32,000 nt of DNA from Candidatus Nanosynbacter lyticus (GTDB taxonomy: Bacteria; Patescibacteriota; Saccharimonadia; Saccharimonadales; Saccharimonadaceae). Positions within the stretch are counted from its first letter, which is position 1. Each line of letters starts with the position of its first letter. The notes beneath the pieces are model-generated. The model had not been told where the DNA came from and ran no database searches. It worked only from the letters and a program-made list of their open reading frames with translations. The stretch covers positions 690,001 through 722,000 of the forward strand of contig NZ_CP124549.1 of assembly GCF_030253515.1 (NCBI RefSeq), in the 5' to 3' direction. Below are positions 1 to 32,000 of this stretch, one piece after another. Made by a program: the position numbers and the translations under genes.

Positions 1-1335
1 GGTTAGTGGCGCTACCCCAGGCTGGCGGTCCGCCATATCAGGCTGCGTGCCACGGAAGATCCTTACACAGGACCCATATGCCATTCGCTGCTCTTTATCT
101 ATCATCTCCTGCGTCACCTCTTGATTATCCTTTAACTTCCCAAGTAGACGATATCGCCACGCTGTCTCGAACACCGTGCGAAAATCTGCACCCTGCTCCG
201 CCAGCGAGATATTAATGTAGTGGCCAAGTTTTGCAGCTGTCCATTTCGGCACAGTATCACCAATCATTTCCTCAACCGTCGTCGCCAGCCCCTCTTCAAA
301 GGTCAGGTAATCTGGTCGTGGAGTATCAGTGAACAAACCCATCCCGAGGACCGATAGCTTTGTCTTCAGTCCATTGATTGAACGCTGCCCATGTACTCCA
401 AATTCGTGTAGTACCTTACGAAACAGCTCATCACTTGTCTTGATCGGCGCTCGCTTCCCACCAACTACCACTGCCATCTCTGGAGATTCCCAAGATAGCG
501 CAGTCTTATTTTCTACTAGCTTCACCGTTACGCCGCTGGTATGATCAGGGTCGCGCAGATTGATCACTGCTTGAAACGCTTCGACGATATCAGCTGGACC
601 GCATACATATTCTTCACCACATTCTTTGACTTTCTGGCCCCATAACTCCTGCACCAGCGCCTGAATATCAGCATTGTGCTCAATAATCTGCTCACCAGCC
701 CACTCCAATGCCTGATTATCCTCAAAGCGAGGAAGTCGTGCTTCATCATCTTCAGCACGGAGCATCGCCGGTATTACCTGGTCCTGCCAGTTAAAGCCAT
801 TCGCTAACTCATCGTACAAAACCTGTGCGGTCGGGTGATAGGCTTTGCCGTCTAGTATATTCCACAGCTCATTAAGCGCCGCATCACGAATCTCTGGCTG
901 CGGCTGACCGTATAATTCATGACCAAGCTGTCGAGCTTGCTCCTGCACCTCACTCAACTCTTCTTGATTTCCCCCTTCATGATGTAAAAACTCTAGCTGA
1001 CCGAGCAACTTCACATATTCCATTTCCGCCATGCGAAACGCAAGCGACGAACCAATCGCCTCACGGGATACTGAGTCAGGCTCACGATCAGTCGCCTCTT
1101 CACGAGCTCGACCAAGTGCTATAACACCCTTATCTAGTGCCGACATATCGCGAAGACGCCGGTGTTCAAAGCGAGGATTACGAAACTTCCCAGCGATAAA
1201 GTCCTCTCGCTGATCGAGCGCATTATTAACAAGTTCTGTATACGACTGAAACCCGGCTTCAGGAAGATTGTGAGGATTAATAATCTCTTCAATCGTTCGC
1301 GGTTGGCGCGGTACCATTTCGAGCACTATACTCAT
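1..1335 (-). CDS. DUF1704-like (QEGLA-motif) putative metallocarboxypeptidase; C-terminus runs off the left edge
   Basis: Absent from the ORF track because it has no stop codon inside the window. Hand translation of the minus strand from the ATG at 1335 (MSIVLEMVPRQPRTIEE...) stays open for 445 codons down to base 1. It contains LHEFGVHGQR (an HExxH-like zinc site) and LTFEEGLATT, which resembles the QEGLA motif of the DUF1704 family. Confidence 0.6.
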   Translation of the reverse strand, partial: MSIVLEMVPRQPRTIEEIINPHNLPEAGFQSYTELVNNALDQREDFIAGKFRNPRFEHRRLRDMSALDKGVIALGRAREEATDREPDSVSREAIGSSLAFRMAEMEYVKLLGQLEFLHHEGGNQEELSEVQEQARQLGHELYGQPQPEIRDAALNELWNILDGKAYHPTAQVLYDELANGFNWQDQVIPAMLRAEDDEARLPRFEDNQALEWAGEQIIEHNADIQALVQELWGQKVKECGEEYVCGPADIVEAFQAVINLRDPDHTSGVTVKLVENKTALSWESPEMAVVVGGKRAPIKTSDELFRKVLHEFGVHGQRSINGLKTKLSVLGMGLFTDTPRPDYLTFEEGLATTVEEMIGDTVPKWTAAKLGHYINISLAEQGADFRTVFETAWRYRLLGKLKDNQEVTQEMIDKEQRMAYGSCVRIFRGTQPDMADRQPGVAPLT

Positions 1336-1376
1336 TTTTTCATGATAGCATATTTATGCAAAAAAGCAAGTACGTA

Positions 1377-2492
1377 TTACGAAAACAGTCCGCGCCTCCT
1401 CGCACCATCAAACTGTTCCAGTAGTTCTCGCTGCTTCTTACTCAGTTTGGTTGGCGTATCGACGATGACGCCGACGATGTGCGGGCCGCGTTCGTCATTT
1501 CTCAAGTGCGGCACGCCGTGGTCTGATAACTTAAAATCAGTCCCCGACTGGGTGCCGGCTGGGATTTTCATCCGCACGGTGCCATCCACGGTTTCCACAT
1601 CAATTTCCGTTCCCAGCGCTGCATCAACCATCGAGATATGCTCTTCTGACAGGATAATGTCGCCTTCACGAGTGAACTTCTTATGCGCCTTGACACGAAT
1701 GTGAACGTATAGGTCGCCGCGCGGGCCGCCTTGAACAGCTTCGCCACGACCATGCAGGCGGATCGTCGCGCCATCATCAATACCAGCTGGGATCTTGACC
1801 GTGATCTCCTGGCGCTGGCGAGTCGTACCCTTACCGCCACAGACTGAACAGTTTTGCTCTGGAATCTTGCCGCGGCCGTGACAGGTCGGACAGGTGACTG
1901 CTTGCTGAATTTGTCCAAAAATCGAGTTCATGACGCGAGTCTGCTGACCAGAACCCTTGCAGTCCTCACAGGTTTTTAAGCTATGGCCCGGCTCGACGCC
2001 ATCGCCATGACAATGTTCACACTCAGCGTCTAGGGTTATGTTCAAGTTCTTTTCTGTGCCAAACACCGCCTCTTCAAAACTCAGAGTTACATTAGTTTCA
2101 ACGTCACGACCGCGTCGCGCACCACCCCGTGAACCAGTCGCGCCGCCACCGAAAAATTGACTGAAAATATCGCCAAACATACCGCCATCACCACCAAAGT
2201 CAAACTGCACGTTTTGCCCGCCAAAACCGCCAAATCCTTCGAACGGATTGCCGCCAAAGCCACCACCTGCTGCGCCGCCGACACCAGCATGACCAAACTG
2301 GTCGTAGCGCTGGCGCTTTTGTTTGTCTTTTAGGACTTCATACGCCTCGTTGACCTCTTTGAATTTAGCTTCATCGCCGCCCTCTTTGTCGGGATGGTAC
2401 TTGACCGCTGCTTTACGAAAAGCCTTCTTAATCTCATCCTCAGAAGCAGTTTTCGACACGCCTAACACTTCATAATAATCGCGCTTGCTCAT
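1377..2492 (-). CDS. dnaJ: Molecular chaperone DnaJ (Hsp40)
   Basis: J-domain with HPD ([13 protein letters not shown]), a Gly/Phe-rich linker, and four CxxCxGxG zinc-finger repeats ([32 protein letters not shown]). 371 aa. Confidence 0.95.
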
Positions 2493-2511
2493 ATGTGTTC
2501 ATTATACGCTT

Positions 2512-2538
2512 TTAGCACTCGACATGCAAGAGTGCTAG
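2512..2538 (-). promoter_or_regulatory. CIRCE operator (HrcA binding site) upstream of dnaJ
   Basis: ttagcactc-N9-gagtgctag matches the CIRCE consensus TTAGCACTC-N9-GAGTGCTAA with 1 mismatch. On the minus strand it lies 5 nt upstream of a TATAAT box (2501-2506), which sits 8 nt from the dnaJ ATG. Confidence 0.85.
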
Positions 2539-2574
2539 CCTTAACCGTGCTATACTGAGCATAGAAGAGGTGCT

Positions 2575-3117
2575 ATGAAACAGACAGCAATTATCAATTC
2601 AGAAATCAAGGCTCGGTGTGCCGATCAAGAGGCGGTGCGCCACCATCTGCGTGAGCATGGCGCGGACTTTAAGGAGACGGAGCATCAAATTGACACGTAT
2701 TTTGATGTACCCGAGGGGCGCCTGAAATTGCGCCAGGGGCCGATCGAAAATAACCTGATCTTTTATCAGCGGGCCGATACCGATGGGCCGAAGCAATCGA
2801 CTATCAACTTATCACCCGTGGCACCGGACTCAACTATTGGTGAGGTGCTAACAGCGGCGCTTGGTGTGCGTGTCATCGTCGATAAGCAGCGCGAGATTTA
2901 CTTCATCGACAATATCAAGTTTCATATCGACACCGTTAAGGATCTCGGGAATTTTGTCGAAATTGAAGCTATTGATACCGACGGCAAACGAAACGCCAAG
3001 GAACTGGAGCAACAATGCTCATACTACATGCGTGAACTTGGTATCAGGGCTATAGATTTAGTCGTTGGCTCGTATAGTGACTTGTTGGAGCATGGTAACG
3101 ATATTCAAGCGACATAG
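2575..3117 (+). CDS. CYTH-domain protein / class IV (CyaB-like) adenylate cyclase family
   Basis: About 180 aa. N-terminal EIKAR, a QIDTYFD..GRLKLRQ core and FVEIEA near the C-terminus are typical of CYTH/CyaB proteins. Leader has a TGcTATACT -10 box and an agaagagg SD. Confidence 0.65.
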   Translation: MKQTAIINSEIKARCADQEAVRHHLREHGADFKETEHQIDTYFDVPEGRLKLRQGPIENNLIFYQRADTDGPKQSTINLSPVAPDSTIGEVLTAALGVRVIVDKQREIYFIDNIKFHIDTVKDLGNFVEIEAIDTDGKRNAKELEQQCSYYMRELGIRAIDLVVGSYSDLLEHGNDIQAT

Positions 3118-3209
3118 GACCCTTCTACACTGACCTTTCTTTAGCCCAGTCTGTATTTAGTATAGTTGTGATTTGACATACTATATATTATTGTTATATT
3201 TAAGTTACT

Positions 3210-3956
3210 ATGCTCTTCCGCACAATACCTCGTCCCAATCTTGAAATCACCTGGTATCGCCAGAATGGGGTGTTTAATTTCACTAACTCAGACGACGAGC
3301 TAGTGACGGGTGTATCAGCTCAGACATGGGAAGATTATCTAGATCATATCGAAAATTTGCCAAGCAAAGTTTCAGGACAAGTCATTAGTCCAGAATTGAT
3401 AACCATTACTGATATACCATTTGAGAAAGTGGCAAGATTTCGACAAGAAATTGGCGAGAGGATTTTGCAGCTATGTGAGATTTCACACGATCTACCCAAT
3501 GCCGACTTCATGGTCGGCACACCCAGTTTTTGTGGTGATACGGAATTGCCGTATAACACTCTCGTGAAGATCACCAATGGCCAATGTGAAACAAAGTCGC
3601 GAAAATGGCTTCTTACACTCAGTGAAGAGGGTAATTTTCGGCCCGCCCTAACCACTCAGACACTCCAGCAGCCATATTCAACTCAATCATTAATCTGCGC
3701 CGACATGGTCGTAGCACCATCTCTTCTGCGTGAAGATACTCGTCATGTGCAGGTTAGCGCCTGTTGGGCAACGCCTGGTTTTAGCCATCCTAACTACCAA
3801 CCGCCGCCAGATGAGAAGCGCTATACAGATGCAATGATCTATGCGATTAATCAACTTTTTACCGCTCACCTTGTCCGAGATCTTGTCGTAGTTGATCGTA
3901 CGCCGCCGACTACCAAAATTCCACCACTCAACTGTGTCGTCCAGCGAAAAATATAA
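3210..3956 (+). CDS. Hypothetical protein (248 aa), no recognisable motif
   Basis: Long ORF preceded by TTGACA (3173-3178), a 16-nt spacer and TATATT (3195-3200). The flanks are AT-rich. It lies between dnaJ and dnaK on the opposite strand. Confidence 0.5.
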   Translation: MLFRTIPRPNLEITWYRQNGVFNFTNSDDELVTGVSAQTWEDYLDHIENLPSKVSGQVISPELITITDIPFEKVARFRQEIGERILQLCEISHDLPNADFMVGTPSFCGDTELPYNTLVKITNGQCETKSRKWLLTLSEEGNFRPALTTQTLQQPYSTQSLICADMVVAPSLLREDTRHVQVSACWATPGFSHPNYQPPPDEKRYTDAMIYAINQLFTAHLVRDLVVVDRTPPTTKIPPLNCVVQRKI

Positions 3957-3978
3957 TACCCCGGAGACTTGGGGTATT
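3944..3978 (-). terminator. Rho-independent terminator for dnaK; also a hairpin after the convergent + strand ORF
   Basis: Perfect 8-bp stem AATACCCC (3955-3962) / GGGGTATT (3971-3978) with an 8-nt loop. On the minus strand it is followed by ATATTTTTCG. It sits between the convergent stops at 3956 and 4002. Confidence 0.7.
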
Positions 3979-4001
3979 ATATTAGCCTACATCAGACTCT
4001 G

Positions 4002-5894
4002 TTATTTCTCGTCAACCACCTCGCCCTCGACTGGCTCGTCTTTGTCAGACTTTTTGTCGTCCTTCGACTCGCCAGCCTTGTTGTCCTCAGCAGCTTGCTG
4101 ATACATTTTGGCGCCAATTGGCATGATAGCGTCCTGCAGTGCTTTGGCTGCCGCTTCTAGTTCATCCTTGTCGTCAGCATCTTTGTGATTTTCTGCTTCT
4201 TTGACCGCCTCGTCAATCGCCTTTTTATCGTCGTCAGAGATCTTGTCCTTAAACTCATCCGGCATTTTCTTGGCCTGGTAGATAGCGTTTTCCAGCTGGT
4301 TCTTGGCGTCAACCGTTTCGCGCTTTTTCTTATCCTCGTCAGCGTGCAGCTCAGCTTCTTTCTGGGCTTTTTCGATATCTTCCTTGCTCATGTTGCCAGA
4401 GTTTTGGATGGTAATTGATTGTTCCTTGCCAGTGCCTTTATCTTTGGCGGTAACATTAAGGATACCGTTAGCATCAATGTTAAACGTCACTTCAATCTGC
4501 GGCACGCCGCGTGGCGCTGGTGCGATACCATCAAGCACAAATCGACCCAAGCTCTTGTTGTCATTGGCGAATTCGCGCTCACCCTGCAAGACGTGAATCT
4601 CCACTTGCGGCTGATTGTCAGCAGCCGTCGAGAACACTTCGCTCTTGCTGGTTGGTACAGTGGTGTTACGCTCGATCAGCTTGGTCGACACACCGCCCAT
4701 TGTCTCAATACCAAGGCTTAACGGCGTCACGTCCAGCAGCAGCACATCCTTGACGTCGCCTGCCAACACGCCGCCCTGAATAGCTGCACCGACAGCCACC
4801 ACTTCGTCTGGGTTAACACCTTGCATTGGATCTTTGCCGAACAGCTTCTTCACCCGCTCGACCACTGCTGGCATCCGGGTCATACCGCCAACCATAACAA
4901 CATTTTGGATGTCAGATTTTGACAATTTAGCGTCTTTGAGTGCTTTTTCAACTGGACCGTCAAGACGCGCCAACAGATCTTTCACCAAATCTTCCAACTT
5001 CGCCCGCGTTAGACTCAATTCAAAGTGCTTTGGCCCGTCAGCGTCAGCGGTAATAAACGGAATATTAACTTCGTATTCAGTGACTGTTGATAGCTCCTTC
5101 TTAGCCTTTTCGGCTTCGTCCTTTAGACGCTGCATGGCTGCATTGTCTTTACGTAGGTCGATGCCTTCTTTAGACTTAAAGTCATCCAGGAAGTAATTAA
5201 CGATGACATTGTCAAAGTCTTCACCACCCAGGTGGGTGTCACCATTCGTGGCTTTCACTTCAAACACACCGTCGCCGAGCTCCAGGATGGAAACGTCAAA
5301 GGTACCACCACCAAGGTCAAACACCACGATGGTTTCGTCATTTTTACCCTTCTCCAGGCCGTACGCCAGAGCAGCGGCCGTCGGCTCATTGATGATGCGC
5401 TTAACTTCCAGGCCAGCAATTTTACCGGCGTCTTTGGTGGCTTGACGCTGCGAATCGTCAAAGTAGGCTGGCACAGTGATAACTGCTTCGGTGACTTTTT
5501 CGCCCAGGAAGGCTTCGGCATCGGCCTTAATTTTGCCGAGGATCATGGCTGAAACTTCTTCTGGCGTGTATTCCTTGCCACCCATTTCCACGGCCACACC
5601 CGCACCTTTCTTGACGATCTTAAACGGCATGAGGCCACGGTCTTTTTGGACTTCTTTGTCATCAAACTTACGGCCAATAAAGCGCTTGACACCATAAATT
5701 GTGTTCTTTGGATTAGTCACACGCTGACGCTGCGCTACTTGCCCAACCAAGCGTTCGCCCTTTTTATTAATCGCTACCACTGATGGCGTCGTACGATTAC
5801 CTTCGGCGTTAGCGATGACTTCCGGCTTACCCGCCAGCATGTACGCAAAGGCGCTGTTGGTTGTACCGAGGTCGATTCCGATAATTTTACCCAT
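4002..5894 (-). CDS. dnaK: Molecular chaperone DnaK (Hsp70)
   Basis: [21 protein letters not shown], a substrate-binding domain and an acidic C-terminal tail. I place the start at the Met of [10 protein letters not shown] (5894), which has an aaagggga SD upstream, rather than at the track start of 5921. Confidence 0.95.
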
Positions 5895-5945
5895 ATGATT
5901 CCCCTTTCTTGTTTTGATCACATCTGGTTTTTGCTTATATCCATT

Positions 5946-5972
5946 TTAGCACTCTTTATTAACGAGTGCCAA
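5946..5972 (-). promoter_or_regulatory. CIRCE operator, dnaK-proximal copy
   Basis: ttagcactc-N9-gagtgccaa, 1 mismatch to consensus. It lies just downstream of a candidate TATACT -10 box (5980-5985, minus strand), so it would be at the 5' end of a dnaK transcript. Confidence 0.8.
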
Positions 5973-5990
5973 CTATTTCAGTATAAATAA

Positions 5991-6017
5991 TTAGCACTCC
6001 CGTGTCAAGAGTGCTAA
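5991..6017 (-). promoter_or_regulatory. CIRCE operator, dnaK-distal copy (perfect consensus)
   Basis: ttagcactc-ccgtgtcaa-gagtgctaa is a perfect match to TTAGCACTC-N9-GAGTGCTAA. It sits between the grpE stop (6037) and the dnaK start, 5 nt upstream of the TATACT box. Confidence 0.9.
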
Positions 6018-6036
6018 TTTATTTTGTGACAACCAG

Positions 6037-6561
6037 TTATTTCTCTGATGTGTCAGTGTTTACCCTGACATTCGTCTGCGGTGATTCCGATGACTGGCGC
6101 GTCACTTTAACCATCGCGTCGCGAATTACTACGCCGTCTAGTGTATAGCCAGCACGTAGTTCCTCAGCAATCACTTCTTTGTCGCCTTCTGCTGATTCGT
6201 CAAATTGAATAGCTTGGTGTAGTTCAGGATTAAATACTGTGCCGGGTTTAGCGTCGATTTGCTCGAGGCCGATTTCTTTCAGTTGCTTATCAAGCTGTTT
6301 ATTCAGGCCAGCCACACCTTTCGCCCAGGCGTTATCCGCTAGTTCCTCCGGCACATTGGCAATCGCTCGCTCAATCGTGTCAATCACTGGTAACAATTTC
6401 ATCACTGACTTAGCCTGACCCATTTGATGCGCTGACTGTTTTTCCGCCTCGACACGCTTGCGGTAGTTCTCAAAATCCGCCCGCGTCCGCTGCAAATCCA
6501 ACGTCAACTCGCCCAACTGCTGCTCCAAATCTTCAGTTTTTTTAGCCTTACTCTTCGTCAT
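6037..6561 (-). CDS. grpE: Nucleotide exchange factor GrpE
   Basis: RTRADFENYRKRVEAEK, LLPVIDTIERA and a C-terminal beta domain (GYTLDGVVIRDAMVKV). SD aggagg. Sits between hrcA and dnaK. Confidence 0.9.
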   Translation of the reverse strand: MTKSKAKKTEDLEQQLGELTLDLQRTRADFENYRKRVEAEKQSAHQMGQAKSVMKLLPVIDTIERAIANVPEELADNAWAKGVAGLNKQLDKQLKEIGLEQIDAKPGTVFNPELHQAIQFDESAEGDKEVIAEELRAGYTLDGVVIRDAMVKVTRQSSESPQTNVRVNTDTSEK

Positions 6562-6707
6562 TTTTTCCTCCTTCTAAACGGCCAAAACGGCTCGTCGCCA
6601 TACGTACAGGGAAAAGACACTACCATAGCCATGAAAATAATAATCAAAATAATCACTACTAGCCACGTTGGCAAGCCGCTCAGTAGTCCGCCAATCCATT
6701 CAGCCAT
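6558..6707 (-). CDS. Small predicted membrane protein (49 aa) nested between hrcA and grpE
   Basis: Below the ORF-track size cut-off, so translated by hand: MAEWIGGLLSGLPTWLVVIILIIIFMAMVVSFPCTYGDEPFWPFRRRKK. It has one hydrophobic helix and a basic tail. An AGGAGG lies 7 nt upstream. Its ATG overlaps the hrcA TAA (TAATG) and its TGA overlaps the grpE ATG (ATGA). Confidence 0.5.
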   Translation of the reverse strand: MAEWIGGLLSGLPTWLVVIILIIIFMAMVVSFPCTYGDEPFWPFRRRKK

Positions 6708-7417
6708 TACAATACCTCCTCTAACATCGCACCGGTTCGCCTAACCAGCTCCATCGTTCGGCGGTAATTTTGCCGCGTCGGGCCGATGACACCGATATAG
6801 CTATCATCACTAAACTGCGAGCGGAATTTACTAATAATCAGCGTAGCGCCACTACTTTTACCAATCGGGTTTTCACTGCCAATAAACACATTCAGCGGCT
6901 GGTTCGGCGCTGCTTCATGCAGCCACGGCTCGATATTATCAATCAACCCGGCAATCGCCTGCACGTGTCCGCCCTCGACAAACTCTGGCTGAGAAAACAG
7001 CTGCGTCATGCCATTCATATACAAGTGCGTACCAAACGACGCAAAACCAAAGTTACCCGTCAACTCCACCAAGCTGTCAACGGCGCTACGAATTGCTCGG
7101 TCGGACGTATCAACGTGCGAATTGACATGCGCTTCGATCGCTCTCGCACTGCGATCGATACCGCTCGGCAGCTCGGTCATCTGCGCGTCGGTGATGCCAT
7201 TGACGTACAATCGATAGCCCTTATCGGTAGGAATGCGCCCAGCGCTGGTGTGCGGCGCCTCGATAAAACCCATCTCCTCGAGCTTGGCCATTTCGCTGCG
7301 AATGGTGGCGCTGGATACGCCAAACAATTTGGCTAGCGTCACGCTGCCAACCGGCGCCGCAATCTCGGCATATTGCTCAATAATGGCGGCTAAAATCGCT
7401 TGTTGACGTTCGGTCAT
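6707..7417 (-). CDS. hrcA: Heat-inducible transcription repressor HrcA (compact form, about 236 aa)
   Basis: N-terminal winged helix (ERQQAILAAIIEQYAEIAAPVGSVTLAKLFGVSSATIRSEMAKLEEMGFIEAPHTSAGRIPTDKGYRLYV) and a C-terminal IGPTRQNYRRTMELV motif. Start taken at 7417 (MTERQQ) because TGcTACAAT lies 6 nt upstream and the CIRCE site covers the longer track start. Confidence 0.85.
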   Translation of the reverse strand: MTERQQAILAAIIEQYAEIAAPVGSVTLAKLFGVSSATIRSEMAKLEEMGFIEAPHTSAGRIPTDKGYRLYVNGITDAQMTELPSGIDRSARAIEAHVNSHVDTSDRAIRSAVDSLVELTGNFGFASFGTHLYMNGMTQLFSQPEFVEGGHVQAIAGLIDNIEPWLHEAAPNQPLNVFIGSENPIGKSSGATLIISKFRSQFSDDSYIGVIGPTRQNYRRTMELVRRTGAMLEEVL

Positions 7418-7437
7418 AGGCTCATTGTAGCATGAAT

Positions 7438-7464
7438 CTAGCACTCATCGCAAGCGAGTGCTAA
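7438..7464 (-). promoter_or_regulatory. CIRCE operator upstream of hrcA
   Basis: ctagcactc-N9-gagtgctaa, 1 mismatch. It lies 8 nt upstream of the TACAAT -10 box (7424-7429) and overlaps the stop codon of the upstream gene (7461-7463). Confidence 0.85.
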
Positions 7465-8861
7465 TGCGACCTTGCCGCGCGCCTGGCCTGGCTACGCGCC
7501 CGCGTAAATCGCCGGGCGGCGTCTGACGAAAACATTAGCACCGCTACAATATTCAGTCCGATGAACAGCAGCGTACTGGCTGTCGACCAGGTTATCTTGC
7601 CGATGGTCAAGGTGAATGAATTAGCGATAACTGCCAGCCCGGATATCATCATCAATACCAGCCGCAATCGATTGCTACCGCTAAATGTCCGACTCACCAG
7701 CACGATAGTCGTGATCACCCACACTGCGCCGAGGACAATTGACGAACCAATCAGCCAATTAGCAATCACCGCCGCGTCATTCACCTGACCGTCCACCATC
7801 AGTTCAGCCACCGTCTGGCTATGAAATTGGTCAATCGCAAGTAATTCAACAACGGTATTGATGATACTGACCGCCAGCGCCGCAAACATCGCCACCACGC
7901 CAAACGCGATCTGTGGCGGCCGCCGACTCCAAAATTGTTGTATCAATGTATCGTGCGCCACTGGCATCACCTCGTGCGAAGTAGCATCGAGAATCACCTC
8001 GTCGCGCTCCTCTATCAAGGACTTGTTGGCGCGCACTCGCTCGACCTCAAGTACCGGCAGATCGCCATCGGTCTGAATGGTATCGCCGCCGCCGTTGCGC
8101 GAATGATACCCGGTGGAAAAATCTTTCAAGGTAGTCACCTCGATTGAAGCGCGTGCCTTGAGCGCCGACTGGACAATATAGTCCCGCTCGATGTCAGTAT
8201 TCTCATCAACCTTATGGGTGATTTGTAGGGTAAACAAGCTAAGACCGACACTCTTGTCGTATGTTCCCGCCGCCAGCCAATCCACCTGATGACCGCCCGG
8301 CAGCAGCCAGCCCTGTGGGCAACGCCAGAAACGCACGTGATGGCGCTTGCCGGGATTACCGTCAACCTCCTGCTGGTAGGCAAAATCTTGCCGCCGCCCA
8401 AATAGAAATAGTGACGAAACCGGCGCTTGCGGATAACTACGCCGCGTCAATATTGCCACCATCATCCGCCACGATGAACGCACGGTTATTTCCTCCGCTA
8501 ACGTCCAGCCAGCCGCGGTCATCGCTTGATGGACCTGCGCCTCCGAGCCGCGCAAAGCCAGATTGACAGGATCACCGAGCAGCCCGTCCGCCGTCCGCGT
8601 TCGCCCGATGAAATAATTCGGCACATACAAGCTGCTCAGGATACGATGCAGCCGCGGCAGTGCCAAGTAAGCCGTAATCAGCCACACTACCACAAACAGC
8701 CCAACCATCCACCAGCCACCCGAATGCCAGCCCTCACGCCACACCAGCCACGCCAGCCAGAACGACGCCGCACCGGCTAATAAGAAAAAGATCTGGTCAA
8801 GCAACCCTGACAGCGACCAAAATGGTCGCCTGAGCGAAAACGACGACTTCTTCGTCGCCAT
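7461..8861 (-). CDS. Membrane protein with LssY C-terminal-like domain
   Basis: N-terminal TM helices, a central DPVNLALRGSEAQVHQAMTAAGW...SSLFLFGRRQDFAYQQEVDGNPGKRHHVRFW block typical of LssY_C, and 4 C-terminal TM helices. Confidence 0.65.
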   Translation of the reverse strand: MATKKSSFSLRRPFWSLSGLLDQIFFLLAGAASFWLAWLVWREGWHSGGWWMVGLFVVVWLITAYLALPRLHRILSSLYVPNYFIGRTRTADGLLGDPVNLALRGSEAQVHQAMTAAGWTLAEEITVRSSWRMMVAILTRRSYPQAPVSSLFLFGRRQDFAYQQEVDGNPGKRHHVRFWRCPQGWLLPGGHQVDWLAAGTYDKSVGLSLFTLQITHKVDENTDIERDYIVQSALKARASIEVTTLKDFSTGYHSRNGGGDTIQTDGDLPVLEVERVRANKSLIEERDEVILDATSHEVMPVAHDTLIQQFWSRRPPQIAFGVVAMFAALAVSIINTVVELLAIDQFHSQTVAELMVDGQVNDAAVIANWLIGSSIVLGAVWVITTIVLVSRTFSGSNRLRLVLMMISGLAVIANSFTLTIGKITWSTASTLLFIGLNIVAVLMFSSDAARRFTRARSQARRAARSH

Positions 8862-9581
8862 CTAGACCGTGTCCTCACCCATCAAATAATCAAGGAGATC
8901 CCGCGCTATCAACCGCGCCTCGTCATCACGCCGATTAAACACGTCACCGCGCTCAATAATCTCGCCGCAAACCCGCACTGCTCGGGTCAAATCATCATTG
9001 ATAATCACGTGGTAATACGGCACTTCCAGCGCATGACTGAGCTCAGCGATGGCCGACTGGCGGCGTTTCGGCCAGGCCGCTTGAAACTCTGCTTCCGTTA
9101 CGTACCGCTGCTTCAATCGCTCCAGCCATGTCGGATAATCCGGCGGTACGATAAAGATAGCGATACAGCCCGGCGCCAATTGCTCATACTCAGCCACGCC
9201 CTGTACGTCAATATCAGTGATCGCCGTTTGCTGATGATCGTGCGCCAATTGCAGCTCGGCTGTCGAGGTGCCATACACCTTGCCGTGAACGAACTTGGCC
9301 TCAATAAACTGATGGCGTTCGAGCATGGTCAGTGCGGTTGCTTGATCAATAAAATGATAATCGATGCCGTCGCGCTCTGGCTGACCGTTATTTGCCCGCG
9401 GCTCCCGCGTGGTGTGCGACACGATATCACGAAATGACGGCGATCGCAATAACCGCCTTTTAATCGTATCCTTGCCCGCGCCGGAAATACCGGTTAGCAG
9501 TGCAATTTTAGTATCTCGCACCAGCGCTACGGCCGCTTCGGTCGGCTGGTACTCCCTGATGACACGTTCAAGATCTGACAT
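8862..9581 (-). CDS. gmk: Guanylate kinase-like nucleoside monophosphate kinase
   Basis: P-loop GISGAGKDT, SHTTREPR..G..DGIDYHFID and FIEAKFVHGKVYGTS follow the guanylate kinase pattern. TGgTATAAT lies 6 nt upstream of the ATG. Confidence 0.7.
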   Translation of the reverse strand: MSDLERVIREYQPTEAAVALVRDTKIALLTGISGAGKDTIKRRLLRSPSFRDIVSHTTREPRANNGQPERDGIDYHFIDQATALTMLERHQFIEAKFVHGKVYGTSTAELQLAHDHQQTAITDIDVQGVAEYEQLAPGCIAIFIVPPDYPTWLERLKQRYVTEAEFQAAWPKRRQSAIAELSHALEVPYYHVIINDDLTRAVRVCGEIIERGDVFNRRDDEARLIARDLLDYLMGEDTV

Positions 9582-9633
9582 ATGAGTATTATACCAGATT
9601 ATTGACTAAGCTTCCGGGAGCAGCTGCGACTTC

Positions 9634-10515
9634 TTATCTATGTACCATATCCATCGCCCGAATATGCGGCGGACGATGCGCTAGCTGAGGATGGCGGCGA
9701 GACGGCACAGCGATGTGAGCGCGGGAATGAGCAGTGACTTGCGGGTGGGTCAGCTCCTTTGGCTGCGGCGGTAATTTTGGCTGGGTTGGCAGTTGGTGCG
9801 GCTGGGATAGTGGGCGCTTGACAGTCGATTGCGTGTCGGTGCGTGGTGCATTAGCACGAGGTGCGGCCGCTGCAGGATTGAGCGGGCGAGTCGGGCTCGA
9901 AGGCTGAGATGAAAACGGTGGCTTCGTCAGCGGCGGGTGCGGCGGATGTGATGAGAGCGGCTTGACTGGCTGAGCCTTGACGGAAGAAAGTTTGTTGAGC
10001 GGGCGCTTGGCCGGGGCCGGCGCCGAAGCAGTGGGCTTGATCAGTGAAGCGCGTGATGGTGAGAGGGCGTACTTCGGCGGCTGGGGCTTGACGGACAGCT
10101 TGGTAAATGATGCACTTCGCGAGCGCTGGACACCACGCGGCGGCATAATGTCATGAAAGACTGCTGGTTTTTTAGGGTGAGGTTTAGCCGGTGGATTGAG
10201 AGCGGGAGTCTTTTGAGGAGCGGTAGAACGCGAGCGAGGTAAATGAGTAGAAGGTTGCGGCGGTACAACGCGAGACGCAGCCGAAGGACGAGCTGGCTGC
10301 GCGGCTACAGTTTGCCGCTGAATACTATGACGCCGAGCCGGAGCGGAGTGAGGAGAACGTGGCGCGGGTGATGTGGGAGATGCGGCGGGTACTGAAGTAG
10401 CCACCGGGCGCTGACGCGACACTGATGCTTCCGCGTCAACATCTGACACCTCGCCCTTACGACGGTTACCGAGCCGAGCTTTCTTGAATAGCTTCATCAA
10501 CTTCATCAGCGCCAC
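9634..10515 (-). CDS. Proline/serine/alanine-rich basic low-complexity protein (293 aa)
   Basis: Long ORF co-oriented with its neighbours. Strongly biased composition (P, S, A, R, K) with no globular motif. The short N-terminal MKLMKLFKKARL segment is the only non-repetitive part. Confidence 0.5.
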   Translation of the reverse strand: MALMKLMKLFKKARLGNRRKGEVSDVDAEASVSRQRPVATSVPAASPTSPAPRSPHSAPARRHSIQRQTVAAQPARPSAASRVVPPQPSTHLPRSRSTAPQKTPALNPPAKPHPKKPAVFHDIMPPRGVQRSRSASFTKLSVKPQPPKYALSPSRASLIKPTASAPAPAKRPLNKLSSVKAQPVKPLSSHPPHPPLTKPPFSSQPSSPTRPLNPAAAAPRANAPRTDTQSTVKRPLSQPHQLPTQPKLPPQPKELTHPQVTAHSRAHIAVPSRRHPQLAHRPPHIRAMDMVHR

Positions 10516-10649
10516 CCCATCCCCTGGGAGATGTCGATACCGAAAATGATTACGGTCAGCTGGTCGATATGACTCTCCTTCCTCTGATTGATTCTGTCAC
10601 CATTATACTGGTTATGCTCAGTGATTTCAAGCAGCCAACCGCTCAGCCA

Positions 10650-11117
10650 CTAGAGCAACTCATCCAGCACCGATTGCCAGTCCGGAAACTGCGGAGTACC
10701 GAAATGGATGTGCCGGCCAACAAACTCAGCGGCACCCCTGGCCGTCCGATCATCGATCAAGATATCACCGCGGCTCAGCTGTTTGACTGACGAAAAGATA
10801 ACTTTGCGAAAGAAAATATTTTCCTGACCATCACCGCCAAAATACTTCTTCACCCACGCTAGTTTATCACCCAACGCCGTCGGATTTTCCCATGGCGATG
10901 ACGAGAGGATGTATAGATCATACTTTTCCTTCAGCTTATCAACCGCCTCGAGGGCGCCTGGCATCGGATCCATCAATGCAAAAACACCCGGAATATTGTC
11001 ATATTCACCCGCAAATTTCTCAAGCATCTCAGACGGAACCTTCGTCAAGGCCGATGTAAAGTCCACCAGCACGCCGTCCATATCGAGATAGATAATTGGT
11101 TTCTTATTTTCGTTCAT
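10650..11117 (-). CDS. 5'(3')-deoxyribonucleotidase, NT5C/HAD family
   Basis: IIYLDMDGVLVDF (DxDxV HAD motif I), SSSPW, and a C-terminal ILIDDR...FGT pattern typical of NT5C-type nucleotidases. Start placed at MNENKKP (11117), which overlaps the upstream ORF by 14 nt. Confidence 0.7.
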   Translation of the reverse strand: MNENKKPIIYLDMDGVLVDFTSALTKVPSEMLEKFAGEYDNIPGVFALMDPMPGALEAVDKLKEKYDLYILSSSPWENPTALGDKLAWVKKYFGGDGQENIFFRKVIFSSVKQLSRGDILIDDRTARGAAEFVGRHIHFGTPQFPDWQSVLDELL

Positions 11118-11631
11118 CTTTACCTCTGCCAGTGAAAGATGAAAAATCACGATATGCTATATTTTTCTTCTTCGGTGCATAGCCTTTTCTGCGATGAACA
11201 AAACCATTCTGGCGAGCACGCTTTAAAGCTTCAAGTGTTGGAAACATGACCACTTCGCTCCATTCGTTTGGCAATTGACGCTGTAGAACGGCAAATTTAG
11301 GATTAATGTCTCTCACTACTACAGCCAGGATGGTCTTCATGCCTAAACAGCTCGCCAATGTTGTCCGATGCATCCCATCAACAAGCAGTAGGCCCTCATG
11401 CTCATATTCTTCAACGATAGGCGGAAGCATCACTCCACCCCCTTTTTTCTCATCTATGATGATTCCCCCTTTCTCCATCCGCAGTGTGTCTTCACCGGCT
11501 TCAAGAGTTACTCTACGCAACCACCATTGATTCTCTACCCCCGATCCGATTGCGTAATATTGGGTTGGTCTGAGACCACTAATTTTAACTTCCTCAACTG
11601 AAATATTGCTTATCAGCATAAGGGCGCTCAT
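11104..11631 (-). CDS. ParB/Srx-fold (ParB-like nuclease domain) protein
   Basis: ISGLRPTQ near the N-terminus and LLLVDGMHRT (a DGxHR-type motif) are characteristic of the ParB/sulfiredoxin fold. The start is uncertain: TTG at 11670, or ATG at 11631 or 11619. Confidence 0.5.
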   Translation of the reverse strand: MSALMLISNISVEEVKISGLRPTQYYAIGSGVENQWWLRRVTLEAGEDTLRMEKGGIIIDEKKGGGVMLPPIVEEYEHEGLLLVDGMHRTTLASCLGMKTILAVVVRDINPKFAVLQRQLPNEWSEVVMFPTLEALKRARQNGFVHRRKGYAPKKKNIAYRDFSSFTGRGKDERK

Positions 11632-11706
11632 TCTTATCAGCCAACGTCGAAGCCTGATGCAGGTTATCAATTAGCCATTCTTGCGACTTAAATCCTTTTA
11701 CCCTCA

Positions 11707-12669
11707 CTATTCTCTCCTCAACATTATTGTAAACGCCTCACTCGGAATATCAACCTTGCCAAAGCGCTTCATGCGTTTTTTGCCGCGAGCCTGTTTGGCG
11801 AGGAGCTTCTTTTTGCGGCTGACATCACCGCCATACAAATAGCCGGTGACGTCTTTGCGGTAGGCGCCGATGTTTTCGCGGGCAATGAACCTGCCACCAA
11901 TTGCCGCCTGCAGTGCCACCTCAAAGCTCTGGCGCGGTACCACGTCTTTGAGTTTTTTGACGATCTCACGGCCCAAGCCTGGCGCCTCCGAACGATGGCA
12001 CATCACGCTCAGCGCATCAACCATCTCACCCGCTACATAAAAATCCACCCGCACCAGGTCTTCCGGCTGGTAGCCCGCCAGCTCATAATTAAACGAACCG
12101 TAGCCGCTAGTTACCGACTTCAATTGATCATAAAAATCCGTCAGCAGATTTGCCAGCGGCGCCGTAAAAGAAATCAGCGCCCGCTCATCGATATAGCTGA
12201 GATTTTTCTGCCGGCCGCGCTTGGCGACAATCAGCTGAATCACTGCACCAATGTAATCCTGCGGCACCACAATTTCGCCGTCAATCCACGGCTCGCGAAT
12301 TTCTTTGATCTGCGCTGGGTCGGGTAGTTCACTAGCTGATTTGATATCCAGCTCCTCGCCATTAGTCAGGCTAACTTGATAATCCGTACTCGGATTGGTG
12401 ACGATGAGATCCAGATTATACTCACGCTCCAGCCGCTCGCGAATAATGTCCATATGAAGCAATCCCAAAAAACCAATCCGCACACCATAGCCTAGCACTG
12501 GCGAATTTTCCGGCTCAAACTGCAGTGCCGAATCGCTGAGACTTAGTTTTTCAATAGCCTCTTTCAGGTCATTATAATCTTCATTGCTCACCGGAAAGAA
12601 GCCCGCGTAGACGAAGGGCTTGACTTCTTTGTAGCCAGGCAACGGTTGGACGGTAATTTTTTCAGTCAT
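11707..12669 (-). CDS. lepA: Translation elongation factor 4 (LepA), C-terminal half (domains III, V and CTD), separated from its N-terminal half
   Basis: Begins MTEKITVQPLPGYKEVKPFVYAGFFPVSNEDY. Continues through GFLGLLHMDIIRERLEREYNLDL to GGDVSRKKKLLAKQARGKKRMKRFGKVDIPSEAFTIML. This is colinear with the second half of E. coli LepA. It may be a pseudogene fragment or an independently expressed half. Confidence 0.9.
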   Translation of the reverse strand: MTEKITVQPLPGYKEVKPFVYAGFFPVSNEDYNDLKEAIEKLSLSDSALQFEPENSPVLGYGVRIGFLGLLHMDIIRERLEREYNLDLIVTNPSTDYQVSLTNGEELDIKSASELPDPAQIKEIREPWIDGEIVVPQDYIGAVIQLIVAKRGRQKNLSYIDERALISFTAPLANLLTDFYDQLKSVTSGYGSFNYELAGYQPEDLVRVDFYVAGEMVDALSVMCHRSEAPGLGREIVKKLKDVVPRQSFEVALQAAIGGRFIARENIGAYRKDVTGYLYGGDVSRKKKLLAKQARGKKRMKRFGKVDIPSEAFTIMLRRE

Positions 12670-12680
12670 AACTGCCTACC

Positions 12681-12715
12681 ATTATATCAGTTGAGCGTTT
12701 AGCTGCTCAACTGAT
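12681..12715 (-). promoter_or_regulatory. Hairpin plus candidate promoter at the junction of island A and the lepA C-terminal half
   Basis: Perfect 11-bp inverted repeat ATCAGTTGAGC (12686-12696) / GCTCAACTGAT (12705-12715) with an 8-nt loop, directly after the stop of the 534-aa ORF. On the minus strand TTGAGC (12705-12710), an 18-nt spacer and TGaTATAAT (12681-12689) sit 11 nt from the lepA C-half ATG. Confidence 0.4.
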
Positions 12716-12719
12716 CGCA

Positions 12720-14324
12720 TCAACGGACTGGTCCATGTGGAGGCCTGATTATTCCTGCCCGTATAGCTCTAACATATTCGCCCAAGCTACCTGGCATACC
12801 GTGCCAAAATTCATCGTCATGTCGCTTCGACAAGACATCTGCCAAACGCTCGTCCTGATAGTGTTCAATTTGCTCGTATAGCTCACACAGTCGCCAGATG
12901 ATAAGCTGGTCGCTGTAGCTTGTTAAGCCTACATGTTTTAGGTTGTTAAACTGACCAACTAGCTGACGCATAATCTTAATGTTAGTATCTTCTGTAGACA
13001 GCAAGTCGCTCACGAACTCATTTATATCAAACTCTCCTAGCGGCGGTTTAACTAGGCTTATAAACTCAATAAATCCTGGTAGACACTTCTTCGCCCTCGC
13101 CTCTTCCGCCAACTTACTAAAATCTGCTTCGACACCCCAGTACAATTCTTCTTTCTCCATAGAATCACCGGCAACCAGCCTACCATCTCCAAACATATCA
13201 TCAAACTCACCGCCCATCTCCTTGACTAAAGGCTCCGCAAAACGCTTATATTCACGGAATAGTTCGACACCCTTCCCGTCTTTTATCAAACCATTGATGA
13301 CATCCATGCAGCTACTATCAGCACCATATCCGTAGAGGTTACGATAAATATCTAGTCGATCTATGCCATAATGCTTTTGATAGCGTTTGTCTCGTGTAAA
13401 GAATACACCCCTATCATAGAAAAATGCTTTAAGCTTCTCCGCCTGATCAATATAGCGATCAAGAATCAGTTCACCTAGTTTGTCGATAGCCAAACCCCTT
13501 TGATCGACTATAGTTTTCACGTCTTCCACAAAATTACGCTCACCCCGCACAGATTGCAGAGTGGCGATACCACCGTTTTTCCAAAAATAGCTTTCGCCAA
13601 CACTACTATCAGCCCCAAACCACAGCATCATGATGTCCCTCAGAGACAGATCCTCCCCCTTTTGCTGCTTGGCACAAATCTCGTCAATATTTTCGATTGT
13701 ATGTATGGTCTCCAATTTATCCTGACCCTTAGATAATTCACCGATTCTCTCATGCAGTACACCTGTCATACATGGCTCAACTCGACAGTCATCGCCGTCA
13801 ATCCCCAAAATCATTTTTATATCACCACCTTCACCCAGACACATCATGATACGAGGAATATTGTATCTACCGGTTGTGAATACAAGCATCTTAGTGATAT
13901 TTCTATGGCCAAAGGAGTCGTAACTTGATAGTGCAACCTTATACAAAAAGTCATAAATGGAGTCTGAGCCACCGGGGAACCAGCCGGTACATTGACCCTC
14001 AAGTAACGCCTGCACCTCCTCGGCTGTACCTTTTTGGGGCGTGGAAGAATCCTTATACTTACAAATTATTTCATACCACTTCCCTTGAGTCTCTCGACGT
14101 CGCTCTTGCCCTAGGCCTGTTCGGATCGCTACTTCCCTGCCATACAGCTCACCAAACTTAGCTGCCTCCAGTTCATCGGGACTATATTCCCGCAAAATTT
14201 CATATACCGCCTCAAGCGCCGCAGGATTTACCTCTGGCAAAAGTCTCTTGCTGCCAATTTCGCGAACATCAAATGTTTTGGTCTGCGGATTAAACCCTCC
14301 TAGTTCTGGACAAGCATCGATCAC
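12720..14324 (-). CDS. Hypothetical protein (534 aa), orphan; in frame with the upstream 258-aa ORF
   Basis: Long ORF with no motif I recognise. The only available start is GTG, with no SD. It shares a reading frame with ORF 14358-15134, separated by one TAG plus 11 sense codons. Confidence 0.55.
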   Translation of the reverse strand: MIDACPELGGFNPQTKTFDVREIGSKRLLPEVNPAALEAVYEILREYSPDELEAAKFGELYGREVAIRTGLGQERRRETQGKWYEIICKYKDSSTPQKGTAEEVQALLEGQCTGWFPGGSDSIYDFLYKVALSSYDSFGHRNITKMLVFTTGRYNIPRIMMCLGEGGDIKMILGIDGDDCRVEPCMTGVLHERIGELSKGQDKLETIHTIENIDEICAKQQKGEDLSLRDIMMLWFGADSSVGESYFWKNGGIATLQSVRGERNFVEDVKTIVDQRGLAIDKLGELILDRYIDQAEKLKAFFYDRGVFFTRDKRYQKHYGIDRLDIYRNLYGYGADSSCMDVINGLIKDGKGVELFREYKRFAEPLVKEMGGEFDDMFGDGRLVAGDSMEKEELYWGVEADFSKLAEEARAKKCLPGFIEFISLVKPPLGEFDINEFVSDLLSTEDTNIKIMRQLVGQFNNLKHVGLTSYSDQLIIWRLCELYEQIEHYQDERLADVLSKRHDDEFWHGMPGSLGEYVRAIRAGIIRPPHGPVR

Positions 14325-14357
14325 ATAGGACGAAAACCAGTCAGGATATCTGCCGGC

Positions 14358-15134
14358 CTACAGTGCTGCTTTCCATTCACCTAGACGCCCAAGCTGTGCA
14401 GCGCAAAAGTTATCGACCCGCCTAGTCCGCCCATCATGATGACTGTACCAAGCTCCATCGAGACCGAATCGTTCACTCCAACGAGGTGATGAAGATGATG
14501 ACTGACATAACTCTTCTTCACTAGGCAAACTGTTGACGATCTTACTTTCGGCCACCGGTATCGACATAATATATGAACGATACGGATATCTGTCCGGACC
14601 AGTATACCAGTTAGGTTTGGTGGTACTTTGCTGAGGCGGCAGTGGCGATTCTTCCTCCTCTGAGTCTGTTGTTTTACCTAGGATATACCGAGTTAGCAAC
14701 CTCAGCTTATATGTATCGTCAGCCGGATTTTTTGAACCGTATACATCCCCCAGGCGGCTATACCTCTTGACTAGTATCTCCAGGTTGCCATCCCGCCATT
14801 CACTACCTAGCCTAGTAAAGATATCACTTGCGAGTAGTTGCTCCAACTCCTCTGGAGTAGCATGCTCAGTCATGACGTCAAAAACTGCAAATATTCTGTC
14901 ACTTCGTTCCTGAGACTTCCAGCCCTCCTTTGGATCTTCGTACTCATTCAAAGATATACGGAGAGCTTCCGCCATTTGTCCGGCTACATCGAACGCGTCG
15001 GGTGCTTCTTCTCGAAGTTTCGCTACAACCTGACCCATCTTGTCAGCGGAAATATAGTCTTTGCGAAGCTCACCTTCTAGGGTCGGATCAAGAGTGGGTC
15101 TGTCAGGTGTCTCCCGATATTTATCAATCATCAT
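14358..15134 (-). CDS. Hypothetical protein (258 aa), orphan
   Basis: The ORF has an acidic segment (TDSEEEESP). The 46-nt intergenic region upstream consists of TTGACA (15166-15171), a 17-nt spacer, TAAAAT (15143-15148), 8 nt, then the ATG. Confidence 0.55.
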   Translation of the reverse strand: MMIDKYRETPDRPTLDPTLEGELRKDYISADKMGQVVAKLREEAPDAFDVAGQMAEALRISLNEYEDPKEGWKSQERSDRIFAVFDVMTEHATPEELEQLLASDIFTRLGSEWRDGNLEILVKRYSRLGDVYGSKNPADDTYKLRLLTRYILGKTTDSEEEESPLPPQQSTTKPNWYTGPDRYPYRSYIMSIPVAESKIVNSLPSEEELCQSSSSSPRWSERFGLDGAWYSHHDGRTRRVDNFCAAQLGRLGEWKAAL

Positions 15135-15180
15135 TGACTGGCATTTTACTACTTTCTTAATTATTTGTCAATATACTATG

Positions 15181-16884
15181 TCAGCGGGCCGCACCCTGGC
15201 GAATTTTCTTAAGCGTCTCAGCAATCTTCGCCTGTTGCTCGGGGCTGTAAAAGTAACCTATTGAGCTATTCACACCATTCGCCCTTCTGCCACGACATGC
15301 CAGTGGTTCCCCGAAGTCAGGATCAACCTCATTCAAAACCTTAATCGCCTTCTGAAACGCTGGTGATCCACAGTGCAAAGCGTTCATAAGGTCTGACGTT
15401 GCTAGATAGCCTTCGGGAGCTGGGCGCATATAGCCTCTTTTCAAGAAATAGTCACTTATAGCCTCTACTTGCTCCCGCGAAAGGCCTTCACAAATTTTTA
15501 CCCGACCCTTTTGACAAGAAAACCTATAGATTGAAGGTTGCAAGCCCAATGAGTGCATGGCATTTTTAATTGTCTTTCGACACACCCCAAAGCGCTTCAT
15601 TGCTGCACTTACCATAATACATCCCTCCGGGGGTGGAGGCGCAAACAATCCCCTGTCATGTGCTTTTTCTATGATCACCGCTTGCTGCTCTGGACTAAAA
15701 AACTCACGAACCTGAGGAGAACGATGCCATGAACCCTCGGACAGGATACCGTCTTCTTTAAGACTCCTCGCTATCTTTGCTATCGTCATATCACTTACAC
15801 CCAGAACATTGGCGAGAGCTTTGAGCGTCAGATACCCTTCTGGTGGCGGTAGATTAAACATACCTTTTTGCTTAAGTACTTCTTCTATCAATTCGGCCTG
15901 CTCTCTAGTAAAAACTGGTTTCTGCTTACCACACCAATCCCGCTTGGCTACCTCCCCCAAGCAGCCATCCCGCTCCAACCGGGTGGCAATGGTCGCAATG
16001 ACACGATACTTCACACCGAGCTTATCTGCTAGCCCATTGATCGTCAGGCCCCCCATTGCCTCAATCATTCGACGAGGGCTCAAATAATTACCTTGACGTT
16101 GCCTACCCATCTCAACTGGTTGCCGCAGATCATCTGCTAATGCCCCCACTAAGTGTGGAACAAAGTAATCATCACAACGCACCATCGCACCACAGCCCGG
16201 ATACTGTGCCATCACCTCCATAAGCTGTGTTTTCGTATATGCAGTCAGCTTTGCACGCTCTTCTTCTGGCAGCCGCGTTGTATCAAATACAAAGGTACCG
16301 TTGCCGTAGGCGTCACAAATCAGTACCGTCCGCTCGAGTGGTGGGATAGTTACCTCATGGTATGGCTCCTGGCGCATCATCACTGTCCCCACTTCCCCAC
16401 GACGAATCTGTAATGCTTCGCCGCTCGGCTCAATACCAAATTCATTTGCCAATATGAACAGCAGTATTTTCAGCCGTGGTTGGCGAGTAATCCACTCACG
16501 GTGGGGCGTCTCGGACATACCGGCGTCAGGTCCGGACCTATCATCGGGTGGCACAAAGACATTGCCAGTCGATTCAATCTGGCCAATAGCCGTATCAATA
16601 GCCATGAGCTGCTCCGCTTTGTCGGCAATATGGTCGAGCAGCCCGCCGATTTCCTCCACACCGTAGTAAGCAAACGCCGCATTCTCACTTTCAGCAGAAC
16701 TGTCTAGCCAAATCGTCAGCTGGTGCTTGTATGCCTGCACCATCTCATCAACCAGCTGGATCAATTTATCCAAGGCATCCTCAGCGTAGGTATCGACATT
16801 TTCAACCGTCAACGGTTGATTAATAATTTCCTCTACGCTGCTTGCAAAGTCCTTGCCATGATCAATACTACCGAGTCGCTCCAT
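15181..16884 (-). CDS. Hypothetical protein (567 aa) with four tandem HTH-like C-terminal modules
   Basis: The N-terminal 268 aa have no known motif. The C-terminal 300 aa are four repeats, with PEG(Y/C)(L/I) at residues 350, 421 and 492, an exact 71-aa period. Each has the form LAxxLGVSxxTIxKxxxxL ... (F/Y)SPEQQAxIxE. The ATG at 16884 is preferred over the track TTG at 16890. Confidence 0.6.
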   Translation of the reverse strand: MERLGSIDHGKDFASSVEEIINQPLTVENVDTYAEDALDKLIQLVDEMVQAYKHQLTIWLDSSAESENAAFAYYGVEEIGGLLDHIADKAEQLMAIDTAIGQIESTGNVFVPPDDRSGPDAGMSETPHREWITRQPRLKILLFILANEFGIEPSGEALQIRRGEVGTVMMRQEPYHEVTIPPLERTVLICDAYGNGTFVFDTTRLPEEERAKLTAYTKTQLMEVMAQYPGCGAMVRCDDYFVPHLVGALADDLRQPVEMGRQRQGNYLSPRRMIEAMGGLTINGLADKLGVKYRVIATIATRLERDGCLGEVAKRDWCGKQKPVFTREQAELIEEVLKQKGMFNLPPPEGYLTLKALANVLGVSDMTIAKIARSLKEDGILSEGSWHRSPQVREFFSPEQQAVIIEKAHDRGLFAPPPPEGCIMVSAAMKRFGVCRKTIKNAMHSLGLQPSIYRFSCQKGRVKICEGLSREQVEAISDYFLKRGYMRPAPEGYLATSDLMNALHCGSPAFQKAIKVLNEVDPDFGEPLACRGRRANGVNSSIGYFYSPEQQAKIAETLKKIRQGAAR

Positions 16885-16891
16885 GTGCAAT

Positions 16892-16920
16892 ATTATAGCA
16901 TTTTATACTATTATTGTAAA
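16892..16920 (-). promoter_or_regulatory. Near-consensus sigma70-type promoter for the 567-aa island ORF
   Basis: Minus strand: TTTACA (16915-16920), a 17-nt spacer, TGcTATAAT (16892-16900), then 7 nt to the ATG at 16884. This implies a leaderless or nearly leaderless mRNA. Confidence 0.55.
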
Positions 16921-17062
16921 TGATGAGCTCTTCCTCTCAATTACAACTAATCGCCTTAATCCGGTCACATATTCTTTACTAAACCCCATAACAACACACT
17001 GATGTCTTTATCAAATTGAAAATTTAGTTCTCATTGGTGGATTATCGGGTCAGTGAGGGCAC

Positions 17063-18052
17063 TCAATCCTCTATAATAACGTCCTCAACAGGTCGACGTT
17101 TGGAATAGGCCTGCTGCTTGCCATAGCCAATGCGCAGCAAAATAGTTGGATATTCCCCATCAAGATCAAGAGTTTTTGCCATTTCTGCGGCAATTTCTGG
17201 CTGCTCGTTCGGCTGATTTAGATAGGCATGAGCGATCCCAAGCTCCGTGGCAGTCAGCAAGAAACGCTGCAGCGTCCGACCCAAGTTCACCCATTCGCGC
17301 CGACTATTTTCTCTTGTCGTAAAAAGAACCAGATGAGAAGCCGATGCTATCTTTTCGCGATCAGCCTTATTCTGCGTCTTAGCATTGATAGCCATCGCCA
17401 TGATTGGCTCAGCCATCCAGCGCGGCACATTAGGCGCACCAAACACGGCATAGCTCAGCCCATCAAGTGTTTGATCTTGATGTTTTTTGTTAAATCGCAT
17501 CCAGCTTTTCAATTCAGCCTTAAACGCCTCATTTTGCATTTGATGCGTATTCCCCCGAAGAACGTATTGTTCAATATCATTAAACTGTTTAGTTTGACGC
17601 GCATAGTAATGAACCGACACTCCATCTTCACCGCGAATCGCCTGCAGTCTCTTTAGCGCATCTAGCGCGATTTCCTCGCCAGTATAAATACTACGATTGG
17701 TCTGCCGTAAATCTATCTGCTCAAACAGTGGACTGGACTTGACGTCCGCTCCTTCCGTGAGTGTAACTGCGATATCTCCCGTATCACCAACCGAAACGGT
17801 AGATTTATAGCCCTTAGTTTGCGCTGCCAAGCAGAGGTTCTCAGCCGCACAGCCCAGACTCACGAATAGCTCCCTGTTGTCAGGGTCGACTACTGGTAGC
17901 TTCCTGTCAAAATCAGGATGAATTTCCACCACTGACCCGTCGCGACGGAATTTCCAAGGCTGAATATTGTGCCCTGACGGTGCTTTGACTGCCTGCTTAA
18001 CTAGAAACTTAAAATCGTCTAATGATATAATGTTTCCTGTTTTCTTCGTCAT
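17063..18052 (-). CDS. Nitroreductase-family protein (Acg-like, two-lobed FMN-binding oxidoreductase)
   Basis: The N-terminal AVKAPSGHNIQPWKF motif is typical of nitroreductases. The 329-aa length fits the tandem-domain Acg-type subgroup. Promoter TTGACA (18116-18121), 16-nt spacer, TATACT (18094-18099) lies upstream. Confidence 0.65.
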   Translation of the reverse strand: MTKKTGNIISLDDFKFLVKQAVKAPSGHNIQPWKFRRDGSVVEIHPDFDRKLPVVDPDNRELFVSLGCAAENLCLAAQTKGYKSTVSVGDTGDIAVTLTEGADVKSSPLFEQIDLRQTNRSIYTGEEIALDALKRLQAIRGEDGVSVHYYARQTKQFNDIEQYVLRGNTHQMQNEAFKAELKSWMRFNKKHQDQTLDGLSYAVFGAPNVPRWMAEPIMAMAINAKTQNKADREKIASASHLVLFTTRENSRREWVNLGRTLQRFLLTATELGIAHAYLNQPNEQPEIAAEMAKTLDLDGEYPTILLRIGYGKQQAYSKRRPVEDVIIED

Positions 18053-18372
18053 AATCTTCTCAAATACCCTCTCATATTGTTACTGTTGAACCCAGTATAC
18101 TTACCAAAAAAATGGTGTCAAATAAAAGCCCCTATGACCAAGATACTCTCTACTATCCGCACTGCCAAGGCTCAGCGCTTTGAAAACCTTATCAGCACCG
18201 GGGGAAACAAAAACCCCCCGTCCGAAGCTAGCAACGACGAGGGGAGAAAAGCCAAGGATCACCGCCGTATACCGGTTCATCTTTGTCCTGGCTATCTTAC
18301 ACCGGCCCCGTGACCTGTATATTCTGCTATAGTTTGCTGGATTTGCGTGTGTCGTACTTGACTTCACCATTG

Positions 18373-18435
18373 TCATCCAAAAGACAGCACAATAGCCATC
18401 ACGATACCTACCATAAATAATCCTGCCTTTTTCAT
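18373..18435 (-). CDS. Candidate 20-aa hydrophobic peptide (MKKAGLFMVGIVMAIVLSFG)
   Basis: Translated by hand. TATAAT (18452-18457, minus strand) and the SD agaaagaaggg lie upstream of the ATG at 18435. It sits in a 536-bp stretch with no other convincing gene. A 20-codon ORF can arise by chance. Confidence 0.25.
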   Translation of the reverse strand: MKKAGLFMVGIVMAIVLSFG

Positions 18436-18588
18436 ATCCCTTCTTTCTGATATTATACGACAGCACCGACTACACAAAAATAAGCTATTATTGTCAAGCA
18501 AAGCTTAGTTGGCCGCAAGCTTTACAACTCTCTTTCAGCGATCAGGCCACGCCATAGCTTACATTATCACGGTTCACCGACAAATTAC

Positions 18589-19497
18589 TTATGAGAGCGC
18601 CAGCTCGCCAATATGCCTCCAAAACTGACGCAGATCCTTAACGTCTACGCCTTCAATATCGTAGTTTGAAAGCACACCATGCCACGTGCTGGGCACAGCG
18701 CTCTTATCTAGTAGACGGTACTTGCTGAACACAAAACCATGCGGTAGCCATGCCATGCTTATGACATCATCGTTGGCACATGGATATTCCAATATAGGAA
18801 AAGAGCAATCATATGTATCAACAATATTTCCTGGATCAATTGCTCCATAATGCTTCCACTCCCCATAGCAAAAATCAAAACCTAGTGGCAGAAGAGCCAT
18901 TTCGACACCCTCTCCCCCCTTATCTCTAGATGTCCGCATCTCCTCTACAAATGAATCCAGCGCTTGACGAGCAAGAATATCGAGCCAATCCGCCCCAAAC
19001 ATCATCGAGTCGAAATACTCGTCAATTTTTCTACAATCTTCTTTACTGAGGTTATTTGGGTCGGTTTTGGCAGTAGGCACCGTATCGTTTAAGTCACGAG
19101 GCGTGACGAGCATGGTGTCGATTGTTTTTAGCCGTGGATCTATAAATACCATTTTTGCGCCATAGTAACAGGCATTGCTCGGATAAAGGCTCGAAAATAC
19201 GAACTGGTCAAGACCAAAGTGGCAATCAAGCCTGTATGTATTAGTTCTACGGCCTGATAACTGACTGCTCGACAGTATCCCCATCTCCATGAACCGCCCA
19301 GGGAAATCACCTGAGTTAGTATAGTGCAAAAGTGGCAATCGCTCAAGACGTGCTCGTATCTCCCGAACAGCTAACTGCTCACCCTCTGATAAATCTCTCT
19401 GACTCTCCGGATGGTTATGAAAATTATCGCGCAATCGACCGGCATCAACATATTGCGCCATTCTTTCTGGTAGAACAAGCGCCTCGCTAGATGACAC
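18589..19497 (-). CDS. Hypothetical protein (302 aa), orphan
   Basis: GTG start with a gaaggat SD. Promoter TTGACA (19592-19597), 17-nt spacer, CATAAT (19569-19574) lies upstream. No motif I can name with confidence. Confidence 0.55.
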   Translation of the reverse strand: MSSSEALVLPERMAQYVDAGRLRDNFHNHPESQRDLSEGEQLAVREIRARLERLPLLHYTNSGDFPGRFMEMGILSSSQLSGRRTNTYRLDCHFGLDQFVFSSLYPSNACYYGAKMVFIDPRLKTIDTMLVTPRDLNDTVPTAKTDPNNLSKEDCRKIDEYFDSMMFGADWLDILARQALDSFVEEMRTSRDKGGEGVEMALLPLGFDFCYGEWKHYGAIDPGNIVDTYDCSFPILEYPCANDDVISMAWLPHGFVFSKYRLLDKSAVPSTWHGVLSNYDIEGVDVKDLRQFWRHIGELALS

Positions 19498-19699
19498 GCC
19501 GCCAATCCTTCTGGATCTTAAAACTGAGAAAGCCCATACAAAAACCTGCTAGCATCATAGTAAACTTAATTATGGTATAGCACTTACTTTTTGTCAAATG
19601 GGCCACCTGACCACATTGACCAAACTTTATCCCAGCCCTTTTCGCAACACGTATCCGCGGGGTGCTTTTGCAATTCAGTTAGGCCAATTGTTTGTGGAT

Positions 19700-20347
19700 T
19701 CATGGCTTACTCCTTATCACTAATTTACTCAACTGCCACACCACCATCACAATAGACCAGCCAAACAATACCACCTCCGACACCACCGTCAGCGGTACCG
19801 AGACTTCACCTGCATAGTATGTACCGACCATCTTTAGAAATGCAACACACACGCTCGTTAATATAACTATCCAAGATTTCGTAATGATCCCTGCCGCAGT
19901 AACAAATGCAGCCAACGCCAGTGCCATCCAGTGCAGTCCTGCGAACAGTTGACTCGCAGATAATACACTTATTTCTGGAGTAATCGGCAATCCATTCACC
20001 GGATAAACGAGGCGTCCGAGCGCCATCATCGCATGAAATGCACCAATTGCCACAACGATACCTAGAGCAAGCACGATACCCATGCCAACAGGATATCGCC
20101 CCCTCAGTTTAGAGTACAAAACCACGACGACAGCTAACAATATCGACGCTCCACATGCTAGCATTTCACCTGCCGCCTGCAAGACGACCTGATGTTGCTG
20201 CACCCACGCTAGCACACCTGGAGCGTTTGCTGAGGGTATCGGCAGTGACACTGCGATACTAATGCAAGCCGTGGCAAGCAAACCAAAGCTCATCAGCCAT
20301 ATAATATTACCGATATACGAAATATGCCGACTACTTTGTTTTACCAC
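19700..20347 (-). CDS. Polytopic membrane protein (215 aa), unknown function
   Basis: About 6-7 hydrophobic helices. GTG start preceded by an AAGGAG SD that lies in the tail of the chimeric lepA-derived small ORF. Confidence 0.55.
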   Translation of the reverse strand: MVKQSSRHISYIGNIIWLMSFGLLATACISIAVSLPIPSANAPGVLAWVQQHQVVLQAAGEMLACGASILLAVVVVLYSKLRGRYPVGMGIVLALGIVVAIGAFHAMMALGRLVYPVNGLPITPEISVLSASQLFAGLHWMALALAAFVTAAGIITKSWIVILTSVCVAFLKMVGTYYAGEVSVPLTVVSEVVLFGWSIVMVVWQLSKLVIRSKP

Positions 20348-20351
20348 CCTC

Positions 20352-20492
20352 TCACTCCTTCGTCATATATTTCTTTAGCGTCACCGTATCGCCCACCCGC
20401 GCTTCACGGGTGGTTTTTAGGTTGGTGACGATGTAGCCGGGTAGCGGTGTTTCCTTTCCGGAATATTCAGTCACCCCAATTGCTCCATACAT
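20352..20492 (-). CDS. Chimeric 46-aa ORF: 18 novel residues fused in frame to the duplicated lepA segment
   Basis: [46 protein letters not shown]. The underlying promoter is TTGTCA (20522-20527), a 17-nt spacer, TACTAT (20499-20504), then 6 nt to the ATG at 20492. Probably a by-product of the rearrangement rather than a gene. Confidence 0.3.
   Translation of the reverse strand: MYGAIGVTEYSGKETPLPGYIVTNLKTTREARVGDTVTLKKYMTKE
20370..20438. repeat. 69-bp direct repeat of the lepA domain II end, internal copy
   Basis: 66 of 69 nt are identical to 21235-21303. In the lepA frame it encodes [23 protein letters not shown]. All 3 differences are synonymous Leu codon changes. Confidence 0.9.
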
Positions 20493-20539
20493 AATGCTAT
20501 AGTATTTTATTTTATAAATAATGACAACTCACTCTTAAC

Positions 20540-21220
20540 TCACTGCGCCTTCGGCAAAAAACCGCGCGCTACGAGCGCCCGCCAAGCCGTGTCCGCCGAG
20601 GTGGATGGTGGCTGCGGCGTTGAAAATCCCTTATCGGGATAGCTCTTTATTCGCTCATAATCGCCTAGCATCAACGTCAACATCATGGCGGCACTGCCAT
20701 AGGTTACCTCATATAACTGATAATATGCCTCTACTGTTGTCGGCTGACTAGTCACATACAGTCGCGGCCGCGGGTGCGGCCACTGAGCCTCGGCGGTTGC
20801 CAAAAATCGACGCGTCATATACGGTTTATGGATTAAAATGATATCCTCAGCCTGAATCGCCGCCCCCGCCAGCAACTGAGCCGAACGAGTGATATTTTCG
20901 CCGGTATTAGCGGCTTGGTGTTCAAACAGGATTGCCGATTTCGGCACCGCCAAACGTTGGAGTCGTCGCCCCAGCAGTGTCGCTTCGGTTTCTGTCGCCC
21001 CATGATAGGGATTAGCAAATCCCGACACCACAATCCATGAGCTAATGCCCGCATGATATAACTCGGCCGCTCGCTCGGCACTATCGATCATAGCTCCCGC
21101 ACCGCCGATCACGATAGCATCCGCCCGCGCCGGCAGCCGACTCTCAACGCAAAGATACTCCCACAATACCTGGAGGTGATGCCAGTCTTGATCGGTGAGG
21201 GTTAGCTGGCTACGCGGCAT
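20540..21220 (-). CDS. DUF218 / YdcF-family protein
   Basis: AIVIGGAG...WIVVSG...EATLLGRRL...[19 protein letters not shown]...[12 protein letters not shown] follows the DUF218 (YdcF/SanA-like) pattern. The ATG lies 14 nt past the end of the repeated lepA segment and overlaps the out-of-frame tail of the lepA N-half ORF. Confidence 0.65.
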
Positions 21221-22191
21221 GTATACGCTCTTGGTTTCTTCAACGTCACCGTATCGCCCACCCGCGCTTCACGGGTGGTTTTCAGGTTGGTGACGATGTA
21301 GCCAATTTCGCCAGTGTCCAGCGACGGGTCGGGGATCATACCGGGACTGAGATGGCCAACCTCCAATGCCAACCCATTCGCACTGGTCGCCATCATATGA
21401 ATCGCTTCACCCTTTTTGATCTGACCATCCACCAGCCGCACGTACAAAATCACGCCGCGATAATCATCATAATAACTATCAAAAATTAGCGCCCGAGTTG
21501 GGAGATCAGCCAACGCAACATCAGGATGCTCGACCGCCAGTGGCGAAGTCGGCGCCGGGATTCGCTCAACGATCGCCGCCAAAACTTGATCGACATTCTG
21601 CCCGGTTTTGGCGGAAATATGAATAATCTCGCTTTCATCGCAGCCCAGCAGATTAATCACCTGCTTGGACACCCGTGGCACATCGGCAGCCGGCAAATCA
21701 ACTTTGTTCAGCGCTGGGATAATTATCAAATCCTGCTCCATCGCCAAGTACACATTCGCCAGCGTCTGCGCCTGAATACCCTGGCTAGCGTCAACCACCA
21801 ATACCGCCCCTTCGCAGGCCTGCAAACTACGCGACACCTCATAGCTAAAATCGACATGGCCAGGTGTGTCGATGAGGTTAAGGTCGTAAGACCCAGCTAG
21901 TGGCAATCCTTCCGATGAATCGATAGCCCTGTCGCTGGCGTTGCCTGCGACATTCGATTGAGAGGAAGTGATTGCCGCTGGCTGGCGGTAGTGATACTTC
22001 ATCCGCACCGGCGCGAGCTTAATCGTAATCCCCTTCTCACGTTCCAAATCCATACTATCCAGCAGCTGCGACTTCATCTCGCGCTTCTCCACCGTCCCCG
22101 TCATCTCCATCATCCTATCCGCCAGCGTCGACTTGCCGTGGTCGATGTGGGCAATGATGCAAAAATTACGAATACTGGTCAGCGGTTTCAT
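21202..22191 (-). CDS. lepA: Translation elongation factor 4 (LepA), N-terminal half (G domain plus domain II), truncated
   Basis: [34 protein letters not shown] and SAKTG are the G motifs. Domain II ends in [10 protein letters not shown]. An extra segment of about 26 aa ([33 protein letters not shown]) precedes DTPGH relative to E. coli LepA. The start overlaps the murJ stop (TGATG). Confidence 0.9.
21235..21303. repeat. 69-bp direct repeat, copy contiguous with the lepA N-terminal half
   Basis: Partner of 20370-20438. It forms the last authentic lepA codons (…[23 protein letters not shown]) before 12 unrelated codons and a stop. Confidence 0.9.
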
Positions 22192-23852
22192 CAGCGCCTC
22201 AACTTACTCATATCAAATCGCGAAAACAGCAGACGTTTCATTCGCGCCAAGACCGGGTCGATCTCTGGCAACTTTAGCCACTTGGACAGCGCGCCATACA
22301 CGACAAAATTGAAAATCGTAATCGCCCCAAACTTGGGCAGCGCCCCCAAAAAGCTATCGTCTGAGGCCCGGAACGGAATTACTAACACGCTGACGTAGCA
22401 CGCCACTGCTAGTGGCACCGCGGCTAACGCCATCTTGGCGACCGCTTTGACAAACGTCGCGTCAAACAGCTGTGGCATGCGCCGACCTAAAATGACGCAC
22501 AAAATCACCACCTCAACAAAGGCGACAATTGACTGCGCCCATGCCAGGCCATACGGGCCAAGCTTCGCATAGTAGCCAAGTATCACGGCCAGCGCCACAT
22601 TCAACACAATCGCAAAAATCGACACATACATCGGTGTCTTGGTATCCTGCTGTGCATAAAATCCGCGCGCCACCATGTGATACACCGTCCTGAATAAAAT
22701 TGCCATTACCAGACAACCGAGAATGTTCGCCATAACCGGATCGCCGTTATTATTGATAAAGTGCACCACGTAGCCACGCGCGAAAAACGTCACCACACAA
22801 ATCGGGATAATCATCCAAATCACCGTCCTGAGGAATGACCGCAGATCTCTACGAAATAGATCCGGACGCTCCGAGGCGAGGCGTTCAGTTAGCTGCGGAA
22901 AGGCAGCGTTGGAAATAGCAACGCCGATGAGGTTGATCGGCATCATGTGTAGTGTCAATGCTTGATTATAACGACGAATAATACCATCACCCATCCGCGA
23001 CGCCAAGTTAACTTCGGCTAGGCTGACCACATAATCCATTCCCTGATCAATCGAGCGCGCCGGCAGCAGCGACAAAACTTTACGAAAGCCGCGATTGCGC
23101 CAATAAATCTTGAAATCATAATCAAAACCGAGTCCGATTAGCCCGACCGCACTGACGATGAGCTGCAGCACCGATCCGAGCACCACGCCAAGCGCCACGC
23201 CCATAATGCCGCCGTCAAAAATTTGCCAGCCGAACAGGTTGATGCCGTTGGTGAACCACAACGTACCGATGATAATCCCGACATTGTACAGCATCGGCGC
23301 CAGCGCATAGAAGGTGAAGCGACCGACCGCTTGCTGGATGCTAGCAATCACCGCTGCCACCGCAAAGATCAGCGGATTTACCGCGATCACTCGCATCATA
23401 CTGACCGCCAATGCGTGACCAGCCTCGCTTAGCCCCGGCGCGATCAGATATTTCATCAGCGGATCAGCAAAAATGATGATTAGAACGCTCGTCACCAGCG
23501 TCACCAGCGCCATGAGATTGATCATGCTCGAACTAATTTGCCAGGCTGATTGCTTGTTGCCCTTGATCCAGCGCTCGTTAAATACCGGTATGAAGGTAAC
23601 GCTCAGCGCCCCCGACACCAAAATCGCAAACATGAAATCCGGCACCATGAACGCCGCCGTATAGGCGTCCAGCCCGACTGGATAGCCAGCCAAGTGAGCC
23701 TTCTCGTTGGGAAAATACGCCGCATTCAAAAAGCGATCGCGCAGCAGCCCCAGCAAGCTTGACAGCAACATCGAGCTCGCTAAAATCGTGGCGGCTAACT
23801 TGACTGTCAGCCGCTGATTGATCTTGTTGACAACATTACGAACGCGCCCCAT
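22191..23852 (-). CDS. murJ: Lipid II flippase MurJ (MviN family)
   Basis: 553 aa with about 14 TM helices. The N-terminal [14 protein letters not shown]... and [24 protein letters not shown] are typical of MurJ. Confidence 0.85.
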
Positions 23853-23858
23853 ACCAAT

Positions 23859-25727
23859 TTATGCGTGCAGTTTTGCTTCCTTTGGCAGTTTCGTCCCCGA
23901 AAGAATCTCGTCCACCGCCGCTTCTTCTAATGTCTCATCTTTGAGCAGCGCCTCAGCCAATTTATCGAGGAACGGACGATTGGCTTTGAGCACCAGCATT
24001 GCCCGTTGTTTGGCCTCGGTGATCAGCTGCGACACTTCCTGATCGATCAGTTTAGCAGTCTCATCCGAGTACGGCCGCTCGCGAGTCATCTTATCAAACA
24101 TCAGCCCGCCGTTGTCTTCGTGAAATACTTGGTCGCGTAGGCCCTTACCCATACCCTGCTCGATGATCATATCACGGGCAATCTCGGTGGCTTTACGCAG
24201 GTCTGAGCCAGCACCGGTGGTGATACCATCATCACCGTAAATAATTTGCTCGGCAATTCGGCCGCCCATGGCCCGAGCCAAGATATCCTTGAACTCATAA
24301 ACATTAGTGTAGCTCTTATCCTCTGGCGGCAAGAACCAGGTGACACCGCCGGTGCCGCCGCGCGGAATGATCGTCACTTTGTGAACTGGGTCGGAGTCCG
24401 GCAAGACATGACCGACGATGGCGTGGCCAGCTTCATGATACGCCGTCAATTCCTTCTCATGGTCGTTCATCACCTTGGCTTTGCGCTCTGGGCCGATAGC
24501 CACCCGCTCGAACGCCTCGGTCAACTCCTCGTTGGTAATTTTCTTCTTGTTACGGCGTGCAGCGATAATTGCTGCTTCATTGGCGATATTAGCGAGATCC
24601 GCCCCCGATGAGCCAGCTGTCTTGGCGGCCAATTTATCGAGGTCAACTGTCTCGTCGGTTGGCTTTTTCTTGAAATGAACTTTCAGAATCGCCTCGCGGT
24701 CTTTGCGCTCCGGCAGGGTAATTGTCACTCGCCGATCAAACCGACCCGGCCGCAGCAATGCTGGGTCCAGCACGTCCGCTCGGTTGGTCGCCGCTAGCAC
24801 GATCACATTAGTGTCGCCGTCAAAGCCATCCATCTCCACTAGAATCTGGTTCAAGGTCTGCTCGCGCTCATCGTGTCCGCCACCCATACCCGAGCCGCGC
24901 TTGCGGCCCACCGCGTCAATCTCGTCGATAAAGATGATGCACGGCGCATTTTTCTTAGCTTTAGAAAAGAGATCGCGCACCCGGCTGGCCCCAACGCCGA
25001 CGAACATCTCCACAAACTCCGAACCAGAAATCGAGAAGAACGGCACGCCTGCCTCACCAGCCACTGCCCGTGCCAGCATAGTTTTACCGGTACCCGGATT
25101 ACCGACTAGCAAGACGCCCTTCGGAATCTTAGCACCCAGCTCCTTGTATTTTTTCGGGTGCTTCAGGAAATCGACAACCTCTTGCAAATCCTGCTTGGCG
25201 TTATCATTGCCAGCAATATCCTCAAACACAATTTTCTCTTTATCCTCGCCATACAGCCGTGCCTTTGACTTACCAAAGCCCATCGCTTGATTATTCTGCC
25301 CCTGCGCCTGGCGCATCATGAACATGAAGAATATCACGATGATCACCACCGGCACGATCGTCACCGTCAGACTCCACAGCACCTCACCGGTTTGCGATGG
25401 CGGCAGAACATTGATCTCAACCTTGGCGTCTTTGTTCAAACCTTGCTCATAAATCGTACTACCGGATTCCTTGACTGATTTCTCGGTCGGCTGTTTTTGG
25501 CCTTTGGGGGTAATTTTCAGATCGTTGCCCTGGATATCGATCTTGGCAATTTCTCCAGCATTTGCCCGGCGCACTACGTCAGTCAACGCCACATTCTTCA
25601 AATTGCTATTTGGTGACAGCGCCGCGTACACTGCCAGCCCAAGAAACACAATGATTGCCCAAAACAACCCCAGTCGAGCAACCTGCCCGACCCCTTTCTT
25701 AGTATTCTTTGGCGTCTTTCCTGCCAT
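23859..25727 (-). CDS. ftsH: ATP-dependent zinc metalloprotease FtsH
   Basis: Two N-terminal TM helices, Walker A GNPGTGKT, Walker [12 protein letters not shown] motif [19 protein letters not shown], and zinc site HEAGHA. Confidence 0.95.
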
Positions 25728-25754
25728 ACGTCACATAATCCTTTCTCTTTCGTC

Positions 25755-26600
25755 CTAGCGAGTCACTCGTTTTATTGTAACACTTTCTACGGATAATTTC
25801 ACCCGCACACCGCCGGCCGGCTGCCACACCGTTCCTGCGCGGCCAGTTTTGATGGCGATCAGCAGTCGATCCAGCTGTGCTGAGAGCAGCGACACACCAG
25901 TCAGTCGCTGCACCTCTCGGTGGAGTAGCTCACACGCTGGCTCAATCGGAATATGCGTCCAAAAATAACGACTACTGAGGCGTGGTGACAGCCGCAATGT
26001 CTCTCGGTCAATTGCTCGGTGTAGCTGCCACTGCTGGCGCCATAACTGACCAAGTATTGCGCGCTGCTCGTCGGTCAATTTCGCTTGCAGCTGTCGGCGC
26101 AGCTGATTACGTAGATAAGCGTCTGATTGATTCGTCGCGTCCTCTACCCATTCCAGCCGGTGGCGCAGCGCGTAGTCATATATGTCGTGCTTCGTCCATT
26201 CCAATAGCGGCCGCTCGATCCGCTGATCACCCATCACCGCCAAACCCCGCCAGCGCGTACCACGCTGCAGATTGAGCGCTATCGTCTCAATCACGTCATC
26301 CTGGTGATGGGCCGTCGTCACCCGTCCACCCCACCGTGCCGCCGCGTCAAAGAGAAATTGATACCGCCGCTGACGTGCCGTATCCTCACTGGCTGTCGCG
26401 CCTAACTCCTCACGCCTCGTAACATATGGCACCTTATACCGGCGCGCCAGCCCCGCCACAAACCGCGCATCAGCCGCCGATTCTGCCCGAATTCCATGAT
26501 CAAAGTGAGCCACTGCTATCTCATCCTGCCCATGCCGTACTACACTGTCGAGGAGCACCACACTGTCCACTCCACCCGATACCGCAATCAGTCGCCTCAT
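25755..26600 (-). CDS. tilS: tRNA(Ile)-lysidine synthetase TilS
   Basis: PP-loop AVSGGVDS, conserved AHFDHGIR and TAHHQDD. It lies upstream of ftsH, as in many Gram-positive-type genomes. Start taken at MRRLIAV (26600), which has TGtCATAAT 6 nt upstream. Confidence 0.85.
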   Translation of the reverse strand: MRRLIAVSGGVDSVVLLDSVVRHGQDEIAVAHFDHGIRAESAADARFVAGLARRYKVPYVTRREELGATASEDTARQRRYQFLFDAAARWGGRVTTAHHQDDVIETIALNLQRGTRWRGLAVMGDQRIERPLLEWTKHDIYDYALRHRLEWVEDATNQSDAYLRNQLRRQLQAKLTDEQRAILGQLWRQQWQLHRAIDRETLRLSPRLSSRYFWTHIPIEPACELLHREVQRLTGVSLLSAQLDRLLIAIKTGRAGTVWQPAGGVRVKLSVESVTIKRVTR

Positions 26601-26648
26601 GAGGATATTATGACACACAGCGCAAAGTTACGTGATACAATAATCACT
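26601..26648. promoter_or_regulatory. 48-bp divergent promoter region between tilS and the SGNH hydrolase gene
   Basis: Holds TGtCATAAT (26607-26615, minus strand, 6 nt from the tilS ATG) and TGaTACAAT (26633-26641, plus strand, 7 nt from the ATG at 26649). Each -35 region would overlap the other promoter's -10 box. Confidence 0.5.
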
Positions 26649-27294
26649 ATGCACAAGACAACCATCCTCTGCTTTGGTGATTCCAACACCTTTGGGCAGC
26701 GGCCCGATACGAACGCGCGATATGACGAGTCAGTGCGCTGGCCACGGCGACTGGGGGCGCTGCTAGCGGATGAGACACGCCAATATTATGTCATTGAGGA
26801 GGGGCTGGGCGGTCGGCCGGACTGACCTTGATCATCCTAACCCAGCCAAGCCGTCGAGAAATGGCTGGATGTACTTTCCGCCGTGCCTGGCCAGTCATCA
26901 GCCCGACATCGCCATCATCATGCTGGGAACAAACGATGCCCAGATTTGCCACCAGCGACCAGTTGAGGCGATCGTGACGGCACTGGCGCGCTACGTCACG
27001 TATTGTCACGAATCAGACGTCACACCGCTGCTGGTTGCGCCGCTCATTCCAGACCCTACTGGGCTGTTCAACGAGGCAATCGTACCGCGATCGGCGTGGC
27101 ACTTTGATGATACAGCCGTGGCGACACTAACTGCACTGCCTGAAAAAATCCGAACTTATGCCGCCAAGCATGGTGTTGCGTTTTTCGACGCCAACACATA
27201 TGCCGAGGCCGGTGTAGACGGGTTGCACTGGACAGCAGCAGGTCACGAGCGATTTGCCCGAGCAATCGCCCAGATGATACACGAAATAGCATAG
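26649..27294 (+). pseudogene. SGNH/GDSL hydrolase, interrupted by a +1 frameshift near 26815-26825
   Basis: Block I ILCFGDSNTFG and block II EEGLGGR are in frame 1, which stops at 26823-26825. Block III IIMLGTNDA and block V DGLHWT continue in the next frame (ORF 26770-27294). Removing one base from ggtcggccgg joins them. Confidence 0.7.
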
Positions 27295-27299
27295 AATAC

Positions 27300-27620
27300 T
27301 CAAACGTCAGTTAGTTTGATGTCTTCGATTTCGCTGGGCCCCAACCAATAAACTCGATCACCAACCTCAAAAATAGGTGTCGCCGCAGTCTCCAGTGCTG
27401 AGGAAATTTGTTTCTCTGTTAACCCCTTAAAGGCTGGGTTTTTGAAAAAATCAGCTTTTTCCATACCGGCATCACTGGCACGACGTAGAATATACTCTGC
27501 CACTTTGCTAATAATTTTAGCCTCTTCCGGCGAAACTCTAACCTCTCGTAGAGCATCCCATTCCTCACGTCCCTGAGGCGGTAATTCCTTCCTTGGTGTA
27601 GTTAGTGGTATCTCGCTCAT
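27300..27620 (-). CDS. Hypothetical protein (106 aa)
   Basis: ORF with a gaggagga SD upstream of the Met at 27620 (MSEIPLTTPRKE...). No recognisable motif. Confidence 0.5.
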   Translation of the reverse strand: MSEIPLTTPRKELPPQGREEWDALREVRVSPEEAKIISKVAEYILRRASDAGMEKADFFKNPAFKGLTEKQISSALETAATPIFEVGDRVYWLGPSEIEDIKLTDV

Positions 27621-27760
27621 AGCTATCTGTATCCTCCTCAATATTATTTTCACAAGTATATCATCCTATCGTCAACTCTTGCAACAAGGAGGGTAATATG
27701 TTCCTCACACACTACATTAAAATACCGCGGCCCATACAGACCGCGGATAAAAAACAGTTC

Positions 27761-27837
27761 TGGTAGCACCGGGTGGACCCGAACCACCGACCTCAGGCTT
27801 ATGAGTCCTGCGCTCTAACCAGCTGAGCTACGGTGCC
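27761..27837 (-). tRNA. tRNA with CAT anticodon (elongator Met or lysidine-modified Ile2; not distinguishable by eye), CCA encoded
   Basis: The reverse complement GGCACCGTAGCTCAGCTGGTTAGAGCGCAGGACTCATAAGCCTGAGGTCGGTGGTTCGGGTCCACCCGGTGCTACCA folds as a cloverleaf with D stem GCTC/GAGC, T stem GGTGG/CCACC and anticodon loop CTCATAA. TGgTACAAT (27849-27857) lies just upstream. Confidence 0.85.
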
Positions 27838-27954
27838 ACACGTCACCAATTGTACCAAACGAGGCGCAAAATCTCAACCGCCTCGAGAACCTACTCATCA
27901 GGCGGGGCCTCAACTGCTCATCAAATAAGGCCAGGCAAGTTTCGCCCCCGGCGA

Positions 27955-28113
27955 CTAGGCCACCAGCTCCACGCCTTCTTCGTCCAGCAGTTCCAGTCGC
28001 CGCATCACCAACGAACGTAGCTCCTCGCACGTCCGCCGGCGCTGCCATGTCCGCAGCTGGTCGTTATTGACCGCGTCTAAAAATTGCCCAAGCTCGTGCT
28101 CAGTGATATCCAT
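27955..28113 (-). CDS. Candidate small protein (52 aa)
   Basis: Translated by hand: MDITEHELGQFLDAVNNDQLRTWQRRRTCEELRSLVMRRLELLDEEGVELVA. A weak agaaagg SD lies upstream. Below the ORF-track cut-off, with no homology I can name. Confidence 0.3.
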   Translation of the reverse strand: MDITEHELGQFLDAVNNDQLRTWQRRRTCEELRSLVMRRLELLDEEGVELVA

Positions 28114-28277
28114 ATTGTCGCCTTTCTGTGTTTGTTAAACCGTGGCTTTACTATAGCACAGATTTGACATAAGTGCAATAGTATGACAGCTCACACAATC
28201 ACTCGCTCGACATCACCTATCGTCTTCCCTCGGCAAACCGCTTGTGATAAACTGGAGGGAGAGGATTTTACACAAAC

Positions 28278-29009
28278 ATGACCCCGGCTATCATTTCATC
28301 ACTCGCCATCGTCGCCTTCTCGGCACTGATCCACGCTAGTTTTCAGCTCAGCGTCAGCGTCTTGACCTTGCTCAGTGGCCATTCCCTCGGCAAGCAAACC
28401 GCCCGCCGGAAAGTGTTGCGACTGATGAATGGGTTTGTGTGTGGAGTGTTCGTATTGACCGTGCTCTTGGTATCAGCGATCGTCTACTATCTGTCGCTGG
28501 TCATTCATCACGCTGCTCAGGTCGAGCAACTCATCGCGGCCATCATCTGCGGACTGATGATTGGGCTGGGCGTGGCGACTTGGGCGGTGTACTACCGGCG
28601 GGGTGAGGGCACAGCCTTGTGGCTGCCGCGCAGCTTCGCGACCTACCTATCAAAGCGCTCAAAAGCGACGCGTCACAGCGCCGAGGCCTTTAGCCTCGGG
28701 ATGGCGAGCGTAGTGGCCGAATTACTGTTCATCATCGGGCCAATGGCGGCGGCGGGGCTGGCGACGATCCTACTACCATCAACCGAGTGGCGGCTCATCG
28801 CCATTGCCCTTTACGTCGTCATATCACTGCTATCACTGGTCGTCGTCTTAGTGTTGGTCGGCAGCGGCCATTCCCTCGCCCATCTGCAACAGTGGCGGAT
28901 GGCGCATAAACGTTTCTTGCAATTCGCAGCCGGCGGCAGCTTGATTATCTTGGGTGGCTTTTTGTTCGTTGATCGAGTGCTCGGCATCGTCAGCTACGGG
29001 GGTTTTTAA
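28278..29009 (+). CDS. Polytopic membrane protein (243 aa), unknown function
   Basis: About 6 hydrophobic helices. The stop overlaps the ATG of the downstream ATP-cone ORF (TAATG). Confidence 0.6.
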   Translation: MTPAIISSLAIVAFSALIHASFQLSVSVLTLLSGHSLGKQTARRKVLRLMNGFVCGVFVLTVLLVSAIVYYLSLVIHHAAQVEQLIAAIICGLMIGLGVATWAVYYRRGEGTALWLPRSFATYLSKRSKATRHSAEAFSLGMASVVAELLFIIGPMAAAGLATILLPSTEWRLIAIALYVVISLLSLVVVLVLVGSGHSLAHLQQWRMAHKRFLQFAAGGSLIILGGFLFVDRVLGIVSYGGF

Positions 29010-29308
29010 TGTCAAGCAAGCATGCAAACCGACCAGCTATCGATGTTGTCAAGCGTGGTAAACGACCGAGCGAAGAGTTTGATCCGACAAAACTCCACCA
29101 CTCTATCATGGCGACCTGCCTGAGTATCCGCACACCCGAAGGCCAAGCCGATGACATCGCCAAGTCAGTCACCCTCGGCGTGATGAGTTGGTGCGAGACC
29201 CGACCAGAAATTACCACAAACGACATCCGACACCGCGCGGCGCAGCTACTGCAGAAACTACACACCGACGCAGCATTTGTTTATCAACACCATAAGACGA
29301 TCATGTAG
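29009..29308 (+). CDS. Stand-alone ATP-cone domain protein (99 aa)
   Basis: IDVVKRGKRPSEEFDPTKLHHSI ... EITTNDIRHRAAQLLQKLHTDAAFVY matches the ATP-cone pattern (VxKRdGrxExFdxxKlxxSi ... yxxy) known from NrdR and class I/III RNRs. Confidence 0.7.
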   Translation: MSSKHANRPAIDVVKRGKRPSEEFDPTKLHHSIMATCLSIRTPEGQADDIAKSVTLGVMSWCETRPEITTNDIRHRAAQLLQKLHTDAAFVYQHHKTIM

Positions 29309-29315
29309 GGGGCAC

Positions 29316-30695
29316 ATGGCACAAAAACCAACTTTTGACTATGATGTAATTGTTATCGGCAGCGGCGCTGGCGGTTCACCAGCCGCAACTGTCTTGGCGC
29401 GCGCTGGCAAGAAAGTCGCCATCATTGAGCGCGGTACCTTTGGCGGCGAATCCCCAAACTGGGGCGACATTCCGACTGGCGCCCTACTCTATACCGCTGA
29501 CGTCTATCACGAGGCCAAAACAGCGGCCAAGTTCGGCCTGCGCACCAGCACAGTTGGCTATAATTATCCGTCGCTGCTCGCCTGGAAAGACACCGCCATC
29601 AAGCGCACCGGCACCGGCGGCAACCGCAGTTACTACGAAAAACAAGGCATCAGCGTCTTTACCGGCAGCGCCCACTTTCTCAGTCCCAACGAGATCACCG
29701 TCAATCGCCGCCACTTATCAGCGCGCAAATTCCTGATCGCTAGCGGCTCAACCTGGCGCGATGATCACATCCCGGGCCTCGACGAAGTGGCCCATCACAC
29801 GCCGCAAACCATCCTCTCGCTCAAACGCCCGCCCAAAACACTGTTCGTTGTCGGCTCTGGCACGACAGCGATGGAGCTGGCGTATTTGTTCTCGACCTTT
29901 GGCAGCAAGGTATATGTCGCTGAGACCGCTGGGCGTATCTTGCCTGAGTTTGACCAAGAAGTTGGCGAGCTGATCGCCGCTGATGCCAAGGCACAACGTG
30001 GCATGAACATCCTCACTCAGACAAAGCTGGTCGCTGTCCAGAAAGACGGCATCGCAAAGCGCGTCACCTACGCTCGTGGCGGCCAGCAGCATTCAGTGCG
30101 TGTTGATGAAATCCTCATCGCCGACGACCGCCTACCGACGACCGACATTGGCCTAGAAAATGCGGGCGTGGCATATACCGAACATGGCATTCAAGTCAGC
30201 GAAGCGATGCAAACTTCGGCGCGACACATCTTTGCGGCCGGTAGTGTCGTCGACCTTCAGGCGCAGACACACACCATCCTCAGCCATAGCCGCACCGCTG
30301 CACACAACCTGTTACACCGTAATTTTATTGCACTTGACGATACGCCGCGCTTGACGATCGCTTTCACCGACCCGCAGATAGCCCGGACGGGACTGGACGA
30401 GGACGACTGTCTGCGCCGCGATTTGAAAGTAAGTATTGCCCTTGCGCCACTGACCTTGACCGCTCGCAGCAACATCACCGACCGACGCAGTGGGTTCGTC
30501 AAATTGATCAGCGACAAAAAAGGCGTCCTGCTCGGCGCCACCATCGTTGCACCGGGCGCTAGCGACTTGATGACCGGCCTCAGCCTCGCCATCCGCCACG
30601 GCCTGACCGCCAAACAACTGATGAGCACACCAAACTGCTTCGTTGCCTGGTCAGAGGCCGTGCGCATTGCGGCGGGGAAATTGGCAGCTGATTAG
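29316..30695 (+). CDS. Dihydrolipoyl dehydrogenase/glutathione reductase-family flavoprotein lacking the redox-active cysteine pair
   Basis: FAD site DVIVIGSGAGGSPAA and NAD(P) site VVGSGTTAMELAYLF are present. Where the family has GGxCLNxGCIPSKALL this protein has GGESPNWGDIPTGALL. Start taken at MAQKPTFDYD (29316). Confidence 0.75.
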   Translation: MAQKPTFDYDVIVIGSGAGGSPAATVLARAGKKVAIIERGTFGGESPNWGDIPTGALLYTADVYHEAKTAAKFGLRTSTVGYNYPSLLAWKDTAIKRTGTGGNRSYYEKQGISVFTGSAHFLSPNEITVNRRHLSARKFLIASGSTWRDDHIPGLDEVAHHTPQTILSLKRPPKTLFVVGSGTTAMELAYLFSTFGSKVYVAETAGRILPEFDQEVGELIAADAKAQRGMNILTQTKLVAVQKDGIAKRVTYARGGQQHSVRVDEILIADDRLPTTDIGLENAGVAYTEHGIQVSEAMQTSARHIFAAGSVVDLQAQTHTILSHSRTAAHNLLHRNFIALDDTPRLTIAFTDPQIARTGLDEDDCLRRDLKVSIALAPLTLTARSNITDRRSGFVKLISDKKGVLLGATIVAPGASDLMTGLSLAIRHGLTAKQLMSTPNCFVAWSEAVRIAAGKLAAD

Positions 30696-30735
30696 GCGCT
30701 CCCGAGATTTTACGTTTCCATGAAACTTCTGATGG

Positions 30736-31143
30736 CTACCGCTCGCCATCATTACGACGTGCCTCAAGCGCATCATGGAGACCGCTAAGTATCCAGTGCA
30801 TTCTGGCAACCATAAATTCGCCGTCCTTACCGCGCATGCCATCTCGCAGTTTCTTTTCGGGAGTATCTTGTGACCAAAACCTTGTTTCTGGCGGAATTGC
30901 TAACGGTTGTTTCAGGTCTAGCAGCGAGTCATCCCGCATATCGGGCGGGGTGTGCTGTTCGACCGCCTCTCTTGCTAGTTCCTCAAGCTCCTTTGCACAC
31001 GTGCACCACTGACCGCCCCCCCTACATACTGCATCTCGTGTGTTTTCTTTTGAGCCCATCTCTCTATTCGTCTTATCCTCCGACTGGTGGTCTACTGGCA
31101 ACTTATCGGTAGGTTGAGACGCTGGATTAAAGTGCTCTGTCAT
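30736..31143 (-). CDS. Hypothetical protein (135 aa)
   Basis: ORF with TGtTATATT (31152-31160) 8 nt upstream of the ATG. It contains CRGGGQWCTC but no motif I recognise. Confidence 0.45.
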   Translation of the reverse strand: MTEHFNPASQPTDKLPVDHQSEDKTNREMGSKENTRDAVCRGGGQWCTCAKELEELAREAVEQHTPPDMRDDSLLDLKQPLAIPPETRFWSQDTPEKKLRDGMRGKDGEFMVARMHWILSGLHDALEARRNDGER

Positions 31144-31225
31144 AATGCCCTAATATAACACGGCCAGATCAAAAAGGCTAGACGTAGGCTACCGCAGCCA
31201 ATTTACACCACGACTTCACATGTAT

Positions 31226-31255
31226 CAAAAACAAAAACGACCTCAACTCATGAGG
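31226..31255 (-). terminator. Rho-independent terminator downstream of tRNA-fMet
   Basis: Minus strand: the 5-bp stem CCTCA/TGAGG (31241-31255) is followed by CGTTTTTGTTTTTG (31226-31240). Confidence 0.5.
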
Positions 31256-31273
31256 CCGAAAAATCAATAAACA

Positions 31274-31350
31274 TGGTTGCGGGGGTAGGATTTGAACCTA
31301 CGACCTTTTGGTTATGAGCCAAACGAGCTACCAGGCTGCTCTACCCCGCG
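31274..31350 (-). tRNA. Initiator tRNA-fMet (CAT), CCA encoded
   Basis: The reverse complement CGCGGGGTAGAGCAGCCTGGTAGCTCGTTTGGCTCATAACCAAAAGGTCGTAGGTTCAAATCCTACCCCCGCAACCA is almost colinear with E. coli tRNA-fMet. It keeps the C1xA72 mismatch diagnostic of bacterial initiators. Confidence 0.9.
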
Positions 31351-31378
31351 GCACATTGTCCATCTTAGCAAACACGAA

Positions 31379-31819
31379 TTATTTTTGCAAGTTCTGACTC
31401 GTTCGCCGCGCACCAAAGAGGAAATTAATCCACTGCTGGAAGTTACTGGTCGGTTGCTTTTGCGGCGTATTATGGGCAGTCGGTTGCTGCTTGGCCGCGT
31501 CGGTTGACGGCACGATCAGCAGCTTTTCGCCAGGCGAGCCACGGCCCAGGCGCTGGCGCACTGCGAGATCGAGGTATTCGTCACTTTCATAATATTTTGA
31601 CTCGTATGCTAGCAGCTCGGTACGCAATTTCTCGACCGTCAGCTGGTACTTTTTTTGATCGACCATCTGTTGCAGTTCATAATTGCGCTGCATCGACTCG
31701 ATCGACCCCCACGCCCAACTCAGCGCGATCAGCGCCGCCGCCGCAACCACAACATTATTCAGCGTCAAATAATCGTGACGCACGTGGTACCAAAATCGTT
31801 TGAGTTTCAGCATGTTCAT
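31379..31819 (-). CDS. Septum formation initiator family protein (FtsB/DivIC-like)
   Basis: One N-terminal TM helix (LNNVVVAAAALIALSWAWG), a coiled-coil segment, and the conserved EYLDLAVRQRLGRGSPGEKLLIV motif. Confidence 0.65.
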   Translation of the reverse strand: MNMLKLKRFWYHVRHDYLTLNNVVVAAAALIALSWAWGSIESMQRNYELQQMVDQKKYQLTVEKLRTELLAYESKYYESDEYLDLAVRQRLGRGSPGEKLLIVPSTDAAKQQPTAHNTPQKQPTSNFQQWINFLFGARRTSQNLQK

Positions 31820-31871
31820 GTTGGTTTTATCAGAAGTTATGGCTATATTATGAGGGGTTGGGTGGGGTTAG

Positions 31872-32000
31872 TCAAGATGAGTGGTCGTTCAGACGATTTT
31901 TACGATATGTTTCCCATAGCCTATCGTCGATAGTGGGTAAATTCCAGTCATCGCCAATACGCTCCCGTTCGCCAAGATCCCATGCGGGAGAGAATTTATT
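31872..32000 (-). CDS. 3' end of an unidentified CDS entering from the right edge
   Basis: The minus-strand frame is open from 32000 to the TGA at 31872-31874 (…NKFSPAWDLGERERIGDDWNLPTIDDRLWETYRKNRLNDHSS). Not in the ORF track because there is no start codon inside the window. Confidence 0.35.
   Translation of the reverse strand, partial: NKFSPAWDLGERERIGDDWNLPTIDDRLWETYRKNRLNDHSS

Follow-up and report, generated by a model that had tools for sequence, protein, structure and literature searches.

The lepA gene of Candidatus Nanosynbacter lyticus lies in two parts about 8.5 kb apart, which raises the question of whether the locus records the recent destruction of a gene by inserted DNA or a lasting division of EF4 into two polypeptides. 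We approached this question in a 32,000-nt stretch of the genome (the window; positions 690,001–722,000 of the forward strand of NZ_CP124549.1, assembly GCF_030253515.1), whose own numbering is used below, and in related genomes.

The break in lepA

The gene order tilS-ftsH-murJ-lepA, proposed in an initial annotation of the window, was borne out; gene ends are close or overlapping, and the start of lepA-N overlaps the murJ stop. As the same annotation had stated, lepA is represented by two open reading frames (ORFs), each with a start and a stop of its own:

21202–22191 (−): lepA-N, EF4 G domain and domain II, 329 aa (ORF, Pfam, and TIGR01393)
11707–12669 (−): lepA-C, EF4 domains III and V and the LepA C-terminal domain, 320 aa (ORF, Pfam, and TIGR01393)

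The N-half matches GTP_EFTU (PF00009; E = 1.4e-53) and GTP_EFTU_D2 (PF03144; E = 4.4e-8) and aligns to residues 5–280 of Aquifex LepA. It contains GTPase motifs G1–G5 followed by domain II, and its G motifs, including SAK, are invariant in 27 relatives; a variable insertion is present in the G domain. The C terminus reads ...VGDTVTLKK, followed by 10 unrelated residues and a stop. The C-half, which begins with its own ATG (MTEKITVQPLPGYK...), matches EFG_III (PF14492), EFG_C (PF00679; 4e-21), and LepA_C (PF06421; 2.6e-42), and from its third residue onward aligns to residues 284–601 of T. thermophilus EF4. On the TIGR01393 profile, the best stretch of the N-half ends at position 279, and the C-half spans positions 278–593 of 595. 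The break is clean: residues are neither lost nor duplicated, the halves jointly span the lepA profile, and between them they contain all five EF4 domains (G, II, III, V, and the LepA C-terminal domain). The split lies at the domain II/III linker.

Against the TIGR01393 equivalog cut-off of 533.9 bits, the N-half scored 393.3 and the C-half 434.6 bits, and only the sum passes. Because each half is below the cut-off, the gene is named only “GTP-binding protein.” lepA (TIGR01393) is a standard single-copy marker, and pipelines for completeness and phylogenomics may count a split copy as absent or fragmented.

The three junctions named in the initial annotation are real, and a 69-bp direct repeat is located at 21235–21303 and 20370–20438. 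Short k-mer assemblers could be confused by such a repeat, and an assembly chimera had been put forward as the result that would overturn the split. However, SPAdes and MEGAHIT assemblies of different samples recovered the identical arrangement, many MAGs without the 69-bp repeat are also split, and the split was seen in more than 30 independent assemblies as well as in two independent closed TM7x (Nanosynbacter lyticus) genomes, CP007496.1 and CP040011.1. A chimera or a mis-join at the repeat, contradicted by these assemblies and closed genomes, was therefore rejected as having virtually no chance of being correct.

Conservation, selection, and start signals

Both halves were found at 34 loci, strain duplicates included, which represent ~30 species-level Saccharibacteria genomes. 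The break point is the same in all of them, and in every split genome both halves are kept, adjacent and in the same order. In Southlakia epibionticum ML1, SEML1_0727 (918 bp) and SEML1_0725 (960 bp) flank SEML1_0726 (Table S1, PMC10633639). All 120 closest homologues of the N-half stand alone (294–367 aa), with no protein of ~600 aa among these 120. The same is true of 118 of the 120 closest C-half homologues (304–345 aa; one cluster of 3072 sequences), a list that includes one 476-aa partial lepA with N- and C-part domains (P0382, 89% identical). None of the species with a C-half at least 93% identical is intact. We found no published description of a lepA split in the literature. The gap between the halves varies 20-fold, from 409 bp, occupied by a single translationally coupled gene, to 8565 bp; compared with it, the neighboring junctions vary little (8–75 nt for ftsH-murJ and −27 to +8 nt for murJ-lepA-N).

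These observations bear on the initial proposal that 8.56 kb had been inserted into lepA, which would imply an element targeting the gene. A recent mobile or integrative element that inactivated lepA and left the ORFs as decaying remnants would fit the lower G+C content of the genes between the halves (0.44–0.49 versus 0.52–0.56 in the flanks), the resemblance of the 69-bp repeat to an att site, and the dispensability of lepA in Tn-seq. However, the break is old: it is shared by ~30 species, including three closed genomes of cultured strains, with gaps of 409 bp to at least 8.5 kb. The dN/dS values of the halves are 0.07 and 0.02, the start codon and putative promoter are conserved, and the 69-bp repeat brackets an 865-bp DUF218 segment only, not the whole insert. 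No integrase, transposase, or recombinase was detected in the cargo of the window (Pfam, NCBIfam, and PADLOC) or among 40 cargo proteins of other loci (Pfam). No att-type direct repeats were found at the outer junctions, which have only TATGAC (6 bp) in common. The break was not made by a recent 8.5-kb insertion, a reading that conservation, selection, and the lack of mobility genes render extremely improbable.

Both halves are under strong purifying selection. The median dN/dS in split taxa was 0.071 for the N-half (184 pairs) and 0.024 for the C-half (156 pairs); in intact taxa, it was 0.114 and 0.022 for the corresponding parts. This refutes the suggestion that the fragments are decayed remnants of a lepA duplicate. 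The gene table of S. epibionticum, the sole genome checked for a second intact lepA, has one “lepA” entry.

The two edges of the break have a recurrent form. N-halves that retain the native tail end in VT(L/M)xx(Y/F), most often VTLKKY, followed by a short variable stretch; across split loci, the N-tails comprise 2–19 residues and the C-heads only a few. Each C-half opens with a start codon of its own (Met; GTG in L022) directly before (I/V)xPLPGYK, the corresponding site in intact relatives reading VTV(K/R)R...PLPGYK. In the window, this start is preceded by the following element:

12681–12713 (−): promoter-like site directly upstream of lepA-C (TTGAGC, 18 nt, TG-n-TATAAT)

The end of the −10 box lies 11 nt from the lepA-C ATG, a 9-bp hairpin (12713–12705/12696–12688) overlaps the −35 box, and no Shine-Dalgarno sequence precedes lepA-C in the window. 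In 24 of 24 Nanosynbacter-type loci, L039 among them, TATAAT precedes the C-half start by 7–14 nt, although the upstream sequences are otherwise unrelated. At the remaining six loci, the C-half is reached by ATGA-type coupling; L035, L036, L045, L048, and L074 have ATGA-type overlaps at both sides of a single inserted gene. Judged by these motifs, the downstream half has independent translation signals and putative transcription signals. The C gene would then be expressed on its own: in the Nanosynbacter clade, from a private promoter expected to yield a leaderless or near-leaderless mRNA, and in deep-branching lineages, by coupling to the single inserted gene. The N gene would remain translationally coupled, as the final member of the tilS-ftsH-murJ operon.

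The same edges allow two further explanations to be weighed. In an excisable element of the sigK-skin or nifD type, a recombinase would restore intact lepA in some cells or conditions. Such an element would account for the preserved order and strand of the halves, for TATGAC at both outer junctions, and for the fact that a hypothetical ...KKYMTEKITVQ... fusion is in frame. However, no island examined contains a recombinase gene, and N-tails and C-starts differ between species and are accompanied by stop, start, and promoter signals. A fused allele was found neither in metagenome contigs nor among the nearest homologues; in particular, a search for the empty-site allele (...VTLKKYMTEKITVQ...), which the initial annotation had recommended, gave 0 matches in metagenome contigs with a degenerate fused-junction pattern. 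We regard excision as very unlikely. A further possibility is that a single EF4 chain is re-created, through an intron, trans-splicing, a split intein, or ribosomal bypassing; colinearity of the halves is all that speaks for it. The genes in the inserts look expressed and have predicted promoters of their own, and insert length varies 20-fold. In a permissive search of 11000–23000, no group I/II intron or other Rfam family was significant, the sole matches being two unrelated sRNA families far below gathering scores. Pfam revealed no Hint domain at the break, and since the N-tails and C-heads are so short, there is no room for an intein. The probability of a re-created chain is negligible.

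The gene island between the halves

The eight ORFs initially reported between the halves are indeed present, but they correspond to seven same-strand genes, one of which is broken by a nonsense codon. Features of this region include:

21235–21303 (−): 69-bp direct repeat copy 1, the functional 3′ end of lepA-N (repeat search and comparison with L004)
20540–21220 (−): DUF218 gene, 226 aa, first cargo gene (Pfam PF02698, E = 9.7e-18)
20352–20438 (−): 69-bp repeat copy 2 (20370–20438) and relic tail (comparison with L004 and L014)
19700–20347 (−): 215-aa multi-pass membrane protein, no family match (Pfam)
18589–19497 (−): 302-aa protein, no family assigned (consensus-like predicted promoter at 19597–19569)
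17063–18052 (−): Acg-family FMN-binding nitroreductase, 329 aa (NF047509; predicted promoter at 18121–18094)
15181–16890 (−): 569-aa protein with several winged-helix/HTH units (predicted promoter at 16920–16892 adjoining the start)
12720–15134 (−): homologue of an 804-aa protein, no family assigned (predicted promoter at 15171–15143)

The nitroreductase scored 316 bits with NF047509 (cut-off 199) and has a Pfam Nitroreductase match. In the window, the gene for the 804-aa homologue is interrupted by one nonsense substitution, which leaves ORFs of 258 and 534 aa. The 569-aa protein was considered as a transposase and rejected, its sole IS630 match being weak and confined to the HTH part. The membrane-protein gene is the first cargo gene in L004 and L007–9 and follows the DUF218 gene in L014.

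Across 30 loci, the gap holds 38 families of at least 100 aa, and 110 of 114 genes are co-directional. The cargo of the clade includes the nucleotide-sanitizing enzymes NUDIX, MazG, and Ham1, as well as nitroreductase, Fic, and a Schlafen-type protein. Identical flanks, differing accessory content, and stable neighboring junctions are the features of a horizontal gene transfer (HGT) hotspot flanked by core genes. Compared with L008, the window has 4.6 kb more cargo. The 8.5 kb of the window is accreted cargo, the current state of the hotspot.

One such addition can be read from the comparison with L004, whose cargo differs from that of the window by a single 865-bp DUF218 insertion. The DUF218 gene is missing at this position in L004, and orthologues occupy the same position in L014 and L020 (93% identical) and in L036 (54% identical). 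The insertion has a 69-bp flank duplication and GCTAC microhomology, and the DUF218 gene starts inside the last codons of lepA-N. The two repeat copies share 96% identity, and their three differences all exchange synonymous Leu codons. Copy 2, together with a relic tail that reads tat atg acg aag gag tga (YMTKE and a stop), is the former lepA-N end, which is still in use in strain L004; the AAGGAG of the tail serves as the ribosome-binding site of the next gene. L014 has the same relic with a 53-bp internal deletion. The 69-bp repeat is the scar of a secondary 865-bp DUF218 insertion that duplicated the lepA-N end.

Possible traces of exchange are also seen in the two halves and within islands. 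In the comparison of the window with L004, the N-half has a dS of 0.56 and the C-half one of 0.005. Pieces of the C-half 5′ end survive as relics in the islands of L015, L021, and L032; these C-start scars are ~125 bp long, and the N-end scar is 69 bp. TM7x has been shown to be naturally competent and to insert cassettes by homologous recombination (PMC10633639). Gap genes may be gained, lost, and swapped by homologous recombination and one-sided-homology recombination in these competent bacteria, with the lepA halves serving as homology arms.

The relationships of split and intact genes were assessed on single-protein neighbor-joining trees. Intact L042 is sister to split L048 with 100% bootstrap support for FtsH and MurJ and 91–96% for LepA-C, and intact L043 is grouped with split L045; the deeper conflict between N and C concerns weakly resolved trees. 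On this evidence, the split does not appear to be cleanly monophyletic. Given these groupings, a single vertical fission does not fit unless re-fusion, lateral spread, or tree error is allowed. We tentatively raise the possibility, which we think falls short of likely, that split lepA is a gene-exchange slot shared by Saccharibacteria, whose halves act as universal homology arms through which competent cells swap cargo across species and whose junction itself has spread laterally. As part of this joint reading, the junction would have entered lineages with an intact sister (L048 versus L042, L045 versus L043, and L074 versus L044). The junction may have originated when the C-half was partially duplicated downstream of cargo and its first copy was then lost.

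A probable two-piece EF4 and its counterparts

The explanation that we consider probable is an old, stable fission of lepA giving a predicted two-piece EF4, with the gap turned into a recombination-driven accessory-gene hotspot. The fission at the domain II/III linker would be common to the Saccharibacteria clade that contains Nanosynbacter lyticus and Southlakia, and the two polypeptides would associate noncovalently, in solution or on the ribosome, to form a working EF4. The initial annotation had cautiously allowed for a two-piece EF4, and comparative sequence evidence favors this prediction. In S. epibionticum, Tn-seq classifies both halves as non-essential. From T0 to T2, their read counts fall in parallel (0.67 and 0.70) and those of the gene between them do not (1.37), a weak parallel that could be caused by polar effects. 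AlphaFold models of the halves were uninformative (pLDDT 37–40).

The halves might instead have become subfunctionalized, the N-half acting as a stand-alone GTPase and the C-half as an independent ribosome- or tRNA-binding factor. The putative C-half promoter of the Nanosynbacter clade would permit differing amounts of the halves, their recombination histories differ, and the N-half, with its variable G-domain insertion, evolves ~3 times faster than the C-half. However, intact lepA has a comparable or higher N-to-C rate ratio (0.114 versus 0.022), the canonical EF4 catalytic and ribosome-contact motifs are intact in both halves, the Tn-seq trends run in parallel, and adjacency and order are kept in every split genome. 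We consider subfunctionalization unlikely.

If a two-piece EF4 is correct, the G/II and III/V/C-terminal blocks are able to fold and function in trans. Since TM7x and Southlakia are cultured and naturally transformable and Tn-seq data are available, fusing, deleting, or tagging the halves is feasible. The locus also shows a reduced-genome epibiont concentrating accessory-gene turnover at one site.

Compared with canonical single-chain EF4 (E. coli 3CB4; T. thermophilus 5IMQ and 4W2E; Aquifex 2YWE), the halves have the same five domains, with G1–G5 and the conserved C-terminal YGGDxSRKKKLL motif intact; they are colinear with the profile and match solved chains with E values of 1e-90 and 1e-106. 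The difference is that two polypeptides are encoded here, by genes 0.4–8.6 kb apart, and that the C part has its own start and often its own putative promoter. We know of no EF-G-family translational GTPase that is naturally split, and none was found in the literature.

The Bacillus sigK skin element, the Anabaena nifD/fdxN elements, and the Listeria comK prophage are developmentally excised intervening elements. As in these, lepA is interrupted by kilobases of DNA with its parts on one strand; the locus differs in lacking a recombinase and end repeats, in having stop and start signals of its own and species-variable content, and in that no restored allele was found. Integron cassette arrays likewise present compact, co-oriented, unrelated genes at a fixed site downstream of an operon (here, 110 of 114 co-directional). 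Unlike integrons, the islands have no IntI or other integrase and no attC-like or recurring inverted-repeat element between genes, and many cargo genes have their own predicted promoters.

Genes split in reduced genomes offer a closer parallel. Nanoarchaeum equitans reportedly has a split reverse gyrase and a split alanyl-tRNA synthetase, and split Dph1/2 has been noted in DPANN (PMC6143161). As in those cases, a multi-domain protein of the essential type, in a small-genome symbiont, is cut at a domain boundary and both parts are kept and conserved; unlike them, the lepA halves remain in cis, in their original order and strand, and the gap is a variable gene island. The concept of chromosomal HGT hotspots flanked by conserved core genes, said to be that of Oliveira et al. 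2017, describes the island itself. The constant flanks, differing accessory content, and absence of self-mobility genes are shared, and in both, homologous recombination in naturally transformable bacteria can account for the turnover. What sets this locus apart from such hotspots is that a single ancestral gene supplies both flanking core genes, as its two halves, and that fragments of these flanks are left as scars in the islands.

Two parts of lepA in the window and its relatives

The initial annotation had described lepA (EF4) as two pieces split at the linker between domains II and III, and this is borne out by the ORFs, domain matches, EF4 alignments, and profile positions.

The two lepA genes of the window
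21202–22191 (−): lepA-N, 329 aa; EF-Tu-type GTPase domain and domain II
11707–12669 (−): lepA-C, 320 aa; EFG_III, EFG_C, and LepA_C domains

lepA-N was aligned with Aquifex LepA over residues 5 to 280, after which ten unrelated residues and a stop codon follow; from its third residue on, lepA-C was aligned with residues 284 to 601 of T. thermophilus EF4. On the NCBIfam lepA equivalog profile (595 positions), the best N-half stretch ends at position 279, and the C-half covers positions 278 to 593. Since the halves meet at positions 279/278, the break lies exactly at the domain II/III linker, and nothing has been lost. Both parts are unmistakably EF4, with the G-motifs of the N-half and the C-terminal motifs of the C-half invariant among relatives; neither polypeptide by itself reaches the equivalog cut-off. 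AlphaFold2 predictions of each half alone, made from shallow alignments of close relatives (85 to 96% identity), had pLDDT values of 37 and 40 and are uninformative as to folding.

Exact-sequence look-ups placed the two lepA proteins of the window on numerous independent contigs from human oral metagenomes, produced by different assemblers. In TM7x, the cultured type strain of Nanosynbacter lyticus, both closed assemblies (CP007496.1 and CP040011.1) carry the split gene, in the order murJ, lepA-N (309 aa), a MazG-like ORF, a 156- to 160-aa ORF, lepA-C (320 aa), and gmk. Assembly error is excluded as the source of the split. The NCBI annotation of the exact N-half of the window reads "GTP-binding protein [Candidatus Nanosynbacter lyticus]."

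A C-half scan of one genome per species yielded 80 Saccharibacteria loci, in each of which both halves were then located. At one identical point, lepA is split in all species with a C-half at least 93% identical to that of the window, and also in seven more distant loci (L035, L036, L039, L045, L047, L048, and L074); Saccharimonas aalborgensis and ~45 others have an intact gene. Among database proteins, the 120 closest to the N-half all measure 294 to 367 aa, and 118 of the 120 closest to the C-half measure 304 to 345 aa, one cluster having 3072 members. The fused, empty-site allele proposed in the initial annotation was not encountered: a degenerate pattern for it had 0 matches in metagenome contigs. 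A second lepA was sought in one published gene table, that of Southlakia epibionticum ML1, whose lepA is split; it holds no other lepA entry (PMC10633639 Table S1). Both half-genes appear without comment in the tables of the Cell 2023 paper, and no description of a split lepA was found in the literature searched.

An exhaustive representative search with the C-half, aimed at a similar split in other phyla, returned short matches that were contig-end fragments, pieces of eukaryotic GUF1, or chimeras. One distant LepA C-part (P0210; 319 aa, 43% identity) begins with VTPFEPLPGYDEP..., precisely at the domain boundary of the split, and could be either a separate split that occurred in another lineage or a fragment from the end of a contig. 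Saccharibacteria-type tilS-ftsH-murJ-lepA contigs were also present in MAGs labeled Acidobacteriota and Nomurabacteria [L047 (JBLMYZ010000035.1), L074, and L079 (JAIRRY, JAITSF)], probably through mis-binning or mislabeling. The lepA-N of the window carries a low-complexity insertion of ~30 aa in the G domain (residues 68 to 99; 21895–21990, −), just before the DTPGH strand, which is absent from solved EF4 structures.

Selection and expression of the two halves

Median dN/dS (Nei-Gojobori, all informative pairs) in split taxa was 0.071 for N-halves and 0.024 for C-halves; for the same regions of intact lepA, it was 0.114 and 0.022, respectively. Selection on both halves is as strong as on the intact gene.

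Where the native tail survives, N-halves end with VT(L/M)xx(Y/F), mostly VTLKKY, followed by a short variable tail in which the next gene often has its ribosome-binding site (AAGGAG in YMTKE*). Every C-half begins with a start codon of its own (Met; GTG in L022), immediately ahead of (I/V)xPLPGYK; the corresponding stretch of intact relatives reads VTV(K/R)R...PLPGYK. Coupling of the C-half start to the upstream gene is seen in six deep lineages, those whose gaps are shortest (L035, L036, L045, L047, L048, and L074). Five of them, all except L047, contain a single inserted gene, whose ATG overlaps the lepA-N stop (ATGA) in L048, L036, and L074 and lies 9 to 16 nt downstream of it in L035 and L045. 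The C-half ATG overlaps the stop of the inserted gene in four of these five loci and follows it by 2 nt in L036.

In all 24 Nanosynbacter-group loci, L039 included, a TATAAT box is located 7 to 14 nt upstream of the C-half start, which lacks a Shine-Dalgarno sequence; farther upstream, the sequences of different sub-clades are unrelated. We infer that this region functions as a promoter of lepA-C.

Predicted promoter of lepA-C
12681–12710 (−): TTGAGC-18-TATAAT with an extended −10 TG

Given this geometry, a leaderless or near-leaderless lepA-C mRNA is predicted in the window.

lepA is dispensable in E. coli. Transposon sequencing of S. epibionticum called both halves non-essential; from T0 to T2, their normalized reads fell from 5009 to 3341 and from 2895 to 2020, and those of the gene between them rose from 2571 to 3535 (PMC10633639). 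The parallel fall fits one shared, dispensable function of both halves, with polar effects also possible. The halves presumably assemble and are active in trans.

Genes between the halves and their turnover

The gap between the halves spans 409 to 8565 bp across split loci. Neighboring junctions are fixed at 8 to 75 nt (ftsH-murJ) and −27 to +8 nt (murJ-lepA-N).

Genes in the gap of the window
20540–21220 (−): DUF218 protein, first cargo gene
19700–20347 (−): 215-aa membrane protein
18589–19497 (−): 302-aa protein of no known family
17063–18052 (−): Acg-family nitroreductase
15181–16890 (−): 569-aa multi-HTH protein
12720–15134 (−): 804-aa-type protein; one nonsense substitution divides its gene into ORFs of 258 and 534 aa

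The 804-aa gene is intact on contig L001/L005, with 2 substitutions in 2415 bp relative to the window, and its product has no family match in Pfam, NCBIfam, or PADLOC. No defence system known to PADLOC was detected in the window cargo. An assignment of the 569-aa protein as an IS630 transposase was rejected, since the match scored 24.9 bits (cut-off 100) and covered the HTH part only. Several cargo genes of the window have strong consensus-like promoters of their own.

Sigma-70-type promoters, near-consensus (11/12 matches), each just upstream of a cargo gene
15143–15171 (−)
16892–16920 (−)
18094–18121 (−)
19569–19597 (−)

Because two of these four lie 1 to 8 nt from the start codon, the sequence suggests that leaderless transcripts may be common in this genome.

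In 30 loci, the gaps contain 38 families of 100 aa or more, with 110 genes co-directional and 4 on the opposite strand. The families include three NUDIX families, MazG, Ham1, a DNA-alkylation-repair protein, GrpB, peptidase S51, SDR, DUF6994, Fic, EEP nuclease, T5orf172, a glycosyltransferase, a nucleotidyltransferase, and a PolyA-polymerase/Schlafen fusion. Nucleotide-sanitizing or salvage enzymes, such as Ham1/ITPase, are numerous in the cargo of L027 to L031, L039, L048, L074, and L092 to L094, with NT5C just downstream; they may reflect nucleotide scavenging by an epibiont. In locus L022 (7107–9959), one 950-aa protein fills the whole gap; it joins a CCA-adding/PolyA-polymerase head domain and a Schlafen AlbA_2 domain in one fusion, which may have a role in defense.

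The junction between lepA-C and gmk is also variable, in intact species too.

Second variable segment of the window
9582–11706 (−): lepA-C to gmk, three genes
11104–11670 (−): ParB-CE domain protein
10650–11150 (−): NT5C-type 5′(3′)-deoxyribonucleotidase
9634–10515 (−): 293-aa proline-rich protein; locally reversed GC skew, G+C 0.59

TM7x lacks all genes of this segment, and its gmk lies 85 nt after lepA-C. Two tRNA-Met (CAT) genes are present elsewhere in the window (27761–27837 and 31274–31350, both −); the first is inside a 79-nt stretch (27761–27839) that is 100% identical in the more distant loci L012 and L014.

The junction features listed in the initial annotation were present. A 69-bp direct repeat of the lepA-N end lies at 21235–21303 and 20370–20438. 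Compared to related locus L004, the window has one 865-bp insertion composed of the DUF218 gene with its AT-rich tail, plus the final 69 bp of lepA-N in a second copy; GCTAC microhomology is present at the novel joint. The repeat copies have three differences, all synonymous. After copy 2 (20370–20438) comes tat atg acg aag gag tga; this tail and the last codons of the copy (acg cta aag aaa) match the tail still used in L004, which lacks the DUF218 gene and whose N-half ends with KKYMTKE*. The same relic occurs in L014 with a 53-bp internal deletion, so the insertion is not recent. Larger differences were also seen: L008 lacks 4.6 kb present in the window, and L007 to L009 have only 3.1 kb between the halves. 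Mirroring the lepA-N relic, decayed copies of the first ~45 lepA-C codons (QPLPGYKEVKPFVYAGFFPVSNE...) lie inside the islands of L015 (8698–8820), L021 (7967–8092), and L032 (7987–8112), 1.2 to 2 kb upstream of the real C-half.

Between the window and L004, dS is 0.56 for the N-half and 0.005 for the C-half. Together with the scars, this contrast would mark both homologous recombination and recombination anchored by homology at a single side. Natural competence and cassette integration through homologous recombination are known from Saccharibacteria, TM7x among them (PMC10633639).

Origin of the split and comparison with known systems

Whether the split arose once was addressed with single-locus bootstrap neighbor-joining trees. 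Intact L042 is sister to split L048 with 100% support for FtsH+MurJ and 91 to 96% for LepA-C, but only 1 to 27% for LepA-N; split L045 and split L074 likewise group with an intact locus, L043 and L044, respectively. The C-half tree is in agreement with that of FtsH+MurJ. The taxa nearest to the outlying split taxa are mostly other split ones by the N-half and often intact ones by the C-half. The outlying taxa and the main split clade also have domain II residues in common (LYVR, GHL, PDP, and TLxK). This pattern fits a split that arose once, after which the junction spread laterally together with a few hundred bases of the N-half. The N-half tree, on which the conflict between the halves is based, is poorly resolved, and repeated fission, re-fusion, or convergence may have occurred instead.

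The scars and the variable junction downstream of intact lepA suggest how the split could have formed. A partial duplicate of the C-half would have formed on the far side of a piece of cargo, with the first copy lost afterwards; function would be kept throughout. TATGAC, or "YMT(K)E versus MTEK," was considered as a target-site duplication of the original fission but is too short and too old to judge.

No integrase, transposase, or intein was found in the cargo searched, no attC-like repeats between the cargo genes of the window, and no intron or other relevant RNA in a permissive Rfam scan. The arrangement fails the tests for an excisable element, integron, intein, or intron. In its workings, it resembles a classical functional gene fission, of the kind seen in the split genes of Nanoarchaeum, together with a horizontal gene transfer hotspot flanked by core genes.

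Follow-up and report, generated by a model that had tools for sequence, protein, structure and literature searches.

A split lepA gene in Candidatus Nanosynbacter lyticus as a probable site of gene exchange, with a winged-helix gene and a broken partner gene among its cargo

In Candidatus Nanosynbacter lyticus the gene lepA (EF4) is found in two halves, and the interval between them is filled with accessory genes. Two of these, gene A and a gene BC that is broken by a stop codon, are probably swappable cargo of a gene-exchange hotspot housed in the split lepA. The split allele would have arisen once in a Nanosynbacter-like clade, its halves persisting as separate genes while the gap gained, swapped and lost unrelated co-oriented genes. 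Scars and mosaicism point to DNA taken up by natural transformation and recombined into the locus through the conserved lepA halves; occasional homology at one end only would then leave partial lepA duplicates and mosaic ancestry. BC itself may be an accessory protein of a binding or conflict type that evolves fast, and A a DNA-bound partner or regulator. Positions given below refer to the window, that is, the whole stretch of 32,000 nucleotides that was analysed (NZ_CP124549.1:690001-722000), and all the genes described lie on its minus strand.

The N-terminal half of lepA (21202..22191, 329 aa) carries the GTP_EFTU and D2 domains of Pfam and ends with its own stop codon. The C-terminal half (11707..12669, 320 aa) has its own ATG and carries EFG_III, EFG_C and LepA_C (Pfam), the break falling in the linker that joins domain II to domain III. 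Strong purifying selection is visible on both, with a dN/dS of 0.07 for the former and 0.02-0.03 for the latter. Most environmental Saccharibacteria (CP011211.1, for example) have the two halves joined in one reading frame; the split is seen in each of the 20 species representatives of the oral clade whose sequences cover both halves (L011-L015, L017, L019-L031) and also in seven deeper representatives, with a gap of 409 to 9905 bp. Whatever the cargo, the break point is identical in all split alleles, the first half closing on '...GDTVTL(K/R)KY..*' and the second opening on 'M..I(T/I)VQPLPGYK', from which we infer a common origin of the split allele. A single-protein NJ tree places five intact alleles inside the clade of split ones, and repeated site-specific splitting or re-fusion are conceivable alternatives to a single ancestral split. 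Split protein-coding genes occur in reduced genomes, such as that of Nanoarchaeum equitans. As there, lepA is a conserved multidomain protein encoded by two ORFs, broken at a domain boundary and both under purifying selection; unlike there, the halves have stayed at one locus in the same orientation, and the gap between them is a site of variable cargo.

A first-pass annotation had seen at this place an orphan cluster of three co-oriented ORFs, filling a 4.2-kb AT-richer island inserted into a conserved gene. The insertion is borne out, lepA being the interrupted gene, but the island extends over 8.5 kb (12670-21201), with a DUF218 gene, a membrane protein, a 302-aa protein and a nitroreductase as further cargo. 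Its composition does differ from that of its surroundings (47.4% GC, the flanks having 51.1% and 53.9%), but not by the 45 versus 55% first claimed; GC3 is 0.43-0.49 in island genes and 0.51-0.66 in the flanks. As had been remarked, the island yielded no integrase, transposase or phage structural gene in Pfam, NCBIfam and PHROGs searches. The three ORFs also stand as to position, strand and gaps of 46 and 33 nt: ORF1, or gene A (15181..16884, 567 aa from ATG; to 16890 and 569 aa from TTG), ORF2, or ORF 'B' (14358..15134, 258 aa), and ORF3, or ORF 'C' (12720..14324, 534 aa from GTG). They are nevertheless not three genes, nor a conserved trio. ORF2 and ORF3 share one frame, parted by a single TAG, and comparison with homologues makes them one gene, BC, interrupted by a nonsense codon (12720..15134, 803 sense codons plus the terminal stop, or 805 codons as translated, with one in-frame TAG inside). 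ORF2 is its N-terminal module and ORF3 the remainder.

The premature TAG (14358..14360) is codon 259, a GAG in homologues, and intact homologues of 803-849 aa have Glu in its place, as have those of 801-804 aa that are 90-94% identical to BC. Over 2.4 kb of aligned DNA this TAG is the sole frame-disrupting change, the single indel being an in-frame one of 3 nt in L001. Two close relatives, L091 and L092, keep GAG at codon 259, but have undergone an independent GAG-to-TAG change at codon 208. TAG also terminates conserved genes within the window, and that in BC must therefore be a true stop. BC is thus most likely inactive in this genome: it would yield at most a 258-aa N-terminal fragment, and the 534-aa remainder would have to be re-initiated at a GTG that comes after the central domain's invariant YPDWF motif, which would thus be missing. 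The truncated form could, however, retain some activity. Frameshifted or fragmentary copies are found in L015, L020, L031, L102, L116, L117 and L118. Since 19 of 23 metagenomic copies are intact, with a dN/dS below 1 (0.18-0.42), BC is maintained in many strains. Directly upstream of A and of BC are the promoter-like sites that had been proposed for the first two ORFs, both defined by consensus match only, with 11 of 12 matches each. That of A (16892..16920) reads TTTACA-17-TATAAT, with TG, and its -10 box ends just 7 nt before the ATG, so that the mRNA may be leaderless; that of BC (15143..15171) reads TTGACA-17-TAAAAT, with 8 nt between the -10 box and the ATG.

Profile, PDB-sequence and fold searches bear out the early impression that the cluster carries no recognised enzymatic or structural motif, and extend it to known defence and phage families. 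ORF2 and ORF3 have no family match in Pfam, PADLOC, NCBIfam or PHROGs. PDB sequence profiles and Foldseek against PDB returned nothing beyond HTH for A and BC, in which Pfam and fold searches found no nuclease, NTPase, protease or toxin fold, and Pfam and NCBIfam no catalytic DDE, Ser or Tyr recombinase signature. Neither gene is present in the viral contigs searched. Judged by their sequences, both are orphan genes specific to Saccharibacteria.

Gene A is predicted to encode a DNA-binding protein with excisionase/MerR-like winged-helix modules, a reading that rests on Pfam winged-HTH matches, tandem repeats and fold matches to phage HTH, MerR and Xis proteins. A domain of some 260 aa, with no relatives detected outside Saccharibacteria, is followed by about four modules of ~65 aa that carry the motif 'PPEGYL...HTH...YSPEQQ'. 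The HTH first noticed at the C-terminus is real, but it is not merely terminal, as the modules run from residue ~270 to 567, about half of the protein. Pfam matches winged HTHs weakly at residues 274-311 and 350-386; all winged-HTH matches of ORF1 are weak, HTH_24 scoring 22.7 bits (cutoff 21.9). The repeats weakly match MarR, GntR and HTH_24 profiles, and each models as an HTH plus a wing. In NCBIfam the DNA-binding region of IS630 transposases is weakly matched, at 25 bits where the cutoff is 100, and a BFVD fold search retrieves phage HTH, MerR and excisionase-type proteins (best E 1.2e-4), the AF2 model being mediocre (pLDDT 74.6). Repeats and invariant N-domain residues are both visible in alignments (A2, A3, A5). 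The repeats resemble excisionase/MerR-type (HTH_17-like) and MarR/GntR-type winged-helix domains; A differs from such proteins by its tandem copies behind a novel N-domain. Paralogs of A have three to seven winged-helix copies, and distant ones are solitary, after ftsK in L005, after holA in L008 and also in L006, one of them being present on 41 contigs.

Intact BC is a modular cytoplasmic protein of 803 aa. AF2 secondary structure and an exhaustive profile search divide it into a helical N-terminal module (~15-195), a central alpha/beta domain (~255-550) and a helical C-terminal part, in a model of pLDDT 61 that is worst in the central domain. That domain alone is matched by 433 proteins, and its family occurs across candidate-phyla-radiation (CPR) bacteria, with remote homologues among housekeeping genes in the CPR genomes L009 and L010. 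In two viral contigs, L094 and L095, central-domain homologues are followed by a reverse transcriptase, and of the positions that differ within the VR/TR pairs 24 of 25 and 19 of 21 coincide with adenines of the TR. These homologues are variable proteins of diversity-generating retroelements (DGRs). Paul et al. reportedly treated such proteins of CPR bacteria and their phages in 2017. BC shares with the DGR targets of L094 and L095 the body that precedes the VR, remote DGR-linked homologues having ~29% identity to it over the central domain. Unlike the variable proteins of the DGRs of CPR bacteria and CPR phages (PMC8144416), it has no RT, TR or VR nearby, ends in an unrelated helical tail, lacks three (Cys, Glu and Arg) of the 15 residues that are invariant in the remote family and adds a Saccharibacteria-specific N-module.

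The N-module has a life of its own. In the P0123 family it is found (52-62% identity) on a different body of ~480 aa, in genes that come after an A-like gene in L015 and L093; with locus and A allele group unchanged, the body may be of BC type or of P0123 type. In polymorphic toxin and effector loci a conserved N-terminal region is joined to C-terminal domains that can be exchanged, and an immunity gene follows downstream. The joining of one N-module to two alternative bodies is reminiscent of these loci, but here neither a secretion or trafficking domain nor a known toxin domain was found, and no immunity gene follows consistently downstream. All 32 loci with informative flanks have their BC or P0123-type gene inside split lepA, and where upstream flank sequence exists, in 32 loci, A is the immediate upstream neighbour in 28. 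The CP040000.1 lineage is an example with an intact pair. A nonetheless occurs without BC in L019, and BC directly follows the N-terminal half of lepA, without A, in L103, L107 and L113; both are absent from L011 and L012, which have 99% LepA_C identity. One partner is frameshifted and the other intact in L093, where A is the damaged one beside a P0123-type gene, and in L118; A is intact while BC is inactivated in this window, L091 and L092. Separate occurrence, solitary A paralogs and recurrent frameshifts and nonsense mutations mean that A and BC do not form a self-contained system. Tentatively, A and the N-module make a frequent yet dispensable pair to which exchangeable bodies are attached.

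The rest of the gap content tells of exchange. Across 29 loci, 130 cargo ORFs of at least 47 unrelated families are nearly all co-oriented with lepA, and no recombinase appears among the families scanned. Most are nucleotide house-cleaning and miscellaneous enzymes, some of them metabolic. In this window the DUF218 gene (20540..21220, Pfam) is flanked by two lepA_N 3' ends, separating the resident one from an orphan duplicate (20352..20438, found by sequence and tblastn) that shows the canonical split-allele ending and forms a 69-nt direct repeat at 96% identity. There follow a multi-pass membrane protein of no family (19700..20347, 215 aa, with a 75%-identical copy in L013), a 26-aa remnant of a MazG/dUTPase_2-type gene (19626..19703) that is intact in L001, L003, L020 and L023, the 302-aa protein (18589..19497), of no family in Pfam, PADLOC, NCBIfam or PHROGs, and the nitroreductase-family gene (17063..18052), also cargo in L014, L016, L020, L031 and L091. 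Duplicates of the lepA_C 5' end are present in L001, L014, L020 and L031. Partial lepA duplicates are best read as recombination scars; terminal inverted repeats and target duplications are missing from the island, whose only marks of this sort derive from lepA. For the same genome pairs, dS is 0.10-0.22 in BC as against 0.61 in A, 0.36 in murJ and 0.72-0.80 in lepA_C, which indicates a mosaic ancestry of the locus. Saccharibacteria are naturally competent and integrate DNA via homology arms of ~1 kb (PMC10633639), and oral G1 genomes keep synteny while gaining single genes through recombination (PMC7427843).

None of the three roles that the first-pass annotation had entertained has positive support. 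Its mobility module, taken here as an excisionase-like A and a novel recombinase BC that placed the island in lepA, is scarcely credible: every BC-family gene does sit in the lepA split, A does resemble excisionase/MerR HTHs and weakly IS630, and classical recombinases are absent, but L011 and L012, the closest relatives, have lepA split with neither A nor BC in the gap, as have the deeper L034, L035, L044, L047 and L073, each with one small unrelated gene there, while break point and junctions remain constant whatever the cargo, and recombinase signatures, terminal repeats and viral occurrences are all missing. Its addiction module, taken here as a toxic BC held by A as DNA-binding antidote and autoregulator, is very improbable as well. 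Proteins of 567 and 803 aa are unlike known toxin-antitoxin pairs and match no such family, BC exists without A, L093 keeps an intact P0123-type partner beside a frameshifted A, and a locus that is chromosomal and fixed leaves nothing to stabilise; these points outweigh the HTH protein upstream of a larger partner, the promoter-like site of each, the repeated loss of BC beside an intact A and the lone A of L019.

For its defence module there was no match in PADLOC or to any other defence family. A broader version, in which A-BC is an active two-component conflict system against phage or against the host bacterium, A sensing or tethering DNA, BC acting as effector and the stops being adaptive gene fission, is unlikely, if with more to commend it: frequent adjacency, fast evolution of both genes (dN/dS 0.2-0.4 against 0.02-0.07 for core genes), a low BC dS suggestive of recent exchange between strains, a swappable body behind a conserved N-module, a central domain common to DGR variable proteins of phage-like contigs, neighbouring cargo that includes Fic, T5orf172, SLFN_AlbA_2 and a methyltransferase, and two independent stops (codons 208 and 259) in the same inter-domain stretch with no other damage. 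Against it weigh the missing effector folds, the separate occurrence of A and BC, the frameshifted partners of L093 and L118, the start of the 534-aa ORF past YPDWF, and a cargo made mostly of enzymes rather than defence genes. A may alternatively be a paralog in a multi-winged-helix chromosomal or regulatory family and BC a cytoplasmic scaffold, ordinary lineage-specific proteins with no conflict role that reached the hotspot by chance. The housekeeping neighbourhoods of distant A paralogs and of remote BC-domain homologues, and the metabolic nature of other cargo, accord with this, but presence is patchy in close relatives, the genes are often disrupted, constraint is looser than on core genes and GC3 is unlike theirs, and we hold it to be quite unlikely. 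With some hesitation, we prefer a binding or conflict-type BC with A as its partner over an enzyme pathway, a toxin-antitoxin pair or a mobility apparatus, because the central domain serves in CPR and phage relatives as scaffold for DGR-hypermutated ligand-binding tips, because the genes are paired and because the body is exchangeable.

Recombination hotspots between conserved core genes are familiar as 'regions of genome plasticity', and the pneumococcal dexB-aliA capsule locus is replaced by transformation. The lepA locus, probably a hotspot of this kind, similarly has conserved flanks around a content that varies highly among close relatives, and is mosaic, without a dedicated recombinase, in a naturally transformable host (PMC10633639). 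It differs in that its flanks are the retained halves of a single gene, split in an inter-domain linker, in that cargo is almost always co-oriented and, in compact versions, translationally packed between them, and in that partial lepA duplicates mark cassette boundaries. At the downstream end, the spacer between BC and the C-terminal half of lepA (12670..12719) contains a perfect inverted repeat of 11 bp, ATCAGTTGAGC...GCTCAACTGAT, which shares sequence with a promoter-like TTGAGC-18-TATAAT, 11 nt upstream of the lepA_C ATG; a similar sequence, '...GCTGAGCTGATATAAT', is present in L017 and L024.

The best-supported account of the gene cluster singled out by the first-pass annotation is that its members, here named A and BC, belong to the accessory cargo of a recombination hotspot that a split lepA gene created. 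In the window, the gene for elongation factor EF4 is present as two halves, lepA_N (21202-22191, with Pfam matches to GTP_EFTU and domain 2) and lepA_C (11707-12669, with matches to EFG_III, EFG_C and LepA_C), which flank the cargo island. In a survey of 80 Saccharibacteria species representatives, most environmental genomes, the complete GWC2 genome among them, had the two halves joined in one reading frame. All 20 oral Nanosynbacter-like representatives with sequence available for both halves had them split, as did seven deeper lineages, with gaps of 409-9905 bp. The break point is identical in every split allele, in the linker between domains II and III (between GTP_EFTU_D2 and EFG_III). 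The N-half ends with '...GDTVTL(K/R)KY(F/I/V)..' and its stop codon, and the C-half begins with 'M..I(T/I)VQPLPGYK', where the intact gene reads '...GDTVTVKRSHAxEPLPGYK'. An origin of the split in an intein, an intron or trans-splicing was considered and rejected, each half having its own conserved stop or start and no intein-sized extension. In a neighbour-joining tree of LepA, the split alleles fall in one clade of 34, with five intact alleles among them. Both halves are under strong purifying selection (dN/dS 0.02-0.07). Intact ORFs, purifying selection and a break at a domain boundary are what is found in functional split genes, and this suggests that EF4 may be able to work as two polypeptides. 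We found no paper describing a split lepA in Saccharibacteria or its cargo site.

Saccharibacteria genomes are tiny and highly syntenic, and the sites and means by which they acquire strain-specific genes are poorly understood. Between the lepA halves of 29 split loci lie 130 cargo ORFs of 47 families, nearly all co-oriented with lepA; the smallest gaps accommodate one gene, fitted tightly between the lepA_N stop codon and the lepA_C start. The cargo includes nucleotide or DNA house-cleaning functions (three NUDIX families, Ham1, a MazG-like protein, DNA-alkylation repair), other enzymes (GrpB, peptidase S51, nitroreductase, an EEP nuclease/phosphatase, a methyltransferase), domains of unknown function (DUF218, DUF6994) and many ORFs without an identified family. 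It also contains T5orf172, Fic with an HTH and a poly(A)-polymerase-AlbA_2 fusion, that is, domains of types often seen in conflict systems. The description of the island as AT-richer holds for its direction, the effect being modest: the whole inserted block (12670-21201) has 47.4% GC against 51.1% and 53.9% in the flanks, and GC3 is 0.43-0.49 in cargo genes and 0.51-0.66 in core genes.

This cargo differs even between the closest relatives. Of the numbered comparison loci, L011 and L012 are the nearest to the window by LepA_C (99% identity) and carry entirely different cargo, as is true throughout L011-L013 (98-99%); conserved flanks with content that differs between close relatives are the signature of a recombination hotspot flanked by core genes. 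Repeats of the flanks are found within the gap. In the window, the 3' end of lepA_N has a 69-nt duplicate (20352-20438, 96% identical to its counterpart at 21235-21303), which retains the canonical '...KKYMTKE' ending with its stop and lies downstream of DUF218, so that this gene has a lepA_N end on either side. The lepA_C 5' end is partially duplicated upstream of a cargo gene in CP040000.1 (L001:7146-7460) and in three other loci (L014:8698-8820, L020:7967-8092 and L031:7987-8112). All these duplicates look like scars of cassette-adding recombination. A 26-codon remnant of a MazG/dUTPase_2-type gene (19626-19703), intact in the lepA gap of L001, L003, L020 and L023, shows decay of cargo in place. 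Synonymous divergence is mosaic along the locus, with dS lowest in BC (0.10-0.22), then 0.36 in murJ and 0.61 in A, and highest in lepA_C (0.72-0.80). From the lepA scars and the dS mosaic we infer that the probable route of cargo exchange is transformation, with recombination anchored in the two parts of lepA and some events using one homologous end only. Saccharibacteria are naturally competent and integrate DNA via homology arms of ~1 kb (PMC10633639), and oral G1 genomes keep their synteny and gain single genes by recombination (PMC7427843). The variable-cargo lepA site may serve as a PCR-addressable locus for tracking gene flow in oral epibionts, and the gap as a natural landing pad for engineering by transformation.

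The cluster itself had been described as three co-oriented ORFs. Three minus-strand ORFs are indeed present, with gaps of 46 and 33 nt: A (15181-16884, 567 aa from an ATG or 569 aa from an upstream TTG), B (14358-15134, 258 aa) and C (12720-14324, 534 aa from a GTG). B and C are, however, in frame and form a single gene, BC, their sole separator being a nonsense TAG at 14358-14360, and pairing with A is not obligate. When the 534-aa ORF was used as query against 5.8 billion proteins, 88 relatives were retrieved, the majority 801-849 aa long and spanning the 258-aa ORF too; exact look-up of the 534-aa product itself gave no record. The nearest full-length homologs of BC, 'hypothetical protein FBF27_03895' of Candidatus Saccharibacteria oral taxon 488 among them, are 90-94% identical, and these read '...EWKAAL-E-AGRYPDWF...' at the position of the stop. 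In a 2.4-kb DNA alignment of BC, the TAG is the only frame-disrupting change, and the sole indel is an in-frame one of 3 nt in L001. Stop-codon reassignment is ruled out: six conserved genes of the window end in TAG, so that the TAG in BC is a genuine stop. The GTG start needed for the 534-aa ORF falls 3' of the invariant YPDWF motif. BC is thus most likely inactive in this genome, to judge from its sequence, and annotation should show one disrupted gene instead of two ORFs. Disruption recurs elsewhere: two close relatives (L091, L092) have GAG at the position of the window's stop and an independent GAG-to-TAG change at codon 208, and copies in L015, L020, L031, L102, L116, L117 and L118 are frameshifted or fragmentary. 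Among metagenomic copies, 19 of 23 are intact.

The claim that the first two ORFs have promoters of their own is borne out at the sequence level, promoter-like sites matching the consensus at 11 of 12 positions being placed directly upstream of A (16892-16920) and BC (15143-15171). A further promoter-like site, at 12681-12710 upstream of lepA_C, overlaps an 11-bp perfect inverted repeat. The near-consensus -10 boxes end 7 nt (A), 8 nt (BC) and 11 nt (lepA_C) before the start codon, so that the A and BC transcripts may be leaderless; the spacing suggests that all three mRNAs could be leaderless or nearly so.

Protein A has an N-terminal domain of ~260 aa with invariant D31, Y33, Y52, E67, R171, Y175, C190, N195, T197 and K218, followed by about four repeats of ~65 aa with the pattern 'PPEGYL - HTH - wing - YSPEQQ..I', the repeat number being 3-7 in paralogs. 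A profile of the N-terminal domain alone retrieved just 16 family members in Saccharibacteria, none with extra domains. Pfam matches of A are weak and limited to winged helices (HTH_24, 22.7 bits for a cutoff of 21.9), the MarR, GntR and Crp-like profiles falling just under their cutoffs. The AF2 model (pLDDT 74.6) displays helix-turn-helix-plus-hairpin units. Foldseek gave no match in the PDB at E<=1e-3, and in BFVD it matched phage HTH, MerR and excisionase-type models at E values from 1.2e-4 (the best) to 2e-3. Sequence profile and predicted structure agree on HTH-plus-wing units, and the best-supported reading of A is a predicted DNA-binding protein.

Association of the two genes with each other and with lepA is close, and it can be broken. 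Context look-ups and a metagenome scan placed BC-family genes between the lepA halves in 32 of 32 loci with informative flanks, and an A-family gene directly upstream of BC in 28 of the 32 with an upstream flank available. BC follows lepA_N immediately, without A, in L103, L107 and L113; L019 has A without BC, and solitary distant A paralogs (29-38% identity) are found after ftsK or holA. Shuffling of A alleles with respect to BC shows in the comparison with the CP040000.1 genome, where identity is 93% for BC and no more than 64% for A. A separable module makes up the N-terminal ~180 residues of BC: proteins of the P0123 family carry it, at 52-62% identity, on a different body of ~480 aa. In L015 and L093 a P0123-type gene follows an A-like gene which is 76-92% identical to the A preceding BC-type genes in L002. 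Either partner may be the broken one (L093, L118), and L093 has an intact P0123-type partner beside a frameshifted A. Selection on A and BC is relaxed, not absent: dN/dS is 0.18-0.42 in BC and 0.4 in A, compared with 0.02-0.07 in core genes. A and BC make up a frequent, fast-evolving and dispensable pair with an exchangeable payload, not a conserved trio, and the value of describing this lineage-restricted pair is one of clarification.

BC itself has no match in Pfam, PADLOC, NCBIfam, PHROGs or the PDB, and its AF2 model is poor (pLDDT 61). Scanning A, B, C, intact BC and remote homologs against Pfam, PADLOC, NCBIfam and PHROGs yielded HTH alone; PDB sequence-profile searches with three alignments gave no match, and no cluster carried a name. 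A BC profile run exhaustively with HMMER against 1.84 billion representatives (E<=1e-3) retrieved 433 proteins, matching at positions ~280-590. All but the BC relatives and N-module fragments match the central ~300 residues only, with the pattern YPDWF...R...F..Y...G.W...TGW(C)...PR...(EVR)G...E. By profile match and residues, BC belongs to this unnamed 'YPDWF...GTGWC...PR...EVRG' family, which extends across the candidate-phyla-radiation (CPR) bacteria: of 15 invariant residues it retains 12, the missing ones being Cys, Glu and Arg. Ten remote members scanned against Pfam gave no domain, and two remote members that were located lie among housekeeping genes of small CPR genomes. A catalytic central domain was sought by eye through PD-(D/E)xK, transglutaminase and ART motifs, and rejected; no motif was consistent, and the candidate Cys, Glu and Arg residues are those missing in BC. 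We consider BC to be a modular protein that probably binds a ligand or a partner.

A clue to the central domain comes from viral contigs. A scan of IMG/VR with the remote-family profile identified two viral contigs (L094, L095), one of which has a terminase-like gene. On both contigs, genes for a reverse transcriptase and a large serine recombinase come after the homolog (L094:8001-11832, L095:7974-12011), and the 3' end of the homolog is repeated ~430-490 nt downstream. Mismatches between the variable (VR) and template (TR) copies fall at template adenines in 24 of 25 cases in L094 and 19 of 21 in L095; this specificity identifies both as true diversity-generating retroelements (DGRs), and the BC-like protein is their variable protein. 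The reverse-transcriptase ORF of L094 also contains an (AGAC)n microsatellite of ~30 units (L094:11301-11444). About 18 of ~140 remote representatives have the same VR-bearing C-terminal domains, and CPR bacteria possess a DGR clade of their own (PMC8144416). BC, by contrast, has a helical tail and comes without TR, VR or reverse transcriptase: the window has no reverse transcriptase and no repeat matching the 3' end of BC. Scans of viral contigs with the BC and A profiles gave no match. What BC and the DGR homologs have in common is the scaffold, not the hypervariable tip. This CPR-wide uncharacterised family, with its DGR targets, is a better route to function than the broken copy of BC.

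These data bear on what the first-pass annotation had proposed the cluster might be, a defence, addiction or mobility module. Its observations were largely right and its caution justified; the reading as a system fails. Defence has no positive evidence in its favour, the best PADLOC-DB matches (E 0.007-0.04, 12-14 bits) covering only the HTH or a short stretch, none of them qualifying. Addiction is contradicted, since A and BC occur separately and intact partners stand next to broken ones. The loci with one partner alone are incompatible with obligate toxin-antidote co-occurrence, the rule 'antitoxin retained, toxin lost' is refuted since the lost partner can be A or BC, and no toxin or antitoxin fold or family was matched in Pfam, NCBIfam, PADLOC or the PDB. 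Mobility driven by the pair is contradicted by the lepA split and its junctions, which do not change with the presence of A and BC. No transposase, integrase, recombinase or phage structural gene was found in the island or the scanned cargo families, the one match of this kind being to the IS630 HTH region, at 25 bits for a cutoff of 100. No terminal inverted repeats were found, and the only long repeat, the 69-nt lepA_N duplicate, brackets neither A nor BC. As for an integron-type array, no integrase was found in the 29 loci and, in a repeat search of the window, no repeated inter-cassette inverted repeat. Rfam and tRNA scans of the window detected only two tRNA-Met (CAT) genes, both outside the island, on the minus strand and 3.5 kb apart (27761-27837 and 31274-31350).

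A bolder proposal, which we regard as rather unlikely, is that the lepA break is a dedicated, recombinase-free gene-capture platform, and that A with an N-module on a swappable body is a new polymorphic conflict or host-interaction module. The split, functional lepA would then provide a pair of ultra-conserved homology anchors, along with read-through transcription, and naturally competent epibionts would shuffle accessory genes among strains via this site. The exchangeable body would be that of BC or P0123, the central domain (~255-550 in BC) being a scaffold that CPR phages diversify with DGRs. Staying with A and BC as accessory cargo, we regard the orphan pair itself as of moderate interest; the more useful outcomes are the hotspot and the connection of the central-domain family to DGRs.

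A few further features of the window stand out. A minus-strand gene for a 188-aa ParB-CE-domain protein (11104-11670) lies between lepA_C and NT5C, with a 47-nt overlap with the NT5C start; it is present in some relatives only (L012, L014 and L018, 62-63% identity), so that the slot just 3' of lepA_C is also variable. Between NT5C and gmk, a minus-strand ORF of 293 aa (9634-10515), Pro/Ser/Ala-rich and of low complexity, coincides with the window's only positive GC skew (+0.10 to +0.24) and its highest GC (0.59-0.60). In CP040000.1, an ORF without Pfam match occupies the equivalent position (L001:14030-14986). Finally, ~540 nt without a convincing gene (18053-18588) separate a 302-aa gene of unknown function from the nitroreductase gene. 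The sole ORF of this stretch is an odd one of 121 aa (18101-18466), and a TTGACA-16-TATACT promoter-like site is found at 18121-18094; in L091, a T5orf172 gene fills the slot upstream of nitroreductase.

Follow-up and report, generated by a model that had tools for sequence, protein, structure and literature searches.

LepA (EF4) is among the most conserved bacterial proteins and is kept in most CPR genomes. In the window analysed here, a stretch of 32,000 nucleotides from Candidatus Nanosynbacter lyticus, its coding sequence lies in two open reading frames (ORFs) with an array of accessory genes between them, and the 3′ end of the first half is present twice. This raises the question of whether lepA was recently broken by incoming DNA, as the initial annotation of the locus proposed, or whether the two-gene state is older than the event that left the repeat.

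The two halves of lepA

The halves of the gene and the promoter-like site of the second half are arranged as follows:

21202..22191, minus strand: lepA N-half ORF, 329 aa, with the GTPase domain and domain II (Pfam GTP_EFTU, 1.4e-53, and GTP_EFTU_D2)
12681..12710, minus strand: promoter-like site of the C-half, TTGAGC-18-TG-TATAAT, with its end 11 nt upstream of the ATG
11707..12669, minus strand: lepA C-half ORF, 320 aa, with domains III and V and the LepA C-terminal domain (Pfam LepA_C, 2.6e-42, and EFG_C, 4e-21)

When aligned to E. coli LepA, the N-half runs up to residue 279 and the C-half from residue 283, with nothing missing. In the structures 3CB4, 2YWE and 5IMQ, the N-half reaches chain residues 279-283 and the C-half begins at 283-284, and the cut falls in the linker at the domain II/III boundary. 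The LepA/EF4 domain set is complete and collinear with the solved EF4 structures, though in two pieces. Both halves are under strong purifying selection, with dN/dS values of 0.05-0.11 for the N-half and 0.014-0.075 for the C-half beside a dS of 0.6 to >2. This is the pattern of gene fission: two ORFs cover the whole protein, are cut between domains and are both selected. Going by these selection signatures, the two polypeptides would reassemble into a working EF4.

An intron or intein does not account for the gap, as a stop codon follows the N-half and the C-half has a promoter-like site and ATG of its own; a TATAAT stands 5-12 nt upstream of the C-half start in nearly all loci. No Rfam family was found apart from two tRNAs, and no intein/Hint or recombinase domain was found by Pfam among the ORFs tested.

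The split is long-standing in this group of Saccharibacteria, and lepA was not newly broken here. Among GTDB species, 61 loci include both halves; in every one of them lepA is in two ORFs, 0.4-8.4 kb apart, and nowhere is it uninterrupted at this point. It is split in every conspecific strain as well (8 contigs), the overall range of the distance being 0.4-8.6 kb, and in the related genomes TM7-075, -076 and -087. Related N-halves all end in KK-Y-x-stop, with YMTKE-stop at locus L041, and the best 120 database matches to the C-half are, with one exception, stand-alone proteins of ~320 aa. Recent transfer was considered as the reason why the C-half protein is so similar between species, and was rejected: nucleotide identity is only 75-89% and dS is saturated, so the protein identity is explained by purifying selection. 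A foreign origin of the whole N-half relative to murJ and ftsH was likewise rejected, since the discordance is limited to two hypervariable insert segments.

Contiguous lepA does exist in related Saccharibacteria. In neighbour-joining (NJ) trees rooted on outgroups of ~50% identity, neither the split nor the contiguous state is monophyletic.

The 69-nt repeat and the DUF218 segment

The region at the 3′ end of the N-half contains the following features:

21235..21303, minus strand: repeat copy 1, the lepA-N 3′ end in current use, with G21, T61 and G63; assigned to the incoming allele, which came with the cassette
20540..21220, minus strand: DUF218 cargo gene, 226 aa (Pfam DUF218, 9.7e-18), with a leader (21221-21234) joined straight after the KK codons
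20439..20539, minus strand: 3′ flank of the cassette, with a promoter-like TTGTCA-17-TACTAT (20527..20499) and a T5orf172/PDC-S57 relic
20370..20438, minus strand: repeat copy 2, the resident lepA-N 3′ end, with A21, C61 and A63; displaced from the N-half
20352..20369, minus strand: canonical N-half terminus, YMTKE-stop, containing the first TATGAC; its AAGGAG is the Shine–Dalgarno sequence for the next gene
20352..20492, minus strand: chimeric ORF of 46 aa, composed of the T5orf172 relic, copy 2 and YMTKE; L085 and L088 have a gene of that length annotated here

The two copies are direct repeats that match at 66 of 69 nt (96%) and form a two-copy family in the repeat search. The pair is by far the longest direct repeat within positions 10000-24000 and cannot be due to chance. 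Both copies encode the same 23-residue peptide, and their three differences are all silent changes in Leu codons (CTG/CTA in NLK and TTG/CTA in TLKK); alignment of the copies agrees with the initial annotation on these points. It had also taken silent-only divergence as the mark of an allele from another strain. Copy 1 is indeed another allele, while the silent-only pattern merely lies in the usual between-species range, in which the tail peptide is invariant and 4-8 silent differences are seen. The 69-mer also contains a hairpin-capable inverted repeat, which is not conserved across alleles.

Since the DUF218 leader comes after copy 1, the N-half in the window ends in an altered tail of 14 residues. 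The codons after copy 2 (TAT ATG ACG AAG GAG TGA, 20369..20352) give the canonical terminus, and the 46-aa ORF that runs into it is probably an insertion by-product. On its other side, copy 2 abuts ~45 nt (20439-20483, AIGVTEYSGKETPLP) of a T5orf172/PDC-S57 cargo gene. The sequence before copy 2 (…VTEYSGKETPLPGY) was also considered as a displaced C-half start, as expected of a tandem or circle joint, and alignment identified it as the T5orf172 relic instead.

Conspecific strains are polymorphic for this segment. L087 and the window differ by an indel of exactly 865 bp with the repeat at its ends, and the cassette-free conspecifics (L087 and L090-92) have one lepA-N 3′ end each. In L090-92 this single tail equals copy 2 at sites 21, 61 and 63, has flanks identical to the surroundings of copy 2 in the window, and runs into the same downstream gene, which makes copy 2 the resident and copy 1 the cassette-borne tail. 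This settles which copy is native, a comparison with relatives' lepA alleles that the initial annotation had proposed. L088, an independent assembly, is collinear with the window (99.5% over 10.8 kb), and copy 1 and the cassette are identical in L081, L082, L085 and L088. In L081 and L082 the same cassette and copy 1 sit on a different, L023-like lepA-N body; 8 silent differences form a patch confined to copy 2, for which no donor was identified and which does not cleanly match the tail of the L023-like background. Another 3 metagenome contigs encode exactly the same DUF218 protein.

Most likely, then, the 865-bp DUF218 segment entered recently, and only in some strains, via homologous recombination. 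The proposal of a 796-bp DUF218 cassette between the repeats, recombined at a foreign lepA fragment, is supported, as the filled and empty strains and the identities of the copies fit it. The unit itself is older. DUF218 together with the internal tail copy recurs in L009, L010 and L012 at 81-87% identity, so that the junction between flank and tail predates the event in the window and the unit must have moved whole. An old, fixed structure, present with identical repeats in all relatives, was the alternative named in the initial annotation; the recurrence in these three loci bears it out in part, the junction between flank and tail being old.

In the proposed event, the 865-bp segment, made up of the lepA-N 3′ end of another allele, the DUF218 gene and a flank of 107 nt, would have recombined, as circular or linear DNA, with the resident lepA-N 3′ end. 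The crossover would lie left of repeat position 21, or farther upstream. The incoming tail (copy 1) would then terminate the N-half, and copy 2, the resident tail, would have moved 865 bp away together with its YMTKE-stop and the gene that follows. The agent would be RecA-type recombination after natural transformation; Saccharibacteria have been shown to be naturally transformable by linear DNA that carries homology arms (PMC10633639). A search of metagenome contigs for a circle or tandem junction gave 0 matches, as did a chromosomal control junction in that collection.

The reverse polarity, in which tail-DUF218-tail is ancestral and the empty strains arose by recombination between the repeats, is the strongest competitor, though an unlikely one. 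Deletion can act on direct repeats of this length and identity (69 nt, 96%), the unit with its flanking tails is old, and the tail of L090-92 is just what a crossover within the first 20 nt would produce. However, the empty-site tail of L087 is another allele (T15, C21, T27) that is not derivable from the copies in the window. The identical cassette and copy 1 on two diverged lepA-N backgrounds point to recent spread of the cassette, and copy 2 still has the canonical terminus and is translationally coupled to the A215 gene, as in L010 and L012. From these observations we infer that the direction here was insertion rather than deletion; both processes may well occur at the locus.

The cargo array between the halves

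The remainder of the gap holds a set of cargo genes:

12720..20347, minus strand: remaining cargo array ("island A"); content varies among conspecific strains
19700-20347, minus strand: membrane protein
18589-19497, minus strand: ORF of 302 aa
17063-18052, minus strand: nitroreductase
15181-16890, minus strand: multi-wHTH protein of 569 aa
14358-15134 and 12720-14324, minus strand: c11 gene, split by a nonsense codon

The gap is a long-lived cargo hotspot that gains, loses and swaps accessory genes. Its cargo across loci amounts to 83 ORF clusters in shuffled combinations, nearly all co-oriented, and most of the genes carry a promoter-like site of their own. They encode assorted accessory enzymes and include NUDIX, MazG, nitroreductase and DUF218 genes and a defence-candidate gene, among others. 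A PADLOC scan of the cargo proteins in the window gave no matches. The content varies piecemeal between strains, not as a unit.

The signature of the DUF218 cassette is seen at other cassettes as well. L010 equals L009 plus the A215 cassette, which is flanked by a 119-nt duplication of the N-tail. L023 differs from L020 by an added nitroreductase block with a ~100-nt duplication of the C-head at its flanks, and here the relic retains upstream sequence of the L020 type. Extra relics of lepA ends occur in 19 of 84 sequences (83 fetched loci and the window).

It has been considered whether a homing endonuclease created the split. A GIY-YIG/T5orf172 gene, often situated right after the N-half, would have cut lepA and either created the split or spread it, in the manner of free-standing endonucleases of T4-like phages. 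It opens the cargo array in 8 loci, its relic adjoins copy 2 in the window, and phage genes are known to be split by endonuclease insertion with retention of function (PMC2988022). Yet this origin is very improbable. Only 9 of 62 loci have T5orf172 at all, the T5orf172 family of other loci matches the candidate defence family PDC-S57 (2.7e-58, PADLOC) and not a characterised homing enzyme, and no cleavage site is known. It would, besides, concern the origin of the split and not the 69-nt repeat.

The initial annotation had explained the locus by two nested events: a recently intact lepA received a 7.69-kb island A with a 6-bp TATGAC duplication, and a DUF218 circle then integrated in Campbell fashion. 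The second half of this model fits the data, and its account of the sequence is accurate in that gtcata hexamers lie at plus-strand 20362-20367 and 12665-12670 and that joining at the hexamer gives one open frame. The C-half ORF starts with the second TATGAC (...gt TATGAC TGAA, hexamer at 12670..12665), and the GC content of island A (0.44-0.49) is below that of its flanks (0.52-0.56). As a whole, however, the model is scarcely credible. No intact-lepA empty site exists among the 61 species loci and 8 conspecific contigs. Contiguous relatives carry a different 5-aa linker at the junction, VGDTITV[RK]R-xxxxx-PLPGYK, and not ...KKYMTEKITVQPLPGY. Nor does TATGAC mark an island boundary, as its first copy sits within the canonical N-half terminus. 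The match itself is at chance level and not significant: when the 21 nt that follow KK are compared with the 24 nt surrounding the start of the C-half, 10 of 62 real loci share a substring of 6 nt or more, and so do 18.6% of random tail/head pairings. Island A thus differs from a transposon or integrative island in lacking a target-site duplication, a transposase or terminal repeats, and an uninterrupted target in close relatives. No transposase or integrase Pfam domain was found in the island ORFs, no inverted repeats were found at 12671 and 20361, and the piecemeal variation in content also argues against insertion of the island as one piece.

A site-specific system of the integron kind, in which a recombinase encoded elsewhere inserts circular cassettes at a lepA-end attachment site, might be suggested by the co-oriented single-gene cassettes, the same sequence repeated at boundaries and the hairpin in the 69-mer, but it is just as implausible, as the duplications, unlike a fixed att core, vary in length and end point (69, 119 and ~100 nt, from the N-tail or the C-head), relics are missing from most boundaries, no recombinase or integrase was found by Pfam among the ORFs tested in the 32-kb window, the cassettes have their own promoter-like sites and the hairpin varies between alleles.

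Proposed exchange at the lepA ends and comparison with known systems

The locus is therefore best read as a lepA of two separately expressed genes with a cargo hotspot whose contents are probably exchanged by homologous recombination at the conserved lepA ends, the 69-nt repeat being the footprint of one such event. Cargo exchange would use the strong conservation of these ends as homology. A wider reading is tentative, and it has somewhat less in its favour than against it. Here, a whole lineage of host-associated Saccharibacteria would use a two-polypeptide EF4, the lepA gap would be a universal recombination landing pad and a RecA-based functional analogue of the integron, and the split state could be transferred or reverted between lineages. 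As the two ends of the gene barely vary from species to species, any cassette with a lepA-end relic could on this wider reading enter any genome of the group by ordinary homologous recombination, and the recipient's own gene end would turn into the next relic.

No relevant account of lepA being split in Saccharibacteria or Patescibacteria came up in literature searches, and the split-lepA cargo hotspot appears to be undescribed. The halves are labelled "GTP-binding protein LepA" or "hypothetical" in annotations and could pass for pseudogenes. A clade with a stable two-piece lepA would be a natural experiment on the cooperation of EF4 domains at the ribosome. The gap is a well-defined, strain-variable accessory locus of oral and gut Saccharibacteria that could serve in strain typing, and because Saccharibacteria are naturally transformable, it could act as a neutral insertion site with universal homology arms.

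Several known systems resemble parts of this arrangement. The "genes in pieces" of T4-like phages include nrdA of Aeh1, split by mobE, T4 gene 60/39 and gp43A/B (reviewed in PMC2988022). As in these, a conserved one-polypeptide enzyme is encoded by two ORFs around inserted DNA, both are kept and reassembly is presumed. Unlike these, the host is a bacterial chromosome, the enzyme is a translational GTPase and the insert is up to 8.6 kb of changing cargo as opposed to one endonuclease gene.

The array resembles those of integrons in being linear, co-oriented, composed mostly of single-gene cassettes and different between strains. In contrast to integrons, there is no intI and no attI or attC, the cassettes are not promoterless, and what marks a boundary is a lepA relic, differing in length from case to case, or nothing at all.

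Homology-facilitated illegitimate recombination in natural transformation joins one homologous anchor with one illegitimate junction. It could have first created the relic junctions, such as the T5orf172 fragment joined to GGCTAC, at which no microhomology was demonstrated between relic and tail. The event in the window differs in that it reused a pre-existing junction.

The pneumococcal capsule locus between dexB and aliA is a variable locus with conserved core genes on both sides, and its content is exchanged by transformation. Both systems share conserved flanks that act as homology arms, strain-variable content, a naturally competent organism and mosaic flanks. At lepA, however, the flanks are the halves of one gene, and partial duplicates of the flanks inside the array mark cassette boundaries.

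The event itself is closest to a Campbell-type or double-crossover insertion. Direct repeats of shared homology flank the insert, one matching the donor and the other the resident allele, the empty sites are single-copy and no dedicated recombinase is needed. It departs from that model in that other species have the unit too, joined internally in the same way, and in that its target was a half-gene that already stood apart, entered at its 3′ end, so that nothing was inactivated by the insertion.

The two-piece lepA gene

In the window, the two halves of lepA are separated by a series of genes on the same strand. The coordinates of the initial annotation were all correct on checking, and the region is laid out as follows:

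21202..22191, minus strand: lepA N-half
20540..21220, minus strand: DUF218 gene
minus strand: internal copy of the lepA tail, then TAT ATG ACG AAG GAG TGA
minus strand: seven more ORFs between the internal copy and the lepA C-half
11707..12669, minus strand: lepA C-half, starting ...gtTATGACTGAA
27761-27837 and 31274-31350, minus strand: two tRNA-Met (CAT) genes, 3.5 kb apart
9634-10515, minus strand: proline-rich low-complexity ORF of 293 aa, around which the GC skew is reversed and the GC content reaches the window maximum of 0.59

When one genome per GTDB species was searched with the N-half, 80 loci came up, and 79 of these carry a Candidatus Saccharibacteria, Nanosynbacter, Nanosynbacteraceae, Saccharimonas or Saccharimonadaceae title. 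The exception, L077 (JBLMYZ010000035.1), is an Acidobacteriota MAG by label, yet it holds a Saccharibacteria-type murJ and split-lepA locus and is probably mis-binned; the protein P0289 also bears the name Acidobacteriota. Wherever both halves are present (61/61 loci), each is an ORF of its own and 0.4 to 8.4 kb lies between them. Throughout these loci, the N-half stops a few codons past an invariant ...VGDTVTL[KR]K, and a Tyr nearly always follows this motif (YFE, YIG or YFTKETK before the stop; YMTKE in locus L041). When aligned to solved EF4 structures, the N-half runs through E. coli residue 279 and the C-half begins at residue 283, so that no part is missing or duplicated; the cut falls in the domain II/III linker. 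Strong purifying selection acts on both halves, with a dN/dS of 0.05-0.11 (N-half) and 0.014-0.075 (C-half) at dS 0.6 to above 2. No intron-like RNA and no intein or recombinase domain was found. Database-wide, the 120 proteins most closely related to the C-half are, with one exception, stand-alone proteins of ~320 aa. The consistent split, the conserved ends, the purifying selection and these stand-alone relatives establish lepA here as a long-standing two-piece gene, not one freshly broken in this strain.

A TATAAT box lies 5-12 nt ahead of the C-half start codon in almost all loci; in the window, a promoter-like site (TTGAGC-18-TG-TATAAT) ends at 12681 and the ATG lies at 12669. This short distance suggests that the C-half mRNA is leaderless or near-leaderless. 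The sequences upstream of the C-half belong to several unrelated families, despite this short spacing in nearly all loci.

Contiguous lepA is found in related Saccharibacteria (at least 120 protein clusters, 590-614 aa), where a short variable linker joins the invariant tail and head, ...VGDTITV[RK]R-AHATE/SQSHD...-PLPGYK (5 aa; locus L084, proteins P0271-P0389). In NJ trees, the root of which hangs on outgroups at about 50% identity, contiguous and split forms intermingle, with the split lineages L047, L050, L080 and L051 among the contiguous ones; bootstrap monophyly was 1/200 for split, 11/200 for contiguous and 200/200 for the whole group. Lineages may have exchanged the split state or reverted from it. 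The shared KK-Y terminus argues that the split allele arose once and was later transferred or re-fused.

The GTPase domain of lepA-N contains two hypervariable insert segments (~21800-22000 and ~21500-21600, minus strand), which in the window resemble those of loci L001-L007 (91-95%); the window murJ, ftsH and remaining lepA-N are nearest to L009, L010 and L012. This mosaic falls inside an essential-looking gene.

The 69-nt repeat and the DUF218 cassette

A repeat search identified a single two-copy family of 69 nt, at 21235-21303 (copy 1, the N-half end) and 20370-20438 (copy 2, internal), with 66/69 positions identical. Both copies translate on the minus strand to one 23-letter peptide, and the three differences (CTG/CTA and TTG/CTA) all lie in Leu codons. 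Each copy also holds a hairpin with a 7-bp stem, CCACCCG-N7-CGGGTGG (20393-20413, plus strand); a T-run follows it on the plus strand, and it was marked as a terminator-like element antisense to lepA. Other alleles do not keep the pairing.

The proposal that the DUF218 cassette between the repeats entered by recombination is borne out by conspecific contigs, found by exact-protein lookup, whose C-half protein is 100% identical to that of the window. The same arrangement occurs in L088 and L085; as L088 is collinear with the window (99.5% over 10.8 kb), the structure is not an assembly artefact. The difference between L087 and the window is exactly an 865-bp indel with the repeat at its bounds. 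Strains L090-92 are without this segment and have one tail only, which continues into the identical YMTKE-stop and the cargo gene A215; the 110 nt that precede copy 1 in the window are unchanged in these strains. As their tail agrees with copy 2 at each of the three diagnostic sites (A21, C61, A63), copy 2 is the resident end of lepA-N and copy 1 arrived together with the cassette.

L081/L082 share the cassette and copy 1 at 100% identity, while the lepA-N body in front of them is 97.5% like that of L023 and no more than about 85% like that of the window; this combination indicates a recent horizontal spread. Eight silent differences in L081/L082 form a patch limited to copy 2. Silent-only divergence had been taken as the sign of a foreign allele. 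The differences are indeed silent and copy 1 is the incoming one, but the pattern is unremarkable: the peptide is invariant, so that functional tails in other species likewise show 4-8 silent changes relative to copy 1. The polymorphism is probably a gain rather than a repeat-mediated loss, and the donor may have been either a circle that integrated in a Campbell-type event or linear DNA that recombined by way of a relic already in place. The 69-nt repeat is an ordinary recombination footprint.

The initial annotation had also read a 7.69-kb segment flanked by a 6-bp TATGAC repeat as an island, and this does not hold. The first TATGAC sits inside the canonical N-half terminus, and tail/head matches of at least 6 nt occur in 10/62 loci and 18.6% of random pairings. 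Neither terminal repeats nor mobility genes were found in the island, conspecific strains differ piecemeal within it (a 4.6-kb illegitimate deletion in L090-92; pseudogenes that vary from strain to strain), and contiguous relatives join the lepA tail and head by linkers other than KKYMTEKITVQ, the supposed ancestral junction.

Gap cargo and lepA-end relics

The 292 gap ORFs taken from 62 loci form 83 clusters, which recur in shuffled combinations and are almost all co-oriented with lepA. These include DUF218, three NUDIX families, MazG-like, DUF6994, SemiSWEET, nitroreductase, GrpB, S51 peptidase, methyltransferase, a DNA-alkylation-repair protein, a poly(A)-polymerase/Schlafen fusion, a T5orf172 protein (matching PADLOC candidate PDC-S57) and several large proteins without a known domain. 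No integrase or transposase was found in the gap cargo. In the window, most cargo genes possess a promoter-like site of their own. The canonical N-half closes with ACG AAG GAG TGA, which provides an AAGGAG Shine–Dalgarno sequence 8 nt ahead of the A215 GTG (20345-20363, minus strand), and a ..TKE.. pattern is seen again in N-half tails of other species.

The T5orf172/GIY-YIG-superfamily gene (PDC-S57 match 2.7e-58) lies directly 3′ of a lepA-N tail in nine loci, as the first cargo gene in L014, L018, L019, L024, L025, L027, L028 and L032 and also in L010 (12958-13566); only a 45-nt relic is left in the window.

The cargo looks dispensable. Gene c11 is a single ORF of 804 aa in the conspecific strains L088 and L093; in the window (12720-15134, minus strand), one nonsense change at 14360 (minus-strand T, G in L088) breaks it into pieces of 258 and 534 aa. 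Other broken cargo genes are A302 in L085, L086 and L088, and nitroreductase in L087 and L089. The 4.6-kb block absent from L090-L092 (window 13700-18322) comprises the nitroreductase, a 569-aa wHTH protein and the 5′ part of c11; its junction, GCAGAA joined to CAATCG, has microhomology of at most 2 nt, and the deletion is thus illegitimate.

The signature of the DUF218 cassette recurs at other cassettes. L010 corresponds to L009 plus an A215 cassette (~930 bp) flanked by a 119-nt duplication of the N-half end, and L023 to L020 plus a nitroreductase block (~1.9 kb) flanked by a ~100-nt duplication of the C-half start. The C-half relic of L023 keeps the upstream sequence found before the functional C-half in L020 and L022; such a relic precedes the nitroreductase cassette in eight loci, always ending at one same junction. 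Additional lepA-end relics are present in 19/84 sequences (83 fetched loci and the window). L009, L010 and L012 have the DUF218 unit as well, together with its flank and the tail copy behind it (81-87% identity); there the tail copy is decayed, with 13-15 differences including amino-acid changes.

Thus lepA-end relics move along with cassettes, and such a relic can pair with the functional gene end of the recipient. Saccharibacteria undergo natural transformation with linear DNA bearing homology arms (PMC10633639), so we infer that homologous recombination is the most likely agent of cassette insertion.

The split-EF4 cargo hotspot is a more interesting result than the repeat within it. Full-text literature searches returned no paper with both lepA (whole word) and Saccharibacteria. 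Among the closest described phenomena are the ‘genes in pieces’ of phages (PMC2988022), homologous insertion-duplication, and variable loci between conserved flanks that are exchanged by transformation.
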